Positions 1 to 64,000 of a stretch of 64,000 nt of DNA are shown piece by piece. This stretch comes from a virus. The DNA lies in IMG/VR virus record IMGVR_UViG_3300045988_184127. One strand, 5' to 3'. The notes beneath the pieces were generated by a model. The model was not told where the DNA came from and ran no database searches. It was given only the letters and a program-made list of their open reading frames with translations. The translations under genes were made by a program, and so were the position numbers. Numbering within the stretch: the first letter of the stretch is position 1; each line of letters starts with the position of its first letter.

Positions 1-314
1 ATACAACCGTTACTACTGGGCGATATGTTGAAGCATACATCAATGAACAGAAATGCAAAACCATAACGCTGCCGGTCATTGAGTTTGAAGAACTCGAATA
101 TCAAAAAAACGGACGAGTGCCTTATCATGTCGTTTGTGAGCGAGGAACGCAAGACGGTATCAGCCGGGCACTAGGAAGCAAAGTTCTCGATTTCAAGGAT
201 TTTGACAACATCCCAATGCCAGCACATAAATACGACGACGACGGAATTCGCCGCGATGGGATTAACCCATTGACGCATAATGGATACAATGAAGAGGAGA
301 TGGATGACCAATGA
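1..314 (+). CDS. hypothetical protein, C-terminal portion (5-prime end lies outside window)
   Basis: Frame open from window start to stop at 312-314 (track ORF 117..314 is its internal Met); no recognisable motif. Confidence 0.35.
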   Translation, partial: TTVTTGRYVEAYINEQKCKTITLPVIEFEELEYQKNGRVPYHVVCERGTQDGISRALGSKVLDFKDFDNIPMPAHKYDDDGIRRDGINPLTHNGYNEEEMDDQ

Positions 315-613
315 TAGCGATTCGAGTATGTCCAACCTGCAAGCGCAAGTTTGAAGCTCGTGTGGGAGAACCCCAAACTTATTGTGAAGAGTGTCTTGAA
401 CTCAAAACCATGAGTGAATCGTCCGTGTGTTCTTGGTTCTTTGATGACGATGACTTCGATGACGATTTCGATATCTCAGAAGCTGGAAAAGAAGAAAAGG
501 CGGAGACACAAGATGGAAAGCAGAGTAGACAAGTATTTGACTTGATTCCGCCGCACAAGGAAAAGACAAGACGCATGGACAACGCTTTCTTCCAGGAAGC
601 ATTGAAAGGTTGA
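311..613 (+). CDS. small acidic zinc-ribbon-like protein (CPTC...CEEC)
   Basis: Two CxxC pairs near N-terminus, Asp-rich middle; overlaps upstream stop by 4 nt (coupling). Confidence 0.35.
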   Translation: MIAIRVCPTCKRKFEARVGEPQTYCEECLELKTMSESSVCSWFFDDDDFDDDFDISEAGKEEKAETQDGKQSRQVFDLIPPHKEKTRRMDNAFFQEALKG

Positions 614-844
614 CAGAAGGGTTGATGGAGCTACTTCAACCTCTCGTCTGGCAGGCTGGCAACACTTTGACCGCTAATCGTGAACTTTCATTTAACAAAC
701 CGGCTTCCAAATTGAGAAAAAGTGCAATTTATGGTATAATGCAGATATAGAAAAGAAAAATTGTACATACCTCTGACCACAAATCATTCAGATGCAATCT
801 AATCAAGGTTTGAGGTTATCTAAATCAAATCGGAAGCATGTCCT

Positions 845-1513
845 ATGAAAAGAAAGTTTTTAATTCCATACGCTGCAGCAACACTTGCAATGGCAGCCGC
901 AATCTGCACTGCCGGAATACCTTCCGTTGCTTTAGCAAGGACCTATGAGGGCTATAATGGAATGAAGCGTAGCTCGACGGCAGAAGAGACATTCCAGGAA
1001 ATCAAAGTTCCTGCCTTTGCCTCCATCAAAGAAGTGACGGCGGAGGAAGCACGAAGCGTAGCTGATGGCATTATCGTTTTTGCATTTCCTACCTGCCCTT
1101 ATTGCCGGAACCTGATGCCGGAACTTATCGAGACCGCAAAAGAGGAGGGAAAGCCCCTCTACTATTGCCAGATTGATAACTACCGCGACAAGTATGAATT
1201 TGATGAGACTCTGAATGGCCCGGTCATGACCGTGGCTCCCGAAAAAGGGTATTATGAGCTTCTTGACTGGCTGAGCGATTATCTCATCGACTATACTGTG
1301 AAAGACGAGAACGGCGAAAGCATCAGTATCGGTGAAAAGAGAATCGGAGCGCCCACCATAATTACAGTCCAGAACGGGGTTCCTGTATCCTCCTGGAAGC
1401 TGAGCATGGTAGAGAATGCCGAGTTCCCTGACAATGCGTATACTCGTTGGAGCCAGGAAACGCAGGAAATCGTATCGGAGTCACTGCATCAATATTTTGC
1501 TGAGGAGGCATAA
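845..1513 (+). CDS. secreted thioredoxin-fold protein (thiol-disulfide oxidoreductase-like)
   Basis: N-terminal hydrophobic signal/anchor; CPYC active-site motif (FPTCPYCRNLMPEL) typical of thioredoxin fold. Confidence 0.6.
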   Translation: MKRKFLIPYAAATLAMAAAICTAGIPSVALARTYEGYNGMKRSSTAEETFQEIKVPAFASIKEVTAEEARSVADGIIVFAFPTCPYCRNLMPELIETAKEEGKPLYYCQIDNYRDKYEFDETLNGPVMTVAPEKGYYELLDWLSDYLIDYTVKDENGESISIGEKRIGAPTIITVQNGVPVSSWKLSMVENAEFPDNAYTRWSQETQEIVSESLHQYFAEEA

Positions 1514-1516
1514 GTC

Positions 1517-1741
1517 ATGTCGAATATCACTGTTGGTCGAATCTTGCTTCTGGACCTTGTGTTCCTTGTTAATTCTGCTTTAACTCTTGTTGTTTTCAAG
1601 TTCGTTGGTCTTTTGGATGTTATGTCTACATCGGCCTTGTTCTTTCATTTTGTTGGTTCTTATATTATCCTGGCATATTTCATGTTTTGGATTTATCCGC
1701 AGATTCTGGAAGACCGGGAAAACAACGACGACGATAAATAA
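1517..1741 (+). CDS. small hydrophobic membrane protein
   Basis: 74 aa, two predicted TM stretches, starts 4 nt after upstream stop. Confidence 0.3.
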   Translation: MSNITVGRILLLDLVFLVNSALTLVVFKFVGLLDVMSTSALFFHFVGSYIILAYFMFWIYPQILEDRENNDDDK

Positions 1742-1985
1742 CCTGGTCGGAACCGTAGGCGCTTGAAACCGTAGGTACTTGCCTAAAGTTGAGCGAAATG
1801 TACTTGCGGGAAGCGTAGCCGCAATAGACTACTCCGAAAGTACCGTAGGCCCGCATACCGTAGGTCATACAATGAAGCGTAGCTGTTTGTAAAGAAATGA
1901 AAGACGGATGACGAAAGCGTAGCCGCTGCCCGGTAACAGGCTGCCGGTTGCGTAGCTGCCATTCGTCTTTTTGGGCTTAGAGGAG
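1741..1985. repeat. cluster of short direct motifs (A/G)CCGTAGG x4 and (A)AGCGTAGC x4, plus GTACTTGC x2
   Basis: Read directly: ggaaccgtagg, gaaaccgtagg, gtaccgtagg, cataccgtagg; gaagcgtagcc, gaagcgtagct, aaagcgtagcc, ttgcgtagct. The 13-mer ATGAAGCGTAGCT also occurs inside the upstream CDS (~962). Confidence 0.6.
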
Positions 1986-1993
1986 AGACGAGA

Positions 1994-2227
1994 ATGGTAT
2001 ATGAGGTAATCAGTCCACGCCCACATGGTTCAGAAATATTCGTGGGATTGCATACAGAATACCCGGAATGCATCGACCCGTTGAGTGTGCAGGAAGCAAT
2101 GCTCAGCGGCGGTAACAAAATCACATTCAAGGGCACTGAGAAAGAATATGAGGCGGTCAAGAAAAAGCTGGCAGCCAAAGTCAAGGTGACCATCATCAAA
2201 GAACAGAAAACGAAGAAAGAAAAATAA
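1994..2227 (+). CDS. hypothetical small lysine-rich protein
   Basis: 77 aa ORF with RBS-like GAGGAGAG upstream. Confidence 0.35.
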   Translation: MVYEVISPRPHGSEIFVGLHTEYPECIDPLSVQEAMLSGGNKITFKGTEKEYEAVKKKLAAKVKVTIIKEQKTKKEK

Positions 2228-2228
2228 T

Positions 2229-2978
2229 ATGGTAAAGACTGATTTCAAGAACACTTATGAAGCATTTATGCATTGCGATAAAAACAAGCTGGCGAAAGAA
2301 TTTGCTGCCATGTATTCCGATAACGAGGAACAGGCGGCAGCAGTCAAGGAAGTCGATAGAGCATTTGCCAGAATGGAGACCGTCACGCCGAAAGCGGTGA
2401 ACCCGGATGAACAGAGTATCATTGTGGTTTGCAAGGGATTTGGCGATGAGGGGGATGACACTGTCTGCATCGAAGTGGAAGACCTCCGTAAATGGAGAGA
2501 AGAGCACCTGAAAGAATCTGAGCCCATCAGTGATGAGATGCTGACCTTTATGAGCACGGACGAAATCGAGAATGCAGTGATGAAACAGGACCTTCCCACG
2601 AAATATGCTTTTGAGCTCAGTGCTTGGAATGAAATTCTTAGCTGGAAACTGGCACCATCCAGCATCTACATCTATGGCCTTGAATTCTGCCTGTCCCGTG
2701 TGTTATGGGAAATGACATTCTTCGGAGTGGATGAATCCGGTGTGGAGTTGGAAAAGGAAAAGCTCGATACGAGATTTGAGGAAGCGCAGAGGTTTTTTGA
2801 TGAAAACAAGGAACCTCAAATCGGATTCTCGATTGAAGACATTGCTAAGAAGCTTCTCGGCGATGATTATACAGAAGACTGGTATCCCGAAGAGGAGCAG
2901 GAACGCGACCGCCGAAATATGGTTATTTCCTCCTATAAGGACAACAATGAAATGGAACGGCTGCTCATGATGCTTTAA
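2229..2978 (+). CDS. hypothetical protein
   Basis: 249 aa ORF immediately following previous gene (operon-like packing). Confidence 0.4.
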   Translation: MVKTDFKNTYEAFMHCDKNKLAKEFAAMYSDNEEQAAAVKEVDRAFARMETVTPKAVNPDEQSIIVVCKGFGDEGDDTVCIEVEDLRKWREEHLKESEPISDEMLTFMSTDEIENAVMKQDLPTKYAFELSAWNEILSWKLAPSSIYIYGLEFCLSRVLWEMTFFGVDESGVELEKEKLDTRFEEAQRFFDENKEPQIGFSIEDIAKKLLGDDYTEDWYPEEEQERDRRNMVISSYKDNNEMERLLMML

Positions 2979-2997
2979 GAGAAAACGAGAAGGGGAG

Positions 2998-3843
2998 ATG
3001 AGGATGAGCGAAATCTTCGTGGCGGGAGATATCCATGGAAACTATCAAGGATTGATGGAATCTCTCAATGCAGCAGGCTGGCAGGAAGGCGATACCATCA
3101 TCTGCGTGGGAGATGTCACCGACCGTGGAAAAGATAATGCCAGAACGGTGTCTTTTCTGCAAGAGCATGAATGTGATGTGAGATTGGTTCAGGGCAACCA
3201 TGAGCTTCAACACAGGAAGATGCTTCAGTACTATCATGTGTTAATCAAAGTCCCCCAAATTCGGTTGTTTGCGGCAGGAATATTCAGAACATACAAGGCA
3301 GGATATACTTATCCCAAAACAAAAGAAGAACTCAAAGAGTATGAGTGCAGTGCTGATAAACGAATCGAAATTATTCGGGGGAAGCCAAAGACTTTCTATG
3401 CATTCGTTCGTGCCTTTATCACCTATACGATAGCATGGGAAGACGATAGCCTTTGGAAGATTATTCTGTACTTGCTGGAAGTGATGTGCGGCAATCCCTA
3501 TGATGCCGAAAGAACTATATACGAGTATCTCTCCTGTACAAGGAAACAAAGAGCATTATTTGAATGGCTTTGGAATCAGACGGTTACGGAGGTTAATATA
3601 GATTATACAGAGCCATATAGATATCAGCATATAGTGATTACGCATAACAATCCTTTTGGAAGATATTACAGTTACGACCTGGATGAGTTACGACCTGGAC
3701 ACGATAAGACGCTCTATATCTTTGGACACATCCCGCATTCCGAAATTGTGAGATTCGACAGGGATTGTTCCGGATGCACTTATCTGGACATTGACACATC
3801 TCCGAACTCGGTTGGCGTCATTAAGCTGAGCGATTATCTCTAA
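2998..3843 (+). CDS. calcineurin-like metallophosphoesterase (Ser/Thr protein phosphatase, lambda PPase-like)
   Basis: GDIHGN...GDVTDRG...GNHE metallophosphatase signature motifs in N-terminal 70 aa; alternative start ATG at 3004. Confidence 0.8.
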   Translation: MRMSEIFVAGDIHGNYQGLMESLNAAGWQEGDTIICVGDVTDRGKDNARTVSFLQEHECDVRLVQGNHELQHRKMLQYYHVLIKVPQIRLFAAGIFRTYKAGYTYPKTKEELKEYECSADKRIEIIRGKPKTFYAFVRAFITYTIAWEDDSLWKIILYLLEVMCGNPYDAERTIYEYLSCTRKQRALFEWLWNQTVTEVNIDYTEPYRYQHIVITHNNPFGRYYSYDLDELRPGHDKTLYIFGHIPHSEIVRFDRDCSGCTYLDIDTSPNSVGVIKLSDYL

Positions 3844-3849
3844 GAAAGC

Positions 3850-3897
3850 ATAAGCACCATAGGGGCACAGAGCCTCTGTGGTGCTTTTTCTTTTTGC
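3850..3897 (+). terminator. rho-independent terminator
   Basis: GC hairpin gcaccat..cacagagCctctgtg..gtgc followed by tttttcttttt. Confidence 0.6.
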
Positions 3898-4404
3898 ATG
3901 GGTAAAGTTTCCTTGCTCATACGAAAACGATGCGCAGGTAAGGGCTTTCTGACGGCTGTGAGGAGGTAGAGCAATCAGTCCAAAGTCTGGTTTCATAATG
4001 TTCATCAGAACGGATGGCCTGGTCAAAACGAATCTATGCCAAGGCATACAGATTTCTCAGCAGAGCGCAGTCGTCCCAATAAGATAGGTTCAGAACGTCT
4101 GCAGGGCCTTGTGACAACTGCCAGCTTGTCTTTTTGGCTACCCGGTTGTCTCAGCAAACTCTCCTGTAACCAAAACCAGAGACTTGGCTATTCGGCTTTG
4201 ATAAAAGCAGTTCACAAAGCGGACTTCCCATTGTATAATAGTGACATACATTTGAGTTTCGCAGGACTGATATCAGGTGGAGCAGATGGGCAAGAATCGG
4301 ATGAGCCGCAGGGAAGCGTGAGCAAGGAAAATCACAAAGACCACAAATATAATCTTGGCAGAACGGGAAAATACCGATATCATTCAAGGAGGGAGGAATG
4401 TGAT

Positions 4405-5802
4405 ATGGAACGAACGATTGACGCAGAGACGGAGGAGCTCTCAAAGCGGGAAAAGTATCGTGAACGGCGTGGTGAGGAGTATGATGTTGTCTCAAAAGTC
4501 GCTTTCCTTATTGGCGTGCCAGACTCTCACTGGAAGAGCCAGTATACGGGTTTGGATTCAGATATTTATGAGCAACTCAGCGATAACCGAGATGCTCGCA
4601 TCATCCGAAACCTCTGTGGCTTACGAACCGAGATAGAGCGCAACTTCAAGCACTTTTCAATGTTAATTCTGATGGAGCTCAAGAACCTGCATACGATTCC
4701 TCAGACACAAGGCATGGTTAATCAGCTTCGAAAAGATGGAATCGATATCATAAAAGCGAATCCAAAGCTGGAAGAATACCTGCCAAAAATCAACACTCTC
4801 TTACAGCAGCATATCGATGCTTGCAAGTCTCTGTTTCCAATCTGGGTCAACTGGGAGTTCGTGCGGCAGCTGTTTATCATCCCTGGCGGCAACAGCACAA
4901 AGAAGTCCAAGGAAGTCTTCGAGTATTATATGGAGAACCTCGAACGCTATCCGTATCGCATGTTCATTAACTGGCGCTGGAGCAAAGATGAGGAAGGAAA
5001 TCTTCTTTATAATGACGAAAAGTTTCTGAGCAGACTTTATCAGCAGAATGGTGAGGTATTCACCGGCTACTCCAATGTCAGAGGAGAAGGAAGAGAAACC
5101 AAGAGAAACATTTATGGATTTGTGGATGCCAGCGAACAGACGGTTGCTCTCGTTGACTGCGAAAACTGTGACCCGCTGAAACTGTGTGCGGCTCTTCAAA
5201 GTATGCAGCCGGAAACGCTTGCTAAAATCACAAAAATCATTTTGTACAATGATGTTAATGCTTCTTCTGCCTGGAATCTGCTTCAGAAACACACAAGGGC
5301 GGTTATTGAACATCAAATGTCAGAACGAGTCCTTACCGGGAAAAGCCTTGTGGATGTGATGCTGGTGGCGGGGTGCTGCAAGGAGCACTATGTCAACAAG
5401 GTGGACAGTTTCCTGCTGTTTTCATCGGATTCCGACTATTGGGGGCTTATCAGCTCGGTGTCCACTGCCAAATTTCTCGTGATGGTTGAGCAAAATAAAG
5501 TCAGCAGCGAAATTGTACAGAAAATGATTGACAGTGATATTCCCTTTTGCTATCTGGACCAGTTTTGCCAAGGTGGGCAATCTCACAAAATGAAGGTCGA
5601 TGCACTGCTCAGTGAATGCCAGCGCTTTGTCGGCAGGCACTTTGAAAGCTTCAATGTCAAGGAAATGATGAATGTAGCTTATCTACAAACCCGCATCGAG
5701 CTTTCGAAGGCTGAGGAAAAACAGTTTTATGAACGATATATCAAAACCATGCGCATCAAGATTTCAGCGGATGGTTCCGTAAATATTGAGTTCGGAAGCT
5801 GA
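4405..5802 (+). CDS. NYN (PIN-like) nuclease domain protein
   Basis: C-terminal region has LabA/NYN-like motifs VALVDCENCD ... LLFSSDSDYWGLI; start chosen at MERTIDAE with GGAGGGAGG RBS rather than track start 4036. Confidence 0.55.
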   Translation: MERTIDAETEELSKREKYRERRGEEYDVVSKVAFLIGVPDSHWKSQYTGLDSDIYEQLSDNRDARIIRNLCGLRTEIERNFKHFSMLILMELKNLHTIPQTQGMVNQLRKDGIDIIKANPKLEEYLPKINTLLQQHIDACKSLFPIWVNWEFVRQLFIIPGGNSTKKSKEVFEYYMENLERYPYRMFINWRWSKDEEGNLLYNDEKFLSRLYQQNGEVFTGYSNVRGEGRETKRNIYGFVDASEQTVALVDCENCDPLKLCAALQSMQPETLAKITKIILYNDVNASSAWNLLQKHTRAVIEHQMSERVLTGKSLVDVMLVAGCCKEHYVNKVDSFLLFSSDSDYWGLISSVSTAKFLVMVEQNKVSSEIVQKMIDSDIPFCYLDQFCQGGQSHKMKVDALLSECQRFVGRHFESFNVKEMMNVAYLQTRIELSKAEEKQFYERYIKTMRIKISADGSVNIEFGS

Positions 5803-5807
5803 AGACG

Positions 5808-6179
5808 ATGCACAATGATAGCAAGGAGGGTAAATACCAAGTGATACCGATTGTATGTGTCGATGACCGATTCGGCATGGCGTTCAACAAACGGCGCTGC
5901 AGCTCGGATGTGGCCATCCTCAAAGATATTCTTGGCAGAACGGATAATGCCAAGCTATGGACCGACTCGTACTCTGCAAAACTGTTTTCACCTGAATCTG
6001 AGATTCTAGTGGATGACAGGGCTTTTGAGAAAGCCGAGGCAGGGGAATATGTGTTTTGCGAGCGAGTAGACCCAGGAAAATATCAGGATAGAATCGAGAA
6101 AGTCCTTGTGTATTTCTGGAACCGGAATGCCAGAGCTGTTCGGTCGAGATACTTCCGTTCTGGAAGGCTCATTCGATAA
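5808..6179 (+). CDS. hypothetical protein (may be 5-prime part of a frameshifted gene with 6106..6519)
   Basis: 123 aa ORF overlapping next ORF by 74 nt in another frame. Confidence 0.3.
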   Translation: MHNDSKEGKYQVIPIVCVDDRFGMAFNKRRCSSDVAILKDILGRTDNAKLWTDSYSAKLFSPESEILVDDRAFEKAEAGEYVFCERVDPGKYQDRIEKVLVYFWNRNARAVRSRYFRSGRLIR

Positions 6180-6519
6180 GGACGGCCTGCCCGATAACTG
6201 GGCGGACTTTGTTGGCAGGCTGAAGGATTTTCTCCAGGGCCAGAGCCTCGGGATGCTGTTCGACTCTCGCGTGTATAGCAAAGTATTGAGAAAGAGCAAT
6301 GAGGTGGCTTTTTGTGGTATCGATGGCGTGGTGAGAACACGCTATTACCGCTGTGGGGACGAAATCTGCGAGGGAGATACGGTCGTGGTCCCGACACCGA
6401 TGAAGCACACATTGGCTATAGGACGGGCTGTCGAAATTCGGTATTGTCCCAAAGACAAGATTCCGAAAGAGATGGCGCAGGCACAAGAGATTCTGGGCCT
6501 TGCCAAAGAAATAGAATAG
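6106..6519 (+). CDS. hypothetical protein (possible 3-prime part of frameshifted gene)
   Basis: 137 aa ORF; followed by bidirectional terminator. Confidence 0.3.
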   Translation: MCISGTGMPELFGRDTSVLEGSFDKDGLPDNWADFVGRLKDFLQGQSLGMLFDSRVYSKVLRKSNEVAFCGIDGVVRTRYYRCGDEICEGDTVVVPTPMKHTLAIGRAVEIRYCPKDKIPKEMAQAQEILGLAKEIE

Positions 6520-6523
6520 GGAA

Positions 6524-6566
6524 AAGAAAAAAGAGGGGCTTAGAACAGCTCCTCTTTTTCTTATTG
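6524..6566. terminator. bidirectional rho-independent terminator
   Basis: aaaaagaggggct..agctcctctttttc hairpin between convergent genes. Confidence 0.6.
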
Positions 6567-6568
6567 CC

Positions 6569-6958
6569 TTATTCTTCCAAAACCTCTCCGAGCGAAAGGA
6601 CCGCATTGCGGACACATTCAGGGCAGGGACACAGAACTTTGCCGGTTCCAATGCCTTTCAGGTCCTTGCAGATGGTAGCACCGCATTTACGCTCGAAATT
6701 CTGTACAAGCTCTTTGGAAATACGGGGCGTGCCTTTGCCATCTGTGAGAATGCCTGCCACCATGACAGCGCCAATCAGGGCCCCGCAAGTGCTTTCCATA
6801 CACCCCATCCCGGCAGCGTATCCCGCCGTCAGCTTCATCAGCGTTTCATCATCGATAGGTAGTTTATCCTCAAACACCTTGACCACAGACTGTGTGCAGT
6901 TGCATTTCCCGGTCGCCTTCAGTTCAGCAGCCACCGCTGCGCGTTCCTCAATACTCAT
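6569..6958 (-). CDS. C_GCAxxG_C_C family putative redox-active protein
   Basis: GMGCMESTCGALIG core and C-terminal CPCPECVRN cysteines typical of C_GCAxxG_C_C family. Confidence 0.7.
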   Translation of the reverse strand: MSIEERAAVAAELKATGKCNCTQSVVKVFEDKLPIDDETLMKLTAGYAAGMGCMESTCGALIGAVMVAGILTDGKGTPRISKELVQNFERKCGATICKDLKGIGTGKVLCPCPECVRNAVLSLGEVLEE

Positions 6959-7077
6959 ATTTTACACTCCTTTTTCTTTCCAGTATACCACAAAAAGACG
7001 GGCACAGGCAAAAAAAGAAAGGAGCCGCCCGAAGGTGACTCCAATAGTTTAGGTTCCTGTTTTAGCCGTGAAAAGCA

Positions 7078-7551
7078 TCAGGCGGCAGACGGGGTATCCG
7101 TTGCTGCGTCAAAGAGCAGTGTGCCTTCGCCGTTATAGCTTGCGTCGTTCAGAGCGGCGTAGATGTAGTCAATGAAATAGCCATCATCACCATTGTAGGT
7201 GGACTTCATGGAGACAAGATTGCCGTTGTCATCATAGGTGTTCTCGAAGGCCTGTTCGAAGTTGCCCATCGTAGCATCTTTGCCCTGCTGTTTGGTCATA
7301 TTACCATGCTCATCGTATTCGGTCGAGACATCACTGCCCTGACCAAAATAATAAGTGGTCTTGTTGTCGCTCACGCGCTTGTGATACACAATGTCATCTG
7401 CACCATCTTCGCTGACAGTCTCGATATACAGACTATCGACGTCCATCGTATCAAAGTCACGAGTCGTGGTCTGAACGCCACTGTCATTCGTGATGACCTC
7501 CTTGACACCTCCCACGATTGAAATCGTGGGATTCCTGGGCGGCAGCTGCAA
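7078..7551 (-). pseudogene. YD/RHS-repeat protein fragment; its N-terminal codons are supplied by the IS right end
   Basis: Repeated YDxxGN motifs (YDDNGNLVSM, YDEHGNMT); first residues PPRNPTISIVGG are encoded by the IS terminal palindrome, so the ORF is not an intact gene. Confidence 0.4.
7506..7531. repeat. IS right-end palindromic hairpin
   Basis: cccacgattgaaatcgtggg. Confidence 0.7.
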
Positions 7552-7766
7552 GGCTCATCACCATGCAGCATGCCAGGTAGCGAGTTATGCGGTTTCCCAC
7601 AAAAAGCCACGGGTGTGGCTTTCCATGAGTATCCAGCCTTTGCAGGTTGACCAACACACTTGTCTGCGTTCCCAGCTTTTTGAGTGCATCCTCCTGTGAA
7701 GTTTCACCCCTTACGGGGCAGCTCTCTTACGAGGGACGTGTCGAGACCCCCGGAAAACTATTATTT

Positions 7767-9503
7767 TTAGAATCCAACGCTTGCAGGAAGATAGCTTTCA
7801 GCTTCCTGCAGGCGCTTTTTTGTATTTTCATGCATCTTCAAAAATGCAGGAAAAGCAGCTTTAAGAGCTTCGGTATCGTATTTTAGAGTTTCAGTATTTA
7901 TATGGGCGAGCAGAAAAGCGGAATACAGGTCACGCTGAACCACTTCTCCGCTGCTGAGATGTGCCATCCGTTCAGATAGTTTCTTCTTGGTATAGCTTTC
8001 ATCCGTATGGTCAAACTGAGAGGCTTTCGTCTCAAAAGTATCTACCTTGATAACATTGCCGCCGTTGTGGACAGCTTTGTTTGTAAGAATCGTGATAAAC
8101 TTCGCGGGAGCACAGCGACTTAAAGATTTACCGAAACGCTTTTTCGTATGTGCTCTACCGGTTTTTGGATTGACTTTCGTTTCCTTGCTGCGCTTCTGCA
8201 AGGCTTTGTAGTTCATATCTTCAGCCACGAACTCGTTGCCATGCTGCAGCAATTCGTTAGCAAGGATGTTGTGCTCCATCTTGCGGATATCCCCCAATCG
8301 GCGGTTTAAGTCACGCAGTTTTGCTTTCAAACGGAAATAGCGCTTGCTGCACTTCCAGTCGCGCTTTTGCTTTTGACCGTGCTTGCACTTCAATCGTTTT
8401 ATCGTGCCATCCGGATTATAATATTTCGGATTCGTGGCGCGACGGGAACGGTCCATTGCTCGCATGGTGCATGTAATTTCGTTCACAAGGCTTTTAGCTT
8501 GCGCTCTTGCCGATGGCGCGAGCACCCTCAAATCGCAGATATCATTGCTGCTGATGGCGAGCGTCTGTGTGCCAATATCAAGGCCCACACGGCCTTGATT
8601 GACGGGATACCTCATGACGCCGTTGCTATCGCATTTGACGGGAGGATACCCTTCCAAAACAAGTTGAGCATAATACTTCCACTTATTGCGAACCCATTTA
8701 CGGGTGATACGGCAATACTTTACGCCGCATTTGAGGGCTTCCTGCTGATATCTTCCCGTCTGAGTGTTAGGATTACGCACCACAACGGGAAATTCATGGT
8801 CGCCATACACTATGCGCAAAGAGCCTTCCCCAATAGACAGTTTGACTTTCGCAACGGCAGCGACGATATCGGCTTCCATTTGCGGTATTACAGCATCAGG
8901 AAGAATGACCTTTTTATCATCTTCAGGGTCAGGCTGTCCGTATGCTTTATAGTATCGCTGCTCAATAGCCTTTTGCTTTTTATTTTTTGCTGACCTTATA
9001 TTGCTCGTTGTGAGATTTGCCGGACGAAGCACAATGCCGGTGGCGTTATTCTTGCCAGAGATAGAAGTTACATCCTCAAGCTTTTTATAATGGACGGCCT
9101 TTCCTTTGCTGAAGAAAAAGCCTTCCCAAGCCGTCCAGACAGCAGATGCAACTTTCTGTGCTACATGAGAGTGGATAGCAAAGTGCTTTGCGTACGGCAC
9201 AACCAACTTATGAAAAGCATCTTCAGAAAAACGATATTCTTTAAGCATCTTTTCGCGCTGCTTAAAGAGTGTTTTTTGCTCATCGCTGTCGGGAGTTGCT
9301 TTTGCAATAGCTGCCATCAACTCACGATACTTGCGCGTCTTGCGCAATTGATGCCACATTTTTGTAGTCACACTCACAAGCTGATTGTAGATGACACCAC
9401 ACTTCTTGAACTCCTTATACAGATAGTCTTGCTCGTTGAGACTTATATCAAGAGGCAATGTCAATACAAATGATGGCGTGCTATTCTTGCTCCCGAAAGC
9501 CAT
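7767..9503 (-). CDS. tnpB: TnpB-like RNA-guided (OMEGA) RuvC nuclease, IS605 OrfB family
   Basis: RuvC-I VGLDIGTQTLAISS, RuvC-II FVAEDMNYKAL, RuvC-III-like RDLYSAFLLAHI; arginine/lysine-rich linker; unusually long (578 aa). Confidence 0.8.
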   Translation of the reverse strand: MAFGSKNSTPSFVLTLPLDISLNEQDYLYKEFKKCGVIYNQLVSVTTKMWHQLRKTRKYRELMAAIAKATPDSDEQKTLFKQREKMLKEYRFSEDAFHKLVVPYAKHFAIHSHVAQKVASAVWTAWEGFFFSKGKAVHYKKLEDVTSISGKNNATGIVLRPANLTTSNIRSAKNKKQKAIEQRYYKAYGQPDPEDDKKVILPDAVIPQMEADIVAAVAKVKLSIGEGSLRIVYGDHEFPVVVRNPNTQTGRYQQEALKCGVKYCRITRKWVRNKWKYYAQLVLEGYPPVKCDSNGVMRYPVNQGRVGLDIGTQTLAISSNDICDLRVLAPSARAQAKSLVNEITCTMRAMDRSRRATNPKYYNPDGTIKRLKCKHGQKQKRDWKCSKRYFRLKAKLRDLNRRLGDIRKMEHNILANELLQHGNEFVAEDMNYKALQKRSKETKVNPKTGRAHTKKRFGKSLSRCAPAKFITILTNKAVHNGGNVIKVDTFETKASQFDHTDESYTKKKLSERMAHLSSGEVVQRDLYSAFLLAHINTETLKYDTEALKAAFPAFLKMHENTKKRLQEAESYLPASVGF

Positions 9504-9507
9504 AAAG

Positions 9508-9909
9508 TTACCCTCCTCTCTTTTTTTGCTGTTCTACATAGTGTTGAATCGTAGCGGTAGACACATCTCCGGCAGTGCTTACAAAATAGCTGCGTGTCCA
9601 CATTTGCATAACCGTGTCAGGAAAAAGCTCTTGCTTGAGTATCTTGCCGGTGGTTCCTTTAATAATTTTCATGATTTCTGCAGCACTTAATGTAGGCGGA
9701 GCATTCACGAAAAGATGACAATGGTCTACATGACATTCCATTGCCAGTATCACAATGTCGTTTTGCTCACAAATTTGAGTTACAAGTTCCTTGAAACGAG
9801 CTTCAAACCCATCCACCAGAAATAATTTTCTTCGATAGCGTGGGCAAAACACAAAGTGATAATTTATCATAGAAACGGTTGCTTTTGTGCGCCTATAATC
9901 TTTTTTCAT
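9508..9909 (-). CDS. tnpA: IS200/IS605 family HUH (Y1) transposase TnpA
   Basis: HVDHCHLFV HuH motif and conserved catalytic Tyr region (MWTRSYFVST); 133 aa. Confidence 0.85.
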   Translation of the reverse strand: MKKDYRRTKATVSMINYHFVFCPRYRRKLFLVDGFEARFKELVTQICEQNDIVILAMECHVDHCHLFVNAPPTLSAAEIMKIIKGTTGKILKQELFPDTVMQMWTRSYFVSTAGDVSTATIQHYVEQQKKRGG

Positions 9910-10016
9910 GTATCTATTATATCATATTTTAGATGCCATGTTGTTACAAACACATGAATATATACAAAGTTGTTTTGAAATTTCTCCCAAAGTAACTCTA
10001 AGGTGCGGCCTTTCAT

Positions 10017-10042
10017 CCCACGATTGAAATCGTGGGCTTTCC
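10017..10042. repeat. IS left-end palindromic hairpin
   Basis: cccacgattgaaatcgtggg upstream of tnpA. Confidence 0.7.
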
Positions 10043-10167
10043 CGGCCTTCGTTTGGTAACTGCTCTGTGCGAACACTGAAAACCACAGGATTTCTTCGAT
10101 GACTTCCGGTTGTAGTGTATTTGATTGGACTTCCAAATTCTATTTTGCTCGCACATATTGCAACTTA

Positions 10168-10200
10168 CGGTTGTATTTGCTATACTAATAACAACCAATA
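10168..10200 (+). promoter_or_regulatory. sigma-70-like promoter for Y-family polymerase operon
   Basis: TTGCAA-17 nt-TATACT ~60 nt upstream of ATG 10261; followed by AACAACCA direct repeats and GAGGAGG RBS. Confidence 0.5.
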
Positions 10201-10260
10201 ACAACCAACAAGGCACAAATAACAACTAATAGGTGTTACCGCGAACCGAGGAGGCCAATC

Positions 10261-11529
10261 ATGGCAAGCGAAAGAACCATTCTTCATTGTGATATGAACT
10301 GCTTTTACGCCAGCTGCGAGATGGCCTACAATCCAAAGCTGCAGGGAAAACCAATTGCGGTATGTGGTGACCCGGAAAGGCGAAATGGCATCGTGTTGAC
10401 TGCCTCGTATCCGGCCAAATGGATGGGCGTGAAAACCGGAATGCCTCTATGGGAAGCACAGCAGCATTGCCGAGATATCATCTTTGTCCCGGCACACTAT
10501 GACCTTTATACCAGATACAGCGGCTATACCAGAGAAATCTTCCTGCGCTTCACGGACCAGGTTGAGCCGTTTGGCTTGGATGAGGCGTGGCTCGATTGTA
10601 CCGCAAGCCAGTCACTTTTTGGGACAGGGGAAAAGATAGCCAAGAAAATCTCTGATACCGTGAAGGATGAACTCGGCATTACCTGTTCTATCGGGGTGAG
10701 CTGGAACAAAATTTTTGCAAAGCTGGGGTCCGACTATAAGAAACCGAATGCCACCACCATCATATCAAGGTCAAACTGGAAAGATATCGTATTCCCGCTG
10801 CCTGCCACGGACCTTTTGTATGTTGGGTCCAGAACGGGAAAAAAGCTGTCAAACTATTGCATTCATACAATCGGGGATTTGGCAACCTCCAATCCGAATT
10901 TTCTGAAAGAAAAACTCGGAAAAATCGGTCCCATGCTATGGGGATTCGCAAATGGCCTTGATACAGGAGCAGTAGCAAAATACGATGGCAGGGAAGCTCA
11001 AGCACCTATCAAAAGCGTTGGGAACAGTTGGACCACGCCAAGAGACCTCCTAACTGATGGGGACGTCTGGATAGTGCTTTATCTTCTTTCGGAGAGTGTT
11101 GCGGCCCGCCTCCGGGAAAATCATTTCCAATGTCGGGGAGTAGAAGTGAGTCTCCGAGATTCCAGCCTTTTCAGCTTTGAGCGACAAGTCAAGCTGCCTC
11201 AGCCAACGATGCAGGAAAAGGATATTGCGGAGGCAGCTTACCAGCTGTACAAGAAGAACTACCGATGGAGTGAGCATCTTCGCTCAGTTGGCGTGCGTGC
11301 CATTGACCTGCGGTCGGATACCGAGCCGAATCAGATATCTTTTGAGTATAGTGCCGAAAAGCAAGAGGAGACTGAACGACTCGAATCCGCAATCGACGGG
11401 ATACGAAATCGGTTCGGATACTACTCCGTGCAGCGAGCCGTCATGTACAAAGACCGGTTTCTCTCGCATTGCGATGCAAAGGGAGACCACACCATACATC
11501 CACACGGATATTTGCAGGGGAGTATCTAA
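10261..11529 (+). CDS. Y-family translesion DNA polymerase (DinB/UmuC-like)
   Basis: N-terminal ILHCDMNCFYASCE and FGLDEAWLD motifs of UmuC/DinB palm domain; 422 aa. Confidence 0.85.
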   Translation: MASERTILHCDMNCFYASCEMAYNPKLQGKPIAVCGDPERRNGIVLTASYPAKWMGVKTGMPLWEAQQHCRDIIFVPAHYDLYTRYSGYTREIFLRFTDQVEPFGLDEAWLDCTASQSLFGTGEKIAKKISDTVKDELGITCSIGVSWNKIFAKLGSDYKKPNATTIISRSNWKDIVFPLPATDLLYVGSRTGKKLSNYCIHTIGDLATSNPNFLKEKLGKIGPMLWGFANGLDTGAVAKYDGREAQAPIKSVGNSWTTPRDLLTDGDVWIVLYLLSESVAARLRENHFQCRGVEVSLRDSSLFSFERQVKLPQPTMQEKDIAEAAYQLYKKNYRWSEHLRSVGVRAIDLRSDTEPNQISFEYSAEKQEETERLESAIDGIRNRFGYYSVQRAVMYKDRFLSHCDAKGDHTIHPHGYLQGSI

Positions 11530-11532
11530 TTC

Positions 11533-11793
11533 ATGCCAGAACAAAGAACCAAGAAATATGTCGAGGTCGTCGCCGATTTCTCTCCTGAAGGTATTCTGAC
11601 CCCTCAGACGGTCATCTGGGACACAGGTCAGAAATTTGACATCACCTGCATCTCAGAAGTATTGCCGCGTAAATACTCAAAGACCGGCGGCGTTGGGGTA
11701 CGCTATACCTGCCAGATAGGAAGAGCCAAAACATACCTGTACTATGAGGTAGACAAGTGGTTCGTCGAAGCAAAGGAGGGTCACTGTGAATAG
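11533..11793 (+). CDS. small protein co-transcribed with Y-family polymerase (possible YolD-like accessory factor)
   Basis: 86 aa ORF starting 4 nt after polymerase stop; Y-family pol genes in Firmicutes commonly have a small partner; no motif verified. Confidence 0.35.
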   Translation: MPEQRTKKYVEVVADFSPEGILTPQTVIWDTGQKFDITCISEVLPRKYSKTGGVGVRYTCQIGRAKTYLYYEVDKWFVEAKEGHCE

Positions 11794-12340
11794 CAAGTAT
11801 CAAGAGCAGACCTGCTGCTTTGTCGGGCACAAAGATATTCCGCCAGGAGAACAGCTTAAAATATTAGTCAGGGTAGAGCATCGGCTCATTCCACTCATTC
11901 AGCAGGGGGTCACCTATTTTGGCATCGGCGGTTCCTTAGGCTTCGATACCCTCATGGCAGACATGTTAATTTCCTTAAAAGCTGCGCATCCACGGATTCG
12001 GATTATTGAGGTTTTGCCATTTGAGGGATACCGTTCTAAATGGAGCTTGGAACAGCAGCGGCACGCAGAGAAGATAGACAAACAGGTGGATAAGATTGTC
12101 TATGGGGCGAAAGAGCCAAGCAGGGGAGTATATCTTTTAAGAGACCGGCATTTAGTGGATTGTTCTGCCTATTGCATCTCTTATTGTACTAGAAATACTG
12201 GAGGCACAGCATATACGGTAAAATACGCTCTGGAACATGGCGTAACGGTGTATAACGCTTCCAGTTTCGACGTGAGCGCCTTGCTTCAGGCTCAGCCGCT
12301 TGGGAAGAACGAACAGGTAGTGTCTTCGCACAAAATATGA
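11786..12340 (+). CDS. SLOG-superfamily protein (DUF1273/YpsA-like)
   Basis: CCFVGHKD...GIGGSLGFD...TGGTAYTVKYA pattern resembles YpsA/DprA-like SLOG fold; overlaps upstream stop. Confidence 0.45.
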   Translation: MNSKYQEQTCCFVGHKDIPPGEQLKILVRVEHRLIPLIQQGVTYFGIGGSLGFDTLMADMLISLKAAHPRIRIIEVLPFEGYRSKWSLEQQRHAEKIDKQVDKIVYGAKEPSRGVYLLRDRHLVDCSAYCISYCTRNTGGTAYTVKYALEHGVTVYNASSFDVSALLQAQPLGKNEQVVSSHKI

Positions 12341-12384
12341 GGGAGGTTTCCTGGCGTTTGGAGAAATACCCATAGGACTTTGAG

Positions 12385-12418
12385 CTTTGCTGCACAAAAA
12401 CAAGCCTCCGCTCTTTGG
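12385..12418 (+). terminator. rho-independent terminator
   Basis: gcctccgctctttggcgggggc hairpin then tcttcttgtattct. Confidence 0.5.
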
Positions 12419-12860
12419 CGGGGGCTCTTCTTGTATTCTCAAAAACGTTGAATTCAATTTCACTGAATTCCGATTCAGCATTATTTGGCGTGGCTCAGCT
12501 CGATAACTTTATCGACCCTTCTCAGAAGTACCCTGTTATCGCTGTTACAAGCCGTCTGATGAGCACAGGCGTTGATGCCGAGACTTGTGAAATTGTCGTT
12601 CTGGACCTCTGGCCCCGTCCGAAATTATCTATCGCATTGCAGCCAACTATATTCTGGGTTTCTCTGAGGAGCATAACGGAAAGCAGTATAACTTCCGTAT
12701 CTGTAATGCGCTACCCTATGCAAGGGATGGGACGCTGAGCGAGAAGTTGGATGAGTTGTTTTGATAAAACAGTATAGGAATATAGCTAAGCCGCCAAGCG
12801 AGTGAAATCGTTTGGTGGCTTTTCTTTTTGCTATGGAAAAGTAGACATTGTACTTGTCAT

Positions 12861-12921
12861 GAGCTTGTTGCATACTTGCTACGAACTTGCTAAAAACTTG
12901 CTGAGCACTTGCTACGCTTCA
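12861..12921. repeat. four direct copies of ACTTGCT(A/G) including ACTTGCTACG x2 (reverse complement CGTAGCAAGT)
   Basis: catACTTGCTACGaACTTGCTaaaaACTTGCTgagcACTTGCTACGc; shares the CGTAGC core with repeat clusters at 1741 and 39600. Confidence 0.55.
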
Positions 12922-13434
12922 CCTCGAAGCAAGTTCAGTTTTTTGCGCGAAAGAATATCGGATAAGTGACGCTTCCTACTCGTATGACCGAGAGAAAACA
13001 TGCAAAGACTCTACCATTCTGGTAGGGCTTTTTTGCTGCCCAAAAAGTTGGAAAAATGTCGCAAGCGAGCCGCTGAAACCTCAGAATTTTGTCGCAGCCC
13101 TTCCGAATATGAGATGTATCTCACAAAAGCGAAATGCGCTGCTTCGTATCTGTGGTGAGACAATCGGAACAGGCGAATAGCAAAATCTCAGCTGCCGCAA
13201 ATGCTGTCAAGTTCAAATCACAACTCCCAAAAGTTTCGTTTGGGAAAGCCTGCATTAAAAGTTTCGTTTTGGAAAATGCAGAGGGGAAAGGAAAATGTCG
13301 AAGCATATATGCACTGATTTTCTTCTTGCTATTTGTGCAATCCGCTCAAATTGGCGATAAATATTCCCAAAATAAATAAGTCAAAGTGCTTTTGGTGTAT
13401 AATGGCTCTGACAAACAGAAAAAAGGAGAACACT

Positions 13435-14526
13435 ATGAAAAAGGTTGTATCATTAGCACTTTCGACTTTGCTCGTCCTCTCGTTGGCTGCCTGTGGCAAG
13501 GCAGACAGTTCTGCTGCAGCCTCAAGTGAATCCAAGTCAAGTGCTTCGTCGTCAAGTGCTTCGTCAAATAGCACTTCCAATAGCACGCAAGATTACAGCC
13601 CTGACGGGATTAAAGTAGGAGAGACATATACTACAGAAGACGGCAAAACATATGAAAGGGTGTGGAGCGGCACAGGCAGCGATTTACCTACGCCGTCCCC
13701 CGAACCCAAAATTACATACGATAATGATTTCCAGGCACAAACACTTGTTGATAATGAAGAATGCACCATTATCTTGCAGAGCGTTGGCTACGATGATGAT
13801 TATGGCTATTATTGGAAGATTTACTTTAAGAATAAGACATCGGATAAAAAGCTCAACAACTGGTTTGGTTCCTGCACATTGAATGGCGTGGGTGCAAGCC
13901 TTTCGTTCCCGAGTGTTGAGCCCGGTCAAGAGGAAACGGAAGTTTGTCGTTGGAAAAGCGCTGGGCTTAAAATCTATAACATCAATCCGCAGGATATCAA
14001 TACGGTAAGTTTTTATCTCAATGTTTATAACGAATTAGATGATGCTGTCCCACGACATGACCTTGTTGATGACGATTTCGTGGTTTATCCAAAAGGGGAA
14101 GAAAACGCAACCGAGCCAAAGCATGAAACTCAACCCACAGACCTCGTCCTGGTTGATAATGACGCTTGCGCCCTGATGATTTGTGGATTTGACCCCGATG
14201 GTCTGCTCGGTTATACGGCCAAAGCTTACATAGAAAACAAGACGGATAAAGAAATCATGTTTGCCTTTAGAAGCGGAGGCTCTATAAACGGTTTTGAGTG
14301 CTTCCCTGAAACAGATACAATGGGAATCGATGCACATACTAATGTCTATATGGACATCTACTATCGCGATTATTTGGATACTTATGAGGCCAACGGTAAA
14401 GACCCCACCTCTATCACCGAAATGGTGATGCCAATCGTTATAAACAATTTCAATACTCGGGACATCTATGTAGATGAGACTTTCACTATTAACCCTCAGA
14501 CAAATTCCGTGACAACATCGGAATAA
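13435..14526 (+). CDS. lipoprotein with internally duplicated domain (paralog 1)
   Basis: MKKVVSLALSTLLVLSLAAC lipobox signal; extended -10 tgGTGTATAAT upstream; two related modules (DNEECTIILQSVGYDDDYGYYW / DNDACALMICGFDPDGLLGYTAKAY). Confidence 0.7.
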   Translation: MKKVVSLALSTLLVLSLAACGKADSSAAASSESKSSASSSSASSNSTSNSTQDYSPDGIKVGETYTTEDGKTYERVWSGTGSDLPTPSPEPKITYDNDFQAQTLVDNEECTIILQSVGYDDDYGYYWKIYFKNKTSDKKLNNWFGSCTLNGVGASLSFPSVEPGQEETEVCRWKSAGLKIYNINPQDINTVSFYLNVYNELDDAVPRHDLVDDDFVVYPKGEENATEPKHETQPTDLVLVDNDACALMICGFDPDGLLGYTAKAYIENKTDKEIMFAFRSGGSINGFECFPETDTMGIDAHTNVYMDIYYRDYLDTYEANGKDPTSITEMVMPIVINNFNTRDIYVDETFTINPQTNSVTTSE

Positions 14527-14536
14527 TTTGACGCCC

Positions 14537-14566
14537 TCCTGCGATTAAAATTGTTGGCTTTCCCAG
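14537..14566. repeat. degenerate IS200/IS605 end-like sequence (solo end remnant?)
   Basis: cctgcgattaaaattgttggctttcccagac resembles IS end cccacgattgaaatcgtgggctttcccggcc at 10017. Confidence 0.35.
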
Positions 14567-14681
14567 ACTTCATTTGCAATTTTGCAAATAAAGTTTCATT
14601 CTGGAAAACACGGTGGAAAAGTAAAATGCCGAAGCGCTTTTGATGTATAATAGCCTTATACAAAGAAAAAAGGAGAAAATC

Positions 14682-15704
14682 ATGAAAAAGGTTGTATCAT
14701 TAGCACTTTCGGCTTTGCTTGCCCTTTCCCTGGCCGCCTGTAGCAGCTCTAACACTACCAGTACTACTGCCAGCAGTGCAGCTACATCTGATGCTGCATC
14801 CTCCGAGGAAAGCACCAGCGACTCTTCAACGAGTACTGCAAGTAGTGCTGCCGATAATGCAACGGCTGAACCCGACATCCAGTTCGATGAGAGTTTCCAG
14901 CCACAGACGATTGCCGACAACGATACCTGTACCATCATCTTGCAGAACGTGGGTTATGATGACAGCTATGGCTACTACTGGACCGTTGATTTCCAAAATA
15001 AAACGGATGACAAAACTCTTTGCGCTATCACAAGCAGCTCGTCCTTGAATGGAATCCCGGCAGATACCAGTTGGTTCCCGGAAATTGGGCCAGGAGTGAA
15101 AACCACCGAGGTCGTTTCGTGGGATAAAGCAGGACTGGAAATCTATGGAGTGAAACCGCAAGACATCGATACCGTCAAACTTCACATCGATGTCTATGAT
15201 GAAGCAGAATGGGATGTGTCGAATCGTGATGACCCTGTCGATGATGACTTTGTGATTTATCCGAAAGGTGAAGAGAACGCGACAGAACCAAAACACGAGA
15301 TTCAGCCCACGGATATTGTGCTGTTCGACAATGATGCCTGCAGCATGGTCGTTTGCGGATTTTATTCTGATAGTTTCATGGGCTATACGGCGAAAGCCTA
15401 CTGTCAGAACAAGACAGATGACCGTATCGATGTCATTCTGGACAAAGGCTCTATCAACGGCTTTGAATGTACCCCGGAAGGAGCGGCACTACTGGAACCA
15501 CATTCCAACGCCTATGTTGACATTCGTTGGCAAGAATATGCTGAAACTTATGCAGAGAATGGCAACGACCCAACATCCATCACAGAAATTGTAATGCCAG
15601 TTTTTGTGAGAAAAGACACAGGGAACAATACGGTATACATTGATGCCACTTATTCTATTGACCCGCAGGCAAGAACTGCAACGCCGATAGTGAACCCCCA
15701 ATGA
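14682..15704 (+). CDS. lipoprotein with internally duplicated domain (paralog 2)
   Basis: MKKVVSLALSALLALSLAAC lipobox; long blocks near-identical to paralog 1 (DDDFVIYPKGEENATEPKHEIQPTD); extended -10 tGaTGTATAAT upstream. Confidence 0.7.
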   Translation: MKKVVSLALSALLALSLAACSSSNTTSTTASSAATSDAASSEESTSDSSTSTASSAADNATAEPDIQFDESFQPQTIADNDTCTIILQNVGYDDSYGYYWTVDFQNKTDDKTLCAITSSSSLNGIPADTSWFPEIGPGVKTTEVVSWDKAGLEIYGVKPQDIDTVKLHIDVYDEAEWDVSNRDDPVDDDFVIYPKGEENATEPKHEIQPTDIVLFDNDACSMVVCGFYSDSFMGYTAKAYCQNKTDDRIDVILDKGSINGFECTPEGAALLEPHSNAYVDIRWQEYAETYAENGNDPTSITEIVMPVFVRKDTGNNTVYIDATYSIDPQARTATPIVNPQ

Positions 15705-15724
15705 TAGTCGCATGATTTTCCGAA

Positions 15725-15830
15725 GCCAAAAAACTTCTGGAATAGCAGCAAAACTTTTCTGAGTTCAGAAAACTTTTGGCATTTTTGGAAAAAGTTTTCT
15801 GGAATGGGAAAACTCTCCGGCTTTTTGGAA
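15725..15830. repeat. tandem array of ~16-bp motif GAAAA(C/G)TTTTCTGG (5 copies)
   Basis: aaaaacttctggaat, aaaacttttctgagt, gaaaacttttggcat, aaaagttttctggaat, gaaaactctccggct; related AAAAGTTTCGTTTTGG copies at ~13231, ~13259, ~14591. Confidence 0.55.
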
Positions 15831-15841
15831 TGAAAAAATAA

Positions 15842-15880
15842 AAGCGCTCACCATTTTTCGGTGGGCGCTTTTCTTCATAA
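15842..15880. terminator. bidirectional rho-independent terminator
   Basis: aaagcgctcaccatttttcggtgggcgcttttcttc between convergent genes. Confidence 0.65.
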
Positions 15881-15904
15881 ATCAGGGCAAGGAGACCCGC
15901 GACT

Positions 15905-17449
15905 TTAGTCGTGGGTTATTGACTCTTCAGTTTTCTTTTTCAGCCATTGTCTTCTCACAAACGGCGTGACATAAGTTTCATCACTCTTCGGCTCATAGCC
16001 ATAGCTTTCAGCTATCAGGATGGCACGTTCGCTTGCTTTCTGTCCGGCAGGCAGGTGGCGAATGAAACCATTGATGTTCTTGGACGAAGCATCATATTTG
16101 GACTTGTCGAACACCCGCAGCGGCTCGTCGTCACCATTGCCTTTCTTGCGATAATCGCGGGGCTTTCCGCCAATCATCAGACAACGAATCCCGAATGGAG
16201 CATCCGCGTGTGTCACAAACGAAGACCGGAACGACGCATCAGTGGGCAGGACATCCGGCAAATCACAGGCGAGAGAAGTGTACAGCCAGAGAATCAGATT
16301 CGTGACGCTGTCAACCAGCTCTGGAAATTGAGCTCGGTCAGTCAAAATATAAAACCACTCGGTGCTTGTGTTATAGTATCCGGCCAGGTCACCGAACTTG
16401 GTTACGATTTTATACAGACACACAATCTCGTTGTCGCGGCAAGTCTCTTTCAGCTTAATTTCCTGTATCAGCTGGCAGGCATCAAACTGAAACAATGCAC
16501 CGTTGGCGGGAAGAGTTCTGCGGCGATGGTGCAGCGTATCTTTCAGAAACTCTGTCGTATATTTGGGTGAGATGGGCTTTGGCCACCAGGACCACATGTT
16601 CGGAGTATTCTCAATCAGCGGCTTGTCCGGCAGCATGTCCACGGTATACTCGTTCACATAGGTAGCCATCGAAAGGACTGTGTTCGTATACAGATGTGAG
16701 AGCAAAGCGAGGTTGTTGATGCTATCGAAATCTGCAACATTCTCATAGCCATAACGCTTATAGTACGAAAAGACCATATCCAGGCGTCTGTCTTCAGAAA
16801 TCTGAAAATCGCATTTATCGTATGGCCGATTATTGAAAAGGGCTTCACTATAATAGACTGGAACATCCGCAAGGGGATAGGGGTCCCGAATGATGATAGG
16901 CTCATTCTCAGTCGAAATGCCAACAATGTTGTTCACAATGTCAAATTCCTGAGGCTTGAGGTATTCGCTCCCCTGCATCAGCATATCGATTACCGCGTAC
17001 AGGACAGAATCATTACGTTCCATAACTCCGTCAATGGACAATCCTGAATGAACACATTCCTGCGCATAAGCAATAGCCTTGAAATACAGAGCATAGTCCT
17101 TGTTCTTCTTGATGGGCTTTGTGAGCCCCTGCAAAAACTGATGATAGCCTTTAATGAACTTGTCGGGGTTTGCCATGGCAAGCTCTACCTGAGAGCTGAC
17201 GGCCTCAATGATGGGTTTGCACTCCTCAGCTTCACGGACCAGGTGAAAGAGGAAAGTAGATGCTTTCCCAAAATCCATGTCATGCAATGTCGTCGCAACC
17301 TGGCAAGCGCTGGACAGGGTTCTTCTCTGAAATACCCAGATAGACTCGCCTTTGCTCCGATACTTCTTATCCCATACCGGTGCGTATTTATCGACTAAGG
17401 CATTACCGAAATCTTCCTGCACTGCCAAAACACCATTTTCGTTCTGCAC
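15905..17449 (-). CDS. large uncharacterised protein, downstream partner of HD-domain gene
   Basis: 514 aa ORF, 10 nt after upstream gene stop (operon); no recognisable motif. Confidence 0.5.
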   Translation of the reverse strand: MQNENGVLAVQEDFGNALVDKYAPVWDKKYRSKGESIWVFQRRTLSSACQVATTLHDMDFGKASTFLFHLVREAEECKPIIEAVSSQVELAMANPDKFIKGYHQFLQGLTKPIKKNKDYALYFKAIAYAQECVHSGLSIDGVMERNDSVLYAVIDMLMQGSEYLKPQEFDIVNNIVGISTENEPIIIRDPYPLADVPVYYSEALFNNRPYDKCDFQISEDRRLDMVFSYYKRYGYENVADFDSINNLALLSHLYTNTVLSMATYVNEYTVDMLPDKPLIENTPNMWSWWPKPISPKYTTEFLKDTLHHRRRTLPANGALFQFDACQLIQEIKLKETCRDNEIVCLYKIVTKFGDLAGYYNTSTEWFYILTDRAQFPELVDSVTNLILWLYTSLACDLPDVLPTDASFRSSFVTHADAPFGIRCLMIGGKPRDYRKKGNGDDEPLRVFDKSKYDASSKNINGFIRHLPAGQKASERAILIAESYGYEPKSDETYVTPFVRRQWLKKKTEESITHD

Positions 17450-17459
17450 AGTATCCTCC

Positions 17460-18857
17460 TCATAGTTTCAGCTGCCCTACACAGCTCTGCGCAGTGGGCA
17501 GTAGTTTGTGGGTTATCTCGTTGCGGAAATACTTAGGGTCCACGGCCCGCATCCCGAACCGCACACGGTCTAAAGCATCTGCATCCTTGAGAATCGTATA
17601 TAGCAGCCACACCCGTTCTTTGTTTCGAATATTGGATGCTTTGAGGTCTGCAAGAGCTTTGCGGTCGTCTAAGCAATGATATTCGATGAGGAAAGCAGTT
17701 GCCGAATTGCATTCGGGAACAGCATCATGGTAAATGTCATTGGACTTTGCTCCGTGGCTGTCATCGACATCATCGTTTGTCCGCCCAATATCATGATAAA
17801 GAATCGCATCACATAGCTGGTGGGATTCATTTTTTGTTAAGGCAATGCCCTGAACCTGAACCAAAAGCAGCGCATCAAAGAGAACTCGCAGCGTATGCTC
17901 GGCGTCGTGCTCCTCATCATTAGCCCGGCCATAAGCATCATACAGAGTGGAAATGCGGCTCCGATAGTGCTGGTAGAGAGGGTAGAACGCCTGAATTTCG
18001 TCTGTCAGAGCGTTGATACCGAGAAGCACATCGACCTTTACATCTTTTACGGCAGCCGTGGGGACAAGGACCTCTTTTTCCTCATCGTTCGGAAAATACT
18101 CGATAATATCACTTTTGTTGATATGGGCAGTGATGATTCTGCTGTTCTCGAGACTCGGAATGCGGCAGGCGAAGAAACAGGCTGCCTTGTAGCTCGTGGT
18201 CCAGGAAAAGGACTTTTTGTATGTAGTAGACTTGCTGCCTTCCCCACGATAGATGGTCATAATATCCGGCAGGCTGGACAGCTTCTTTTCAGTGTCCTGC
18301 TTTTGCTTTTGAGATTTTCCAGCAAAAACCTTTTGCAGGCCATTCTCACTGAGGGAAGAAAAGCCAAAATCACTGGTGCGATACAGGTCAAGAAAGAGAA
18401 CATATAAGTCCTCACCAGGATTGGACAACTCAATGTATTTAGAAAGAACCGATACACGCAGGCAGTCTTCCAGGGAAAAGAGGTAGCTGCGAATGAAGGG
18501 GGCGTTTCCCGATGAGATTTTCTCGGCCATATCCAGAACTCTCTGCTGAAACTTTTCGTCCGATTCGCCGTTCACAGCCAGACGCTTGTCGCCATAAATG
18601 TTTAGAGAAAGAACGATGGGAATGGCCGGATTATCGAGTTCGCAGTAATAGAGCGGGGCCAACATATTGCGAGCGGCATAAATCCTGGTGATGGGCAGTC
18701 TCGGATACTTCTTAGCGAATTCAGTGGCCGTTATACCGATGCTGTAGCCTTCTTTGTAGTACCGTTCAATATCCGCGCTCGTCTGCACTGCAGTAAGGGG
18801 AAGCATCGTATCAAGACTTGCTTGGTTGATGCTTACAAGAATATCCCCGACCGTCAT
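17460..18857 (-). CDS. HD-domain phosphohydrolase fusion protein with central R-S-E-like (possible ADP-ribosyltransferase) motif
   Basis: C-terminal HD signature EHTLRVLF...ILYHDIGR...LKDADALDR; middle region IYRGEG...SWTTSY...EEKEV reminiscent of ART R-S-E triad (unverified). Confidence 0.55.
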   Translation of the reverse strand: MTVGDILVSINQASLDTMLPLTAVQTSADIERYYKEGYSIGITATEFAKKYPRLPITRIYAARNMLAPLYYCELDNPAIPIVLSLNIYGDKRLAVNGESDEKFQQRVLDMAEKISSGNAPFIRSYLFSLEDCLRVSVLSKYIELSNPGEDLYVLFLDLYRTSDFGFSSLSENGLQKVFAGKSQKQKQDTEKKLSSLPDIMTIYRGEGSKSTTYKKSFSWTTSYKAACFFACRIPSLENSRIITAHINKSDIIEYFPNDEEKEVLVPTAAVKDVKVDVLLGINALTDEIQAFYPLYQHYRSRISTLYDAYGRANDEEHDAEHTLRVLFDALLLVQVQGIALTKNESHQLCDAILYHDIGRTNDDVDDSHGAKSNDIYHDAVPECNSATAFLIEYHCLDDRKALADLKASNIRNKERVWLLYTILKDADALDRVRFGMRAVDPKYFRNEITHKLLPTAQSCVGQLKL

Positions 18858-19280
18858 TGTTTTTCTCCTCCCACAATTCTTTCTAACATAATTATATCAT
18901 ATTTTACAGATGGACGGGCCAAAATCGCAACTTTGTTCATGAATACTTAACCTTTATGCACGAGATTTATTGTTGCCCTAATATATAAAACTAGAGCCCC
19001 GTCATCTTGGATGGGGCTCTTGAGTTGTAGCTGGAGGTGTATCTCATTTTGTGCCAGGGGTATTGTATGGTAGTTTTCGAAAATGAGTGCAAAAAAACAA
19101 ACACCAGAAGTCAAACTCAAAAATATCTTAGTCTTGGCAAGTTTACCCTTGCGCCGCTGTGCGAACCTCATAAAATAGAAATTGTACAAGAGAAACGGCA
19201 AGTGACGTTCATCGCGATTGTAGTTGGTTGCCACGAATCGATGCCGTGTCTGCTTGCGCATAATTACCTCTTTTCGAAGC

Positions 19281-19315
19281 CCACAGGTCATTCTCTCACC
19301 TGTGGGTTTTGTTTA
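19281..19315 (+). terminator. rho-independent terminator
   Basis: cccacaggtcattctctcacctgtggg hairpin + ttttgttt. Confidence 0.6.
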
Positions 19316-19343
19316 TTGCGGAATCGTGCGAATTGCAGACAAT
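19316..19343 (+). promoter_or_regulatory. conserved-module promoter P1
   Basis: TTGCGG-16 nt (aatcGTGCGAATTGca)-GACAAT, then AATTAAAG. Confidence 0.55.
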
Positions 19344-19436
19344 TAAAGACAGAGCGATTGCGAGATGGGGCGATACCGATGCAGTAGGAATGAGAATCTT
19401 AGCAGCTAAAAAACTGAATGTGGAGAAATAAAAATT

Positions 19437-21080
19437 ATGGTATACGTGATTGGAATTGTAGCAGCCCTGATTATTCTCTTTGGATTTCTCTGCTACAAGA
19501 AAGCTCCGCCCACGGAGGCTATCGTTGTAACTGGCTTTGGCCTGTCTAAGCCTAAAGTGGTTTGCGGAAAGGGTACATTTGTTCTGCCCGTTCTTCAACG
19601 GGCTGACCGACTAAATATGCGCCTTTTGAAAATCGATGTCAAGACTCCTGAAACAGGTGTTAAGACGAAGAACGGCGTAAGTCTCTGGATTGACTCTGTT
19701 GTCACGATTCAAGTCTACAGCGAAAACTCTACCGTTCTGGATGAAGAAGTGAAGGCATCCGGTCTGAAAGACGCCAAGGCGTACATCATGTCCCGCCAGC
19801 AGGCAGCCATCTCGAACTTTCTCGGCATGAACGAGCAGGGCATCAATGACAAAGTCAATGACGTTCTGCAGGGCAATTTGCGAGAGATTGTCTCCGATAT
19901 GACCGTTGACCAAATTCTGACGAACCGCAAGCAGATGGCTGTGAGCGTTATCGAGAATGCTCGCCCCGACCTTGCTAAGATGGGACTTGAGGTTGTGACT
20001 TTTAATGTCCAGGACATCAGGGATGCAGTGGATGTTCAGGGCCACAATCACGGCGTTATCGAAGCTATCGGCATCGAACAGGAAGAGCTCGTAAAGAAAC
20101 AGGCTGAAATTGCCCGTGCTCAGGCTGCCCGTGATGTAGCCTGCGCGAAGGCCGATGCTGAGATGGCTGCAAATGCCAAGGAAGTTGAAGCGCAGACTGC
20201 GATTGCAAAACGCAACAATGAATTGCAGCTCGCCAAGGCAAAGCTGAAAGCTGAAGCTGATAAAGCTGCGGCTGACGCAGATGCTGCCGGTCAGATTCAG
20301 ATGAATCTCCGCGCCAAAGAAATCAAAGAAGCGGAAGCGGATGCTGAAATCGCCAAGCAGAAGAAAATGGTAGACCTTGCCGCACAGGAAGCCGAGGTCC
20401 AGCAACGCAAACTGGATGCGGAAGTCCGCAAACAGGCAGATGCTGACCTGTACCGCCGCCAGAAAGAGGCAGAAGCCAAGAAATATGAGGCGGAACGTGC
20501 AGCTGAGGCACAGAAGTTCTCCAAGCAGCAGGAAGCAGAAGGCATTGAGCTTGTCGGTAAGGCAGAAGCTGAAGCGATTCGTCAGAAAGGCTTGGCTGAA
20601 GCGGAAGCCATGAAACAGAAAGCAGAGGCATATAAGCAGTATAACGATGCGGCTGTGGCTGAAATGCTCATCAAGGTTCTTCCTGACATTGCCAAGAGCG
20701 TGGCTCAGCCTTTGTCCAGCATTGATAAGGTTTCTATCATTGGCGGTGATGCCTCCGGCGTATCCGGCGTTTCCGGGAACGTTCCTATCCTGATGGCTCA
20801 AACCATGCAGACGGTGAAAGAAGCGACCGGCATTGACATGGGCGAAATTGTCCGTGCCAACAGCATCCAGGCAAAGACAGACCGCAACATCAACATTATG
20901 ACTCAATGCGAACAGCCTGAGAATAACAAAGAGAAAGGAGGTGCCAAGGCAATGGAACGCGTAGAAGGCGGCTATCTGATTCATGAGAAGAATCTCAACG
21001 GTGAGGAAGTCACTCATTTTCGACCGGATGTGACCGAAGAAGAGAAGGCTATCATGAAAGACAAAAAGGCCAAAGATTAA
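19437..21080 (+). CDS. flotillin-like SPFH/band-7 protein (FloT/YuaG-like)
   Basis: N-terminal TM anchor, SPFH domain, long Ala/Glu-rich coiled coil (AEAEA repeats) typical of bacterial flotillins; 547 aa. Confidence 0.8.
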   Translation: MVYVIGIVAALIILFGFLCYKKAPPTEAIVVTGFGLSKPKVVCGKGTFVLPVLQRADRLNMRLLKIDVKTPETGVKTKNGVSLWIDSVVTIQVYSENSTVLDEEVKASGLKDAKAYIMSRQQAAISNFLGMNEQGINDKVNDVLQGNLREIVSDMTVDQILTNRKQMAVSVIENARPDLAKMGLEVVTFNVQDIRDAVDVQGHNHGVIEAIGIEQEELVKKQAEIARAQAARDVACAKADAEMAANAKEVEAQTAIAKRNNELQLAKAKLKAEADKAAADADAAGQIQMNLRAKEIKEAEADAEIAKQKKMVDLAAQEAEVQQRKLDAEVRKQADADLYRRQKEAEAKKYEAERAAEAQKFSKQQEAEGIELVGKAEAEAIRQKGLAEAEAMKQKAEAYKQYNDAAVAEMLIKVLPDIAKSVAQPLSSIDKVSIIGGDASGVSGVSGNVPILMAQTMQTVKEATGIDMGEIVRANSIQAKTDRNINIMTQCEQPENNKEKGGAKAMERVEGGYLIHEKNLNGEEVTHFRPDVTEEEKAIMKDKKAKD

Positions 21081-21200
21081 AGACAACATGAAAAGAGGGT
21101 GACTCGAAAGAGCCATCCTTTTTTCTGTTGTGACGCAAACGAAAAGTTCATGGTAGCCATCCAATTTGGGTGACTGTCTTTTTTGCATGTTAAGGCTTTG

Positions 21201-21228
21201 TTGCTGAATTGTGCGAATTGAAGATAAT
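21201..21228 (+). promoter_or_regulatory. conserved-module promoter P2
   Basis: TTGCTG-16 nt (aattGTGCGAATTGaa)-GATAAT then TAAAAAC. Confidence 0.55.
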
Positions 21229-21282
21229 TAAAAACAAAAGATGCTTTGTATCAAATCGATTGAAACCGAAGAGGTGAAGTTA

Positions 21283-22086
21283 ATGCTCGGCGTGAGTTTG
21301 ATTATCATAGCAGCGGCTATAGTCTACATGGTCGAAACCTATATCAGCACCTATTACACTATCGAATACATGCACGGAACATCGCTGTTCCTTATCCTCC
21401 TTGCGAAATATGGCACGCCAGTCCTGTTCCTGCTGCTCTGCGCCTACATTGCATATCGCAAATTCCTCAAAAAGCAGAAAGCTGCGGCTTCTGCTGCATC
21501 TGAACGGCCTACAAGCAAAGAAGAGCTGTATACCAACAAAATTCAAACGGCAGTAAAGACAAAAAGCGTCTTCTCAGAGCAGGCTGACCAAATGCTGTAT
21601 CAGGTACGGCGCTTCGGGCAAAAAATGGCCGTTGCCTACAGCATGACCCAGGATAGCAAGACATCCGGGGAACAAGCCAAGTGCCTAACGTTATTGGAAT
21701 CCGCAGAACGTATCTTCTATGACCGACTGGATGACGCGATTCGCTCGGCTTCAATGTTTGATGAAACGGAATACAAGGCTTTCTGTCAAGGCTCTATCTC
21801 GTTTGGAAACAAAGAAGAAGCGCAGAAAAAGAAAGAAATCTACAATGGTATCGTAAGTACCGTGGATAAGGTAGTTTATGACAATGAGCGCTTAATCCTC
21901 CGATTGGATTCTTTAGCATACGCTCTGAACCAACGTTCTGCCCAGAATCCGTGGGATACAGAGGTTGTGCTCGCAATGTCAAAGCTCGATGCTGTCATTA
22001 ACAAGACGACGCAGGATATTGAACAGGATGAAGATATCAGTCGTGAGGCTATGAAACGATATAACAACTTGAAAGGAGAAATTTAA
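21283..22086 (+). CDS. membrane-anchored hypothetical protein
   Basis: Start at MLGVSLIIIAAAIVYM with GAAGAGGTGAAG RBS; two N-terminal TM helices. Confidence 0.45.
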   Translation: MLGVSLIIIAAAIVYMVETYISTYYTIEYMHGTSLFLILLAKYGTPVLFLLLCAYIAYRKFLKKQKAAASAASERPTSKEELYTNKIQTAVKTKSVFSEQADQMLYQVRRFGQKMAVAYSMTQDSKTSGEQAKCLTLLESAERIFYDRLDDAIRSASMFDETEYKAFCQGSISFGNKEEAQKKKEIYNGIVSTVDKVVYDNERLILRLDSLAYALNQRSAQNPWDTEVVLAMSKLDAVINKTTQDIEQDEDISREAMKRYNNLKGEI

Positions 22087-22087
22087 C

Positions 22088-23782
22088 GTGACAAAAAAGA
22101 ACATTTTCCCTGTGGTTGCAACCATTGCTGTGGTAGGCGTTGTTCTCGGCGTGTTTTCGACGACTGTGCTGCGCGACTCGAATGTCAGCATCAGCACGAT
22201 GACTTCCGAGCAGGCATATGCCAACTTGAGCAGCAAGATGAAGCGCATCGGCGTGCAGGAGGTCAAGGTCAATCCTCAGCAGCTGGATGTCTCTGAATTC
22301 CTTGATGCAAAGGATGAACTGCCCGACATTGAATCCTCCTACCCATTCGTGGTCGTAGGAAACGGAGATGTGAACATCGAAATCTTTTCCTCTGGCGAGA
22401 AAGCAGCAGAGTCCGGCTCAGATTCTTTCCTGACCGAAATGGCAAAGAAGTTCAACGCCCAGCACAACAAGACTTCCGGAGACAAGACTATGAGTGTCTC
22501 CCTGCGCTCCATTCCGTCCGGTACGGCGGCTGAGTACATCTCGACGGGAAAGTATCAGCCCGAGTGCTATACCCCCTCAAATACGCTCTTTGGCGAGCTG
22601 GTGAAGAACGAGGGCGTAGAATTGACCGTTGAGGCTGACCGTCTGGTCGGCAATGTGGCGGGTATTCTCGTATCAAAGAAGACAGGGGATATGCTTCGCT
22701 CTGAATACGGTGAAGCTTCTGTTTCTTCCGTTCTGAACGCAACCATCGATGGCAAACTCATGATGGGATACTCGAACCCCTACACAAGTGCTACGGGTCT
22801 TAATTTTCTGCTTGAGGCTCTTGCGAGCAGCGGCAGCGATACGATTGTCGATACGGCTGCTGTTGAGAATTTCCAGAAATTTCAAGCGAACGTCCCTCTC
22901 GTATCCTTCACGACCCAGCAGATGGTCCAGTCGGCAGACAAGGGCATCGTGGACGGCGTTGTCATGGAGTATCAGTCTTATCAGAATGACCCGACCTTAC
23001 AGCGCAACTACGAGTTCATCCCGTTCGGTGTACGGCACGATAATCCTCTGTATTCCATCGGGAATGTCTCTGCGGAGAAGAAGGAAGTTATTGCTGCCTT
23101 CGTTTCCTTCTGCGCTCAGAACCAGGCAGAGGCGACCAAGGACGGATTCAATGGTCTTGACGACTATGCTTATACAGGCAAGGCATACGACGGCAACACC
23201 ATCGCACAGGCTCAGAGTGTCTGGAAAGAAGAGAAGGATTCCGGTATTCCTATTGTGGCAGAGTTCGTTGTCGATACTTCCGGCTCAATGCGCGGCGAAC
23301 CCCTGAATGCCCTGAAAACCGCGATGATAAACACCATCCAGTATATCAATGACGACAACTATATCGGCATCATTGGCTTTGATTCAGATGTCAGGGAATA
23401 CCTGCCCATTGACCAGTTCTCTCTGACCCAGAAAACTCTGTATAAGGGTGCCGTGAACTCCCTCGATGCGAACGGCAGCACCGCAATGTACAACGGTCTT
23501 TGCGTTGCTATGGACCGCATCTACCAGAAATCTCAGGAACTGGGTGGGAATTGCACGCCCATCATCTTTGTGCTCACGGACGGTGACAACAATACCGGAT
23601 ATGGATTCTCCGATACGAAGAACATCATTGCCGGTATGGATATCCCCATTTACACCATCAGCTACAACTACGCAGCGGATAGTCTTTCGGAGCTCGCTTC
23701 CATCAACGAAGCGGCAGCTATCGTCGGCAACAGCGAGGATATCACCTACAAGCTCCGCAACCTGTTTAACGCAGAGATGTAA
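22088..23782 (+). CDS. membrane-anchored von Willebrand factor type A (vWA) domain protein
   Basis: GTG start after AAGGAG RBS; N-terminal TM; C-terminal MIDAS motif VVDTSGSMRGEP...NGSTAMYNGL...TDGDNN. Confidence 0.7.
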   Translation: MTKKNIFPVVATIAVVGVVLGVFSTTVLRDSNVSISTMTSEQAYANLSSKMKRIGVQEVKVNPQQLDVSEFLDAKDELPDIESSYPFVVVGNGDVNIEIFSSGEKAAESGSDSFLTEMAKKFNAQHNKTSGDKTMSVSLRSIPSGTAAEYISTGKYQPECYTPSNTLFGELVKNEGVELTVEADRLVGNVAGILVSKKTGDMLRSEYGEASVSSVLNATIDGKLMMGYSNPYTSATGLNFLLEALASSGSDTIVDTAAVENFQKFQANVPLVSFTTQQMVQSADKGIVDGVVMEYQSYQNDPTLQRNYEFIPFGVRHDNPLYSIGNVSAEKKEVIAAFVSFCAQNQAEATKDGFNGLDDYAYTGKAYDGNTIAQAQSVWKEEKDSGIPIVAEFVVDTSGSMRGEPLNALKTAMINTIQYINDDNYIGIIGFDSDVREYLPIDQFSLTQKTLYKGAVNSLDANGSTAMYNGLCVAMDRIYQKSQELGGNCTPIIFVLTDGDNNTGYGFSDTKNIIAGMDIPIYTISYNYAADSLSELASINEAAAIVGNSEDITYKLRNLFNAEM

Positions 23783-23901
23783 CTCAAAAGCGCGGTTTTG
23801 TCCGCGCAGCTGCTCCAAAAGACAGCCTCCACGCGGCGAGCAGCGGGCAACGGGAGACAGTTCCGGCAAATTGTCTTTGAGACGGAAGGAGGAAGTGCCC
23901 T

Positions 23902-24291
23902 ATGCGAGTACAACAGGTTCCGAACTCACCCTATTTCATCCATTACGACGATGAGGGCTTTTGCTGTATATCCAAAAGCAGAGAAAGCCAAGAACCTATC
24001 CCGGAATCTGAGATGCAAGCGTTCCTTGATGCAGTAGCCAATGGCCTGCTTTATATCGAAAAGGAACGAAAGAGCAGATACCAGCGCATCGACGAGGCCG
24101 AAAAAGCAGCTTTTGCCAAAGGCGAAGCGAAAGGTAGGGAGGATGAGCTCCTTTCCACGGTTAGAGAACTGAAAGAAGTACAAGCGTCAAGAGCAGAGTA
24201 TGAGCGCAAGCTGCAATATGAAGTATATGCTCATCATACTTCGCACACCACGAAAACCGAGTGGGTTCGCCTTGGTCGTGGAGGATGGTGA
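23902..24291 (+). CDS. hypothetical protein
   Basis: 129 aa ORF with AGGAGGAAG RBS. Confidence 0.4.
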   Translation: MRVQQVPNSPYFIHYDDEGFCCISKSRESQEPIPESEMQAFLDAVANGLLYIEKERKSRYQRIDEAEKAAFAKGEAKGREDELLSTVRELKEVQASRAEYERKLQYEVYAHHTSHTTKTEWVRLGRGGW

Positions 24292-24557
24292 TTGACATGA
24301 TGGGAAGCATTCCGATTCCGAATACAAGATTTTATCTGACCAGCATCGATGGAAAAAAGTGGTTCGTAACAGAATACTACAGAACCGCACCATTTAACCC
24401 CGACAAAGAGACCTATGACTTGTACAAGGAGTTTGCGGAAGCATTCAGAAAGAACGAGATGGAGGAACAGGAGTTTCAGGAGGAGCTCAAAAAGGCCGTC
24501 AATAAAGCTTACGGAAACGGCTTATACGCCGGACGGCATAGTATTGATTTCGGCTGA
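24261..24557 (+). CDS. hypothetical protein
   Basis: 98 aa ORF overlapping previous stop; start uncertain. Confidence 0.3.
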   Translation: MGSPWSWRMVIDMMGSIPIPNTRFYLTSIDGKKWFVTEYYRTAPFNPDKETYDLYKEFAEAFRKNEMEEQEFQEELKKAVNKAYGNGLYAGRHSIDFG

Positions 24558-24603
24558 ACCGAACAAGAAAAGAAAAACGGCACAGGAAAGCGGCAGAACG
24601 AAT

Positions 24604-24849
24604 ATGAGCATAGCAAAAATCGAAACTGCATCAGGCGTAACGCTGCTTCTCAACGGCAAAACAGTTTTCGCCTCAGATGATACCTCATACTGGATGCAGG
24701 GGTCTAAAATCATCGACGAAAACGGTTGGATTTGTGGTAACGCCGAGACTATCCGAGATGCCCTGTGCATAGTCTTGGCAAAGTACGGCGGGCTAAAGGG
24801 AAACAGCGCAAGACAAACAAAACCAATAAAGGCGGTGAGAGCATGGTAG
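24604..24849 (+). CDS. small protein, tandem paralog 1 of 3
   Basis: MSIAKIETASGVTLLLNGKTVFASDDTSYW...; shares S/TGV-hydrophobic-NG-KT/S-W...G pattern with next two ORFs. Confidence 0.45.
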   Translation: MSIAKIETASGVTLLLNGKTVFASDDTSYWMQGSKIIDENGWICGNAETIRDALCIVLAKYGGLKGNSARQTKPIKAVRAW

Positions 24850-25034
24850 TATATACGAAATCAGGCGTGACGGTGAATTGCTGCAGTAATCTCTTCATTG
24901 CATCGGACGGCAAAACCTACAACCTCTGCGGCAGGATGCTGACATGCAGTGGCAAGGTCATTAGCTGCAACTGTCAGTCAAAAGAAGAAGCGCTGGGTAC
25001 GGTCGTGGGGCTGTACGGCGGTCGAAGATTCTAG
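24843..25034 (+). CDS. small protein, tandem paralog 2 of 3
   Basis: MVVYTKSGVTVNCCSNLFIASDGKTYNLCGRML...LYGGRRF. Confidence 0.45.
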   Translation: MVVYTKSGVTVNCCSNLFIASDGKTYNLCGRMLTCSGKVISCNCQSKEEALGTVVGLYGGRRF

Positions 25035-25045
25035 GGAGGTACAAT

Positions 25046-25255
25046 ATGCAAACGGTCATGACGAACAGCGGCGTCGAGCTGCGTGTTGAGAGCAACATCA
25101 TTTACACAACCGATTCGAAGGCATTCTGGCGCAGCGGGAACATGCTGGTCGGAAACGGTACGGTCATCAGCTACCAGTGCCGCTCGATGGATGAGGCGGT
25201 CGATATGGTTGCCGCCTTGTACAATGGCAGAAAAACCGAAGCAGCGCAAGCATAA
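25046..25255 (+). CDS. small protein, tandem paralog 3 of 3
   Basis: MQTVMTNSGVELRVESNIIYTTDSKAFWRSGNMLVGNG...ALYNGRK. Confidence 0.45.
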   Translation: MQTVMTNSGVELRVESNIIYTTDSKAFWRSGNMLVGNGTVISYQCRSMDEAVDMVAALYNGRKTEAAQA

Positions 25256-25274
25256 CCATCCTGCAAAAATATAT

Positions 25275-25310
25275 GCCGTTCACCTTTTTGGGTGGACGGC
25301 TTTTTGTTTT
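25275..25310 (+). terminator. rho-independent terminator
   Basis: gccgttcacctttttgggtggacggc + tttttgtttt. Confidence 0.6.
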
Positions 25311-25343
25311 GTGAATACAGCGATTCAGTGGCGAAGCGAGCCG

Positions 25344-25398
25344 ATTTTACCAGCAGTTTGATATTCTGCGGTATGATTTCCAGCGATTTGATATTCTA
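25344..25398 (+). promoter_or_regulatory. two direct copies of TTTGATATTCT(G/A)CGG operator-like motif (third copy at ~32118)
   Basis: ttttaccagcagTTTGATATTCTGCGGtatgatttccagcgaTTTGATATTCTACGG directly upstream of P3; ttttaccagtacTTTGATATTTTGTGG at 32116. Confidence 0.5.
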
Positions 25399-25405
25399 CG
25401 GGCAG

Positions 25406-25433
25406 TTGCACAGCTGTGCGAATTGAATACAAT
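25406..25433 (+). promoter_or_regulatory. conserved-module promoter P3
   Basis: TTGCAC-16 nt (agCTGTGCGAATTGaa)-TACAAT. Confidence 0.55.
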
Positions 25434-25778
25434 GGGAATTGGAGAACAAAAAGAGCGATGCAAGGATGTATTTGCTATAAATATGGCGGCTGTTTTTTGT
25501 ATTCATGAAACAACACGAAATTAAACGAAAGGCGAAGAGGATACAAGAAAAGACGAATGAAATCCGGCTGATGCGGATAAAACTTGCGCCGAGTAGTTTA
25601 AAGTCCGGACAATGGGACAGCTAAAGTGGTAGAATGATACTAGGAATATCTAAAATCAGACTTAATCGGAAAAACAAAAAAACATGAGTGAATGATTAGT
25701 TGCTAAAAAAGTAACTGCTCGCTTATATACCCGACCAAAAGAAATGACCCAAATCTGTTTAGGAAGGATAGACACAAA

Positions 25779-27377
25779 ATGGCACGAAGGAAAGCAAACG
25801 ACTTGGAAAATCAGATGTCGCTCATGGACATGATGGCATCGGAAAGCCCCGAATACACCGAGGAAGGTCCGGAAGAACTCTTGGACCCCGGCGAGGACAT
25901 GGGGGACAGTGAAGGGCAGACGGATAAGCCATTCAAACTCGTGGCGAACAAGACCACGAAGGGAAAGGCGAGCATCTCCACGCAGGCGCTGAGTGTTGTG
26001 AAGGCGATATATGCTGATACGGTCGAAACGAATTGGGAAGAGTTGTTTGACGGGTTCGACAGACTCTATGCTATCACTTTTTCGTCCGGAATCGAGTTCG
26101 TGAATAAGGTCATCAACAAGTTCTCGTATGCGGAAGTCGTGTTCGGATGCGAGAAAATCATCGCCACCGACATCGCTGCCATCATGTCGGTGCAAATCGA
26201 CAGCGTGCAGCAGCTCGCTAAGTCTAAGTCGGCAGGAAACCTTGCGAACCGCCTCGATGACGGGTCCTTACAACTGTATGTATCGCGGGACACGAAATCG
26301 CACGAGAAAATCTTCATCTTGGAGAGCGCTGACCGTAAGCGGGTCCGAGTCATCACTGGCAGTGCGAATATGTCGGCATCGGCGTTTTGCGGCATCCAGC
26401 GAGAGAATATCGTTTGCTTCGATGACGAGGCGGCATTTTCGCATTATAAGGCTCTGTTCGAGACCTTCAAGGAGACCTGCTCCGACAACGTTTCGTATAA
26501 GGCAGTCGTGAACACCATGAATCAGGAAGATTATCTGAAAGAGAACATCAAAGAAGTGCCCGTCTTCCAATCCATTGAAAAGCAGAAGCTTATCTTTTTG
26601 GAACAGGCGCAACCTGAGGACGAGGTAGAATACGAGATAGTCGCCGATGTCAAGAAGATGCAGGAGCTCGTCAAGCCGATTATGCCTAAGATGCCGGTAC
26701 AGGCGAATCGTATTGTGGTGGCAGCGGAACCGATGCGCGTTTTTACAAAAAGGTATACAGAAGTTCGTCGTGTGGCGGCTGAGGCAGTTAAGCAGCTTCC
26801 GAAACTGCATATCGACTATGATGCCGGGACCATGACCTTCAACGACGAGAATATCGACCTCAATCCGAATCTCAGCGAGGTGGCAAAGAACATCAAGAGC
26901 ATCCAAAAGTTCTTCTCAGGCATGGACTACTTTTACGGCGATGTCGAGCAAGCTAAAAAAGACTACTTTAAGTACATGACCTGGTATCTGGCTACTCCGT
27001 TCATGGCATATCTACGGTATTTTGCATCGAGGAACAACTACGATACCAAGCTGTTCCCGATGTATGGCGTTATATACGGCGACTCAAATGGCGGCAAGAC
27101 GACCTTTATCAAGTTCCTTGTCAAACTCATGTGCGGGGAGACCGTAAAGATGAACACAACGGAGGATTTTACAGCCACAAGAATCGATGGTCTCAAACGA
27201 GTTTGCGAGGGACTGCCGCTGAATATCGACGACCTCGCCAAGACCGTTCCTTCCGAGTTGAGAATAAAGCAATCGTGCTTGTCCTTTGCAACATCGATAC
27301 CAACAAAAATCATTTCTTTTTACCTCCGGCGTTTTATTTTACAGTGCTGCTTAGAGCCACACCTCTTTGCTATGTAA
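25779..27377 (+). CDS. PLD-like (HKD motif) nuclease domain + C-terminal P-loop NTPase protein, apparently C-terminally truncated
   Basis: SHEKIFILESADRKRVRVITGSANMS resembles HxK..D..GSxN phospholipase-D nuclease motif; YGDSNGGKTTFIKFL Walker A and LPLNIDDL Walker B ~90 aa before stop (SF3/VirE-like geometry but too short). Confidence 0.45.
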   Translation: MARRKANDLENQMSLMDMMASESPEYTEEGPEELLDPGEDMGDSEGQTDKPFKLVANKTTKGKASISTQALSVVKAIYADTVETNWEELFDGFDRLYAITFSSGIEFVNKVINKFSYAEVVFGCEKIIATDIAAIMSVQIDSVQQLAKSKSAGNLANRLDDGSLQLYVSRDTKSHEKIFILESADRKRVRVITGSANMSASAFCGIQRENIVCFDDEAAFSHYKALFETFKETCSDNVSYKAVVNTMNQEDYLKENIKEVPVFQSIEKQKLIFLEQAQPEDEVEYEIVADVKKMQELVKPIMPKMPVQANRIVVAAEPMRVFTKRYTEVRRVAAEAVKQLPKLHIDYDAGTMTFNDENIDLNPNLSEVAKNIKSIQKFFSGMDYFYGDVEQAKKDYFKYMTWYLATPFMAYLRYFASRNNYDTKLFPMYGVIYGDSNGGKTTFIKFLVKLMCGETVKMNTTEDFTATRIDGLKRVCEGLPLNIDDLAKTVPSELRIKQSCLSFATSIPTKIISFYLRRFILQCCLEPHLFAM

Positions 27378-27379
27378 CC

Positions 27380-27571
27380 TCGTTCTATATAAACCGTCTG
27401 GCGGTATCTAACTGATTAACACTAAAAACAAAGAGCCGTGGTTGGAGCCTTTCCGAAACCGTCTTGCGGTAGGAGGTTTAAACCAATCCACAGCACCTTG
27501 TCTATTGTAGCATTTTGTCCTTGGAGAGGGACTTTAATAACTACTACTTTATAATACGAGGAGTATCTTGC
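27380..27571 (+). ncRNA. candidate omega-RNA region for IscB
   Basis: ~190-nt non-coding stretch immediately upstream of iscB containing imperfect repeats accgtctggcggta / accgtcttgcggta; omega-RNAs are known to lie 5-prime of iscB. Confidence 0.3.
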
Positions 27572-28924
27572 ATGAGCACTTGCGTTTGTGTTCTCAGCAA
27601 CAGTGGTGAACGCTTAATGCCTACCATCCGTCTTGGCAAGGTACGCCGACTCTTGAAAGACGGAAAAGCAAAAATCGTTAAGCATCATCCTTTTACTATT
27701 CAACTGCTGTATGACAGCAAAACGAACACACAACCCATCGAAATCTGCGAAGACGTGGGCTACAACTACATCGGCATCAGCGTAAAAAGCGAATCCCACG
27801 AATATGTGTCTGCCCAGTATGATACATTACAGGATGAGAAAGCCTGCCACGACAGTTGTCGTAAGTTGCGCCGAACCCGCAGAAATAGACTGCGCTACCG
27901 TAAACCGCGCTTCGATAACCGCAAGCGCGGCGAAGGTTGGCTTGCTCCTTCTTTGAGGCATAAGAAAGAACTCAATGTCAACGTTGTCAAGATGTATTGT
28001 GCAGTAATGCCCATTACTCATGCAACGGTTGAGGTTGGTTCTTTTGATACGATGCTTGTAAAAGCAATTCAGGAGGGAAAAGCCATTCCTGAGGGAGCAG
28101 ACTACCAGAAAGGTCCCCGCTACAACTTGGCAACTTCGCGTGAGGCAGTGTTCTACCGTGATAATTACACCTGCCAAGTTTGTGGACGCAAAGTTGCGGA
28201 TGGTGCCATTTTACATATGCACCACATGTTCTACTGGAAAGGAAGACACGGCGACAGCCTGAACGAACTTCTAACGGTATGCGAAAAGTGCCATACACCT
28301 GCCAATCACCAAAAAAGCGGTAAGCTTTATGGCTTCGGAGAAAATGTAAAGTTTGCCGACCTTTCCGGTGCGGCTTTTATGAACACCGTTAGGTGGCAAA
28401 TTGTCAATGAACTCTACGCTGCTTTTGGAAAAGATTTTGTCACCATCACTTATGGCGCAATGACAAAAGAAAAGCGCATTGCGCTTCAACTTGAGAAAAC
28501 CCACAGCAATGATGCGTATGCAATGGGCGAGTTTCATCCAAACTGCCGCTGTACGTTTGAACATTATGAAAAGGTAAGGCGTAATAATCGCATCCTTGAA
28601 AAGTTTTATGATTCTCGCTACATTGACATTCGTACAGGAGAAATAGCTACTGGAAAAGAACTCTTCAACGGTAGAATTAACCGTAACCACAAAAAGGATT
28701 CGGAAAATTTGCACAGATACCGTGGCAAGAGGACATACGCAGGGCATCGCGCTCTATTACGCAAAAAGGTAAACCTTAATCCGGGTGATTTAGTCTCTCT
28801 CAACGGAGAAGTTCTCGTTGTGCATAGCACTCATACCAATAAAAAGGGTGCTGTAAATGTAGAATTCAAAACACCCGGAAAAGCGGTCAAAAATCTGCAA
28901 GCCTTAAAAAACTTAAAATTGTAA
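27572..28924 (+). CDS. iscB: IscB OMEGA RNA-guided nuclease (PLMP-RuvC-bridge helix-HNH-RuvC-TID)
   Basis: N-terminal SGERLMPTIRLGKVRRLLKDGKAKIVKHHPFTIQL (PLMP domain), ICEDVGYNYIGISV (RuvC-I), RKLRRTRRNRLRYRKPRFDNRKRGEGWLAPS (Arg-rich bridge helix), CQVCG...LHMHHM...CEKCH (HNH), HSNDAYAMG (RuvC-III). Confidence 0.8.
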   Translation: MSTCVCVLSNSGERLMPTIRLGKVRRLLKDGKAKIVKHHPFTIQLLYDSKTNTQPIEICEDVGYNYIGISVKSESHEYVSAQYDTLQDEKACHDSCRKLRRTRRNRLRYRKPRFDNRKRGEGWLAPSLRHKKELNVNVVKMYCAVMPITHATVEVGSFDTMLVKAIQEGKAIPEGADYQKGPRYNLATSREAVFYRDNYTCQVCGRKVADGAILHMHHMFYWKGRHGDSLNELLTVCEKCHTPANHQKSGKLYGFGENVKFADLSGAAFMNTVRWQIVNELYAAFGKDFVTITYGAMTKEKRIALQLEKTHSNDAYAMGEFHPNCRCTFEHYEKVRRNNRILEKFYDSRYIDIRTGEIATGKELFNGRINRNHKKDSENLHRYRGKRTYAGHRALLRKKVNLNPGDLVSLNGEVLVVHSTHTNKKGAVNVEFKTPGKAVKNLQALKNLKL

Positions 28925-29095
28925 AAGCAGCAGATTCCATGCATTCTGCATGGGAAAAAATATCTTAATCATTTAAAGAAAGGAGTAGCAAGGTATTTGT
29001 GCTAACTGAGTACACTTCAAATTGCCTCTTGGTTAGCGCATTCCTCACCGCCTAAGTCGCAAGCGACTATAGACGGTGTACCCTGCGCACATAAT

Positions 29096-29737
29096 TTGAT
29101 GAAATGGATTGTGAAGCAAACCAAATCGAAAGGATATGAGTTCACCTTCGATATCGTGAAAGGCAAGGCCGTTATCGGGCAGGCACACTATATCCCGAAA
29201 TTGCTACGGCAGGGTTATGGCATCCGGCTGAATGATTCCAAGTTCCTGCTGCAATACATGCCAGCTGCTGACGCAAGGGCGTACATGCGCGGCATCAACA
29301 CGAAAGATATTCTGAGACACCCTTTTGCTATCCGTGAGAACAACTGCACGGTAGGCGAGATTTCCGTCATCCATACAAAAACCGGATTCCTCCAAGGATA
29401 CAATTCTATCGCCATGCAGCTGTATGGCGAGGAATACCAGAGCTACAAAATTGGTTTTGGAAAAGAAGGAGTATGCTGTCCCGTATTTCTTGGCGGACAG
29501 CAAATCGCCCAAATCAATAAGAGCGCGGTGGTCAAGGACAATCTGGATGAATACCTGATTTACGCGGTCAATGAAATGGCTCTGCTGCCGTCCGTTATGT
29601 TCGCCATTTACATTGACGGGATATACTACGCAAACCGAGGCGTGTATGTGGATGACGCAACGACTATCAACTGCGAATACAGCTTGAACGAGGAAGTCCT
29701 GTCCCACTACGACCCGAATTTTGTCAAAGGACTATGA
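29096..29737 (+). CDS. hypothetical protein
   Basis: 213 aa ORF. Confidence 0.4.
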   Translation: MMKWIVKQTKSKGYEFTFDIVKGKAVIGQAHYIPKLLRQGYGIRLNDSKFLLQYMPAADARAYMRGINTKDILRHPFAIRENNCTVGEISVIHTKTGFLQGYNSIAMQLYGEEYQSYKIGFGKEGVCCPVFLGGQQIAQINKSAVVKDNLDEYLIYAVNEMALLPSVMFAIYIDGIYYANRGVYVDDATTINCEYSLNEEVLSHYDPNFVKGL

Positions 29738-29770
29738 CTCCGATAACTGGTATTCACAGACAATATCATG

Positions 29771-29798
29771 TTGCGAAACTGTGCGAATCGCAGACAAT
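29771..29798 (+). promoter_or_regulatory. conserved-module promoter P4
   Basis: TTGCGA-16 nt (aaCTGTGCGAATCGca)-GACAAT then TAAAAG. Confidence 0.55.
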
Positions 29799-29837
29799 TA
29801 AAAGTGAATGAATTACAAAAGCTACAGAGGATAAACA

Positions 29838-30434
29838 ATGAGCTATGAACCCATTATCACACCGGGCAGGAATTTCTTTCTTGTCTCGACGGAGTACAAA
29901 GAGAGCTGCTCTGCCTGGTGCCGCAAGCAAATTAGAGCGACACTGAGGACCTGTCAGGGACGAGTCATCATCATTGATGCAACGGGCGAGTACGCGGACT
30001 TGGCGCTTGAACATGACAGATTGATTCGAGAGAAAATCCCGTCCATCATTTATCGGTATAAGCTGGTGGACGGGAAACCGTATATTGCTCATGTCATTGA
30101 AGTTGATACGGAAGCAAATGAAGCACCGCACCTGATTGTATACGATATCAGCCGGACCATAATCACCAGCTGGAAGGTCGGCGTAGAGGCAATTGATAAA
30201 ATCCTGCAATCCTATGCCGTGATGCGGGACAGTGAAATCGCGTGGTTGTATGTTCCGCTGGACTTATATACCAATGTCAAGCCTGAAACCGAATCCTGGA
30301 ACATTCTGGAACGAACTATCAAGGGTAATGAAGGCAAGCTCATGACAGTACTGACGACTCGCAAATTCACCATTGGGATGGTCCAGCGCTGTTTGCATAT
30401 GACAAAAAATAAACTTTTGGAGGATAGCAAATGA
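29838..30434 (+). CDS. hypothetical protein
   Basis: 198 aa ORF 40 nt downstream of P4. Confidence 0.4.
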   Translation: MSYEPIITPGRNFFLVSTEYKESCSAWCRKQIRATLRTCQGRVIIIDATGEYADLALEHDRLIREKIPSIIYRYKLVDGKPYIAHVIEVDTEANEAPHLIVYDISRTIITSWKVGVEAIDKILQSYAVMRDSEIAWLYVPLDLYTNVKPETESWNILERTIKGNEGKLMTVLTTRKFTIGMVQRCLHMTKNKLLEDSK

Positions 30435-31318
30435 CCAATGAACAGCTGAGAATCGCATTGACGGCGAATGCCGTTACCAAACAAACCCGAAACCATTTTG
30501 GATTCAGTGACCCGTGTGGAAAAACGCTAGAAGAATACAACAAGTCCGCGATGCTGTGCTGCATGACAGCGGCGCAGAGAATGAACACGCCGGGTTTTGA
30601 GCGTGTTTTGGCTGCGCAGATTTTTCCCTGCTTTACCATTGGCTGCTGGAATCAGACGAAGACGGTCTATGATTTTGACTACGAGTTTCAGAAAATGCTG
30701 ATGGATACGGATGACGTGGCAATTCATCAGGATATCCTGCAGCGACTCCCGGTTCGTGATTTCTTTATCCCGGTGTATGACAGCTACGACTACAACGGTA
30801 TGTTCGTGCATGTGGAATTCGACGAAAAAGAGAAAACCACAGCTTTCGGTATCGTTCTTGTCGGCCCCACTAAGGGCAGCCACGATGATTTCACGTTCCT
30901 GACTCTGCCTGCCTGGGCCAAAGAAAACCAGAGTTTGACGGAAGCAACCCGGAGTACGAAAGAATACCTGGAAAAGGCAGCAGGGCAGCGGCAAGTAAAT
31001 GGTATCAGCGTACCGGCTGTGATGGAAGCAGTTCCTTCGGTCTTTGACGGCGGCACACCTTATGTCCGGCTGGCAATCCTGTGCGCCAACTATCTTGCCA
31101 GCAAGAACCCAGATGTCCGCCTTGAAACTTCCAAAAAGCGTGACCGCCCGGTATTCGTGTTTCAGGGAAAGGCACAGCGAATCAACGTCAAGACATATAC
31201 CGTTGGTGAGAATGCGGCCAAAGAATACAAAAAGAATGGGGAAGGCAAAACCCCCCGCTGGCGGCATTACTGGTGCGGCAATGGCCGGGAACGCCGGGAA
31301 TGCAAGTTTATTTACTGA
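30431..31318 (+). CDS. hypothetical protein
   Basis: 295 aa ORF, 4-nt overlap with upstream gene. Confidence 0.4.
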   Translation: MTNEQLRIALTANAVTKQTRNHFGFSDPCGKTLEEYNKSAMLCCMTAAQRMNTPGFERVLAAQIFPCFTIGCWNQTKTVYDFDYEFQKMLMDTDDVAIHQDILQRLPVRDFFIPVYDSYDYNGMFVHVEFDEKEKTTAFGIVLVGPTKGSHDDFTFLTLPAWAKENQSLTEATRSTKEYLEKAAGQRQVNGISVPAVMEAVPSVFDGGTPYVRLAILCANYLASKNPDVRLETSKKRDRPVFVFQGKAQRINVKTYTVGENAAKEYKKNGEGKTPRWRHYWCGNGRERRECKFIY

Positions 31319-31336
31319 TGGCGGTGAGGGTGAATC

Positions 31337-32044
31337 ATGGCTCCCCATACTTATCAGGACCCGATTGGGTTCTATGAATGGTTCGATGACCTTCCTTATG
31401 CTATCCAGGATAGTATTCTGAAACACCTGCCGCATATGGAAGGCGAGGAATGGCTCATTGTCATTATCCTTGCAGCTCTTCTTCTGATGATTCTGGTTTC
31501 AGCGTATCTGGGCTTTGCAAGACATAATGTCAAAAAAACGAGTGAACGACTCAACGCTTTGAAAGAGCTGAACAACACGACTGAATTCATGCCGGTCGAG
31601 GCGCAGTACCGCTACTATCTACGTTCTGATACGAAGCTGGAATACGAGGAGTTCTCGCTCCCGAAATTCTTCCGCCGCGAAGTGAGAGAAAACTTTAAGC
31701 TGTTCAACACTCTTCTTGGCAATGCTCGGGCAAACACGGTATTGTATGAAACATACGGCCGCGAAATCCAGGAACTCCCGGATTGGACAGAATCGGATGA
31801 CGATTGCGGGCGGCATATCCCGTTCTTTCTCTACCACAACATCGAGAAAGAGTTGTACGATGAAACTGTCCTGGACTGCCCTGTAACGAGCCCTGAGTTT
31901 GTCTGTACGAAAAGCTATCTGCCCAAAGATGCCAAAGAGCCGATTGAGACGGAAGAAACCTATACACTGGAGGAACTGGAAGAGTACATACGCCGCTTGA
32001 AGGTTGCAGCCGATGTCAAGAAGAACAGCCAGAACGCAGGCTGA
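31337..32044 (+). CDS. hypothetical membrane-anchored protein
   Basis: 235 aa, one TM segment (LIVIILAALLLMILVSAYLGF). Confidence 0.4.
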   Translation: MAPHTYQDPIGFYEWFDDLPYAIQDSILKHLPHMEGEEWLIVIILAALLLMILVSAYLGFARHNVKKTSERLNALKELNNTTEFMPVEAQYRYYLRSDTKLEYEEFSLPKFFRREVRENFKLFNTLLGNARANTVLYETYGREIQELPDWTESDDDCGRHIPFFLYHNIEKELYDETVLDCPVTSPEFVCTKSYLPKDAKEPIETEETYTLEELEEYIRRLKVAADVKKNSQNAG

Positions 32045-32239
32045 AAAAAAGTCAGCAGCCATAAGCAAGAGGCAGGGCCCTGTGTTTCATGGTTCCAGAA
32101 CGTCTTCCCACCTTAATTTTACCAGTACTTTGATATTTTGTGGCCATTGACAAACGGCGCAAAAGGTGCTTGGGTTAAAAGCCCTTGCAAAAAAGTGCAA
32201 TATCCATATAATAAGAAATCCAAAAGGGAGATACACATT

Positions 32240-32848
32240 ATGAGTGAACAGAAAGAAAATGCTCAGCTCGAAGCTTATCGGAAGCTCGTTGAAGATTTCA
32301 AGCGCTTCGTCAGTTCTGAAATTCGGGCAGAAGAGAACAGCTACAGGATTGTGGACATGACTTCCGAAGATGCCGAAATCGATGACCCGAGCGTTCCGGT
32401 GACTCAACTGGAGGACGAAAAAGCAGAGAAGCTTGCCGGTATTTGCATGGACCTGTCCAATGCCACGCTGTGGCTCTACTACAACCGTGACAAATTTGCA
32501 AACGTCGAGTTTATGCCCCTGACTGATGAAACTCTGAAAGAATACCAGAAGCAGGCTCAGAATGCTCTGAATGAACCGAAGAGCCCTCTGTATCTGAAAT
32601 CCTGGTATCAGCTCATTGAAATGTTGAGTCAGGAATGTATCCCGCAGCGCTACGAGGACGACGGTCAGCGATATACAGACGTCTATGTGAACACCTATAT
32701 GCTCATGTACCTGACCATGACCCGACTCAAGAACGGCGGAACCTTTACACGCCTTGCAAACGGGCAGGGAAGCGATGCTGTGAAAATCACGACCATCGCA
32801 ATGTACTACTTCTCCAGCCTTTTGACGGTTCTCTGCACTGAATATTAA
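32240..32848 (+). CDS. hypothetical protein
   Basis: Start at MSEQKEN with AAAAGGGAG RBS (track ORF begins earlier at 32138). Confidence 0.4.
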   Translation: MSEQKENAQLEAYRKLVEDFKRFVSSEIRAEENSYRIVDMTSEDAEIDDPSVPVTQLEDEKAEKLAGICMDLSNATLWLYYNRDKFANVEFMPLTDETLKEYQKQAQNALNEPKSPLYLKSWYQLIEMLSQECIPQRYEDDGQRYTDVYVNTYMLMYLTMTRLKNGGTFTRLANGQGSDAVKITTIAMYYFSSLLTVLCTEY

Positions 32849-32856
32849 GAAATTTT

Positions 32857-32897
32857 TTCCCGTGTGAGCAGCGACGCTCATGCGGGAATTTTTTTGT
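32857..32897 (+). terminator. rho-independent terminator
   Basis: tcccgtgtgagcagcgacgctcatgcggga + atttttttg. Confidence 0.5.
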
Positions 32898-32906
32898 AAT
32901 TTTCTA

Positions 32907-32934
32907 TTGTCAATCTGTGCGAATTGCGTACAAT
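32907..32934 (+). promoter_or_regulatory. conserved-module promoter P5
   Basis: TTGTCA-16 nt (atCTGTGCGAATTGcg)-TACAAT. Confidence 0.6.
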
Positions 32935-32966
32935 GAAAAATATAAACCAAAAATATATCTTATCGT

Positions 32967-33003
32967 TGTCCCGCATGAGTTGTTTGTGCGGGACTTTTTT
33001 GTT
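32967..33003 (+). terminator. intrinsic terminator inside 5-prime leader of P5 transcript (attenuator or sRNA 3-prime end)
   Basis: gtcccgcatgagttgtttgtgcgggac + ttttttg located ~35 nt after TSS and 20 nt before ATG 33023. Confidence 0.55.
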
Positions 33004-33022
33004 TGCGGAAAGGAAATGCACT

Positions 33023-33220
33023 ATGTACGGTTTATCAGAAGAAAGCTTAACGATTGTTGGTGTTATTTTGATTGTGGTTGGTGTCGCTATGATTGGTTGG
33101 GGATTTGAATGGAATCAGGACATTACCAATGATAAACGGGTCGGAACCGTTGTCAGAGACATTGGCGTTATGGTTTTGGCAACCGGCATTATATTTGTGA
33201 TGCAGCGGGCAATGAACTAA
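33023..33220 (+). CDS. small two-TM membrane protein
   Basis: MYGLSEESLTIVGVILIVVGVAMIGWGFEW...; GGAAAGGAA RBS. Confidence 0.45.
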   Translation: MYGLSEESLTIVGVILIVVGVAMIGWGFEWNQDITNDKRVGTVVRDIGVMVLATGIIFVMQRAMN

Positions 33221-33231
33221 ATTGAGAAAAA

Positions 33232-33265
33232 GTAAGGCAGGCACATTTCGGGCCTGCTTGTTTTT
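33232..33265 (+). terminator. rho-independent terminator
   Basis: aggcaggcacatttcgggcctgctt + gttttttgg. Confidence 0.6.
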
Positions 33266-33275
33266 TGGGTGAAAT

Positions 33276-35471
33276 ATGATTACAACAAAGAAGATTGACC
33301 CACGGCCATATCAGCAGAAAGCTGCTGCGGCGATTCATAGAGAGTGGGATGCCGGGAATAAGAAAACGCTGGTTGTGATGCCGACCGGAACCGGCAAAAC
33401 TATTGTGTTTGCAAGCATCGTGAACGACCAGGTGGCAAAGGGTGAACACGTTTTGATTCTTGCGCACCGGGAAGAGCTTTTACAGCAGGCAAGCGACAAG
33501 CTCAAGATGGTGACGGGGCTAGAGACCGCGTTAGAGAAAGCGCAAAGCTCGGCGCTCGATTCCGATAAGATGGTCGTGGTTGCCAGTGTTCAGACTCTCT
33601 CTAAGCAGAATCGGTTAATGAAGTATCCGCGTGATTATTTCGGGACTATCATCATTGATGAAGCGCATCACACGGCAGCCAAAACTTACAAGGGAATTCT
33701 CGAGCATTTCATCGATGCCAAAGTGTTGGGCGTGACCGCAACACCCGACCGAAGCGACATGAAATCCCTATCTGATATCTTTGATAGTCTTGCATTTGAA
33801 TATAAGCTCCCGGATGCAATTCGGGAAGGATATCTCTGCAAAATTAACACGAAGACAATTCCGGTCGAGGTAGACATCAGCAAGGTTCATATCAATGCCG
33901 GTGATTTCAGTGCTCAGGACCTCGGCAATGTTCTTGACCTGTATCTGGACACGATTGCGGATGCCATTGTGCGAGAATGCCAGAACCGAAAGACTGTCAT
34001 CTTTACGCCTCTGGTACGAATCAGCAAAAGACTGTGTAATATCCTCAATAAGCGAAACTTCAAGACCGCAGAAGTCAACGGCGCGTCTGCGGACCGGAAG
34101 GACGTTCTGAAAGGGTTTGACAATGGCGAGTACAAGGCGCTGACGAACGCGATGCTCCTGACGGAAGGCTGGGATTGCCCGACCGTTGACTGTATCATCT
34201 GCTTGCGTCCTACCAAGAGCCGTAGCCTGTATGCGCAGATTGTGGGACGCGGAACACGCCTATGTGAAGGGAAAAAGAATCTTCTCGTGCTGGATTTCCT
34301 GTGGCTGACAAAGAAACATAGTCTTTGCCATCCTGCTGATATTTTCTGTGAAGACCCGGAAGTGGCACAAAAGACCACCGATATGCTGGCGGATGCGGCA
34401 CTCACCGGTTCGAATAGCCAGGAGAATTTCGGGAGTCCCGAATTGGGGCTGATTGAGGCAATCGAGGAAGCACAGACTGAGCTGGACGAGGAAAAGCGGA
34501 AAGCACTGTGTGAACTCGAAAAGCAGGATACGATTCAGCGCAAGCTCAAGGCACAGCGTCAAAAGCCGAGAGGATTGGTTGACCCGCTGCAGTACATTTT
34601 CAGCATCGAAGCGCCGGAACTCAACGATTATCAGCCGATGTTTGAGAGTGAGAGGCAGGAGCCTTCCGATGACATCATCGATAGTATTTCGTGCTACGGC
34701 GTAAAAGGGGATGCCATCAAATCTCAGGGCCTTGCCGCTGCAATTCTCAAACGACTCATTGCTCGCAGAGCCAGCGGAATGGCTACCCCGAAACAGATTC
34801 GGTGTCTTGAAAGTTTTGGGTTCGTCCATGTTGGGCGCTGGACATTGCGCTATGCAAGCAGCTTTTTGGACATCATCAGTTCTCATGACTGGAAACTTCC
34901 GAATGGGTTCGACGCATCCACGCTGGACCCGGAAAAGAATACGGCAGAAGACCTCGCCAAGCTGTATCCAGACTACAAGGAAGATGAGACGAAGAAAGCA
35001 CCGCGTGGGGATGCTTTCATCTGCTGCTACTACGATGCAAGCTACAATTTGGCTCGCAAGAAGGTCTGCAACAGTGAAAAAGAAATGTTGAATCTGTATT
35101 ATTCACTGTTCAATACTTGCGAAGCAAAGTACTTCTATTATACGAAGGAAGCTGATGCCTGGATGGCAGAAAAGCAGAATCTAATTGCCAGAAAGACTGG
35201 AACACCGATTCCTGCCACGCAGGCGACAAAGACAGTGCCAACGGCACCACCTCCCTTTGTCCCGGCAGCTCCCGCCAAGAGCCACGAATATTATTGCTGC
35301 CTTGCACGCTGGGACGGGTCTTATATCGGCTATGAAACTTACAAGAGTGAGCAGGCGGCACAGAATGCCCGAAAGCAGATTGCCCGGCGCGGTGAGACGG
35401 CAGTGTATGCCACGGTAGAGGAAGCCGAAGCGTGGGTCGAACGGCAAAAGGCAGCGAGAACCAGGAGGTAA
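33276..35471 (+). CDS. SF2 DEAD/DEAH-box-type helicase (ResIII-like N-terminal core) with long C-terminal extension
   Basis: RPYQQKAA...VVMPTGTGKT (motif I), IIIDEAHH (motif II), VLGVTATP (motif III), QIVGRGTR (motif VI); 731 aa. Confidence 0.75.
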   Translation: MITTKKIDPRPYQQKAAAAIHREWDAGNKKTLVVMPTGTGKTIVFASIVNDQVAKGEHVLILAHREELLQQASDKLKMVTGLETALEKAQSSALDSDKMVVVASVQTLSKQNRLMKYPRDYFGTIIIDEAHHTAAKTYKGILEHFIDAKVLGVTATPDRSDMKSLSDIFDSLAFEYKLPDAIREGYLCKINTKTIPVEVDISKVHINAGDFSAQDLGNVLDLYLDTIADAIVRECQNRKTVIFTPLVRISKRLCNILNKRNFKTAEVNGASADRKDVLKGFDNGEYKALTNAMLLTEGWDCPTVDCIICLRPTKSRSLYAQIVGRGTRLCEGKKNLLVLDFLWLTKKHSLCHPADIFCEDPEVAQKTTDMLADAALTGSNSQENFGSPELGLIEAIEEAQTELDEEKRKALCELEKQDTIQRKLKAQRQKPRGLVDPLQYIFSIEAPELNDYQPMFESERQEPSDDIIDSISCYGVKGDAIKSQGLAAAILKRLIARRASGMATPKQIRCLESFGFVHVGRWTLRYASSFLDIISSHDWKLPNGFDASTLDPEKNTAEDLAKLYPDYKEDETKKAPRGDAFICCYYDASYNLARKKVCNSEKEMLNLYYSLFNTCEAKYFYYTKEADAWMAEKQNLIARKTGTPIPATQATKTVPTAPPPFVPAAPAKSHEYYCCLARWDGSYIGYETYKSEQAAQNARKQIARRGETAVYATVEEAEAWVERQKAARTRR

Positions 35472-35475
35472 TCAT

Positions 35476-36030
35476 ATGCGTACCAATAAGACAGTAAGCC
35501 ATATTTACTACGAACTCGACCATGATGTGCAGGAATATGCGAAACGGCTTTTGGCTAAAAAGATTCTGCACGCGGCACAGCAGGACAATGCCGTTCCGTT
35601 TCCTGATGAAACGGCAAAGAGAATTGCCGAGACGGCGGTGTTTCTGACCGAACGCCTCACGCTTTTGTATGAGCTGAATTCTGGATTCCGAGGCATTCGG
35701 TTCAGCGATTCCGGGAAACAACCCGCTGTTTATACTACCATGGTTCAGCGCAATGCTCCTTTGTACGATGAGCCGATGCTTGGGCGGGCCTACAACCTCG
35801 CCAGCTTCCTTGCCGCTGAAAGTCCCGATATCAGAGAAGTGGTTTTGATGAAGCATGGGGTTTTGGCGGCAATTTATAATGCTGCTGCGCACATGAAAGA
35901 GCGGACTCCGGAGCCGGGAAAAATCTCGGTTCAGAGCCAGCTGTTTGTGTCTACGGCAGTTGAGTTGTTTGATGGTCTTTTGAGTACAGCAGTAGAGAAA
36001 AAGAACAGCGGCAATAAAACCGCCGCATGA
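35476..36030 (+). CDS. hypothetical protein
   Basis: 184 aa ORF 4 nt after helicase stop. Confidence 0.4.
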   Translation: MRTNKTVSHIYYELDHDVQEYAKRLLAKKILHAAQQDNAVPFPDETAKRIAETAVFLTERLTLLYELNSGFRGIRFSDSGKQPAVYTTMVQRNAPLYDEPMLGRAYNLASFLAAESPDIREVVLMKHGVLAAIYNAAAHMKERTPEPGKISVQSQLFVSTAVELFDGLLSTAVEKKNSGNKTAA

Positions 36031-36051
36031 GATAGAGAATAGGAGATTCGT

Positions 36052-36504
36052 ATGATTCGATTCAGAAAAGATACCCCTCGCTACTGGTTTATGAGTAACT
36101 ATTATTCTTGCGAATTTGTGATGAATGGGATTCGTTACAAGAATGCCGAAGCAGCGTTTCAGAGCCACAAGGTTCCGCTGGAAGAGCGCAAACAATTTTC
36201 AGACATGCCTCCGGCAACGGCTAAGCATTTTGGCCGTCATGTGGCTTTCCCTGCCAACTGGGACGAAACCCGGGACGATGTAATGCGCCGCGTGGTGATG
36301 GCTAAATTCGAACAGAATAAAGACCTCAAGCAGCGTCTCCTCGAAACGGGAACGCAGCCAATCGAGGAAGATACCACCAGTTGGCACGATAACTACTGGG
36401 GAAACTGCCATTGCCCGAAATGCCGGAACATCCCGGGTCAGAACCGGCTTGGGATTATTCTGATGGAAACGAGGGACAAGCTAAAAAAACAAACGAGTAA
36501 ATAA
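36052..36504 (+). CDS. NADAR-domain protein (YbiA-like, DUF1768; ADP-ribose/NAD-processing hydrolase family)
   Basis: FSNYY..C.F..NG..Y...E..FQ..K......RK.F.......AK..GR......W.......M...V.AKF.QN..L...LL.TG...IEE....D.YWG pattern of NADAR domain. Confidence 0.7.
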   Translation: MIRFRKDTPRYWFMSNYYSCEFVMNGIRYKNAEAAFQSHKVPLEERKQFSDMPPATAKHFGRHVAFPANWDETRDDVMRRVVMAKFEQNKDLKQRLLETGTQPIEEDTTSWHDNYWGNCHCPKCRNIPGQNRLGIILMETRDKLKKQTSK

Positions 36505-36535
36505 TATTTGCGAGTCATTTCCTTTTTTAAGACAA

Positions 36536-36572
36536 AAGGCTGCCGCCCATCACGGGTAGCAGCCTTCTTTTT
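36536..36572. terminator. bidirectional rho-independent terminator
   Basis: aaggctgccgcccatcacgggtagcagcctt + ctttttttg between convergent genes. Confidence 0.65.
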
Positions 36573-36576
36573 TTGT

Positions 36577-37029
36577 TTAGTGGGTGTCGTGGCACACATG
36601 CTCGAAATCGACGAGCAGCTCATTTGCTGCCTTTTGCACACATGCTATGGCCGGTTCATCCTTGACTTTTTCAGGTAAAAGGATAAGGCACGGACGGTTA
36701 ATATCAGTTGAGCTGCTATAGTGGCAGGAGAGCAACTCTTCTCCAAATTCGTGATTAAGGGCGGAGGCAAGACATTTACCGAGCAAAGCACAATCCTCAT
36801 CTTTCGCCAAAAGCCTATCCGCCTCATCGTAGTTAATGCGGCCGTTATCGAGACATATACGGTCAAGAAATGCACGAACAGAAGCAGATGCGCTCATGGC
36901 ATCTATAGTCTGACGATGATTCTCAAGAAAAATGCAAAATATCGGCTTTTCGATTTCATCCAAGTAAAAGCCAAGGCCGGTAATACGGGTATTGGTATCG
37001 GTTTGTGTCATAGGAAACACCTCATCCAT
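36577..37029 (-). CDS. hypothetical protein
   Basis: 150 aa ORF on minus strand, co-oriented with next gene. Confidence 0.4.
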   Translation of the reverse strand: MDEVFPMTQTDTNTRITGLGFYLDEIEKPIFCIFLENHRQTIDAMSASASVRAFLDRICLDNGRINYDEADRLLAKDEDCALLGKCLASALNHEFGEELLSCHYSSSTDINRPCLILLPEKVKDEPAIACVQKAANELLVDFEHVCHDTH

Positions 37030-37065
37030 TATGGCAGCGAATCACCTTGCCGCATTCAGAACAAC

Positions 37066-38952
37066 TCACTGAACAACTTCGCCAAGGTCATTTGCGTATT
37101 TCGGGTCACACATCATGAAATAGTTGACGGGGCCGTACTCCAGACCGAGCTCCTGCGCGTATGCCTTGATAGCTTCCAGAACGTCCTCTCTCTTGAGGCC
37201 AAACTTGGAATGCAGACGGGCAAACTCTTTGTCAGAGACAGAAACGCAAGAGCAATTTTCTGCATCGGTTTCTTTGCTGCCCAGCATCCCGTCAAAGATG
37301 TCCTGCCCTGCACAGAGAATCGTCTCATTGTTCATCGCATAGGCGATAACGGAAGCCTTACAGTCAAAGTCGCTGTTTTCCACAAGGAAATCCTCAGGGC
37401 GGCCGTGACGTTCAACAACGTTTTCATAGATGTCCCGGAGTTCGATAGGAGCAGAAGGAGCGGTCAGAGCTGCTTTATGAAGGCGCATGAATTCCACAAA
37501 CTTTTCATTCGAGAGGGTATCGGTATAAAAGCCGATGCCGGAAACGCGAACCTTCACTTCGCTGGCAAAGTAATCGTCAATTTTGGAAACGATTTTCTGC
37601 TGGACCCGCTTGTATGCTTCCTGAACATTGGAAGCCGTGTAAAATACCGGGAACTTCATGATGTCGATTCCCTCCGGCAGACTCGCGTCATAGGCCGCAT
37701 CAATGCCGCCCCGCAGCGCCGGAACTGCGTCATGCAGCTCTTTCACAGAAGAAATGTATCCGGTAATGTACAGCTCATCGTTTTTGCTGTAATGCCCGAT
37801 AAGTCCCACATAGAGGGTCTGCATCAGCATCCGCTTGAAGCTGAACCAACAAAGACGAATAGGTAGAATGACATTAGCAGCCGTACCTTCCGCACGATAG
37901 GTGCCGGGGGCAGAGACCTTTTCCAGCAGAATCTGGTCATTCTTGTCGCCGTATTTTTCCTTGAAAAGAGCTTGAAGAATTTCAGTGGACGAAAGAGGAG
38001 TGGACATTGGAATCGTTTCATTCAGAAAAGAGAGGAATGCATCCACATTGTCTTTCTGCCATGCGTCATCAGACATGCTTGCACGCTGCATAGAGAGCTT
38101 GTCTTTCCCGTCGTCAGGCAAGGGCTCATACCCGCAGGCGATACGAAGCTCGTTCTCCGTGACAGCATCCGTTGCGCTTGCAATTTTCTTGATGGTATTT
38201 TCGGTCGGCTGAGCTTTTGCGTTGCCATTCACGAGGCTGCTGATATACCCACGAGTCAGTCCTGCCTGAAACGCAAACTTACCCTGTGTTCGGGTTCCGA
38301 TGGCTTTTTTGACCAGCGATGCCAGCCTTTGAAAGTCGGGCTCTTTGGGAAAGGTGGCCTCCGTATCCTTATTGCTGTTCTTTTCAAGTACCGACTTGTC
38401 CCAACCGGTGACAAGAGAATACCCAATATCCTTCAAGGATTGATAGGCAACCCCGTTCTGGTCAAGAGCCGGGGAGTATGTACCGCTGTTATCTTCCAGC
38501 TGCTCTACTGCGTCACGCACCATCCTTGCTTCGTTCATCAGGATGACGTCCGGGGCTTCAAGCCGGGCAAGACTCTTGTACCGATTATTGAGGCGCTCGA
38601 CTCGTGCGGCCAATGCAGTGATGTTGGCAACTTGGTCTTCCGTTGCATGGGCAGAGATATCTGCACCAAGTTCAAAATGGTTCAGTGCAGGAATATCCAC
38701 GCCTTTGCTCTTGGCGAATTCCACAATGGCTTCCGCGCCATAGAAACGCTTCTCATGGGCTGCGACAACTTTCGTTATCGTGTCGGCCGAGTTGTCCAGC
38801 TCAAGCACTTCACCTTTTCCGGCACCCTCGACATAACACCTGGCGTTGGTGAGAAAGCCTTTCAAAAAATCAGCATCCACATCCAGCTTCTTAGCGATGC
38901 CGGGCAGCTGCTTATAGAAAATCACGGGCGTGGCGAGGTTAACAGAAATCAT
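37066..38952 (-). CDS. large hypothetical protein with central XRE-like helix-turn-helix
   Basis: 628 aa; segment QRLASLVKKAIGTRTQGKFAFQAGLTRGYISSLVNG resembles HTH_XRE DNA-binding motif. Confidence 0.45.
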   Translation of the reverse strand: MISVNLATPVIFYKQLPGIAKKLDVDADFLKGFLTNARCYVEGAGKGEVLELDNSADTITKVVAAHEKRFYGAEAIVEFAKSKGVDIPALNHFELGADISAHATEDQVANITALAARVERLNNRYKSLARLEAPDVILMNEARMVRDAVEQLEDNSGTYSPALDQNGVAYQSLKDIGYSLVTGWDKSVLEKNSNKDTEATFPKEPDFQRLASLVKKAIGTRTQGKFAFQAGLTRGYISSLVNGNAKAQPTENTIKKIASATDAVTENELRIACGYEPLPDDGKDKLSMQRASMSDDAWQKDNVDAFLSFLNETIPMSTPLSSTEILQALFKEKYGDKNDQILLEKVSAPGTYRAEGTAANVILPIRLCWFSFKRMLMQTLYVGLIGHYSKNDELYITGYISSVKELHDAVPALRGGIDAAYDASLPEGIDIMKFPVFYTASNVQEAYKRVQQKIVSKIDDYFASEVKVRVSGIGFYTDTLSNEKFVEFMRLHKAALTAPSAPIELRDIYENVVERHGRPEDFLVENSDFDCKASVIAYAMNNETILCAGQDIFDGMLGSKETDAENCSCVSVSDKEFARLHSKFGLKREDVLEAIKAYAQELGLEYGPVNYFMMCDPKYANDLGEVVQ

Positions 38953-39166
38953 GGTGTACTCCTTTCAGATGTGTCATTTGCTGTATAATAATGTCATCTT
39001 CTGTAATTATAATAGCACATCTCACGCCAAAAAGCAAGCATGAATTTACAATAAATGACAATAAAACACACAAGATGACATATTTGAGCAAAGCAATTGA
39101 TTCTTGAGCTTTCCGGCTTGGTGACGGAACAAGCTCTATGCGCCTTGTCTTTACCACAGTTTTGCC

Positions 39167-39194
39167 TTGTGCATCCGTGCAAATTAAATACAAT
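39167..39194 (+). promoter_or_regulatory. conserved-module promoter P6 (diverged spacer)
   Basis: TTGTGC-16 nt (atCCGTGCAAATTAaa)-TACAAT then TAAAGATG. Confidence 0.5.
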
Positions 39195-39243
39195 TAAAGA
39201 TGTCGAAAGATAAAGCACAACACACAAAAAAGGAAATTTCACT

Positions 39244-39564
39244 ATGAACACCAGTATTTTGAAACTCAAAGCCACTGTAATCCGCCCCAAAGACGATGAT
39301 GAACTTGACGGCCTTGCCGCATCCATCAGCTTTCCCGTCGAATGCGATGATGAAGCAATTGGCGAGGCTCTGGGCGACCATGACCTGATGGCCTATGTTG
39401 TCGGAGAGCTACACGACCTCGTTGTCCGAATGCGTCCCGAATGGCTGGATAATGAGGATACTAGCCTGACCATCAAGGCATTCCTGGACGAAGCTGAGTA
39501 CCAGACGTTCAAGGGCCTTGTCGCGATGAAAGAAGACAGCTACACCTTTGTTATTGAGGGCTAA
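39244..39564 (+). CDS. small acidic hypothetical protein
   Basis: 106 aa, AAAAAGGAAA RBS. Confidence 0.4.
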   Translation: MNTSILKLKATVIRPKDDDELDGLAASISFPVECDDEAIGEALGDHDLMAYVVGELHDLVVRMRPEWLDNEDTSLTIKAFLDEAEYQTFKGLVAMKEDSYTFVIEG

Positions 39565-39599
39565 ACACCACAGAGCAAAAAGCAAACCAAGCCTGCAGT

Positions 39600-39685
39600 A
39601 AAATGCGGGTAGGACTTTTTTGTTTGCGTAGCTGCATCCTTTTGTCCGCAGAAACCGTAGGTGCCAGGATGCGTAGCTGCCGATG
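39600..39685. repeat. second cluster of GCGTAGCTGC x2 / ACCGTAGG motifs
   Basis: gtttGCGTAGCTGCatcc...gaaACCGTAGGtgccaggatGCGTAGCTGCcg; same cores as 1741-1985 cluster. Confidence 0.55.
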
Positions 39686-39689
39686 TGTC

Positions 39690-39717
39690 TTGACCCGGCG
39701 TGCGAATCTCATACAAT
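39690..39717 (+). promoter_or_regulatory. conserved-module promoter P7
   Basis: TTGACC-16 nt (cggcGTGCGAATCTca)-TACAAT. Confidence 0.55.
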
Positions 39718-39723
39718 CAAATC

Positions 39724-39800
39724 TGTACGAAAGATACTATGCACACAATAGAATTCACACTAAGCTGCTCAGTGGCCTTATGGCTATTGGGTAGCTTTTT
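39724..39800 (+). ncRNA. candidate short transcript/leader from P7 ending in weak terminator
   Basis: ~80 nt containing AGATACTA and GAATTCACA motifs shared with P12/P13 leaders; ends gggtagctttttctttt just before P8. Confidence 0.3.
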
Positions 39801-39823
39801 CTTTTGTGCGAACTGCGTACAAT
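39795..39823 (+). promoter_or_regulatory. conserved-module promoter P8 (weak -35)
   Basis: cttttt-17 nt (cttTTGTGCGAACTGcg)-TACAAT, 24 nt upstream of ATG 39847. Confidence 0.45.
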
Positions 39824-39846
39824 AAAAATCAGACGGAGGAACAACT

Positions 39847-40254
39847 ATGAAAAAATTTATTGGGACTGCTCTGGTGCTGTGCTGCCTGGCTCTACCTTTG
39901 GCTGGCTGTGAGGACGCAATCAGCACTGTGACAAGTACCACAATGTCTGAACTCGAAGATATCCCGAACCAGATATTGGCCACACCGGAAAGTGCTGAAA
40001 CGGAACCGGAATACAATTACATTCATTTTCGTTACGACAACATCTGGACTGTATCTGCCCTCGTGAACTACGAAATCGTAGACAACGGCCAAAACATAAA
40101 ATTTGAAATCAACGATAGTCGTTATCGAGACAAGGTTTTTTATACCAGCATGTCGAATGTAGAGCTCGTATACCGAGACGATAGCGTTGATTATCGCACG
40201 GGCTATGCGGTTTATCCGGGGGATGCCTCGAAGCTTGGAAAAGGTGGTAAGTGA
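39847..40254 (+). CDS. lipoprotein
   Basis: MKKFIGTALVLCCLALPLAGCED lipobox; 135 aa. Confidence 0.55.
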   Translation: MKKFIGTALVLCCLALPLAGCEDAISTVTSTTMSELEDIPNQILATPESAETEPEYNYIHFRYDNIWTVSALVNYEIVDNGQNIKFEINDSRYRDKVFYTSMSNVELVYRDDSVDYRTGYAVYPGDASKLGKGGK

Positions 40255-40255
40255 G

Positions 40256-40732
40256 ATGAGCGTAAATTTTGTCGATGGCAATATTTTTTCACGACTTTCT
40301 GCGAGTAAGCCAACTTACATTTGCCAGCAAGTAAATTGCAAAGGTGTAATGGGAGCTGGACTTGCCATGCAAATTTGCATCCAATGGCCGGTGGTATATC
40401 GGCGCTATCTGGAGTTTTGCCATGGAAACGACGGCAACAAGCTCGGTACTTATCAGGAGGTTCTGGTAGAACCGAAGCTGTATGTCGTGAATCTGTTCGG
40501 GCAGAATGGTTATAGCCGAGGTGAAAGGCAGACGAATTATGCTGCACTGGCGGCTGCGCTGTTCTCGTTTTTTAGAGACTGCGCTCAAAAGTATCAGGAC
40601 GTAACTATCCGGTTGCCATATGGTTTAGGCTGCGGACTTGCCGGAGGCGACTGGGACACGGTTCTGGACATCATCAGCGATGCAGCAAAAGCCTGGAATC
40701 TGAATGTTGAGATTTGGGAACTCCAGAAATAA
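40256..40732 (+). CDS. macrodomain protein (ADP-ribose binding / hydrolase family)
   Basis: Start at MSVNFVDGNIF (AAGGTGG RBS); ICQQVNCKGVMGAGLAMQI matches macro-domain N..G.GGV..AI core; C-terminal GLGCGLAGGDW. Confidence 0.7.
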   Translation: MSVNFVDGNIFSRLSASKPTYICQQVNCKGVMGAGLAMQICIQWPVVYRRYLEFCHGNDGNKLGTYQEVLVEPKLYVVNLFGQNGYSRGERQTNYAALAAALFSFFRDCAQKYQDVTIRLPYGLGCGLAGGDWDTVLDIISDAAKAWNLNVEIWELQK

Positions 40733-40737
40733 TAGCA

Positions 40738-40790
40738 ATAAGACCTTTACCGAAATTCGGTAAGGGTCTTTCTTTTTTTGTAGGGATGCA
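40738..40790 (+). terminator. rho-independent terminator
   Basis: agacctttaccgaaattcggtaagggtct + ttctttttttg. Confidence 0.65.
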
Positions 40791-40890
40791 AATATGTACA
40801 GATTGCAAACAAATGGCACCTGCCGTTGCAGAAAAAGCACGATAGTGGGATAATATTAGTAAAGAAACAACAACATCATCAGTAAAGTGA

Positions 40891-41910
40891 GTGAAAAAGC
40901 CTATGACAAACGCAGAACTAAAAGCAATCGTCCAGCGTGAGGAATACGATTTCCTGCGCACCAACAAACACTTGGGGAGCAACATTTTATTCCTAACGCT
41001 TAGCGGCAGTCATGCCTACGGAACCAACGTCGAAGGCTCCGATATCGATATACGTGGCGTGGCAGGCTCACCCGAAATCTTAGGGTTTAACCACTTTGAG
41101 CAGGCCATTGACAACCGGACAGATACAGTCATCTACGCTGTGAACAAGTTTGTCAGCTTGCTTGCGCAGGGTAATCCCAACATTATCGAACTTCTTGGCA
41201 ATGACCCGGAGCTATATGTGAACATGACGCCGGAAGGCCAAATGCTGCTTGACAATAGGGAACTGTTCTTGACTCGGCGCATTGCCTACAGCTATGGCGG
41301 CTTTGCAAACGACCAGCTCAGACGTTTGCAGATGGGTTTGCTTCGCAACAGAGTCTCGCCGGAGGCGCTCAAAAACAAATTCGAGAAGAGGAGTCTGGAA
41401 CGGGCGATTACCGGATGGGGCAAGGATGACATTTTTGAAATCTCCATCAGTAAGGATACAGATGAAGAAGGCAAACATCCGCTCCTGATTTCTTGCAGCT
41501 TGAACGATTATCCAGTCACCTCTCTAAAGCCGCTGCTAAAGAGTCTGACTACGACCATCGACCAGTATGAGCAGCCGCAGCATCCGAAAGCGCAAAAGGA
41601 TGCTGCCCACATCAATAAACACGCAATGCACCTTGTAAGACTGTATTACACGGCATTTGACATTCTGGAACAAGGACGCATCATCACCTGTCGAGACAAG
41701 GAACGCGAGGAATTATTAGCCATCCGCAACGGCAAGTACATGTGCGAGGATGGGTCATACGCTCCCGAATTCTTTGAGTTTGTTGATGCGCTTGAAAAGA
41801 AATTTCAGGATGACGTGAGGAAAACCTCTCTTCCTGCTAAGCCTGACTTTGGAAAAATTGAGGAGCTTCTGGTGGAAATCAACAAGGAATATTTGCGGCG
41901 CGTCATGTAA
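40891..41910 (+). CDS. minimal nucleotidyltransferase (Pol-beta superfamily) domain protein
   Basis: LTLSGSHAYGTNVEGSDIDIRGV = GS..x(n)..[DE]hDh NTase signature; 339 aa; track start is GTG, alternative ATG at 40903. Confidence 0.6.
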   Translation: MKKPMTNAELKAIVQREEYDFLRTNKHLGSNILFLTLSGSHAYGTNVEGSDIDIRGVAGSPEILGFNHFEQAIDNRTDTVIYAVNKFVSLLAQGNPNIIELLGNDPELYVNMTPEGQMLLDNRELFLTRRIAYSYGGFANDQLRRLQMGLLRNRVSPEALKNKFEKRSLERAITGWGKDDIFEISISKDTDEEGKHPLLISCSLNDYPVTSLKPLLKSLTTTIDQYEQPQHPKAQKDAAHINKHAMHLVRLYYTAFDILEQGRIITCRDKEREELLAIRNGKYMCEDGSYAPEFFEFVDALEKKFQDDVRKTSLPAKPDFGKIEELLVEINKEYLRRVM

Positions 41911-41970
41911 TTGACATGCTATCAGCAACAAAATACTGCTCGTCCATTTGAATATGGGCAGCAATTTTTG

Positions 41971-41998
41971 TTGCAAAACCGTGCGAATTGAAGATAAT
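41971..41998 (+). promoter_or_regulatory. conserved-module promoter P9
   Basis: TTGCAA-16 nt (aaCCGTGCGAATTGaa)-GATAAT. Confidence 0.55.
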
Positions 41999-42003
41999 GA
42001 AAA

Positions 42004-42190
42004 TGAAGTTAACGGAAGCAAAGGTGATGCCGATGCAGTAAAAAATATAAATAGTGCAAGATTGAAATGTCACAAAGGACGGCCGACCTGTTACCGGCTA
42101 CCGGTTGAAATAGCAGTCCTTGAGGCTGCGTAAGATTATAAAGAACTCCTATTACTTTTTTGAGTAGTGGGGGTTCTTTTTTCCTCTAAA
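42004..42190 (+). ncRNA. candidate ~180-nt non-coding transcript from P9 upstream of cas operon, containing CRISPR-repeat-tail-like motifs and ending in intrinsic terminator
   Basis: Contains gcaaGATTGAAAT (~42056-42068), hairpin ACCGGctaCCGGT followed by TGAAAT (~42093-42111), GCGTAAGATTAT (~42128), and terminator cctattacttttttgagtagtggggg + ttcttttttcc (U-G wobble stem); the 61-aa track ORF here is not credible. Confidence 0.35.
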
Positions 42191-42338
42191 AACGAAAGCA
42201 TACGCCAAGGTCAATATCTGCAGCCTTAGAAACATGAAACTGTACATCGACTGCGGCTTGATGTTTAACGATATATCATAAAGTAATGCTATCTTTCTGC
42301 CGGAGGGGAAGTCAAGCAATTAAAATTATAATAAACAC

Positions 42339-42366
42339 TTGCCAACTTGTGCGATTCGCATACAAT
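42339..42366 (+). promoter_or_regulatory. conserved-module promoter P10 (drives cas5c-cas8c-cas7c)
   Basis: TTGCCA-16 nt (acTTGTGCGATTCGca)-TACAAT, ~70 nt upstream of cas5c ATG. Confidence 0.55.
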
Positions 42367-42434
42367 CAAGGATAGAGACAGATAAAAGCAAATAACAACC
42401 ATCCGGCAACATAGATGACAAGTGGAGACGTAAA

Positions 42435-43121
42435 ATGATTGAGCAGAAAGACAGTGAAATTTTGGAGCTCGCGGGGTTTGCAGACCGGAACAGAAAGGCC
42501 AGGGAGGTTCATTCAGAGCCTATTTTCGTACAGGTGAACAGCAAGCTGGCAGCCTACACGATACCAGGAATGCGTTCGGAAGGAACGACCTATGATGTTC
42601 CGACTTACTCGGCACTGAAAGGTGCAATGGATTCCATCTACAAACATGTCGGTATGGAAGCGATTCCGACGGCGGTGTACATTCACTCTCCTATAAAAAA
42701 GACACGTATCCTGCTGCGAAATATTGAGAACATCGAAGGAATGCGCTCCCGCGAATGCTTAACGGATGTTTGCTACACGGTCGTTGTACGAATCGTAAGA
42801 ATGGATAACATGGCTTTAGAAAGCGACCTCACAGTGCAGTACAGGAATTTCTTAGAGTATGCTTCCGACAGCTGTGGGATGGGATATCCGTATCTTGGCG
42901 TGATGGAAACACCCATGTATTTCCATCCTGTAACGGAAGCTGAAATCCTTCCGACGCTGCCCATCACATCTGATTTGTGCAACATGCCTCTGACGCCGGA
43001 TTATACGAACAAATTTGAACCGGATTTGGTTTGCAGGCATCTTCGCATCGAGAATGGTGTCATCGATTTTACGAAGGGGGAGTATTTTCGCTGCTATGGA
43101 TATTCTGAATGCGCTGGTTAA
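42435..43121 (+). CDS. cas5c: Cas5c (Cas5d) type I-C Cascade subunit / pre-crRNA endoribonuclease
   Basis: FVQVNSKLAAYTIPGMRSEGTTYDVPTYSALKGAMDSIY matches Cas5d N-terminal signature (..yAlF..P......Y.vPTysALKG..esIY); 228 aa; overlaps cas8c start. Confidence 0.8.
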   Translation: MIEQKDSEILELAGFADRNRKAREVHSEPIFVQVNSKLAAYTIPGMRSEGTTYDVPTYSALKGAMDSIYKHVGMEAIPTAVYIHSPIKKTRILLRNIENIEGMRSRECLTDVCYTVVVRIVRMDNMALESDLTVQYRNFLEYASDSCGMGYPYLGVMETPMYFHPVTEAEILPTLPITSDLCNMPLTPDYTNKFEPDLVCRHLRIENGVIDFTKGEYFRCYGYSECAG

Positions 43122-45042
43122 GCACTATGATGCGATGGCAGCAGCTGGAAATGCAACGCCTTTCGGCTGGACACACAAGTTTGCTCAATATGCCGTCGAA
43201 CTAAACGATGACGGAGAAATCGATAGGATTTTCGCTCTCGGTGATTTATCCGATAAAAAGAACAAAGGCGAGGAATTCAAGATGCCAACACGCAGGCCAC
43301 GGTCTGGCAAGCTGCCGATTCCGTATGTGTTCTGTGATGATGCGGAACATCTTCTCGGCAAAGTCGGTGAAGCGAGCAATCTTGTTCGATACACTATGAT
43401 GCGCGACGCAGTCTTTATGCTGCGTGACCTGTTGGGACATTCTAAAGCCTTAGATGTCGTCTACAAGTTCTACGAAACGTGGGACCCAGAAAAGGCGCTT
43501 GACAATAAATGTGTCAGCGACGTAATGGAGGCGAAAGGCCAGGAAAAGAAAACCTTTATCCTGTTCTACAATGGCGTTCCAGTTTTTGATGATGAGACAT
43601 TTCGCAAAAGCTATGCGGCGATTGTCAATAAATATGGGGAAATGCCGATTGATACACTCAAGGGCGGTGAAATTGCTCTGTTGCCGGAACCTATCAAGAT
43701 TCGAAGCATGATAAGCGGCAATATCGGGTTTAAGGCTCGCTTGTTTCGAGCCATCACGGCATGGGGAAACAAAAAGAATGGCCCTGTCACAAACACTCTT
43801 TTGTCCAACAACAAAGCAAACACCGAGTATTTCGGACGTCAGCAGGGCAACGCCATCCCCATCACAATGCAAGATGAACATAAGATTTACGAAGCGGCTA
43901 CAGATTTGCTCGGCTCCAAACATCGGTTTCCGGTTCCGGCCACTTCACAGTCTCTTTATTCAAAGAATCAAATTATCTGGTCGGATGATATGCCAACAAA
44001 GCTGGAAGACGCGGTCATTGACCTATGCTGTTGCCGCAGTGATAAAGCTAAAACTATCTCTCAGGCAAATGAATCAGGTTCTGAAACCACTATCAGAATC
44101 CTTGAAAAAACAAAACTCTATCAGGGACGAATCACGGTTCTTTCGGACATTGAAAAGAACTTAGTCGTCAACGTCTGGAATCTTGATATGAATAATAAGG
44201 GATGTTCTGCATCCAGCTTTACGCAGATGACGCTTGACGAGCTGCTTGGAAACTTTGCCAAGCATTACACTGACATGGAAATTGACCGAAGCCAGACTTG
44301 CCGAGATGCGGATGGAACCAGCCGAGATTTTGCAAGAGCCATCAACATCTACAACTCACTTTTCGCCAAAAACAGTGATGGAAGCACGAGTTCTTTCAAC
44401 AACGCTCTTTGGAAACAACTGAGTATCAGCATTTATTCCGGAACAAAGTATCCGGAGCAAGTCCTTTCCCTGGCACTGCTTCGGTCCTGCCGTTTGCTTC
44501 AGCAAAATAAGAAAGGCAAAGAAAATCGCATCACGGCGTCTTTGGCCGGTATCACAAAAGCGTTCTTAATTCGCAATTACGGAGAGAATATGACGATGGG
44601 ACTCAACTCAAACAACACCAGCCCTGCTTATATCACAGGACGAATCTTCGCACATATGGAAAGTGCGCAGAGAAAGATTGACCCCAACAACCAAACCACT
44701 TACGCTAAACGGTTCTTTGAGCGAGTTATGATGAACCCGGCCAAAACCATGCCGGAACTTCACAAGAGTTTCCTTCTTTTGAAGAACAAGGCTAAAGCAA
44801 ATGGCATGAGAGGTCTTTATAATTCCAGCGACAAGAAAATTATGGCTCTTATCGATATGCTGGATGGCAACTATCCCGACCATCTATCCGAAAAGCAAAA
44901 AGGTGAATATCTCGTCGGATACTATCAGCAGCGAAGCGCAAACATCAAGGATGCCGAGGAGAAGAAAAACCGGAAAGCCGCCAAAATTGAAACTAATAAT
45001 ACGGATACTGCGACAACCGTTGCAACACAAAAGGAGAAGTAA
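43096..45042 (+). CDS. cas8c: Cas8c (Csd1) type I-C Cascade large subunit
   Basis: N-terminus MDILNALVKHYDAMAAAG...GWTHKF...VELNDDGEI...MPTRRPRSGKLPIPYVFCDDAEHLLG matches Csd1 family pattern (M.L.aL..yYdrl...vP.R..RTsg..p.flcD...Y.LG); ~648 aa; position between cas5c and cas7c. Confidence 0.8.
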   Translation: MDILNALVKHYDAMAAAGNATPFGWTHKFAQYAVELNDDGEIDRIFALGDLSDKKNKGEEFKMPTRRPRSGKLPIPYVFCDDAEHLLGKVGEASNLVRYTMMRDAVFMLRDLLGHSKALDVVYKFYETWDPEKALDNKCVSDVMEAKGQEKKTFILFYNGVPVFDDETFRKSYAAIVNKYGEMPIDTLKGGEIALLPEPIKIRSMISGNIGFKARLFRAITAWGNKKNGPVTNTLLSNNKANTEYFGRQQGNAIPITMQDEHKIYEAATDLLGSKHRFPVPATSQSLYSKNQIIWSDDMPTKLEDAVIDLCCCRSDKAKTISQANESGSETTIRILEKTKLYQGRITVLSDIEKNLVVNVWNLDMNNKGCSASSFTQMTLDELLGNFAKHYTDMEIDRSQTCRDADGTSRDFARAINIYNSLFAKNSDGSTSSFNNALWKQLSISIYSGTKYPEQVLSLALLRSCRLLQQNKKGKENRITASLAGITKAFLIRNYGENMTMGLNSNNTSPAYITGRIFAHMESAQRKIDPNNQTTYAKRFFERVMMNPAKTMPELHKSFLLLKNKAKANGMRGLYNSSDKKIMALIDMLDGNYPDHLSEKQKGEYLVGYYQQRSANIKDAEEKKNRKAAKIETNNTDTATTVATQKEK

Positions 45043-45044
45043 CA

Positions 45045-46007
45045 ATGTCTGAACTCGTTAAGAATCCTATCACCATTGTTCTAGCGTTTGATGCGCAGAA
45101 CTGTAATCCCAATGGGGACCCCGACAACGACAACAACCCGCGTCAGTTTGAGGATGGAATCGGGTACATGTCGTCCGAAAGCATCAAATATAAGATTCGC
45201 AGCTACATCCGTGACAAGGTCTTGTTTGACGGTCTGGAAAAGAACAGCCATGCACTATATTGCAGCCCCGATACTTTTTCCATTGAGCGCAGCGTTAAAG
45301 AGTGCCTGGAGCCTATCATCGGCAAAAAAACCAAAGGCATCCCCGATGACCAGCAGCTGGAGGCTTATAAGGAGCTGTGCCGGTACTACTATGATACTCG
45401 CATGTTTGGGCTTGTGAATACGAGTTATTCCAACTGCAGCCTTCTCAGCCGCATCAAGGGTGCCTGCCAGGTATCTATGCCGATGTCCTATGACCCTATC
45501 GAAATCATCCCGATGACGATTACTCGCTGCTGCGTTGCTTCCGATGCTGAACGCAAAGGCGAAGATAAAGGCGCCAAGAAGGGCGTCAGTATCGACGAAA
45601 GCGACGATGGAGCCGAAAAGAAGACGAAAGACCGCATGATAGGCCGTCGAAGCATTATCAGATATGGGCTGTATCACATGAGCATTCAAATCAACAGTGC
45701 AATGGCACAGCGTAACGGTGTTACGATGGATGACGTTAATTTGTTGATTGATGCGCTGCAGCATATGTTCGAGGAAGATATGAGCTCCAGCAGAGCCCTA
45801 ACGCTGCGTAAGTTGTTTGTCGTTGAACACACCAAACCGATGGGAAATGCTTATCGGGACACCATTGAGCGGGCACTGGCGGCTCGACTGAAGCAACCTA
45901 ATGATGCACCTACATCTTATGAGGATTACGAGGTGACTTATCACCGCGAAATGCTGCCTGATGAGGTCAAGGTGACTGAGTATAATTATAACAGTCAAAG
46001 CGTTTGA
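45045..46007 (+). CDS. cas7c: Cas7c (Csd2) type I-C Cascade backbone subunit
   Basis: ITIVLAFDAQNCNPNGDPDNDNNPRQFEDGIGYMSSESIKYKIRSYIRD = hallmark Csd2/Cas7 N-terminal motif (nsNPNGDP...N.PR.d..tG.g..s..s.KrkiR); 320 aa. Confidence 0.85.
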   Translation: MSELVKNPITIVLAFDAQNCNPNGDPDNDNNPRQFEDGIGYMSSESIKYKIRSYIRDKVLFDGLEKNSHALYCSPDTFSIERSVKECLEPIIGKKTKGIPDDQQLEAYKELCRYYYDTRMFGLVNTSYSNCSLLSRIKGACQVSMPMSYDPIEIIPMTITRCCVASDAERKGEDKGAKKGVSIDESDDGAEKKTKDRMIGRRSIIRYGLYHMSIQINSAMAQRNGVTMDDVNLLIDALQHMFEEDMSSSRALTLRKLFVVEHTKPMGNAYRDTIERALAARLKQPNDAPTSYEDYEVTYHREMLPDEVKVTEYNYNSQSV

Positions 46008-46110
46008 CAAAAACTAATAATTGCTGGTCAACAAAACTGTATAAGATTGAAAACACAATAGTCTGCCTCTTGTTAATACGTTGCAAGTGAGAACCTGCGG
46101 GACTACAAAA

Positions 46111-46140
46111 GTGATGCACTATGCCACATATGATTGAAAC
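46111..46140 (+). repeat. degenerate type I-C CRISPR repeat-like sequence ending in canonical GATTGAAAC
   Basis: GTGATGCACTATGCCACATATGATTGAAAC; compare I-C consensus GTCGCACTCTTCATGGGTGCGTGGATTGAAAT. Confidence 0.35.
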
Positions 46141-46220
46141 GATATTTTGCTATGGTGCGGAAATGCAGCGGCTGCAGGTAACACAACTGCCGTAAGAAAG
46201 GCTACAAAGCGGCCCATGAG

Positions 46221-46251
46221 GTCGCGTAAGATTATGCGCCCATCTGCAAAC
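46221..46251 (+). repeat. degenerate type I-C CRISPR repeat-like sequence
   Basis: GTCGCGTAAGATTATGCGCCCATCTGCAAAC; shares GTCGCG...GCGC...AAAC frame with I-C repeats (GTCGCGCCCCGCACGGGCGCGTGGATTGAAAC) and the 12-mer GCGTAAGATTAT with 42128. Confidence 0.35.
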
Positions 46252-46304
46252 GCGGGTGGACGTTCTTTTTTTGCCAAAAATAAAAATAAAACGTGATAAA
46301 AACC

Positions 46305-46332
46305 TTGCACATCTGTGCGAATCAGATATAAT
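46305..46332 (+). promoter_or_regulatory. conserved-module promoter P11
   Basis: TTGCAC-16 nt (atCTGTGCGAATCAga)-TATAAT. Confidence 0.55.
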
Positions 46333-46415
46333 AACCCTAATAAGATAAGAATTATGCCCTGACGGCATCTGAATTGGATGCTGCCGGGGCATTTTTGTTG
46401 TTAGGAGATATAGCT

Positions 46416-49136
46416 ATGACGCTGAACGACTTGTCAAGCGAACAACAGGAATTCGTACATTTGGCATTGTCGGGAAAAAACGTATTGTGTGACGCCTGCA
46501 TTGGCAGCGGAAAGACATCGACCATCAACGTGCTCTGTGATGCGTACCCTCCAGAACGGCGTATCCTGTACTTGACCTATAACCGATTACTCAAACTTGA
46601 CGCCAAAGACAAAATCAAAAATCATAATGTCTTGGTCCAGAACTATCACGGATTTGCAAGCCTGCTGCTGAACAAAAAGGGAATCCGAAATTGCGGGCAG
46701 GGTGAACAGCTCGCTATGGTATTGGAAAAGAAAATTCCGATTCCGCCGATTGATACTCTTATCATTGACGAGTATCAGGATATCAATGACGAGATTGCGG
46801 AACTACTCAAATATATCCGTTCTCAGAATCCGAGCCTTCAAATCGTCGCAGTGGGCGATATGAAGCAGAAAATCTACGATGATACAGCGTTGGATGTCTG
46901 GACATTCATGCAGGATTTCCTCGGCCGCCATGAACAAGTGATTTTCACAAAGTGTTTCCGTATTTCCCATGACTTGGCAGAACGGCTTGGCAATATCTGG
47001 GGGAAGACCATCGACGGCGTAAATAGCTCCTGTATCGTGGAACAGATGTCGGTCGATGAAGTGATAGAGTTCCTGAATAAGCAGAACCCCAAAAATGTCC
47101 TTTGCCTGGGTGCTCGAATTGGAGCCATGACGAAGGTGCTCAACGACTTGGAAAATCGACCGGGGAACCTCTATGACAAGCATCATGTCTATGCAAGTAT
47201 CGCAGACAATGATGGGAATAAGGCAGTAGCACCCTCCTCGGATGTTGGTATCTTCACGACTTTTGACGGCAGCAAAGGTATGGAGCGGCCTATCTGCGTT
47301 GTGTTTGATTTCACGGAAGAATACTGGTCGTCTCGCACAAGCAAACCGATGGCACGATATGAGATTCTTCGAAATTTGTTTTGTGTCGCAGCAAGCCGTG
47401 GAAAGCAGCGAATCATTTTCGTAAACTCAGACCATCCGTTGAGCGATAAATCTCTGATGACCCCAACTGAAACTCTTCGCGGATTTCCGCATCCGTTCGC
47501 ATTCTCTGAGATGTTTGACCATAAATTCATCGAGGATGTAGATGCCTGCTATAAGCTGTTGGAAGTCGCACCGATTGAACGTAATGATACCACGTCCATT
47601 GATATCCAGACGGCAGATGCAATGATTGATTTGTCTCCCTGCATCAGCATCTACATGCAGGCAGGATTCTTTAATTCCTACGATATAGATGACGCACTTG
47701 CGTATTACATGGACCTGCATAAAGACATGCAGTATTTGAAAATCAAGAAGGGTGCAACGGTCGAGGATAAGGTTCTACTGCTCACAGCACTCGAAACGAA
47801 TCAGTGCAGGTATGTAAAACAGGTCAAGCCTCCTTTTGTGAACGCAAAAGCCAAAATGTCGCTCAGTATGCGGCTTGGAACCGTGTTCACTCCCGATGAA
47901 TATGTTCAGGCACGTGGCGATATCGACATTCATACTAAGGACCATAAAGTAATTTATACCTCGGGCCTTGCGGATGTCGTAAAGAATAATACCGTCTACT
48001 GCATCAAGTTTATCAGCAGCCTGGCACATAAGCATTTTCTGCAGTGTGCGTGTTCCATGATGGCATTGGGGTTGCCGTATGGCGTTGTCTGGAACGTCAA
48101 AAGTAACCTGATGTACAGCGTAAAAATCAAGGATATAGACGCTCTGATTGACGCAATTACCAAGTGCATTACGAAACGGGTTTATGATAGCGCAGATGAC
48201 TACACCTGCAGGAAAGGTTTTGTACAGGATACCGCGTCGATTATCGACCGATGGACTGACGACGGATATGCGGAAGAGCCCACCACTATCACTTCCGGCG
48301 ACGGTATTGCCATCATCAAGCAAGGAAGCCGCTATTTTGTGATGGACGGAGCACGTCGAAACACCCTGAACGATAATTTCGGGATGGGCTTTGCCGATGT
48401 AAAAGATGCTTGCCTTGCTTATGCAAAGAGTTGTGAACTCCAGAAAATCGTGGACCATGATTCTCCTTATTCCGAAGTCGAATTCTGGCTCGACCAGAAC
48501 AAGGCGTTTGAGGAATACATGACGCAAGTAAGCCATGAAATCGAACAGCACAAGGAAGGACCGTATGCAAAGTATAAGTCTTTCGCTGCTCCCGCTGTCC
48601 GAAAGATGCTGGCCGAAAAGGGACTGACCATCATGTTCCCGGAAAAGGTCCTCATCAAGGTCTGGAAGATGCGCCGTGTCGAAGATGCCATGTATCAGAA
48701 AATTGAAGAAGCAAAGAAGCAGAACAGCTCCAATGTACCGCTTGATGAGGCGTTCTTTGACTCTGAACTGGTGGATTCCGTTGAGGGAAGCATCGAAAGC
48801 GCCAAGGCAAAATCCAAGCCCAAAAAGGAATCCGCATTACCGTTTTCCAAGTACTGCGCAGATGAGAAGAAGAGCTATCGTGTCGTGAAAAGCGATGAAC
48901 TCTCAAAGCCCAACCAGCCCCGTTATGTTGTGGTCGAGACCGCTACTGATAAGGTCCTGGACAATGCTAACGGATATGGCTACCTTTCCTATCAGGCTGC
49001 CTGGAAAGGGTATTCGTACAAGAGCAAGCATCATCTGGACGGCACGAAGAAACCGATAAGTAAGAGTGCAAAAGAGCAGGCAAAGAAAAAGGCGGCTTTC
49101 TTTTCGACTGACTCAGAGCAGCTCAGCTTTGGCTGA
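46416..49136 (+). CDS. UvrD/Rep-like SF1 helicase core (N-terminal ~370 aa) fused to ~540-aa uncharacterised C-terminal region
   Basis: LNDLSSEQQEFV...VLCDACIGSGKTSTI (Walker A / motif I), LIIDEYQDIND (motif II DExQD), FTTFDGSKGMERPICVV (motif V/VI-like); start at MTLNDLS with AGGAGA RBS; C-terminal part has weak GDIDIH...K nuclease-like stretch (unverified). Confidence 0.7.
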   Translation: MTLNDLSSEQQEFVHLALSGKNVLCDACIGSGKTSTINVLCDAYPPERRILYLTYNRLLKLDAKDKIKNHNVLVQNYHGFASLLLNKKGIRNCGQGEQLAMVLEKKIPIPPIDTLIIDEYQDINDEIAELLKYIRSQNPSLQIVAVGDMKQKIYDDTALDVWTFMQDFLGRHEQVIFTKCFRISHDLAERLGNIWGKTIDGVNSSCIVEQMSVDEVIEFLNKQNPKNVLCLGARIGAMTKVLNDLENRPGNLYDKHHVYASIADNDGNKAVAPSSDVGIFTTFDGSKGMERPICVVFDFTEEYWSSRTSKPMARYEILRNLFCVAASRGKQRIIFVNSDHPLSDKSLMTPTETLRGFPHPFAFSEMFDHKFIEDVDACYKLLEVAPIERNDTTSIDIQTADAMIDLSPCISIYMQAGFFNSYDIDDALAYYMDLHKDMQYLKIKKGATVEDKVLLLTALETNQCRYVKQVKPPFVNAKAKMSLSMRLGTVFTPDEYVQARGDIDIHTKDHKVIYTSGLADVVKNNTVYCIKFISSLAHKHFLQCACSMMALGLPYGVVWNVKSNLMYSVKIKDIDALIDAITKCITKRVYDSADDYTCRKGFVQDTASIIDRWTDDGYAEEPTTITSGDGIAIIKQGSRYFVMDGARRNTLNDNFGMGFADVKDACLAYAKSCELQKIVDHDSPYSEVEFWLDQNKAFEEYMTQVSHEIEQHKEGPYAKYKSFAAPAVRKMLAEKGLTIMFPEKVLIKVWKMRRVEDAMYQKIEEAKKQNSSNVPLDEAFFDSELVDSVEGSIESAKAKSKPKKESALPFSKYCADEKKSYRVVKSDELSKPNQPRYVVVETATDKVLDNANGYGYLSYQAAWKGYSYKSKHHLDGTKKPISKSAKEQAKKKAAFFSTDSEQLSFG

Positions 49137-49183
49137 TTCAGAAAATCAACAACAGATTTCACGATTAAAAGGAGGAAGAAATC

Positions 49184-49957
49184 ATGGCAGCCAAAAAGGA
49201 TAAGATGATTCCGTCTGAGAAAGAACGGAAAAGAGCACTGAAATATGCGACCCCGGCAGGTACGGGTCGGATGTGGGTAGCAATGGGAATCGCCTTTATA
49301 ATTTTCGGCATTATCTTGCTGCTGATTCCAATTGGCCTTGTTATCTCGGAGGCATCAGCGCAGAGATACGACCCCGAAAGCATCCATACAGCAACACTTG
49401 TATTCTATCTGCTTGGCGCATTTTTTGGTTTCTGCGGATGTTTATGCGTTATCTTTGGTAAGCTTGCCGTCAAAGCATTTGCGAAAATACTGTGCAAGGG
49501 TGAAATTAACTATCCGGTAGCGGAATACAAAACACCTAAGAAACTGCTGCTTCAAGAGGCAGCAGCTATCAACCAGAGTCCTAATGCTCCATTGACAGCT
49601 TCCACATTCGGGAACTGGATTGATTTTGAAGCCGATTGGCAAAACTGCCTTTCCATTCATAATGGCATCTTGCAGAGTCATCAGATTTTCAAAAAACTGA
49701 TTCTTGTACAAGACAATTTTACTTACAAAGAGCTGGACTACGAGAATAACTCGGAGCTCGGCGTCGGAGTCAAAACATTCGCCGCAGGAAGCACAACGAC
49801 CATCGGCAAAATGAAAGGCCACAAGCTCATTTATAATATCGGCATGAATCTTTCCAATGGCAAACTGGGAGTTAACAGCTATTCCATCGATACATTGGAC
49901 GTTACGAATGAAGTACATAAATGGTTAGCTGACCACGGATACACCCGCACAGACTAA
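49184..49957 (+). CDS. membrane protein (2 TM) hypothetical
   Basis: 257 aa; two hydrophobic helices near N-terminus. Confidence 0.45.
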   Translation: MAAKKDKMIPSEKERKRALKYATPAGTGRMWVAMGIAFIIFGIILLLIPIGLVISEASAQRYDPESIHTATLVFYLLGAFFGFCGCLCVIFGKLAVKAFAKILCKGEINYPVAEYKTPKKLLLQEAAAINQSPNAPLTASTFGNWIDFEADWQNCLSIHNGILQSHQIFKKLILVQDNFTYKELDYENNSELGVGVKTFAAGSTTTIGKMKGHKLIYNIGMNLSNGKLGVNSYSIDTLDVTNEVHKWLADHGYTRTD

Positions 49958-49975
49958 GAAATAGCTTTGTTCGTT

Positions 49976-50114
49976 GTCGATACTTCCGGCTCGATGCGCG
50001 GAGAACCTATCAATGCACTGAAAACGGCCATGATTAACACCATCCAGTATATCAATGACGACAACTATATCGGCATCCTCGATGAGTTGCTGGATATTCT
50101 TAACGATAAATAAT
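49976..50114 (+). pseudogene. duplicated internal fragment of vWA gene (MIDAS region) - gene remnant
   Basis: ~113 nt ~88% identical to 23270-23385; in-frame translation FVVDTSGSMRGEPINALKTAMINTIQYINDDNYIGI then novel tail and stop; no start codon or RBS. Confidence 0.55.
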
Positions 50115-50117
50115 TGA

Positions 50118-50160
50118 TTTTTACACCTCCGATGTTACGGCATCGGAGGTTTTGTTTTTT
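50118..50160 (+). terminator. rho-independent terminator
   Basis: cctccgatgttacggcatcggagg + ttttgtttttt. Confidence 0.65.
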
Positions 50161-50170
50161 GGAGGATACT

Positions 50171-51991
50171 ATGAGCAAGGGAATGCGTACAGAGGATGAG
50201 GTTCGTGACAGCGCCAAGCTGGTTCTTGGCTTCGATAAGACCGAAGATGGAGTGCAACAGGGAACAGGGCAAATCACCACCTTCAACCAGCTGGGATTCC
50301 GTGGATGTAATGATAAACCGGATGGCTGGTATCTGCCGGATGACGCCAGCAAACCCGCCATCATTCTGGAGACGAAATCAGAAGCAGAAGGCGTTTCCAA
50401 GGAAAAACATGTCAAGGAACTGTTCAAGAACATCGATGTAGTTGCCAAGAAATACTCCAAGACCATCGGTATTCTTTATAGCGGCAGTGCAATCCGCGTG
50501 TTCAAGAGCAAAATCGAGCTGTCTGATGCGTCCAAGCGCTTAGAGGATAAGAACTACTATATCCGTCTGTGTACGAGCCAGAAACTCGACAGCAACTACA
50601 CCTTCGAAATCACGCAGAAAATCAACAACAGTCTGCATTTCAAGTTCGGCATGACGGACTTGCAGGACCGGATGATTTTCACGGCTTGCGCCCTTGTCGC
50701 CCAGCGTTACAACCCTCAGAACGGTCTTCAAAAACTGAAAGACATGGATTACAGCACCTTCCATAACTGGATTTACAGTGCCCTGTCTAAGGCTCTGGAA
50801 GATGATAAGAAGCAGAATAGCAAGCTGGATGTGCTCTTGGAGGAGTATGCCTCTGTCCGTATGTCTATTACGGAGAATCAGGAAGCTATCAACGATTTCA
50901 TCGACAATGTCTGCCAGATTGCCGACCTCGTCAATTCCGATAACTGGAATGGCGAAGATGTCATGGCTATTTTCTTCAACGAGTTTAACCGCTACCGTGG
51001 TAAGGCTCAGGCAGGACAGGTGTTTACCCCTGACCATATTGCATCCTTTATGTACCGACTCATTGATGTGAATATGAATGACCGGGTTCTGGATGCCACC
51101 TGTGGTTCCGGCACCTTCCTCGTAAAGAGCATGTGCAATATGATTCGTGAGGCTGGCGGCAGCAACACCAGCAAGGCAAAGCAAATCAAGTCTGAGCAGT
51201 TGTTTGGTATCGAGATGTACCGGAAAGTCTACGCTCTGGCATGCGCAAACATGATGATTCACAAGGATGGAAAGACCAACCTTGTGCAGATGGATGCCAC
51301 TTCGGCTGAGGCGACTGAATGGATTCGGAAACAGAAAATCACCAAGGTCCTGATGAACCCGCCCTACGAGAGACGGTATGGTTGTGCAACAATCGTTGGC
51401 AATGTGTTGGACAGCGTCCCTGCAGGTACAAAGTGTGCCCTCATTCTCCCGGATAAGAAGATGGAGAAGGAATCCAAGCTGAAAGCCTTGCTGGAACGGC
51501 ATACTCTGACTACTATCATCAAGCTGCCTGAGAACCTTTTCTTCGGTCTGGGCGTTACTACTTCTATCTTCATCTTCGAGACTGGCAAGCCTCAGAATGG
51601 GCGCAACATCAAGGGTTACTATGTAGCTGATGACGGTCTGGAGACAGTCAAGAACAAGGGTCGCCAGGATGTACATGATAAGTGGCCTGCGCTGGAAGAT
51701 TACTGGGTCAAGGCAATTCAGGATGACAACGATGACCGCTACAACACTCGCCAGCTTATCAATCCGGCTGAACACCTGTCCTATCAGATGCCGGAGAAGC
51801 CTTTTGAATTGTACGAGGAAGATTTCATCAAAACGGTGATGGACTACGAGATGTACAAGCGTGGCATCAACGCCAAGGAGTTCGGGGACAAACTGCTGCA
51901 GAAGGTGCTCTACGGTTCGACTGTTACCGGCACGGAGGAAGGCACAAACATTCTGGTAGAGAAGGGAGAGGACAATAATGGGGAAGATTGA
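50171..51991 (+). CDS. hsdM: N6-adenine DNA methyltransferase, Type I HsdM-like (gamma-class)
   Basis: VLDATCGSGTFLV (motif I, AdoMet binding) and VLMNPPYE (motif IV NPPY); translationally coupled to downstream S-like gene; 606 aa. Confidence 0.7.
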   Translation: MSKGMRTEDEVRDSAKLVLGFDKTEDGVQQGTGQITTFNQLGFRGCNDKPDGWYLPDDASKPAIILETKSEAEGVSKEKHVKELFKNIDVVAKKYSKTIGILYSGSAIRVFKSKIELSDASKRLEDKNYYIRLCTSQKLDSNYTFEITQKINNSLHFKFGMTDLQDRMIFTACALVAQRYNPQNGLQKLKDMDYSTFHNWIYSALSKALEDDKKQNSKLDVLLEEYASVRMSITENQEAINDFIDNVCQIADLVNSDNWNGEDVMAIFFNEFNRYRGKAQAGQVFTPDHIASFMYRLIDVNMNDRVLDATCGSGTFLVKSMCNMIREAGGSNTSKAKQIKSEQLFGIEMYRKVYALACANMMIHKDGKTNLVQMDATSAEATEWIRKQKITKVLMNPPYERRYGCATIVGNVLDSVPAGTKCALILPDKKMEKESKLKALLERHTLTTIIKLPENLFFGLGVTTSIFIFETGKPQNGRNIKGYYVADDGLETVKNKGRQDVHDKWPALEDYWVKAIQDDNDDRYNTRQLINPAEHLSYQMPEKPFELYEEDFIKTVMDYEMYKRGINAKEFGDKLLQKVLYGSTVTGTEEGTNILVEKGEDNNGED

Positions 51992-53045
51992 TACTTCCGG
52001 GTGGAAGGAGTTCCGGGTAGGGGATTTGTTCGATATTCATCCAACCAAGGCATACAAATGTACGAACGCTGAATTACTGGACGGAGGAGGCACCAATGTT
52101 GTTGTAAACTCTGCGTATGATAATGGAATTGGTGGAACGAGTACATTTAGCCCTACAGAAAACGGTAACATGATTACTTTCAGTGATACCGTGGACGCAA
52201 ACACCATCTTCTATCAGAAAAGTCCGTTTGTTGGGTATCCTCATGTACAGGGATTATACCCTGTTGGCAAGTATCAAAATGCTTGGACACAGGAAAGTCT
52301 ACAGTATTTTGTGACAGCTTTTCGGGAACGCGCGTTAGCAGTTGGATTTGATTACGGAAACAAGTTTCGGAGGGATATTGCTGCAAATCTGTTTGTAAAA
52401 CTCCCCTCCACCCCTGACGGTGACCCCGACTGGGCTTATATGGAATCCTACATGGCAGACCTTGAAGCTAAAGTCGCCGAGTCGCTGACTCTGCTGCAGG
52501 CTGCGAAGGATGCGGAAAAGAAAAAGGTGGATACGAGGGAGTGGGGAGAGTTCCGGGTGGGGGAGTTGTTTGATATCAAGCGCCCTGCAGCGAGAAGCGA
52601 AAAGAAATATTGCGAGGGCGAAATCAATTATGTATCGTCAGGAGCATTTAACAATGGCGTTGCTAACAAATTGATGCCATTGCCTAATGAATTACTTGAC
52701 CGGGGTGGATGTATAACGGTTAGTCCATTGGACGGTTCGTCTTTTTATCAAGAAGAGGATTTCCTCGGGAGAGGTGGCTCAGGAGCATCAATTTCAATTT
52801 TGTATAACAGCCACTTAAACAGAAATAACGCTCTTTTCATCTGTTCAGTTATTCGTAGTTCTGCAAACGGATTTGGCTATACAGATTTGTTAAATGGCGA
52901 GAATCTAAAATCTCTCACAATTAAGCTTCCCATGGACAAGACCGGTCAGCCTGATTGGGGGTATATGGAGGAGTATATGAGGAAGGTAGAAGAACGGGTG
53001 AAGGCGACGATGGGGAAATTGGAGAAGAAATGTTATGTTTCTTGA
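51978..53045 (+). CDS. hsdS: Type I restriction-modification specificity (HsdS-like) subunit with two target-recognition halves
   Basis: Duplicated conserved blocks GWKEFRVGDLFDI and EWGEFRVGELFDIK plus DPDWAYMESYMADLE / QPDWGYMEEYMRKVEE coiled-coil spacers; ATG overlaps hsdM stop. Confidence 0.65.
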   Translation: MGKIDTSGWKEFRVGDLFDIHPTKAYKCTNAELLDGGGTNVVVNSAYDNGIGGTSTFSPTENGNMITFSDTVDANTIFYQKSPFVGYPHVQGLYPVGKYQNAWTQESLQYFVTAFRERALAVGFDYGNKFRRDIAANLFVKLPSTPDGDPDWAYMESYMADLEAKVAESLTLLQAAKDAEKKKVDTREWGEFRVGELFDIKRPAARSEKKYCEGEINYVSSGAFNNGVANKLMPLPNELLDRGGCITVSPLDGSSFYQEEDFLGRGGSGASISILYNSHLNRNNALFICSVIRSSANGFGYTDLLNGENLKSLTIKLPMDKTGQPDWGYMEEYMRKVEERVKATMGKLEKKCYVS

Positions 53046-53283
53046 TAAGGAAGAGGATATTATTGGATATCTTACATGCGAATTAAAAAAAGCGACGCCC
53101 TTGTTGTACAACGGAAATTCCTTTAACAAAAAAGTGCTTCGTTGGATAAAGAATATTGAAGTATTCAAAAACAACAGTGGGCATGATGCCTTACCACCCG
53201 ACTTTTACTCAGATGAATTTAGCTGTATGTTCGATGCTATGCGCATAAATGACTCGGAAAAGAAAAAAACTATAACCCTGTGA
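53035..53283 (+). CDS. hypothetical protein (AT-rich islet)
   Basis: 82 aa ORF overlapping hsdS stop; low GC. Confidence 0.3.
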   Translation: MFLDKEEDIIGYLTCELKKATPLLYNGNSFNKKVLRWIKNIEVFKNNSGHDALPPDFYSDEFSCMFDAMRINDSEKKKTITL

Positions 53284-53795
53284 AAATTCGAGAGCGCGTT
53301 ATCGAAAAAGAATTGAAGGATGCGGGGGTCCTCCAGCCTCACATGAAACTGATAGTAAATTCTGAAAGCGATGACCTCCAAGAACACACATACGAACAAT
53401 ATAAAAATAACTGTGGAAGAGTATTAAAACAACATATAACAAAAATTGATATATGGAAAAAAGAGCATCCAACAATTCAATATAAGGGCTTACTTGTGTG
53501 TGATGAAACCGAGTGTTATTTCGAAGGTAAAGCCGTGTACATGGGAGACAGGTCATTTACTTTTTGGGGAAGCAAAAGCACTTTAGAATTGCATAAACCA
53601 TGGATGGATTCTAACTTTGTAGAGAAAGTGTATGATTCGAAATTGGATTTCGTTATATGGTTTTCCCCATACAAGCCACACAGTATTTTACTTCAAAAAT
53701 ATAAAATGACTTATCCAAGTGTTGTGATTCTTGATACAAGATACAAGAGAACGGACTTTGAAAGATACGATACTGAATACTTGTCATCGATGTGA
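53280..53795 (+). CDS. hypothetical protein (AT-rich islet)
   Basis: 171 aa ORF, low GC, codon usage distinct from neighbours. Confidence 0.35.
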   Translation: MKIRERVIEKELKDAGVLQPHMKLIVNSESDDLQEHTYEQYKNNCGRVLKQHITKIDIWKKEHPTIQYKGLLVCDETECYFEGKAVYMGDRSFTFWGSKSTLELHKPWMDSNFVEKVYDSKLDFVIWFSPYKPHSILLQKYKMTYPSVVILDTRYKRTDFERYDTEYLSSM

Positions 53796-53949
53796 TACAA
53801 GTGTTTTAGCCACAGCTTATTCTTGCAATATATTCCATATAAAACGTAAGGGTGTGGTACAAAGAAATGTACTGGATTTTTTAGAAACCTCGACACATAT
53901 CAAGAGTTTGTACATGAAGAAATTATTACAACTAATGGAGGATTACATT

Positions 53950-54525
53950 ATGAACAATCAACCCGCAACACTTTTAACGTTTAAAAGGAAGTTTTCAAAA
54001 ACTACAATCAGTGCAAAAGAGTTGAATGATGCCATTATTACAATAGGAAGCGAGTTATACAGTATGAGAACTGATAGCGCTCTCCTTTATCAAGAGCTGG
54101 TTCTTTTAAAGGTAAAGTTTCCGGAGGGTGAGGCTGATGGAATTGTGTTTGGCTCGGTAGATGATTTCCTTGCAAAAATAATTGAAACCTCAACCGCAAT
54201 GTTTTCTGCAATCATAACAGTTGTTCTTACAGCTGGTGCAACAACAAACCAGCTCGACTTTATGCAAGCGGTCAAAATAGCATGTAAGACTTTTGGGGTA
54301 TCTATAATCGTAATTGGCATCTTTATAGTAGCAAAGAAGCTGATAGCAACAGTGACAAAAGCAAGACCCGTAACAGCGGCTTTTAATACCTCGTTTCGTC
54401 TGCCACTTATACAAACAATATCATACATGCTTATACATCAAAGTGAAATGAATAATATTGATGAAACAGAGCTTCTTGCTATTCTGCGAAGAAATATAGT
54501 CACACAAGCGGAAGAAAAGCAATGA
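53950..54525 (+). CDS. hypothetical membrane protein (AT-rich islet)
   Basis: Start at MNNQPATLL with GGAGG RBS; TM-rich C-terminal half. Confidence 0.35.
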   Translation: MNNQPATLLTFKRKFSKTTISAKELNDAIITIGSELYSMRTDSALLYQELVLLKVKFPEGEADGIVFGSVDDFLAKIIETSTAMFSAIITVVLTAGATTNQLDFMQAVKIACKTFGVSIIVIGIFIVAKKLIATVTKARPVTAAFNTSFRLPLIQTISYMLIHQSEMNNIDETELLAILRRNIVTQAEEKQ

Positions 54526-54643
54526 TATCAAACAGATGTTAATAATAAACTATACACAATTAGCAAGATGAAAAACAATGCTTAATATGAAGAAAACCAT
54601 CCACTAGAACGCTCACAGAAATGAAGCTACTTACTCCTGAACT

Positions 54644-54988
54644 ATGACCACCGTCACCCACAAGACCATCGTGGTCTTCATCCCGGCACTCGATGTCGAG
54701 GTGGATGTCCAGCGTAACCCTGATGCATCCGTCCAGAACGGTTCTGTCCCCGAAGTAGGAGATATTGCTACTGTGAAAGTAGTGCTTGATGGCGGTGATT
54801 ATGCTGCCACCGCTGCCACATTCGTACCCCAGCAGGACAACCGGGAAGACATCCCCGTCACAGATGACGACCTTCTTTTGCTTAATGACGACGAGGAAGC
54901 AGAGGAATGCGACTGGTACAACGAGTCTCTCGCAAACGGTTTTGACAACTTGGAGATTAACCGAATCATTGATATTGGCCTTGCGTAA
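54644..54988 (+). CDS. acidic hypothetical protein
   Basis: 114 aa, Asp/Glu-rich. Confidence 0.3.
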   Translation: MTTVTHKTIVVFIPALDVEVDVQRNPDASVQNGSVPEVGDIATVKVVLDGGDYAATAATFVPQQDNREDIPVTDDDLLLLNDDEEAEECDWYNESLANGFDNLEINRIIDIGLA

Positions 54989-55032
54989 TTTGTAAAGTGT
55001 GGTATAATAAAACTATCACAACAGGTTCTGAA

Positions 55033-55085
55033 CCTCCCATCGTAATCAGTAGCATGCTGACTACGGTGGGAGGCTTTTTGTTTTT
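55033..55085 (+). terminator. rho-independent terminator
   Basis: cctcccatcgtaatcagtagcatgctgactacggtgggagg + ctttttgttttt. Confidence 0.65.
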
Positions 55086-55102
55086 AAGGAGTGAAATAAG
55101 TC

Positions 55103-55933
55103 ATGAAACAAACCACATCAAAACAGCATTATCTGCCAAGATATAGAATCAAATGGTTTCTTCGTCCAAATAACCAGTTTTTCGTCTATGGAAACGGTCG
55201 AAACCGGCATGTAAGAGATAGAGAAACAGGAAAGAATGACAGCTTTTTTGGCGTACAGAAAGACACTTATGAGTTACAGAGTGACTCATGGTACAACTAC
55301 AAAAATCGAATTGAAACCAATTTACTGGCCAATGATGTTGAACCTGAAGACTCCAAAAAAATCGATGCATTTATAAACAACATCGAATCTAATAAAGGCG
55401 TTTCATTAGATGCTACTGAGTGGATGGGAGAATATGCCTCAAGAATGTTATATCGTTCTCCCGCGTATATGAAAGAAATCAAATCATTACCGCTATCAAA
55501 TGACCCCGTAGCATATTGCGCATTTATGAGTTTCACACAGAAAGGTGAACACCCACATCTTACACCGCAAGAATGGGCGATTGCGAAAAGGCGTCTGGGT
55601 TTATATAGTGATGGTACAGTTGTACTAAAAAATCCGCACAATACATTTCTTCTTCCGGATTCCGGACTTGGAATTTGTATTTATGGGAACTCAATGTTTC
55701 TGCTAACGCCATTAACCCCATCGATTTGCGCAATCACATCCAAAGGCCCATGTCCCATTCTAAGACGAATGAATGGAACAGTTGTTGGTGCAACGGTAGA
55801 CCAAGTGTCTACAATTAACAAATGCTTGTTTTTTTGTAGTAACAATGAAGTTGCTTCCTTTTATAAATTGAATAAGTCGTATATTGATGACTTGAAAAAC
55901 TGGTTGAAGGGTAACGAGAACAACGCTAGATGA
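55103..55933 (+). CDS. DUF4238-like protein
   Basis: N-terminal KQHYLPRYRIKWF matches the H-Y-h-P-x-F-Y-L..F start of DUF4238 family; 276 aa. Confidence 0.4.
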   Translation: MKQTTSKQHYLPRYRIKWFLRPNNQFFVYGNGRNRHVRDRETGKNDSFFGVQKDTYELQSDSWYNYKNRIETNLLANDVEPEDSKKIDAFINNIESNKGVSLDATEWMGEYASRMLYRSPAYMKEIKSLPLSNDPVAYCAFMSFTQKGEHPHLTPQEWAIAKRRLGLYSDGTVVLKNPHNTFLLPDSGLGICIYGNSMFLLTPLTPSICAITSKGPCPILRRMNGTVVGATVDQVSTINKCLFFCSNNEVASFYKLNKSYIDDLKNWLKGNENNAR

Positions 55934-56068
55934 GACATTGTCTGCATACCAGTGTTTAGATGGGGTTGATACAGGATTGCTAAAATCATCGCAGCATGGT
56001 ATAATATACTCATTATAAAATCAGTACCAACAACCCAAACAAATCCCATCACGAAAGGAGCCAATACC

Positions 56069-56533
56069 ATGTCCACCCTCAAAAACGGCGAGTTCGGTAT
56101 CGACCTGAACAAGGAGAAAATTCTCTGGACTGACCGAAAACGCCACACCATCTTTTCACTGCCACTGTCCTTTACAAAGTACACCCTGACCGAGACCAAA
56201 CTTATCATCCAACGTGGCTGCTTCAACCTGCGCGAGGATGAGATTCAGCTGTACCGCGTCCGGGACATCGCGTTCAAGCAGAACTTCTATGAGCGTCTTT
56301 GCCGTGTCGGCAGCATCCATCTCTGCTCCACGGATGCCATGACACCGGAAATCGATATCCGTCGTATCAAGAACCCGCGTGATGTCAAGGAAGTGCTTTC
56401 TAAGACCATCGAGGCTTGCCGAAAAGCCAATGGTATCCGCACTTCGGAAATCATCGGGGACCATGGTCGCTTTCCCAAGCCTGACCCGCATGGTATGCCG
56501 CCTGAACCTTGCCACGAACATCTCCACGACTAA
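56069..56533 (+). CDS. bacterial PH-domain (bPH_2/DUF304, YdbT-like) protein
   Basis: EKILWTDRKRHTIFSLP...YTLTETKLIIQRGCFNLREDEIQLYRVRDIAFKQNFYERLCRVGSIHL matches bPH_2 topology. Confidence 0.5.
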   Translation: MSTLKNGEFGIDLNKEKILWTDRKRHTIFSLPLSFTKYTLTETKLIIQRGCFNLREDEIQLYRVRDIAFKQNFYERLCRVGSIHLCSTDAMTPEIDIRRIKNPRDVKEVLSKTIEACRKANGIRTSEIIGDHGRFPKPDPHGMPPEPCHEHLHD

Positions 56534-56936
56534 TACGAAGCCTGTACAGATTCAGTTCTGTGCGGGCTATTTTTTGTTTACAAAGAAATTTTTGGGTGGT
56601 GAGGCAGTTGACCAGCTATGCGAGCGGCTTAGAATTATAAGTGCAATAAGCAAACACACATCGACACAGTCAACAACCCCGCCAAAACCGGCTGAACCAG
56701 TATTATAAGACTGCCACCGGGCAGCGGGTTGCCAAGCGTGTCAACAATGGGGATTTCCCGTACAATGTTTACGATGCCAACGGCGGTATCGTGAAACCCG
56801 AAACCAAGAAAACCAAGAAAGCTGGGTAATGCCATCAACTTGAGTCTTTGCAGCTGTATGGATGTTGCAAAGCTCAGATATAATCCCGGAATTCTGATAA
56901 TACGCATGGAAAATTGTTGCAAGGAGGACGAAAACT

Positions 56937-57212
56937 ATGAATGAATTCAAAGCAAGGAGCACGCTGGGAAGCGAGGCTGTCCCGGTTTTCGACGATGACG
57001 GTGAGCTCACGGAATGGCTGCACCGGGACAACTATACTGTCGAGGAATTGGAACTGATGAACTTTGTCGGCGATGAAAAGCCCGTCATCAAAAAGGATGG
57101 CGTGAAAATCATCCGGGATGGCACGGTCATTCGGAGGACCAACACTGAAACAAGAAAAACTGAATTTCTATTCATCCCGCGCATTGTCACCAGCGAACAG
57201 AAAACGGTGTGA
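56937..57212 (+). CDS. hypothetical protein
   Basis: 91 aa ORF with AGGAGGA RBS. Confidence 0.35.
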   Translation: MNEFKARSTLGSEAVPVFDDDGELTEWLHRDNYTVEELELMNFVGDEKPVIKKDGVKIIRDGTVIRRTNTETRKTEFLFIPRIVTSEQKTV

Positions 57213-57502
57213 GGTGCAACGTGGTCAAAATTTATGGGTCCAGTGACGACCTTGTCTGCCTGGATAATTCCAACTATGGGGTCGATGAAATTGGTTGCTT
57301 CGATGTCAAGGGAGTCCGGCTGTTCTTGGATGATGACACGATTTTGGTAGTGCGCTATACGAACGGTATCTGGCGCATCGAAATCGAGCGAAAGGGTACT
57401 GCACCATATCAGCATGAGGTCTGTGCGGGCAATGATGAGGCCGATTACAGCGATATCTTTTGTACGGAATCCGACATTATTGCGCACGAAATCATTCGAT
57501 GA
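57209..57502 (+). CDS. hypothetical protein
   Basis: 97 aa ORF (GTG start) overlapping previous stop. Confidence 0.3.
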   Translation: MRCNVVKIYGSSDDLVCLDNSNYGVDEIGCFDVKGVRLFLDDDTILVVRYTNGIWRIEIERKGTAPYQHEVCAGNDEADYSDIFCTESDIIAHEIIR

Positions 57503-57516
57503 GGATTGGAGCAGCC

Positions 57517-58182
57517 ATGGCAAAAACTCTTCTGACTCAAAAAATAGAATCAGCGCTAAAGGTTTGGCATCCTGCCAACTATGGTGGATACCGGGTTAAT
57601 TCGTTCCGTCAAGGCTTCGACGCTCTGGAAGTACCTGTCGAGTGCGGTTCGATAAAATCCGGTCTTGTTGACTTCGTTCGGGTCCAAGAGTGCTTCACAT
57701 CAGAAACAAAATGTGGGACCTGCAAACTCTCAATGTACAGGGATGAGGACAGAGACTTAGTTATGCCGTCCGTCCGGCAGTGGACGCAGGAAGTATCATG
57801 CCCTAAAGATATCGCCAACTGGAGTTTTCGTAATGAACCGTGTACGGAACGGTTCTGCAGGCTGTACAAAACGAAACATACATACACCATCGACACCGTC
57901 ATCACCTGCGTGGAAATTAAGGTTTCCGTGAGTGACTTTCACTCTGACCATGGCCACAACTTTGTGGGGCACTGTAACTACTATGCGATGCCGTTAGCAC
58001 TATACAAGAAAGTCAAAGATGAGATTCCTGATGGTATAGGAGTTCTGCTATATTACAACGGCGAAAGTACCTGCGGGATTCGCAAGAAAATCGAATGCAA
58101 GCCCTGCCAACTCTCAGAGAAAACCCAGAAATGGCTCATCATGTCAGTTGCTAAGCGACTGACAAAAATGAGCAAAGCATAA
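57517..58182 (+). CDS. cysteine-rich hypothetical protein
   Basis: Start at MAKTLLTQK with GGAGCAGCC upstream; multiple Cys pairs (CGTCKL, CPKD...C). Confidence 0.35.
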   Translation: MAKTLLTQKIESALKVWHPANYGGYRVNSFRQGFDALEVPVECGSIKSGLVDFVRVQECFTSETKCGTCKLSMYRDEDRDLVMPSVRQWTQEVSCPKDIANWSFRNEPCTERFCRLYKTKHTYTIDTVITCVEIKVSVSDFHSDHGHNFVGHCNYYAMPLALYKKVKDEIPDGIGVLLYYNGESTCGIRKKIECKPCQLSEKTQKWLIMSVAKRLTKMSKA

Positions 58183-58477
58183 ACAATTATTCTGCGAGTA
58201 TCACGATGCCATAAAGATATTCGCAGCGATAAAAATTTTCTAAAAAAGGAGAGAGATATTAAGAATTGGTATATATCGGCCGTGGCAAGTCGGTATAAAA
58301 TGTTTTATAACTGCCCTTGCGGTGACATCTTTGCATCCGCAGCATAAAAGGAGAAATAAATGAAGAAGCTTTTGAAAATCATCATTTTCGCTATCCTGGC
58401 CGGATTTGGCGTTATCTGGTATTCAGAAAGCCAAAAGCGCCGGACCATGATTCCGCTCGAATTTCGAGGCGAGTGAA

Positions 58478-58690
58478 ATGCGAAAAGACATCAAAATTGT
58501 GCTGGAAAGCATCTGGTATCTAATTCTGCCGGTGTTTATTTTTGTACTTAACATTAGATATTGGCATGGGTATCTAGCGAATCCTGGCTGGTCCTTAACT
58601 CACCCGTCGTATATCGTTCTCGGATTTGCCTTGAGCGCTGCACTGTGCTTTGAGATTGTATATATCGACATCAAGTTTGGGGAAAAATAG
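58478..58690 (+). CDS. small membrane protein
   Basis: 70 aa, two TM helices. Confidence 0.35.
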   Translation: MRKDIKIVLESIWYLILPVFIFVLNIRYWHGYLANPGWSLTHPSYIVLGFALSAALCFEIVYIDIKFGEK

Positions 58691-58693
58691 CGC

Positions 58694-58721
58694 TTGCCAA
58701 AATATACGAACGCCGTACAAT
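58694..58721 (+). promoter_or_regulatory. conserved-geometry promoter P13 (diverged spacer)
   Basis: TTGCCA-16 nt (aaatatACGAACGCCg)-TACAAT. Confidence 0.45.
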
Positions 58722-58767
58722 GTAAAGTGTGAACAGATACTAAGCAATCAGTAGGATTCACAATCTG

Positions 58768-58810
58768 TATTTTAAGCGGACTTATCCCATAGCGGGGTAG
58801 GTCCGCTTTT
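58768..58810 (+). terminator. intrinsic terminator within P13 leader, 20 nt upstream of MBL lipoprotein gene
   Basis: agcggacttatcccatagcggggtaggtccgct + ttttttg; leader also carries AGATACTA and GGATTCACA motifs. Confidence 0.55.
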
Positions 58811-58831
58811 TTTGTTGAAAGGAGAAAAAGT

Positions 58832-59992
58832 ATGAAACTCAAAAACAAGCTTTTACGGAGTACAGCGGCAATCATCGCTACGCTCCTAGCACTCAGCTTC
58901 ACCGGCTGCGGTCAGAATCCGATAATATCGGAAAGTCCATCCAGCACCGGGGTCGTCTCAGAAAGCACTGCAAGCAGTGAACAGACGGCTGGCGGTTCGG
59001 TGGACGGCAGCTTTACCATTCACTTTATAGACGTAGGGCAGGCGGATTCCGCCCTTATCACCTGCGACGGCCACTCAATGCTTATTGATGGCGGTAATGT
59101 CGATGATTCTAACCTCTTATATTCTGTTATGCAGCGTGAAACCGATGGGCACCTGGATTATGTCGTTGGGACTCACGCGCACGAAGACCACATCGGCGGC
59201 TTGTCCGGTGCCTTTGAGGCCGTCACTGCGGACATGACTCTATGCCCTGTGACAGAATACGACAGCAAAGCATTTCGGGACTTTGCAAGCTGTGCGGAAC
59301 AGAAAGGCGGAGGCATTACCATACCGGATGTGGGAGACACTTATACTCTAGGGGAAGCAGAATTCACGATAGTTGGTGTTAATTCTGTTCCCGATGATAC
59401 GAACAATACATCGATTGTTTTGCGTATTGTCTATGGAGGCACCTCGTTCCTCTTTACCGGAGATGCGGAACAGGAAGCGGAAAACGTGATACTTGCATCG
59501 GGACAAGACATTCAGTCAACAGTTCTGAAAGTAGGGCATCATGGCTCAAGTACATCTACCTCAGAGGCTTTTCTGGATGCGGTAAATCCAACATATGCTG
59601 TGATTTCTTGTGGCGCAGGGAACAGTTACGGCCACCCGCATCAGGAAACACTCGACAAGCTGCAAAACAAAGGTGTCGAGGTTTATCGCACAGACCTGCT
59701 GGGTGATATTTACTGCACCTCGGATGGCAAAGAGGTAAGTTTCACTTCCGGTGAATATCATGATGAGAATCGGATTGAAGCCGGTTCTGCTGCAGAGTCC
59801 AATGATGAACAAAACAGCAGACCTCTTGTAATAGACGAGACATACGTTCTGAACACGAGCACTATGAAGTTTCACAAACCCGATTGCTCTGCAGTCGAAT
59901 CGATGAGTCAAAAGAATCGAATCGACTATATGGGGCCCCGCGATGAGCTCATCCAGGAAGGGTATTCGGCGTGTGGGATTTGCAAACCATAA
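58832..59992 (+). CDS. MBL-fold metallo-hydrolase lipoprotein (ComEC C-terminal-domain-like)
   Basis: Lipobox LALSFTGCGQN; HFIDVGQADSALI...DGG...GTHAHEDHIGGL...VGHHGSSTS metallo-beta-lactamase motifs; C-terminal Cys cluster. Confidence 0.7.
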   Translation: MKLKNKLLRSTAAIIATLLALSFTGCGQNPIISESPSSTGVVSESTASSEQTAGGSVDGSFTIHFIDVGQADSALITCDGHSMLIDGGNVDDSNLLYSVMQRETDGHLDYVVGTHAHEDHIGGLSGAFEAVTADMTLCPVTEYDSKAFRDFASCAEQKGGGITIPDVGDTYTLGEAEFTIVGVNSVPDDTNNTSIVLRIVYGGTSFLFTGDAEQEAENVILASGQDIQSTVLKVGHHGSSTSTSEAFLDAVNPTYAVISCGAGNSYGHPHQETLDKLQNKGVEVYRTDLLGDIYCTSDGKEVSFTSGEYHDENRIEAGSAAESNDEQNSRPLVIDETYVLNTSTMKFHKPDCSAVESMSQKNRIDYMGPRDELIQEGYSACGICKP

Positions 59993-60020
59993 AAATTGCA
60001 CCTGATTTACTCGACAAGCT

Positions 60021-60048
60021 GTGCGAACTGACTACAATAAAAAATGTA
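60021..60048 (+). promoter_or_regulatory. conserved-module promoter P12
   Basis: TCGACA-16 nt (agCTGTGCGAACTGac)-TACAAT. Confidence 0.55.
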
Positions 60049-60107
60049 CGATAGATAACAAACATCGAAAAAGGCATTCTGCCTTTCGTACAATTCACAA
60101 TTCTGCA

Positions 60108-60147
60108 GACATAAGGCAGACTCACCGTCTTGGTGGGCCTGCCTTTT
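60108..60147 (+). terminator. intrinsic terminator inside P12 leader (attenuator or sRNA end)
   Basis: aggcagactcaccgtcttggtgggcctgcc + ttttttg, ~35 nt upstream of ATG 60183; leader also has small hairpin aaaggcattctgccttt and CAATTCACA motif. Confidence 0.55.
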
Positions 60148-60182
60148 TTGTTTGCGCAACTATAAAAAAGGAGTATAACGCA

Positions 60183-60923
60183 ATGTTCAAAATTCACGAT
60201 GACAAGGTCTACTTCGTCGCCGAAACCCCTAACATCAACAAAGTTATCGAAATCTTCCTACCTAAGGATGACCGTGGCACCATTATGGATTCACACGAAA
60301 TCCGTGTGGACCTGTGCCGTGCCGTCATTCACATGGAGAAGAAGGGTGTCCGTGTCTTGAAGGTCCGCAACATTGAGGATACCAACAAGGCAAGCATCGA
60401 CATCTGGCACATGCCGGAATATCAGGAGGCTGCAGAGTCTCCCGTAAGCGATGTGGTCAATGCCTGCATTGAGTCCTGCTTTGATTCCGGTGCAATGTTC
60501 AATCTGCCATGCAAAGCCAACCGCAAAACCCATGAAGTTTTTGCTGTCGAATGCTGCGCAAGCCCCGATGATGATGACTCGTTCAGCCATGCAGATGTCG
60601 AAATTGACGGGCAGTCCTACCCGCTCAATTTTGTCTCTGACATCATGGATGAGAACGATGTCAACAACGCATTGGATGAGTTCTACCGAATCCAGCAGAC
60701 CGGCGAATATTGGGAAGCGCACGACGGCAAATCGCTCACGGACGCTATCCATGAATGTCGGTGGGCTATCCTGAAGGATGCCATCCAAAAGCGTGGACAT
60801 GAGGCTGTTGCTGATTTTGTCGGGACCGACATTTCCAGTGATACTTACGACCGTGTGATGGATGAAACCGAAGCCCAGATGCCGGACGAAGAGTTCGAGC
60901 GCTTCTGGGAAAAGTACATCTGA
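60183..60923 (+). CDS. acidic hypothetical protein
   Basis: Start MFKIHDDKVYF with AAAAGGAG RBS; 247 aa. Confidence 0.4.
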   Translation: MFKIHDDKVYFVAETPNINKVIEIFLPKDDRGTIMDSHEIRVDLCRAVIHMEKKGVRVLKVRNIEDTNKASIDIWHMPEYQEAAESPVSDVVNACIESCFDSGAMFNLPCKANRKTHEVFAVECCASPDDDDSFSHADVEIDGQSYPLNFVSDIMDENDVNNALDEFYRIQQTGEYWEAHDGKSLTDAIHECRWAILKDAIQKRGHEAVADFVGTDISSDTYDRVMDETEAQMPDEEFERFWEKYI

Positions 60924-60962
60924 CAAAAAACATCTCATACAACAGAAAGGAAGTATACCGCT

Positions 60963-61289
60963 ATGGCTATCAACAATGTTAACGAATTTCTCCGCAAGAC
61001 CTTTTCCAAAACCATCTTCGGCACCCCTGCGCTTCGGCCGATTGCAGTCTGTGCAGACGGCTTCAACCTGTCGATTCAGGCAAGCAGCATGCACTACTGC
61101 AGACCGAGTAAGGACCTGCAGGACGGCGATTACTCCAAGGTCGAGCTCGGCAATCTGTCTGAGACGGTCGAGGAGTTTCTGCCGTATGCCGAGAACGAAG
61201 CCCGTCCGCTATTTACCGTCTATGGGTATGTCCCCGTTGAGACGGTGGATGCAGTGCTTGCCAAGCACGGCGGTATCGTCAACGCGTGA
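60963..61289 (+). CDS. hypothetical protein
   Basis: 108 aa ORF, GAAAGGAAG RBS. Confidence 0.4.
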   Translation: MAINNVNEFLRKTFSKTIFGTPALRPIAVCADGFNLSIQASSMHYCRPSKDLQDGDYSKVELGNLSETVEEFLPYAENEARPLFTVYGYVPVETVDAVLAKHGGIVNA

Positions 61290-61305
61290 GGGGAGGGAAC
61301 TTACG

Positions 61306-61632
61306 ATGGAAGTATTCACTATCGTCGCCAATGAGGTCATTGGCTTATCCGCAACGGAATGCACACTGATGCAATTCAGCTACAATCCGGAGCAAATCCA
61401 TGACCCCGAAACGGTCCTGCGCAGTGCTGTCATGGACTATCTCAAGACGGATGAAGGCAAACGACAGCTGGAAATCAACTGTGGTTGCTGGAACTGGGGC
61501 GATGTCGATGACATTCCCGGCTCGTTCTTCTTGAACTATGGTCTGACTAAAATCGCTCCGCCGGATGTGAATGTTGTCGTCGACCGCAACGAGAACTTCA
61601 TGGACGACTACGAGGATTGCGAGGAAGAATAA
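61306..61632 (+). CDS. acidic hypothetical protein
   Basis: Start MEVFTIV after GAGGGGAGGGA RBS; 108 aa; C-terminal DDYEDCEEE. Confidence 0.4.
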   Translation: MEVFTIVANEVIGLSATECTLMQFSYNPEQIHDPETVLRSAVMDYLKTDEGKRQLEINCGCWNWGDVDDIPGSFFLNYGLTKIAPPDVNVVVDRNENFMDDYEDCEEE

Positions 61633-61650
61633 CAGAAAGGGCATGAAAAA

Positions 61651-62391
61651 ATGCGTATTTATAGCGCAAACAACGTATTCATAGAAGTTACGCGCCGATG
61701 CAATATGTGCTGTGCGCACTGCCTGCGCGGAGATGCCGAAAGCATCGATATTCAGGAGAAGTACATCGATGCTTTTCTCGACAACTTTGAGAAGGGAGCT
61801 TATATCAGCTCTCTTACCTTTACCGGTGGGGAAATCTCTCTGAATATACCGGCAATTCGATACACCTTGAAAGCTGTCAAAGAGCGCGGTATCGCCGTTG
61901 GAAGCTTTTACATGGTCACTAACGGAAAAGCTGTCGATAAGATGGCTGACCTTGCTATGGCGAGTCTGGAGTGGTGGGCCTACTGCGATGAAAAAGATGA
62001 CTATATGTGCGGTCTTTGCATCAGCAGTGATAACTTCCACGAAGCAATCCCATATGAAAGTGAAAGTATCCTTAGTGGCTTGAAATATAACCGTAACGAT
62101 AAGGTAACGGACTTCCATCTGGCTTATTTACTGAACGAAGGGCGTGCTAAGAATCTCGATTCGAATATCTATAAGAAGCGTGAACCTCATGTAGACAAGC
62201 TCGAATACGAATTCAACAAAACCGGCGATATCGACTTTTACAGCGGCGAGCTGTACTTGAACGCCATCGGTGATGTCGTTTCCGGCTGCGATAGGTCCTA
62301 CAAGTCGCAGAAGAAATATCGTTTTGGTAATGTAATGAACAAAAACTGGCTGGAAAACATTTCCAACAGCGAGTTGTACATTGCAAGCTAA
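61651..62391 (+). CDS. radical SAM enzyme (small, with additional C-terminal Cys cluster)
   Basis: CNMCCAHC = CxxxCxxC 4Fe-4S/SAM motif near N-terminus; later CGLCISSD and GCDRS cysteines. Confidence 0.6.
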   Translation: MRIYSANNVFIEVTRRCNMCCAHCLRGDAESIDIQEKYIDAFLDNFEKGAYISSLTFTGGEISLNIPAIRYTLKAVKERGIAVGSFYMVTNGKAVDKMADLAMASLEWWAYCDEKDDYMCGLCISSDNFHEAIPYESESILSGLKYNRNDKVTDFHLAYLLNEGRAKNLDSNIYKKREPHVDKLEYEFNKTGDIDFYSGELYLNAIGDVVSGCDRSYKSQKKYRFGNVMNKNWLENISNSELYIAS

Positions 62392-62411
62392 ACCATATCA
62401 CTTATACATTG

Positions 62412-62445
62412 CCACTGTTTTCCTACAGAAACGGTGGCTTTTTTA
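62412..62445 (+). terminator. rho-independent terminator
   Basis: ccactgttttcctacagaaacggtgg + cttttttag. Confidence 0.5.
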
Positions 62446-62461
62446 GAAAAGGAGACCACAA

Positions 62462-63895
62462 ATGACTGAAGCAAAAGACATGTTTGAACAAATCAGCGCC
62501 ATCTTAACCGATAAGAAAGATAAGCCGTTTTCTTATGAGGAGCTTGCAGCAATGCTCAAAACTGACCCTGATGCCCTCAAAACCTTTGATGAGGTCTATA
62601 AGACACAGGTTCTTGAAAGCGGAGAGCTGCATGAAAATATGCTCCAGTGGGATACAGCTACAGTCAAAGCAATTCTCGACAAAAAGGTCTACTTCCCACC
62701 GGAACTCAATTCGCTCATTGACCGCATCGTCACAGAACTGGTGCTTGAAACGCGTCTGTACATCTACAACGCGGAACACGGTGGCTATTATGTGACATAC
62801 TCTGCCAACCGCGACTTTATGACAGAGGTTACAAACGAGGAGTTGAAACGCTACCCCGAAGAACTCCGTCCGCAGCTCACCGGAAAGTTGATGAAGATTG
62901 ACATTTCTGAGCCGTCGTACAAGGAATTGCTTCAAAACTACGCAGGCTACAAGAATGCAAAGAACGACAGCACAAAAATGTTCTACTACAACATGTTCCG
63001 TCAAGGTCTTGACATCCTCGACCTTGATGACTTCACTTATCAGATGCTTGAGATGAACCCCAACTCTATGGGCTTCTGGTTTCCTCCTCTGGTAGAGGGA
63101 TTGTACGGCAGCGCATTTTTCAAGGTTCCGGACACAAAAATTCTTCGCGTACCTATCACCATGCTGCAGCTTACCCGCCTTGGTTTCGAGACGTTGAATC
63201 CCGTTACAAAGGAAATCGTGAACCGTTATTGCCAGAAAGTCTTCCATCTTGATGGATACGAAGACTATTTTATCAAAACGGGCACGTATTCTTCCAAATA
63301 CGAATTCCGCAACGCTCATATCCATAATCCGAAGGAAATCAATGAGATGGGCGAGTATTTCTTGTTTTTGAATCATCTGACATGCTCGATGGCATCCCCT
63401 CTGAACAATCGCTGCTTCTACGGCGCGAACACCACGAACGAGTGGGTCGTCAGAGAATACATCAAGGACAAAGAAAATAACCCCACCATCTACAACGGTT
63501 TGCCGCTGCACACTGAATATCGCGTGTTTGTGGATTTTGATACAAAGGAAATCCTTGGCGCAAGTCCTTATTGGCGCAGCGATGTTATGAAGAACGAATT
63601 CAAAAAAGTCAGCAGCCCACAGGAACGCCATGATTATGTTGTCTACAAGATGCATGAAGACATTCTGAACCAGCGTTACCACGAAAGCGTTCAAACTGTT
63701 CTGGCTGAGCTGAAGAAGGTTATTCCTCGCATTGAGTTGACAGGGCAGTGGAGCGTCGATGTAATGCGCAACGGCAATGATTACTACATCATTGATATGG
63801 CGCTTGCTGAGAACTCTGCTCTGAATGACTGCGTGCCGAGTAACCGCCTTCGTGCTTATCCGCAGCAGTGGCTGCCGGGTGAATCGAACAGCTGA
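62462..63895 (+). CDS. hypothetical protein
   Basis: 477 aa ORF with AAAGGAGACCACAA RBS; no recognisable motif. Confidence 0.45.
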   Translation: MTEAKDMFEQISAILTDKKDKPFSYEELAAMLKTDPDALKTFDEVYKTQVLESGELHENMLQWDTATVKAILDKKVYFPPELNSLIDRIVTELVLETRLYIYNAEHGGYYVTYSANRDFMTEVTNEELKRYPEELRPQLTGKLMKIDISEPSYKELLQNYAGYKNAKNDSTKMFYYNMFRQGLDILDLDDFTYQMLEMNPNSMGFWFPPLVEGLYGSAFFKVPDTKILRVPITMLQLTRLGFETLNPVTKEIVNRYCQKVFHLDGYEDYFIKTGTYSSKYEFRNAHIHNPKEINEMGEYFLFLNHLTCSMASPLNNRCFYGANTTNEWVVREYIKDKENNPTIYNGLPLHTEYRVFVDFDTKEILGASPYWRSDVMKNEFKKVSSPQERHDYVVYKMHEDILNQRYHESVQTVLAELKKVIPRIELTGQWSVDVMRNGNDYYIIDMALAENSALNDCVPSNRLRAYPQQWLPGESNS

Positions 63896-64000
63896 TACTC
63901 CTAGAACGAAACTTTGATTCGGATTCTTTCAGCAGAAAGCGTTGGAATCAAAATCATACAAATTGATTGTGCGAAAGCAATAGCAATCAAGACCACTACC

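Follow-up and report, generated by a model that had tools for sequence, protein, structure and literature searches.

The iscB gene described here is, in all probability, the orphaned and probably inactive remnant of a non-autonomous IscB-ωRNA (OMEGA) element that occupies one site in a widespread gut-bacterial island. The structure of the locus and its homologies were observed directly in the window, which is the whole 64-kb stretch of DNA analysed, and the features are collected in Table 1. The stretch directly upstream of iscB is the left end of an IS110-family insertion sequence on the opposite strand, and iscB itself carries a frameshift near its 3' end.

Table 1. Features of the iscB locus and its flanks, in window coordinates.
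Feature	Position	Strand	Evidence
5' 489 codons of a PLD (NgoFVII-like) + P-loop NTPase gene	25779-27245	+	Pfam RE_NgoFVII, PLDc_2; homologues
Joint, 9-bp microhomology GCCAAGACC	27237-27245	.	Window compared with L006 (intact PLD) and L075 (intact IS110)
IS110-family DEDD transposase, first ~25 codons (MIFVGIDVAKDKHDCFILNSEGTVLA…)	27246-27313	-	Pfam; eight full copies
Complete 250-nt left non-coding end of IS110	27314-27563	-	Homology; terminus at 27563
iscB Shine-Dalgarno (SD) GAGGAG	27558-27563	+	Alignment of window, L092/L094/L011 and IS110
iscB ORF, 450 aa	27572-28924	+	Pfam, NCBIfam and PDB matches; alignment with 465-aa relatives
1-nt deletion (-1 frameshift) in iscB	28877-28878	+	DNA alignment with L011, L012, L003, L013; protein alignment
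Out-of-frame tail of the ancestral iscB ORF, then stop-side element end	28925-29098	+	Homology to IscB elements
212-aa island gene flanking the IscB element	29099-29737	+	Used to find ancestral and empty sites

The ORF encodes a genuine IscB

The iscB ORF product matched the Pfam families RRXRR (155.9 bits, E 1.2e-45) and HNH (28.2 bits, E 2e-6) and scored 267.9 bits against the NCBIfam equivalog guided_IscB (NF040563; cut-off 175). Solved IscB chains of the PDB, OgeuIscB among them, matched the 450-aa protein at 1e-33 to 1e-40. In an alignment with nine relatives the catalytic residues D61 (RuvC-I), E154 (RuvC-II) and H311/D314 (RuvC-III) are invariant, as are the HNH residues H215/H217/H218 and N245/H246 across the 10 sequences, and the catalytic residues line up with the matching positions of the solved IscB chain 11hr_A. 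The gene therefore encodes a genuine IscB with a RuvC domain split by the bridge helix and the HNH insertion, as the original prediction had proposed. The accompanying claim that this IscB stands alone is likewise upheld, as no tnpA adjoins the window iscB. The architecture is that of OgeuIscB (PDB 7XHT, 7UTN), with PLMP/RuvC-I, Arg-rich bridge helix, HNH and RuvC-II/III in common.

More than 5000 homologues make this an abundant clade. A contig scan for relatives gave three loci, of which L003 and L004 are two IscB copies on one contig, L004 being the second and 5'-truncated; the third, L005, was set aside as irrelevant. All 67 substitutions specific to the window iscB lie within 27589-28513, and 54 are synonymous against 13 that are non-synonymous. 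Intact catalytic residues together with mostly synonymous substitutions indicate that iscB was under selection until recently.

The iscB 3' end and the stop-side end of the element

As a result of the 1-nt deletion the last 13 IscB residues are aberrant and the stop comes 15 codons early (450 vs 465 aa); eight near-invariant C-terminal positions, one of them a Trp, are lost. The window copy thus lacks the full-length C-terminal (TAM-interacting) region, and PDB sequence and profile searches gave no alignment of the C-terminal region to solved IscB structures. The indel at ~28877 is specific to the window when compared with ten ancestral-type copies, and a locus from a second sample (L010) encodes the identical 450-aa frameshifted product.

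IscB-ωRNA (OMEGA) elements belong to the IS200/IS605 superfamily, and most are without tnpA. The ancestral iscB stop corresponds to 28966-28968, and a subterminal hairpin, AGTCGCAAGCGACT, lies at 29054-29067 in the stop-side end of the element. Homology to IscB elements that sit in unrelated surroundings (L003, L011 and L012) continues up to 29093-29107 and is divergent past there, which places the stop-side boundary at ~29095-29099; comparison with empty sites puts it at L092 7001/7002, equal to window ~29099/29100. A look for IS200/605-like ends on both sides of iscB had been suggested. The stop-side end, with its hairpin, is present, but the ωRNA-side end is missing, homology to IscB elements beginning only at 27559. 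The pair of ends of an IS200/IS605-type non-autonomous element is therefore incomplete in the window.

No cognate ωRNA was detected in the window

IscB requires ωRNA both as its guide and as a structural partner. The original prediction placed this RNA in the ~190-nt stretch 27380-27571, between the upstream gene and iscB. Searches were performed with the Rfam model HEARO (RF02033), which is the IscB ωRNA (10.1101/2023.03.14.532601), and with a clade-specific nhmmer profile accompanied by positive controls. The Rfam search of 26800-29500 and of the whole 64-kb window returned no HEARO and nothing at E<=1. The clade-specific profile reached at most 6.6 bits anywhere in the 64-kb window, as compared to 321-467 bits on control loci left out of its building. 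The covariance model, negative for the window, was positive for close relatives: HEARO scored 88.7 bits at L003 (IscB 85% aa identity), 88.6 bits at L013/L017 (86%), 56 bits (E 7e-9) at L011 (92%) and 59.8 bits (E 6e-10) in the ancestral-type island of L091/L092. In every one of these relatives, all with an intact 5' flank, HEARO finishes 40-55 nt before iscB; the ancestral ωRNA occupies L092 5090-5418, with the HEARO sequence at 5106-5418. No same-strand cognate HEARO-type ωRNA lies directly upstream of the window iscB.

Because IscB depends on ωRNA, the window copy can serve as an RNA-guided nuclease only if another part of the genome provides a compatible ωRNA, and such an RNA may be encoded in trans beyond the 64 kb analysed. 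A working nuclease would draw its ωRNA from another element of the same clade, be translated from an SD derived from IS110 and tolerate the C-terminal change. The conserved catalytic residues, the ratio of 54 synonymous substitutions to 13, the strong SD that is kept, the more than 5000 homologues of the clade and the capacity of two copies to share a contig (L003/L004) are compatible with such a nuclease. It is nevertheless unlikely, given that HEARO is undetected in the 64 kb, that the upstream side of iscB yielded no site in a promoter and terminator scan of 27000-29300, which gave fewer sites overall than shuffled sequence did, and that the eight near-invariant C-terminal positions are lost. 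Copies elsewhere in the island family are also decaying: iscB is split in L098 and its 5' end is replaced in L012. An orphaned and probably inactive gene is the preferred reading.

The upstream stretch is the left end of an IS110 element

The region 27237-27563 is an IS110-family left end on the strand opposite to iscB. A minus-strand ORF from 27313, with the start MIFVGIDVAKDKHDCF, matched positions 1-29 of Pfam DEDD_Tnp_IS110 (E 2.6e-5). By megablast, 24500-31500 had IS110 matches only among phages and plasmids. The two public matches, both to 27243-27561, are Faecalibacterium phage Roos, in which orf25 codes for an IS110 transposase without being annotated as such (Pfam 2e-44), and a 1563-bp circular Monoglobus record that encodes solely an IS110 transposase. 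When viral contigs were scanned with the Roos protein, 72 loci came up, with many IS110 copies at contig ends. Eight full-length copies sit in eight different, unrelated flanks, and all start …TCCTCGTATTATAAAG and finish …TAGTCTTTC. Their 5' ends are 98.5-99.7% identical to window 27563→27237, so that the stretch claimed as an ωRNA locus is in fact minus-strand IS110 sequence. The common ends of the eight copies set the left IS110 terminus at window position 27563. A locus from another metagenome, L008, is the same as the window through 27563 exactly and then diverges.

The full-length ORF of L075 scored 217.8 bits against NCBIfam transpos_IS110 (cut-off 140). A complete gene with DEDD and Tnp_20 domains is absent from the window, which keeps ~25 codons; both domains are found in L075, Roos orf25 and the Monoglobus circle.

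At the iscB side, IS110 homology stops at 27561-27564 and IscB-element homology begins at 27559. Since the DNA homology to IscB elements extends no further, 13 nt of original sequence are left 5' of the ATG. The iscB ATG lies 8 nt past GAGGAG. The ancestral SD is AAAGGAG and the window SD is now made of the IS110 terminus, the junction having changed from ancestral …GAAAGGAGTACCTTGCATG to …ACGAGGAGTATCTTGCATG in the window. This junction sequence is consistent with genuine IS110 integration into the iscB SD. Among the distinct left-end flanks of this IS110 clade, 24/36 show an opposite-strand ORF of at least 40 codons whose ATG lies 5-14 nt away from the IS end, as compared to 5.9% at control positions. 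The IS110 end at iscB follows the pattern of its clade, with the start codon of an opposite-strand gene nearby.

IS110-group bridge RNAs are encoded in the long left non-coding end (PMC11208160). In an alignment of 21 left ends, RNAalifold gave a bridge-RNA-like covarying structure at ~27343-27544 on the IS110 sense (minus) strand: a two-domain fold of 46 pairs, 17 of them changed on both sides, with 96.6% of cells paired. None of 500 shuffles reached the observed values, and slid controls had at most 7 such pairs. The identical helices read on the plus strand were 90.0% paired, vs 96.6% on the IS110 sense strand. The covariation on the IS110 sense strand assigns the structured RNA in the presumed ωRNA interval to IS110, and the long left non-coding end kept in the window includes this conserved structured RNA. 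The expectation of a structured RNA upstream of iscB was right, but the RNA is that of IS110 and is encoded on the minus strand. A search for structured RNA can succeed through an RNA that has nothing to do with iscB and is encoded on the opposite strand; the gap 5' of an iscB is not safely assumed to be ωRNA.

The putative loops of the IS110 RNA include short TAAACCTC matches to the left target flanks (4-9/11), and the putative loops AGTTAG and ACGAGG have short matches to the element's own ends. These loop/target and loop/donor resemblances are suggestive.

The PLD-NTPase gene ends at a joint with IS110

The upstream gene had been described as a truncated gene with PLD and P-loop motifs, and both points hold: Pfam gives PLD hits, and comparison with homologues, which it matches over codons 1-489 only, confirms the truncation. 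The gene breaks off just past Walker B (…PLNIDDLAKT), and ORF 25779-27377 gains its final 43 codons by reading on into the IS110 fragment on its antisense strand. Over aa 1-487 the gene product shares 97-98% identity with 659 homologues, whose lengths vary between 519 and 802 aa. Intact forms do not share the endpoint of the window gene; they extend to 721-767 aa, with more than 230 further residues after …NIDDLAKT. The missing 3' part had been supposed to lie downstream of 28924 and was not found there: tblastn with full-length P0026/P0089 matched only 25779-27245 in the whole window. A downstream 213-aa ORF was considered as the missing 3' end and ruled out by tblastn with full-length PLD; this ORF is also unrelated to the gene that comes next after the PLD gene in L006.

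The 9-bp sequence at the joint occurs in both the PLD gene and the IS110 transposase gene in their intact forms, and the identical PLD/IS110 joint is also present in L007/L009, L010 and L008. Judged from these alignments, the truncation of the PLD gene is a deletion/replacement joint that runs from PLD codon 489 to IS110 transposase codon ~26.

Ancestral and empty sites in the island

A protein identical to the 212-aa gene product is encoded in 704 blocks of the collection. Ten long contigs (200-285 kb) were read, and all ten (10/10) have the order VWA–PLD-NTPase–90-aa ORF–HEARO–iscB–212–198–AcrVA2-like–235–202–65–DEAD helicase. In these contigs the PLD-NTPase is 721 aa long, but is split or truncated in 2/10; iscB encodes 465 aa in eight, 468 aa in one and is split in one. 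Window 25131-27245 corresponds to L092 1920-4032, and the window from 27559 onward to L092 from 5460 onward. From these alignments, L092 4033-5459 (1427 bp) is replaced by 313 bp of IS110 in the window.

Empty sites were also recovered. In L101-L103 the order is PLD–Mor(155)–212, without IscB, and an intact 155-aa Mor/CD3324-like gene overlaps the 212-aa gene. The IscB element measures 1896 bp (L092 5106-7001) and lies inside the Mor-like gene, where it replaces the last 217 bp of the gene; its left boundary in L092 is the first nucleotide of the HEARO scaffold. At ancestral loci the Mor-like gene is 0.4 kb, and iscB 0.7 kb, downstream of an intact 721-aa PLD-NTPase gene. By this comparison the IscB element was at no time inside the PLD gene.

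The arrangement in the window could in principle be a chimeric assembly across an IS110 repeat, in which case the true iscB would be preceded by a full IS110 and an ωRNA, and the PLD/IS110 joint would be flanked by something else. The 318-bp IS110 fragment is a repeat, at which an assembler could link the wrong flanks; many IS110 copies occur at the ends of contigs, L008 is identical through 27563 and then continues into GC-rich chromosomal genes, and the two assemblies that support the window share one pipeline and possibly come from related samples. A chimera is nonetheless quite improbable. The PLD-IS110-iscB join was assembled in two samples, and to the right of iscB the same island resumes in the expected order at ~100% identity, as a single deletion predicts. 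In its right flank L008 has a typical IS110 target, the start codon being 7-10 nt away from the IS end, and L008 is thus no less likely than the window to be chimeric. A chimera would still leave iscB separated from its ωRNA by IS110.

The original prediction, in which an intact IscB-ωRNA element with a plus-strand ωRNA in 27380-27571 split the 3' end of the PLD-NTPase gene, is hardly credible: the gap has the position and size of an ωRNA locus and the upstream gene is truncated, but the gap is 98.5-99.7% identical to an opposite-strand IS110 left end, HEARO is detected in relatives and undetected in the window, IscB-element homology begins no earlier than 27559, the window is without a PLD 3' fragment, and at ancestral loci iscB lies 0.7 kb beyond an undamaged PLD gene, within a different, Mor-like gene.

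Proposed history of the locus

Because no intermediate with a full-length IS110 was found, we infer the order of events, as we do the loss of IscB activity. The 1.9-kb element, composed of ωRNA scaffold, iscB and stop-side end, would first have entered the 155-aa Mor-like gene, with the guide segment of its ωRNA taken from flanking Mor sequence. A bridge-RNA-guided IS110 would then have integrated antisense into the Shine-Dalgarno of the iscB copy, the usual type of target for its clade. Next, an illegitimate joint at GCCAAGACC may have connected IS110 codon ~26 with PLD codon 489, and would have removed the remaining IS110, the ωRNA, the Mor remnant and the last 232 PLD codons. This joint could have arisen by simple deletion or by homology-facilitated illegitimate recombination anchored in iscB near 28515. 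A 1-nt deletion would afterwards have frameshifted the iscB 3' end.

A single event of homology-facilitated illegitimate recombination may account for the replacement, as may an IS110 insertion followed by a separate deletion. The predicted junction of the intermediate is …TTTTACGAAAGGA/AAGACTAACTATTA…. Exact and gapped patterns, run on viral and metagenome contigs, found neither the intermediate (full IS110 between HEARO and iscB) nor an IS110/iscB junction.

From ~28515 on, window and L094 show no difference for kilobases (100% identity), as compared to ~93% before that point. The confinement of the window-specific substitutions to the segment that ends at 28513, followed by complete identity to L094, points to a recombination breakpoint inside iscB. 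The switch from ~93% to 100% identity within iscB (~28515), with a 9-bp joint on the opposite side, resembles the products of homology-facilitated illegitimate recombination. This mechanism is suggested by the sequence pattern, and a simple intrachromosomal deletion fits the left joint equally. The window retains an iscB ORF that has no ωRNA in cis, takes its ribosome-binding site from IS110 and is altered at the C-terminus.

Relation to known mobile elements

The locus is a known kind of element, orphaned and degenerating, and as such is a well-explained ordinary copy. Like other IscB-ωRNA elements, the ancestral locus has HEARO directly upstream of iscB, a guide from flanking DNA and no tnpA. 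The window copy differs from these elements in lacking the ωRNA and the ωRNA-side end, in having a foreign SD and in its frameshifted C-terminus (450 vs 465 aa).

The IS110 clade can be compared in the same way to IS110/IS621 elements (Durrant et al. 2024, PMC11208160). Its long left non-coding end (250 nt) consists of a covarying two-domain RNA fold followed by the N-terminus of the DEDD transposase. Full copies have a right end of ~140 nt, precise ends and a probable TC core, whereas the window keeps the left end and ~25 codons only. The bridge RNA is putative, as judged from its covarying fold. In the window, the clade's terminus itself recreates a GAGGAG/GAGGTG SD, a point on which it differs from IS900/IS901/IS902. 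Elements of the IS900/IS901/IS902 type reportedly insert between the ribosome-binding site and the start codon of host genes. The insertion at iscB fits that pattern, while host phylum and IS subgroup differ. An IS900 'hed' ORF is mentioned in PMC8141618.

A rather unlikely, more general possibility is that the bridge RNA of this IS110 clade is programmed for the SD and spacer of genes, with insertion antisense to the gene and rebuilding of the SD, so that IS110 uncouples ωRNA from iscB and seeds deletions. One RNA-guided mobile element would then disable another. A more remote variant is that an IscB without ωRNA is kept for a guide-independent or trans-guided role.

The locus documents the death of an OMEGA element, as empty, occupied and degraded sites were all recovered. 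Three RNA-guided mobile systems, namely IscB, a TnpB-like gene and IS110, interact within one gut-bacterial island. For nuclease mining, the useful copies are ancestral ones, such as L092 5090-6870 (ωRNA and 465-aa IscB), rather than the window copy.

Insertion-site preference of the IS110 clade

Flanking sequences of the related IS110 loci (L019-L090) were used to assess where these elements insert. In 24 of 36 distinct left-end flanks, an ATG lies 5-14 nt from the IS end and starts a reading frame of 40 codons or more; control positions show this in 5.9% of cases (binomial p = 2e-21). Insertions of this clade thus lie immediately 5' of start codons, in an orientation antisense to the downstream gene, a pattern reminiscent of the targeting by IS900-type elements. 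A Shine-Dalgarno sequence is rebuilt by the IS110 terminus (…ACGAGGAG / …ACGAGGTG), as seen at window 27558-27572 and at 7780-7800 of the JGI contig L008. The predicted IS110 RNA displays a loop, TAAACCTC, similar to the left target flank.

The joint between the PLD-NTPase gene and IS110 is common to the window and L008 (7786-11921). Past the IS110 terminus, L008 carries GC-rich chromosomal genes encoding a 419-aa membrane protein, a ferredoxin-like protein and a Crp-like protein. Either this right flank is a genuine alternative arrangement, or it arose by mis-assembly across a repeat.

Insertion, recombination and damage of the IscB element

Every occupied island lacks 217 bp of the Mor-like gene, with the IscB element in their place, so the gene is not merely interrupted (L092 5106-7001, occupied, compared to L102 6958-7174, without IscB). 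Because an IS200/605-type insertion would not by itself cause such a loss, a deletion occurred alongside or after insertion. The 5' two-thirds of the window's iscB (27589-28515) differs from the ancestral-type islands by ~7%, the changes being largely synonymous; 3' of 28515 the identity to the ancestral-type sequence changes suddenly to 100%. This transition is a recombination breakpoint within the gene. Damage is also present in other copies of this IscB clade. L012 (4200-5580) is without HEARO, the ωRNA family, and has unrelated DNA in place of its first iscB codons, which creates a fused ORF of 661 aa; iscB in L098 (5473-6870) is in two pieces of 221 and 196 aa; and the IscB match in L004 begins only at residue 109.

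Variation elsewhere in the islands

The 3' half of the PLD-NTPase gene (window 25779-27245) is highly polymorphic among ~650 near-identical homologues, which range from 519 to 802 aa. Variants drawn from proteins P0001-P0120 and from L101, a relative without IscB, include frameshift splits (554 + 167 aa in L101, 5001-7165), in-frame deletions (672 and 648 aa compared to ~745), fusions (P0089) and premature stops between residues 541 and 554. Within the island family, this gene seems to decay or rearrange time and again.

A segment of 1.28 kb made up of small ORFs (window 23848-25130), with an HDV-like ribozyme at its left edge, is carried by the window, L010 and L101. The segment is missing from L092-L094 and L102, where homology skips from window 23847 to 25131, and no Rfam match to the ribozyme was reported in L091 or L092.

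Additional features of the window
Feature	Position	Strand	Evidence
HDV-like ribozyme	23809-23878	+	Rfam HDV-F-prausnitzii, 58 bits (threshold 44)
TnpB-like protein, 578 aa	7767-9503	-	NCBIfam guided_TnpB, 67.6 bits (cut-off 100), E 1e-18
IS200-like Y1 transposase, adjoining the TnpB-like gene	9508-9909	-	Pfam, 3e-32
AcrVA2-like gene	30431-31318	+	Precomputed Pfam PF26125 on identical protein of L007
Type I-C Cas8c/Csd1 gene	43015-45042	+	Pfam, 6.9e-68

TnpB-like and CRISPR-associated genes

The protein originally predicted as an IS605 TnpB at 7767 adjoins the transposase gene and has a sub-threshold guided_TnpB match. This was the protein's sole match, with none in Pfam or PDB, and its sequence looks like that of a divergent, unusually long TnpB-like protein. 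In L091 (1-1471), an ancestral-type island, a 578-aa ORF and an adjoining Y1 transposase gene lie immediately upstream of the PLD gene. These are probably the same pair as in the window, in which case their placement would imply that the pair is mobile.

A direct Pfam scan of the AcrVA2-like gene at E ≤ 0.001 gave no match. Since the window carries both this gene and Cas8c/Csd1, anti-CRISPR-like and CRISPR genes lie less than 15 kb apart.

What the first reader, a model, noticed from the sequence alone, without database searches (positions are those of the whole stretch)
32907..33022. Recurrent architecture of conserved promoter, 60-180 nt leader, intrinsic terminator, then gene (five instances): attenuators/antitermination targets or sRNAs
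P5 (terminator 32967-33003, gene at 33023), P12 (terminator 60108-60147, gene at 60183), P13 (terminator 58768-58810, gene at 58832), P7 (leader ends ~39800 before P8) and P9 (terminator ~42150-42190 before P10) all place a strong GC hairpin plus U-tract between the TSS and the first gene. The P7, P12 and P13 leaders share AGATACTA and (G/A)ATTCACA motifs. Inference: expression of the downstream genes would need read-through. Candidate mechanisms are processive antitermination by a LoaP/NusG-like, Q-like or N-like factor, or a riboswitch-like leader. Otherwise the short transcripts are sRNAs.
Basis: partly seen in the sequence, partly recalled or inferred. Interest (0 to 1): 0.6.

Follow-up and report, generated by a model that had tools for sequence, protein, structure and literature searches.

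The report
Terminators placed just after phage promoters
A family of large gut phage-like elements puts a strong transcription stop signal right behind about half of its conserved promoters, often after a previously undescribed folded RNA, so many genes are probably expressed only when that stop is overridden.

Summary
The window has about 14 plus-strand copies of one promoter (TTGC-N6-GTGCGAAyTGnn-TACAAT; 17 hits against 1.7 expected).

The same promoter occurs in 107 IMG/VR viral stretches. There, about 100 of 165 distinct promoter instances carry such a terminator. In 67 of 93, a ribosome-binding site and start codon follow within about 35 nt, which leaves no room for another promoter.

Terminator stems show compensatory changes across lineages. 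Terminated leaders share a -10-like TAnnAT just after the start site. P7, P12 and P13 belong to a leader RNA family absent from Rfam, with more than 50 variants: a three-way junction, then AATTCACAATT, then the terminator.

Best reading (about 0.5): factor-dependent antitermination cassettes, with cis elements that resemble lambda Q/pR'-tR'. No antiterminator gene was found in the window.

P9 is more likely a crRNA-like RNA gene for the adjacent Cas3-less type I-C module. P1, P7 and P9 are followed by a second promoter and could be stand-alone small RNAs.

Verdict: new variant of a known kind, interest about 0.65.

The parts
19149..19176 (+). P1: conserved promoter (TTGCGC-N-GTGCGAACCTCATAAAAT)
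19184..19316 (+). P1 short transcript of about 130 nt. It starts ATTGTACAAG and ends in hairpin 19280-19306 plus T-tract, and is followed by promoter 19326.
   Evidence: It is 99.5% identical in L022. A convergent minus-strand promoter-like site lies at 19234-19217.
32857..32895 (+). Terminator of the upstream gene, in front of P5
32907..32934 (+). P5: conserved promoter
32941..33000 (+). P5 leader (AATATAAACC...) with terminator hairpin 32968-32994 plus T6
   Evidence: It is present in at least 17 related loci. The L016/L046/L061 variants are 85% identical and carry a compensatory stem change, gtcccgca/tgcgggac to gccccgca/tgcggggc.
33023..33220 (+). Small membrane-protein gene reachable only through the P5 leader terminator
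33235..33266 (+). Second intrinsic terminator, with no promoter behind it, directly before the ResIII helicase gene at 33276-35471
39690..39717 (+). P7: conserved promoter
39724..39807 (+). P7 leader, short form of class A. It has TGTACGAAAGATACTA at 39724-39739, AATTCACA at 39752-39759, and terminator 39762-39797 plus T-tract. The T-tract overlaps the -35 position of P8 (39806-39823).
41971..41998 (+). P9: conserved promoter
42005..42185 (+). P9 transcript, probably a crRNA-like RNA gene and not an attenuator. It has ATTGAAAT at about 42061-42068 and GTTGAAAT at about 42104-42111, then GCGTAAGATTAT, then terminator 42140-42179.
   Evidence: (z-score -3.8). A paralogous unit lies behind cas7 at 46022-46270.
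46305..46332 (+).
46339..46396 (+). P11 leader (TAATAAGATAAG...) with terminator 46355-46391 plus T5. The UvrD-like helicase start codon follows at 46416.
   Evidence: 15 stem pairs, 7 of them with compensatory changes across three lineages
58694..58721 (+). P13: conserved promoter
58729..58815 (+). P13 leader, short form of class A. It has GTGAACAGATACTA, GATTCACAAT at 58755-58764, and terminator 58774-58808 plus T7. The metallo-beta-lactamase-fold lipoprotein gene starts at 58832.
60011..60038 (+). P12: conserved promoter
60045..60149 (+). P12 leader, long form of class A. P1 pairs GTACG (60046-60050) with CGTAC (60087-60091). The conserved stretch is ATAGATAACA. The P3 hairpin is AAAGGCA-ttc-TGCCTTT. 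AATTCACAATT lies at 60092-60102. Terminator 60115-60143 plus T6 follows, and the gene starts at 60183.

Best explanation
The window comes from a family of large elements that IMG/VR lists as viral. They are known from gut metagenomes and reach about 250 kb. Their accessory or early genes are organised as cassettes, each driven by the same sigma-A-type promoter.

About half of the cassettes carry a promoter-proximal intrinsic terminator 40-110 nt downstream of the start site. I propose these are conditional stops. By default, host RNA polymerase makes only a short leader RNA. An element-encoded factor, not yet identified, makes the polymerase terminator-resistant. It would be recruited either at a sigma-dependent pause caused by the -10-like TA(C/A)(G/A)AT element at about +2 to +7, or through the leader RNA itself. 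Cassettes with a terminator would then be switched on together, later than cassettes without one.

Shown by sequence:
- the promoters;
- the terminators, their conservation and covariation;
- the lack of space for any other promoter;
- the association between the initial-transcribed-region motif and the presence of a terminator;
- the folded leader class.

Inferred:
- that termination is efficient;
- that read-through is regulated;
- that a factor exists;
- that the motif acts as a pause element.
For: 1. The architecture recurs far beyond chance: 7 of 14 promoters in the window and about 100 of 165 distinct promoters in 107 related viral stretches.
2. In 67 of 93 terminated leaders, a ribosome-binding site and start codon follow at a median of 35 nt from the start of the T-tract, with no promoter in between. 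In the window, the genes at 33023, 46416, 58832 and 60183 have no other promoter.
3. The terminator is under selection. UvrD-like helicase orthologues that are only 65-77% identical in protein keep promoter, leader and hairpin. Of 15 stem pairs, 7 show compensatory changes. The P5 stem also shows a compensatory change.
4. The terminator is not simply the upstream gene's terminator displaced. 48 of 100 terminated-leader promoters also have a terminator within 120 nt upstream, as P5 does at 32857-32888.
5. Terminated leaders share TA at nucleotides 9-10 after the -10 hexamer, with T at the sixth position. Instance counts are 76 of 93 against 13 of 72 (Fisher 8e-17). Counts by independent leader cluster are 13 of 20 against 1 of 22 (p = 4e-5). 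The promoter upstream of the start site is the same in both groups. Lambdoid Q needs exactly such a -10-like sequence in the initial transcribed region, plus a DNA element between -35 and -10 (PMC6606751). These promoters carry a conserved TGTGCGAA in that spacer.
6. Further intergenic terminators without a following consensus promoter lie at 33235, 40740, 50126, 55033 and 62411. This fits processive read-through.
7. Class-A leaders precede functionally unrelated genes. That fits a general timing device and not a metabolite sensor.
Against: - No antiterminator homologue (Q, N, NusG/LoaP, sigma-like) was found among about 65 window ORFs searched in Pfam or PHROGs. The rest of the genome was not available.
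- The conserved spacer motif is present in promoters with and without terminators, so it does not mark a terminator-specific loading site.
- 7 of 20 terminated leader clusters lack the TA motif.
- The motif could be conserved by common descent of the cassettes, or could act as RNA.
- Sigma-dependent pausing coupled to antitermination is established, to my knowledge, only for lambdoid phages of Proteobacteria.
- No transcript data exist, so terminator efficiency and any regulation are unknown.
- 9 of 93 terminated leaders, including P1, P7 and P9 here, are followed by a second promoter. That arrangement fits stand-alone RNAs at least as well.
Confidence: 0.5

Rival explanations
1. Constitutive partial terminators in portable regulatory cassettes. 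All cassettes use the same strong promoter, and a leaky terminator behind it sets each gene's expression level. It also insulates cassettes from one another. The conserved promoter-leader unit would also serve as a homology patch for cassette shuffling, as proposed for PeSL motifs in T4-like phages. No antitermination factor is involved.
For: - The cassettes are mosaic. In L003, the P12 leader matches the window up to position 60177 and then joins 60981, which deletes the 246-aa gene exactly behind the leader. In L053, L055, L084 and L102, class-A leaders sit in front of other genes.
- The cas cassette at 40891-46007 is an insertion relative to L007.
- PeSLs are conserved promoter plus stem-loop units that flank orphan genes in the variable regions of T4-like phages. 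They were shown to terminate transcription and to recombine (PMC2839356, PMC4122927).
- No antiterminator gene was found.
Against: - The hairpins are long, GC-rich and followed by 5-8 T. Such terminators are usually efficient, so placing one directly behind a strong promoter would be a wasteful way to lower expression.
- Half of the cassettes also have a conventional upstream terminator for insulation.
- This reading does not explain the specific link between the initial-transcribed-region motif and the terminators, or the conserved folded RNA of class A.
- In PeSLs the stem-loop appears to lie upstream of the promoter. I inferred this from the text.
Confidence: 0.2
2. The short terminated transcripts are the functional products: a multi-copy family of trans-acting small RNAs. 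This applies especially to class A, with its conserved 5' GUACGAUAGAUA and single-stranded AAUUCACAAUU as seed regions. They would act on host or phage mRNAs or titrate a protein. Downstream genes would be expressed only by incidental read-through.
For: - Class A has the anatomy of a bacterial small RNA: its own promoter, a conserved 5' end, a conserved unpaired box, a variable middle and a strong terminator.
- It is present in many copies: at least 8 exact pattern matches on one 224-kb contig (plus 3 on a 37-kb contig of the same MAG) and 5 in the 12 kb of L105.
- P1, P7 and P9 are followed by a separate promoter for the next gene.
- P1 overlaps a convergent minus-strand promoter-like site, as antisense regulators do.
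Against: - 67 of 93 terminated leaders sit within about 35 nt of a same-strand start codon that has no other promoter. This is the layout of a cis-acting leader.
- Other leader classes (P5, P11) share only the first 10-15 nt with class A, yet have the same architecture.
- It is unlikely that about half of all promoters in the element exist to make small RNAs.
Confidence: 0.2
3. Class-A leaders are riboswitch-type or protein-dependent attenuators, in which ligand or protein binding to the three-way junction decides between terminator and anti-terminator folds.
For: - The structured element lies directly upstream of a terminator.
- There is covariation in P3: 27 of 29 distinct variants keep a hairpin stacked on P1, with several pair types at each position.
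- Most variants are predicted to form a three-way junction.
Against: - In the minimum-free-energy folds, the junction and the terminator form together.
- I found no conserved segment complementary to either terminator arm in the leaders I inspected.
- The downstream genes are unrelated in function: metallo-beta-lactamase lipoproteins, SSB-like, HD-domain, methyltransferase and many unknowns.
- There is no Rfam family.
- P1 is invariant, so it gives no covariation support, and the register of P2 varies.
Confidence: 0.07

Closest known systems
Lambdoid late promoter pR' with tR' (6S RNA) and the Q antiterminator
   Same: The promoter is followed by a short leader and a strong intrinsic terminator, and the genes behind it have no other promoter. 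A -10-like sequence lies in the initial transcribed region, here TA(C/A)(G/A)AT at about +2 to +7. A conserved DNA element lies between -35 and -10. The defining features are taken from PMC6606751.
   Different: There are dozens of copies per genome instead of one, in front of accessory or early-type genes and not the late operon. The likely host is a gut Clostridia-type bacterium. No Q homologue was found. The spacer element is also present in promoters without a terminator. Part of the leaders fold into a conserved RNA, which Q does not need.
Lambda N/nut, HK022 put RNA, LoaP-dependent leaders and the pLS20 conAn system (RNA-guided processive antitermination)
   Same: A conserved RNA element transcribed just behind the promoter, followed by intrinsic terminators that must be passed. 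The relevant papers were seen by title and abstract only: PMC12691694, PMC13401043 and PMC8191782. The rest rests on my own knowledge of the nut and put literature.
   Different: There is no sequence or Rfam similarity. No NusG paralogue or ConAn1-like gene was seen in the window. The terminator follows within 10-25 nt of the element. There are many copies per genome, and leader classes without the folded element have the same layout.
PeSL (promoter-early stem-loop) cassettes of T4-like phages
   Same: Conserved composite promoter plus stem-loop units flank variable orphan genes in a large phage. Cassette gain and loss has breakpoints at the units (PMC2839356, PMC4122927).
   Different: In PeSLs the stem-loop terminates transcription coming from upstream and appears to precede the promoter. 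Here the terminator lies downstream of the start site, inside the transcript of its own promoter.
Type III toxin-antitoxin loci (toxIN) and pCF10 prgQ/IRS1
   Same: The order is promoter, short functional RNA, leaky or regulated terminator, gene (own knowledge).
   Different: There are no tandem antitoxin repeats and no ToxN-like genes downstream. No countertranscript is evident, except possibly at P1.

Membership tests
Q-dependent late promoter (lambdoid pR'-tR') | A -10-like sequence in the initial transcribed region that can induce a sigma-dependent pause | tested here: met
   At sequence level only. TA at nucleotides 9-10 after the -10 hexamer occurs in 76 of 93 terminated leaders against 13 of 72 non-terminated ones, and in 13 of 20 against 1 of 22 leader clusters. 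Pausing itself was not tested.
Q-dependent late promoter (lambdoid pR'-tR') | A factor-binding DNA element between -35 and -10 that is specific to the regulated promoter | tested here: inconclusive
   A conserved TGTGCGAA lies in the spacer of every promoter copy, with or without a terminator. Binding cannot be tested here.
Q-dependent late promoter (lambdoid pR'-tR') | An intrinsic terminator between the promoter and genes that lack any other promoter | tested here: met
Q-dependent late promoter (lambdoid pR'-tR') | A Q-family gene in the same element | tested here: not met
   About 65 window ORFs searched in Pfam or PHROGs gave no antiterminator hit. Only 64 kb of an element that may exceed 200 kb was searched.
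LoaP / NusG-paralogue-dependent leader | A NusG paralogue (NGN plus KOW domains) encoded next to or within the regulated locus | tested here: not met
   The Pfam scans of window ORFs gave no such hit.
Any described RNA family (Rfam 15: riboswitches, leaders, small RNAs) | A covariance-model match at or near the gathering score | tested here: not met
   The window at the gathering threshold and at E<=5, and L105, L110 and L112 (10 class-A copies) at E<=1, gave nothing on the leaders. The only leader hit is a chance-level CyaR match of 26 bits at 32930-32999.
PeSL cassettes of T4-like phages | A stem-loop terminator upstream of the early promoter in one conserved intergenic unit | tested here: not met
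   Here the order is promoter, leader, terminator, gene. The upstream terminators present at 48 of 100 promoters are separate elements.
CRISPR RNA of a type I-C system (applies to the P9 transcript only) | Repeats of about 32 nt ending in ATTGAAA(C/T), flanking variable spacers, next to cas genes | tested here: inconclusive
   ATTGAAAT and GTTGAAAT lie in the P9 RNA, and GATTGAAA(A/C) occurs twice behind cas7. The remaining repeat sequence is not conserved, there is no array, and the 'spacer' is about 85% conserved in L123.

The most novel reading that the evidence does not exclude
A previously unknown antitermination regulon in large phages of gut Clostridia. Dozens of early cassettes per genome would be held off by promoter-proximal terminators and released together by a phage factor. 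The factor would load either at a sigma-A-dependent pause (a Q-like logic outside the lambdoid phages) or on a new three-way-junction leader RNA that acts as a nut- or put-like site.
Probability: 0.35. Interest if true: 0.8.

Novelty: new variant of a known kind. Interest (0 to 1): 0.65.

Why it matters
Temporal control in uncultivated large gut phages is essentially unknown. If these terminators are regulated, the layout gives a sequence-only way to split such genomes into immediate and delayed transcription classes. It would also point to a new antiterminator and a new structured RNA, with more than 50 natural variants available for structure and function work. It would extend the logic of a promoter-proximal pause followed by a terminator, which to my knowledge is established only for lambdoid phages, to phages of Gram-positive anaerobes. 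Even if the mechanism is wrong, the portable promoter-leader-terminator unit looks like the junction at which accessory and anti-defence cassettes are exchanged.

Tried and rejected
- **Rfam.** I searched the window at the gathering threshold and at E<=5, and three related loci at E<=1. Nothing matched the leaders.
- **Near-identical DNA.** Megablast of 30000-45000 against the GenBank phage and PLSDB plasmid collections found no match.
- **Antiterminator gene.** Pfam and PHROGs scans of about 65 window ORFs found no NusG/LoaP, Q, N or extra sigma factor.
- **Class A as a CRISPR repeat mimic.** I rejected this. Class A occurs in many relatives that lack the cas cassette, AATTCACAATT is not the I-C handle, and no arrays exist in any locus.
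- **Targets for the putative spacers of the crRNA-like units.** None were found in the fetched DNA.
- **RNAalifold on a MAFFT alignment of class A.** It recovered only the invariant P1, because MAFFT misaligned the variable hairpin. I counted P3 pairs with my own anchor-based script instead and did not build a covariance model.
- **Leader peptide.** ATG-TAC-GAT-AGA-TAA in P12 is not conserved as an ORF in other variants.
- **Leader terminator as the upstream gene's displaced terminator.** I rejected this because half of these promoters also have an upstream terminator.
- **The motif as an inverted repeat of the -10 hexamer (ATTGTA).** I considered this as an operator-type reading. The positions that separate terminated from non-terminated leaders lie further downstream, at nucleotides 9, 14 and 15 after the -10 hexamer, so it fits less well than a -10-like or longer motif.

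Full report
**Observation**

The upstream gene ends at 32848 and has its own terminator at 32857-32888 plus T7. A sigma-A-type promoter follows (TTGTCA-16 nt-TACAAT, 32907-32934). Then come a short A/U-rich leader and a second hairpin (GTCCCGCA...TGCGGGAC, 32968-32994) with T6. A ribosome-binding site and the start codon at 33023 follow. The other four sites are also at the stated coordinates.

The promoters are copies of one motif, TTGC-N6-GTGCGAAyTGnn-TACAAT. The core occurs 17 times with up to 2 mismatches, against 1.68 expected, and 15 of these lie on the plus strand between 19159 and 60021.

I read the sequence downstream of each copy and ran a hairpin-plus-T-tract scan. Seven of about 14 promoters run into a terminator before the next gene or promoter. 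At the background density of such sites, about 0.07 per 100 nt, roughly one would be expected.

**What the element is**

The window has no close relative in the GenBank phage or PLSDB plasmid collections. It encodes helicases, a NADAR protein, a flotillin, a vWA protein and a PLD nuclease. It also encodes an IscB-like RRXRR+HNH protein, a methyltransferase with its specificity subunit, and a Cas3-less type I-C cas5-cas8c-cas7 set. Many ORFs have no family.

An exact scan of IMG/VR with TGTGCGAAYTGNNTACAAT returned 107 stretches (80 were listed in the output, but all 107 were available for analysis). They come from viral contigs of 30-250 kb, mostly from one gut-type data set. A second scan found the class-A leader at least 8 times on one strand of a 224-kb contig, and 3 more times on a 37-kb contig, of the MAG 'Clostridiales bacterium HRGM_Genome_2451'.

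I did not see structural phage genes in the window. 'Phage' therefore rests on the IMG/VR classification.

**How general the architecture is**

The 107 stretches plus the window contain 165 distinct promoter instances. In 93 of them a hairpin (folding energy -7 kcal/mol or lower) plus T-tract lies between the -10 and the first gene. The count rises to about 100 once class-A leaders with a false gene call are corrected. The T-tract starts 39-193 nt after the -10, with clusters around 55-60, 78 and 96-113 nt.

The terminated leaders fall into 26 sequence clusters. In 67 of the 93, a ribosome-binding site and start codon follow at a median of 35 nt from the start of the T-tract, with no promoter in between. 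In 9, a second consensus promoter follows. Of the terminated-leader promoters, 48 of 100 also have a terminator within 120 nt upstream. The downstream hairpin is therefore not simply the previous gene's terminator.

**Selection on the terminators**

The UvrD-like helicase behind P11 has orthologues in three lineages that are 65-77% identical in protein. All three keep promoter, leader of about 25 nt, hairpin, T-tract and ribosome-binding site. In the alignment, 7 of 15 stem pairs show changes on both sides that keep the pair. The P5 leader is present in at least 17 loci, and the most distant variants (85% identical) carry a compensatory change in the stem.

**A motif tied to the terminators**

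The promoter upstream of the start site is the same whether or not a terminator follows. The initially transcribed region differs. Terminated leaders read nAAAATT(G/A)TA(C/A)(G/A)ATA(G/A)A(T/A)A after the -10 hexamer. The T, A and T positions of a -10-like hexamer are the ones that separate the two groups.

TA at nucleotides 9-10 occurs in 76 of 93 terminated leaders against 13 of 72 others (Fisher 8e-17). Seven of those 13 are in fact misclassified class-A leaders. I then clustered on the sequence downstream of the motif to reduce counting of relatives. By cluster, the figures are 13 of 20 against 1 of 22 (p = 4e-5).

If transcription starts at the conserved purine 8 nt after the -10, the element spans about +2 to +7.

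**The class-A leader**

P7, P12 and P13 belong to a family with more than 50 distinct variants. The long form reads as follows:
- (A)TTGTACG-ATAGATA(A/C)CA;
- a short hairpin, often TAGAT-ACC-ATCTA;
- a variable hairpin;
- CGTACAAT-TCACAATT;
- 10-20 nt of spacer;
- the terminator.

Individual folds give a three-way junction in most variants. P1 (GTACG/CGTAC) is invariant, so it gives no covariation support. The register of P2 varies. P3 is present in 27 of 29 distinct variants, always stacked on the 3' strand of P1, with three or four pair types at each of its first four positions.

P7 and P13 are short forms without P3. In these, the 5' GTGAA or the ACT/CTA pairs with the region around TTCAC.

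No Rfam family matches, in the window or in three loci that together hold ten copies. The genes behind class-A leaders are unrelated to one another.

**Mechanism**

The genes at 33023, 46416, 58832 and 60183 can be transcribed only through their leader terminators. The helicase at 33276 lies behind a second terminator (33235-33260) with no promoter. Four more intergenic terminators without a consensus promoter behind them lie at 40740, 50126, 55033 and 62411. Read-through is therefore needed.

The cis layout has three parts: a conserved element in the promoter spacer, a -10-like sequence in the initial transcribed region, and a strong terminator shortly downstream. This is the layout described for Q-dependent late promoters (PMC6606751). 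I therefore favour factor-dependent, probably processive, antitermination that separates terminator-free (immediate) cassettes from terminator-bearing (delayed) ones.

This is inference. No antiterminator gene was found in the 64 kb. The spacer element is not specific to terminated promoters. The motif could act as RNA or be inherited by descent. There are no transcript data.

The rivals are:
- constitutive leaky terminators in shuffling cassettes;
- trans-acting small RNAs;
- riboswitch-like attenuators.

The shuffling aspect is real whichever reading holds. In L003, the P12 leader matches the window up to 60177 and then joins 60981. In other loci, related class-A leaders precede different genes. 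This resembles the PeSL cassettes of T4-like phages (PMC2839356, PMC4122927), except that there the stem-loop appears to lie upstream of the promoter.

**The instances are heterogeneous**

P9 is different in kind. Its transcript of about 180 nt folds better than any of 200 shuffles (z-score -3.8). It contains ATTGAAAT and GTTGAAAT and ends in CTTGAGGCTGCGTAAGATTAT plus a terminator. A paralogous unit sits behind cas7 at 46022-46270. That unit has two GATTGAAA(A/C) sites and the same 3' motif plus terminator. The relative L123 has a comparable unit behind its cas7.

ATTGAAA(C/T) is, to my knowledge, the usual 3' end of type I-C repeats. I therefore read P9 as a crRNA-like RNA gene of the Cas3-less module. 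The 'repeats' are degenerate, however, and the body is about 85% conserved in L123.

P1, P7 and P9 are each followed by a second promoter. For these three, a stand-alone RNA is as likely as an attenuator.

**Verdict**

The most likely mechanism is regulated antitermination (0.5). The layout is a new variant of a known kind and includes a leader RNA motif that Rfam does not contain.

Noticed in passing
window 23809-23878 (+): Full-length match to the HDV-like ribozyme of Faecalibacterium prausnitzii (RF02682, 58 bits against a gathering score of 44). It lies in the gap between the vWA gene (ends 23782) and the next ORF (23902).
   Followed up: no
window 42435-46007, with 42005-42185 and 46022-46270: A Cas3-less type I-C set (Cas5d, Csd1/Cas8c, Cas7) with no CRISPR array. 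It is flanked by two crRNA-like units that contain (G)ATTGAAA(N) sites and share C(A/T)TGAGGYYGCGTAAGATTAT plus a terminator. The cassette is an insertion relative to L007. Near-identical copies occur in 5 other viral contigs, and L123 carries a 90% Cas7 relative. No target was found for the 'spacers'.
   Followed up: partly
window 27515-28924 (+); 7767-9909 (-): An IscB-like protein (RRXRR plus HNH domains), and an IS200-type TnpA next to a TnpB-like transposase. Related loci (L003 at 301, L016 at 8719) place what look like TnpB-type ORFs directly behind the conserved phage promoter. I judged these by eye from the N-terminal sequence and did not search them. No HEARO/omega-RNA hit appeared in Rfam.
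   Followed up: no
window 19159-19316 (+) and 19234-19217 (-): The P1 short transcript overlaps a convergent minus-strand copy of the promoter motif (2 mismatches). This lies at the boundary between the leftward genes (15905-18857) and the rightward gene block. It is a possible antisense or switch region.
   Followed up: no
window 60177/60981, compared with L003 3654/3672: In L003, the P12 leader is joined directly to the gene that in the window lies one cassette further on. The deletion breakpoint sits between the leader terminator and the start codon. Several other loci carry related class-A leaders in front of different genes. This points to cassette shuffling at the leader units.
   Followed up: partly
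window 33235-33266, 40740-40779, 50126-50159, 55033-55084, 62411-62444 (+): Strong intergenic terminators directly in front of same-strand genes, with no consensus promoter behind them.
   Followed up: partly
window about 19374-19388 and about 42031-42045: The P2 leader (no terminator) and the P9 transcript share GAT(A/G)CCGATGCAGTA. The meaning is unknown.
   Followed up: no
window 60045-60059: In P12, the conserved leader start reads ATG-TAC-GAT-AGA-TAA, a 4-codon ORF. Other variants have TTG or no stop codon there, so it is probably not a leader peptide.
   Followed up: partly
window 15762-15880 (+): A sub-threshold match to the trpB ncRNA motif (39 bits, gathering score 59, E = 0.06), in a region with three tandem hairpin plus T-tract sites (15745-15868).
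   Followed up: no
L005, L020, L051, L054, L072, L082, L092 (for example L005 minus strand, offset 2598 from the start of the reverse-complemented locus): In these relatives, the position occupied by the class-A P7 leader in the window, behind the conserved 106-aa gene, holds an unrelated 113-nt leader. That leader also ends in a strong terminator. The architecture is kept while the leader sequence is replaced.
   Followed up: partly

Follow-up and report, generated by a model that had tools for sequence, protein, structure and literature searches.

NADAR proteins strip ADP-ribose from guanine in DNA (PMC11543638, PMC11125620), and members of all four subtypes tested (DarT1-linked, sigma70-linked, YbiA, and T4 phage) hydrolysed guanine-linked ADP-ribose in vitro (PMC11125620). 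DarTG1 is neutralised by phage NADARs from several clades (PMC11257639); E. coli YbiA and the T4 NADAR gave no rescue from DarT1 in uninfected cells (PMC11125620). Among the macrodomain proteins, SCO6735 removes thymidine-linked ADP-ribose and rescues cells from DarT, and mutation of its residues N27, Q85, or G128 abolishes or strongly reduces activity (PMC9411070). A DarG2-like antitoxin of chimalliviruses is reported as an anti-defence protein serving as DarTG counter-defence (PMC13309987). RlaP nucleotidyltransferases add one or two NMPs at damaged RNA 3' ends and are linked to RNA ligase operons (bioRxiv 10.64898/2025.12.29.696909).

The window analyzed here, that is the whole stretch of 64,000 nucleotides, is part of a very large, phage-like mobile element that is very common in the human gut. 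All four open reading frames highlighted by a preceding sequence-only reading (NADAR, macrodomain, nucleotidyltransferase, and an HD-domain protein, below called ART-HD) were confirmed at their positions (Table 1). The ADP-ribose genes are surrounded by anti-defence and defence cargo, comprising an AcrVA2-like gene, a Cas3-less Cascade, and methylases. None of the window ORFs scanned was recognized as a structural or conjugation gene, no CRISPR array is present in the window, and a megablast search of the 30–50 kb section against INPHARED phages and PLSDB plasmids returned no match.

Table 1. Features of the window relevant to ADP-ribose and RNA-end processing.
Feature	Position	Strand	Basis
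YpsA-like SLOG protein; domain type linked to NAD/ADP-ribose processing	11786..12340	+	PF06908, 4.4e-14
ART-HD protein, 465 aa, three domains	17460..18857	-	structure comparison, conservation, HD matches
DEAD/ResIII-type DNA helicase, 731 aa	33276..35471	+	Pfam ResIII 1.5e-36, Helicase_C; phrog_16 DNA helicase 2e-97
184-aa protein between helicase and NADAR	35476..36030	+	no family assigned
NADAR, 150 aa	36052..36504	+	PF08719; ends the unit begun by the helicase
106-aa acidic protein, syntenic partner of the macrodomain cassette	39244..39564	+	synteny in related loci
Predicted lipoprotein lipo135, 135 aa	39847..40254	+	signal peptide with lipobox L-A-G-C, read from sequence
Stand-alone macrodomain, 158 aa	40256..40732	+	PDB, PADLOC, and PHROGs homology
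Terminator-like hairpin (14-bp stem and T-run) between the macrodomain and RlaP genes	40740..40770	+	consensus scan, pattern match only
RlaP-family Pol-beta nucleotidyltransferase	40891..41910	+	PF10127, phrog_388

The NADAR matched its Pfam family over the full length (model positions 2–163 of 163; E = 5e-26; 92.3 bits at a cut-off of 35.1). Its best PDB match was E. coli YbiA (2b3w, 1.5e-13), and the P. nicotianae NADAR was also found (8bau, 3.5e-9). When aligned to these two structures, residues E33, K40, and E106 correspond to E43, K50, and E125 of PnNADAR, and all three were invariant in 40 homologues. The protein is predicted to be an N-glycosidic ADP-ribosyl hydrolase with a YbiA-type core fold that lacks an N-terminal extension. 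Like the orphan anti-DarT NADARs of phages (AdfN, which is T4 gp30.3, and those of Bas32/Bas60-type phages; PMC11257639), it stands alone on a mobile element and has no DarT partner. It shares the catalytic Glu/Lys pair (E33, K40) with these proteins and with DarG1, whose N-terminal extension is missing from it as from most phage NADARs. The third catalytic residue differs, being the Glu (E106) that is the signature of the YbiA family, whereas T4-type phage NADARs have His and DarT1-linked NADARs have Asp at this position (PMC11543638). An assignment to DarG1 does not fit a protein of 150 aa that starts with the core fold, carries Glu at position 106, and is flanked by ORFs free of DarT matches in Pfam and PADLOC.

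Upstream of the NADAR gene, the gaps amount to only 4 nt between the helicase and the 184-aa protein and 21 nt between the latter and NADAR. This tight helicase–NADAR operon is reminiscent of the LexA-controlled operon that ybiA shares with dinG (PMC11125620). The helicase shares approximately 50% identity with those of Faecalibacterium and Streptococcus phages and, where related loci extend far enough, mostly occurs together with NADAR. The 184-aa protein had no match in Pfam, PHROGs, or PADLOC and is missing from just one of the NADAR-carrying related loci; it varies more (74–100% identity) than NADAR itself. The exact NADAR sequence occurs in 4048 index blocks of public assemblies, and the GTDB representative genomes contained distant relatives only (≤45% identity).

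The macrodomain protein scored below the threshold of Pfam Macro (PF01661; E = 0.028; 14.8 bits at a cut-off of 22), and its fold membership was therefore deduced from PDB homology and from homologues of 42–46% identity that do carry PF01661. The phmmer search of the PDB retrieved SCO6735 (5e3b, 5e-13), 2afc (5e-11), and BT_1257 (2fg1, 7e-11), with weaker matches to Poa1p (1e-7) and the DarG macrodomain (5m31, 2e-4). A match to phrog_335 (9e-35), which is labelled “phosphatase,” was also obtained. Residues N27, Q83, and G127 align with N27, Q85, and G128 of SCO6735; among 20 homologues Q83 and G125–G131 were invariant and N27 nearly so. By homology, the protein is predicted to be an ADP-ribosyl hydrolase of the ALC1-like/TARG1/DarG class and, within it, of the SCO6735/BT_1257 subclass. 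It shares with SCO6735 and BT_1257 the Asn27, a Gln (Q83) in place of the catalytic Lys, the phosphate loop GCGLAGG that contains G127, and a basic mobile loop (R88, R91), which is two residues shorter than that of SCO6735. In contrast to these proteins it is borne by a mobile element instead of a chromosome, is paired with a lipoprotein gene, and stays below the Pfam threshold. The PADLOC model of DarG, the DarTG2 antitoxin, was also matched (3.5e-13), but at model positions 4–144 of 329 only; the 158-aa protein has no C-terminal DarT-binding domain and no adjoining darT, and differs from DarG in the replacement of the catalytic Lys by Gln.

The stop codon of lipo135 abuts the macrodomain start codon, and a second terminator-like hairpin (39762–39797; consensus scan, pattern match only) precedes the lipoprotein gene. 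In a divergent element family lipo135 is kept beside the macrodomain at 38–50% identity. The 106-aa protein, for which Pfam, PHROGs, and PADLOC gave no family match, accompanies lipo135 and the macrodomain in related loci, those of the divergent family (40–56% identity) among them.

The nucleotidyltransferase had been taken for a minimal enzyme acting in an ADP-ribose set. The minimal nucleotidyltransferases (MNT) of HEPN-MNT toxin–antitoxin modules are small (~100–150 aa) NTP_transf_2 proteins with a HEPN partner. This identity is ruled out here, as the protein is a two-domain RlaP of 335–339 aa, scored 17.5 bits against NTP_transf_2 (cut-off 21), and showed no HEPN neighbour; it has no demonstrated link to ADP-ribose. 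Matches were found to RlaP (PF10127; E = 1e-20; 74.7 bits at a cut-off of 23) and over the full length to phrog_388 (E = 3e-52; model positions 18–335 of 351), and a sequence search of solved structures gave no match. Translation from GTG gives 339 aa, and translation from the ATG at 40903, the start used by gene callers, 335 aa. The nucleotidyltransferase domain is followed by a helical C-terminal domain, and phage homologues at 38% identity retain G38-S39, D51-x-D53, and D78. With the RlaP family, which includes PfRlaP, PaRlaP, and T4 NrdC.11, the protein has the GS motif, the three Asp residues, and both domains in common; it is predicted to be an RNA 3'-end nucleotidyltransferase that adds one or two NMPs to 3'-OH ends. 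Unlike these relatives it lacks a window neighbour of the RNA ligase or RtcA/RtcB type: the scan of approximately 55 window ORFs, with small ORFs only partly covered, turned up neither an RNA ligase nor RtcA/B, Pnkp, or Hen1. Large phages commonly encode RlaP proteins (421 phage records), and the closest annotated one, at 38% identity, belongs to C. difficile phage AR1086-1, where its gene lies 5 kb from kptA. The ORFs adjoining this phage gene were rejected as candidate RNA ligases, as was a 352-aa ORF upstream of a macrodomain–NADAR pair in locus L056 as a candidate RlaP.

The sequence-only reading had combined NADAR, macrodomain, and nucleotidyltransferase into one gene set, serving either counter-defence or as the antitoxin half of a toxin–antitoxin module. 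Both hydrolase assignments were borne out, that of NADAR by its Pfam score and intact catalytic triad and that of the macrodomain by its clear homology to SCO6735, BT_1257, and DarG. The grouping was not, since the genes are spread over separate transcription units and, among related elements, each is acquired or lost on its own. A distance of 3.7 kb that contains two opposite-strand genes separates NADAR from the macrodomain. NADAR, behind the helicase, is part of the conserved backbone, whereas macrodomain and RlaP are separately gained or lost cassettes in a hot spot. The latter two are neighbours in most related loci, but each is found without the other (L009, L029, and L032 versus L021), and the macrodomain is dispensable, being missing from many relatives of the element. 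Neither DarT nor another toxin was matched by Pfam or PADLOC in the flanking ORFs (p184, p144, HTH628, p106, and lipo135). This rules out a DarTG operon and leaves the proposed antitoxin half without a detected partner. Counter-defence against ADP-ribosylation remains a plausible proposal for the two hydrolases, whose nearest characterized relatives act on DNA bases and which have no DarT match in the adjoining ORFs scanned, but does not extend to the nucleotidyltransferase.

ART-HD consists of an N-terminal domain (approximately residues 1–185) with no function assigned, a minimal R-S-E ADP-ribosyltransferase (ART) domain (~195–280; nt 18018–18275), and an HD domain (~285–465; nt 17463–18005). 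A weak ART-like pattern, YRG...TTS...EKE, had been suspected in it. Structure comparison, the sole approach that detected the ART domain, found an ART fold in the middle of the protein, with R204 in strand 199–206, S218-W-T220 in strand 218–220, and E260-K-E262 leading into strand 262–264. In 50 representatives of 21–40% identity, the R, the S, and the second E of YRG / SW-T / E-x-E were invariant and the first E nearly so. The pattern is not due to chance, and structure and conservation support the suspected ART; the conserved serine is S218 of “SWT” and not the last one of “TTS.” The positions of R in strand 1, S-x-T in strand 2, and E-x-E before strand 5 are shared with the known R-S-E ARTs (T4 Alt/ModA/ModB, C3/VIP2, and ScARP/Scabin), from which ART-HD differs by a very small core (~85 aa, with 14 residues separating the R and S motifs) that every Pfam ART model misses: no Pfam ART family matched the window protein or any of the 50 family members, and PDB searches for the ART domain by single sequence or by profile were negative.

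With the full-length model, Foldseek recognized the HD domain alone (PPX-C, PDE, and HD-GYP folds, probability ~1). The Pfam HD model (PF01966) stayed sub-threshold for the window protein (E = 0.12) and was passed by the full-length homologues P0120 and P0105 (42–48% identity) and by 19 of the 50 family members. The family profile matched HD hydrolases in the PDB (2pq7, 5e-5; HD-GYP 4mcw, 1e-3), and none of the metal-binding residues H321, H355-D356, and D425/D430 varies. This widespread, previously unnamed family comprises at least 627 clusters at 50% identity, and the neighbourhoods of divergent homologues contained no conserved partner. ART-HD is probably an active ADP-ribosyltransferase and a separate effector of the element. 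It is also the less ordinary and more interesting part of the locus, as the types of NADAR, macrodomain, and RlaP found here have already been described in large phages and represent a familiar tool kit.

The reading that we favour, with moderate confidence, is that NADAR and macrodomain are two orphan antitoxin-like ADP-ribosyl hydrolases that shield the DNA of the element from host defences that ADP-ribosylate DNA, separately from RlaP and ART-HD. It is supported by the intact NADAR triad, the kinship of the macrodomain with SCO6735, the lack of a toxin in the flanking ORFs, and the anti-defence surroundings. As to the substrates and the counter-defence role, we infer that NADAR, co-transcribed with the helicase in the backbone, would most likely remove ADP-ribose from guanine (a DarT1-type or ScARP/pierisin-type product), and the macrodomain, in the variable anti-defence hot spot, from thymidine (a DarT2-type product). 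RlaP, an independent cassette, would most likely restore nucleotides on RNA 3' ends trimmed by host ribotoxins and thus be a counter-defence neighbour outside any ADP-ribose pathway, with ART-HD as a separate effector. Several points count against these assignments. YbiA, whose type the window NADAR represents (Glu at 106), failed to rescue cells from DarT1 and has an additional housekeeping N-glycosidase role in riboflavin metabolism, and SCO6735 is also active on Glu/Asp-ADP-ribosylated proteins. The macrodomain is similar to the ADPr-1''-phosphatase Poa1p as well, and comparative genomics predicted soluble ADP-ribose derivatives, not DNA, as the targets of most Macro and NADAR proteins of phages (PMC9503650). 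A somewhat unlikely alternative is that NADAR, macrodomain, and the SLOG protein, all encoded in the window, degrade soluble NAD-derived molecules of host immunity (cADPR-type Thoeris/TIR signals, ADPr-1''-phosphate, or ADPr>p) instead of DNA adducts. The resemblance to Poa1p and the “phosphatase” label of phrog_335 would fit such a function, whereas in its best matches and its catalytic-residue pattern (Gln for Lys and a long basic mobile loop) the macrodomain follows the SCO6735 subclass, which has been characterized on DNA (PMC9411070). Every NADAR tested removed guanine ADP-ribose (PMC11125620), and the ~55 window ORFs scanned included neither a Nudix domain nor an NAD-salvage gene.

Macrodomain and RlaP, possibly with NADAR, might also constitute an NAD-dependent RNA-repair route, which we regard as unlikely. 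After cleavage by a ribotoxin, a KptA-type enzyme would transfer the RNA 2'-phosphate to NAD, macrodomain and NADAR would clear the ADPr-phosphate by-products, and RlaP would refill lost 3' nucleotides prior to ligation. The KptA active site is R-H-R-R and differs from the R-S-E triad of the ART domain in the window, and the scanned ORFs yielded neither an RNA ligase nor a KptA or 2H phosphoesterase. Such a route would agree with the action of RlaP on damaged RNA ends and its link to RNA ligase operons, with the vicinity of kptA to the AR1086-1 gene, and with the proposal of Macro and NADAR as KptA partners in RNA repair (PMC9503650, PMC7824862). The adjacency of macrodomain and RlaP in most related loci likewise speaks for it, but their solitary occurrences and the hairpin between them do not. 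Very unlikely, in our view, is a role of NADAR and/or macrodomain as self-immunity or regulatory erasers for ART-HD, which would write ADP-ribose on targets of the host or the element while the erasers limit or reverse marks on the element's own molecules. Its basis is that the element encodes a probably active R-S-E ART, that the guanine-specific DNA ARTs ScARP and Scabin are of the R-S-E type with ScARP products being reversed by NADAR, and that toxin–antitoxin pairs of an ART and a YbiA-type NADAR exist (YarT-YbiA; PMC11125620). However, ART-HD is encoded in a different operon on the other strand, ~17–22 kb upstream of the hydrolases, its divergent homologues have neither macrodomain nor NADAR as neighbours, and many relatives of the element do without the macrodomain. 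SidE enzymes combine an mART with a phosphodiesterase domain, and ART-HD likewise joins an ART to a metal-dependent phosphohydrolase, in the order N-domain, ART, HD; a match to the SidE PDE was faint (E = 0.088) and confined to one ART-HD homologue. ART-HD could be a phage or mobile-element analogue of Legionella SidE chemistry, in which the ART would ADP-ribosylate a host protein or nucleic-acid base and the fused HD phosphodiesterase would cleave the ADP-ribose pyrophosphate or process the adduct to a phosphoribosyl-type mark, while NADAR and macrodomain would clear such marks from the DNA or proteins of the element itself. This reading, by which these proteins form a complete writer, processor, and eraser system, is a long shot.

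If the two hydrolases indeed erase guanine- and thymine-linked ADP-ribose as in the favoured reading, a very prevalent gut element would be covered against both DarT classes, implying that its Firmicutes-like gut host relies significantly on DNA ADP-ribosylation for defence. With the macrodomain, RlaP, a Cas3-less Cascade, or methylases and GmrSD as its contents, the variable hot spot represents a natural catalogue of swappable anti-defence cargo. The ART-HD family, widespread, perfectly conserved in its R-S-E residues, and invisible to the Pfam ART models, is a well-defined candidate for a new ADP-ribosylation effector. Should the writer–processor–eraser reading be true, a complete ADP-ribose system would reside on a large element that ranks among the most widespread in the human gut.

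All open reading frames named in the sequence-only reading were found at their predicted coordinates, that of the ART-HD protein (N-terminal, R-S-E ART, and HD domains) being located on the minus strand. The NADAR assignment was confirmed by a full-length, above-cut-off match to PF08719. Alignment to the NADAR of P. nicotianae (8bau) and to E. coli YbiA (2b3w) placed E33, K40, and E106 at the catalytic positions, equivalent to E43, K50, and E125 of the P. nicotianae protein, whose catalytic roles have been described (PMC11543638). These residues were unchanged in 40 of 40 NADAR homologs (34–59% identity). A glutamate at the third catalytic position is the signature of the YbiA family and is shared by the window protein, whereas T4-type phage NADARs carry histidine and DarT1-linked NADARs aspartate. 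Each of the four NADAR subtypes examined to date removes guanine-linked ADP-ribose in vitro (PMC11125620), and phage NADARs belonging to several clades overcome DarTG1 (PMC11257639).

The macrodomain call fell short in Pfam, where the Macro model gave 14.8 bits against a cut-off of 22. Sequence comparison nevertheless clearly points to a macrodomain: phmmer searches of the PDB matched SCO6735 (5e3b; 5e-13), 2afc, and BT_1257 (2fg1; 7e-11), and more weakly yeast Poa1p (1e-7) and the DarG macrodomain 5m31 (2e-4); the PADLOC DarG model matched at 3.5e-13, confined to its macrodomain part; and homologs with 42–46% identity, named Appr-1-p processing protein, contain PF01661. SCO6735 is the nearest characterized relative. 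Residues N27, Q83, and G127 align with its N27, Q85, and G128, mutation of which abolished or strongly reduced activity (PMC9411070), and Q83 and the GCGLAGG loop were unchanged in 20 of 20 homologs. ADP-ribose linked to thymidine is removed by SCO6735, which also rescues cells from DarT (PMC9411070), and a phage DarG2-like antitoxin has been reported (PMC13309987). A predicted secreted lipoprotein travels with this cytoplasmic hydrolase, its gene remaining beside the macrodomain gene in a divergent element family at 38–50% identity.

The nucleotidyltransferase had been regarded as minimal, a description that gave way to membership in the RlaP family; residues G38-S39, D51-x-D53, and D78 are kept in phage homologs at 38% identity. 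Enzymes of this family extend damaged 3' ends of RNA by one or two nucleotides (bioRxiv 10.64898/2025.12.29.696909), and the window protein is best seen as providing a separate, predicted anti-ribotoxin function. The closest annotated phage homolog (38% identity), in Clostridioides phage AR1086-1 (L166; OR397124.1, 98818–105612), is labeled hypothetical; kptA (RNA 2'-phosphotransferase) is located 5 kb upstream of it, with an amidoligase-like gene and pentapeptide/DUF7666 genes in between. Far from RlaP, the DUF6557, metallophosphoesterase, and NYN genes may have RNA-processing or end-healing functions.

Coordinates of features in the window and the basis of their assignment
Feature	Position	Strand	Basis or remark
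DUF6557, calcineurin-like metallophosphoesterase, 588-aa NYN-domain protein	2229-5802	+	consecutive
Transposase-like protein	7767-9503	-	phrog_506, 2e-34; accessory region
Y-family DNA polymerase	10261-11529	+	IMS, 3.5e-47; accessory region
YpsA-like SLOG protein	11786-12340	+	PF06908, 4e-14
ART-HD protein	17460-18857	-	AlphaFold model, motif conservation, HD family matches
SPFH/flotillin (547 aa), 281-aa protein without assignment, 564-aa C-terminal-VWA protein	19437-23782	+	consecutive
PLD/NgoFVII-like nuclease, RRXRR-HNH protein	25779-28924	+	
AcrVA2-like protein, 295 aa	30431-31318	+	PF26125 in precomputed Pfam hits of identical loci
NADAR	36052-36504	+	PF08719 full-length, 92.3 bits (cut-off 35.1); phrog_1017, 4e-36
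Cargo hot spot	36577-41910; related loci L001-L049, L087-L162		between HTH gene and UvrD-like helicase
Predicted lipoprotein	39847-40254	+	lipobox LAGC; stop abuts macrodomain start
Macrodomain	40256-40732	+	PDB phmmer matches, PADLOC DarG model; Pfam Macro below cut-off
RlaP-family nucleotidyltransferase	40891-41910	+	PF10127, 74.7 bits; phrog_388 across full length
Type I-C Cascade (cas5c, cas8c/Csd1, cas7)	42435-46007	+	
UvrD-like (GajB-like) helicase, 920 aa	46374-49136	+	after Cascade genes

Across 49 related loci, a backbone of helicase, p184 (a 184-aa protein), NADAR, and a 628-aa HTH protein was largely constant, and a cargo hot spot was located between the gene of that HTH protein and the UvrD-like helicase. 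In some loci it contained p106 (a 106-aa acidic protein), lipoprotein, and macrodomain, to which RlaP and a Cas3-less type I-C Cascade could each be added; in others it contained methylases and GmrSD instead. EcoRI-like methylase, GmrSD-HNH, DUF4379, RRXRR, and DUF4238 genes were further cargo in related loci. The Cascade block was limited to a subset of these elements; in the window it lacks cas3 and cas1/2/4, and no CRISPR array was found in the entire 64 kb. The macrodomain occurred without RlaP in three loci (L009, L029, and L032) and RlaP without the macrodomain in one (L021), a terminator-like hairpin lies 3' of the macrodomain stop codon, and in 37 unrelated NADAR loci a macrodomain homolog was located within 10 kb of NADAR three times and RlaP once. 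The three genes are thus neighbors in an accessory region and not one operon, contrary to their earlier treatment as a single ADP-ribosylation-processing set. In a divergent element family (macrodomain 53–60% identical), p106, lipoprotein, macrodomain, and UvrD-like helicase keep synteny. On L056, an unrelated 238-kb IMG/VR contig and one of the three loci with a macrodomain homolog within 10 kb of NADAR, homologs of the macrodomain (31% identity) and NADAR (46%) at 3119–4072 directly abut, one gene stopping at 3655 and the next starting at 3656; an operon of two eraser genes is thus found outside the window's element.

Public assemblies listed the exact NADAR sequence in 4048 index blocks, the contigs reaching ~270 kb, and related contigs cataloged in IMG/VR reach 389 kb; no close match was found in GTDB genomes, INPHARED, or PLSDB. 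The helicase encoded upstream of NADAR shares ~50% identity with Faecalibacterium and Streptococcus phage helicases, and phage records contained homologs of NADAR (n = 458), the macrodomain (n = 418), and RlaP (n = 421).

In an AlphaFold model of the ART-HD protein (pLDDT 90.7), built from an alignment of 17 homologous sequences, the triad occupies the positions expected of an R-S-E ART: R204 at the end of strand 1, S218-W-T220 as strand 2, and E260-x-E262 at the entry to strand 5. A profile search with the ART domain matched 4700 cluster representatives (627 of them at E ≤ 1e-10), mostly of 440–500 aa with the domain at residues ~180–280, and the only invariant columns among 50 diverse members were R, G, two S, one A, and the second E of ExE. 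Given this placement and invariance, the weak ART-like motif suspected earlier is real, with S218 as its serine instead of the last S of "TTS." The C-terminal third of the model matched HD-type folds (PPX-C, PDEs, HD-GYP), homologs pass Pfam HD, and the family profile matches HD hydrolases in the PDB. The fusion is a widespread family; no Pfam ART model detects the ART domain in this protein or family members, and the literature searched yielded neither a name nor a published description.

Among the other genes, the one annotated with PF26125, which precedes the helicase-NADAR unit, may encode an anti-CRISPR, and the SPFH/flotillin, 281-aa, and VWA proteins may constitute a membrane-associated module. 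The PLD/NgoFVII-like nuclease has 532 aa in the window vs. 721 aa in relatives, which also carry a Mor-like regulator at the position of 25779–28924. The YpsA-like SLOG class is tied to NAD/ADP-ribose derivatives, and its co-occurrence with Macro and NADAR in phages has been reported.

The best-supported reading of NADAR and macrodomain, held with about even confidence, is an orphan, antitoxin-like counter-defense. NADAR would strip guanine-linked ADP-ribose, as tested NADARs do, and the macrodomain thymidine-linked ADP-ribose, as SCO6735 does; RlaP would act apart, against ribotoxin damage. A Pfam and PADLOC scan of adjoining ORFs detected no DarT partner beside either hydrolase gene, and the NADAR-helicase operon fits a protection of replicating DNA. 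Three less likely explanations are that the hydrolases degrade soluble ADPr-derived signals (PMC9503650, PMC7824862), that the macrodomain and RlaP, possibly with NADAR, serve an NAD-dependent RNA-repair route, or that the hydrolases protect the element from its own ART-HD enzyme.

The presence and co-occurrence of NADAR, macrodomain, and RlaP in large phages have already been described (PMC7824862, PMC9503650). To this the element, which is very prevalent in the gut, adds two modest twists, a YbiA-type NADAR and a macrodomain of the Gln-type SCO6735 subclass, and the ART-HD fusion is the part of it most worth following up.
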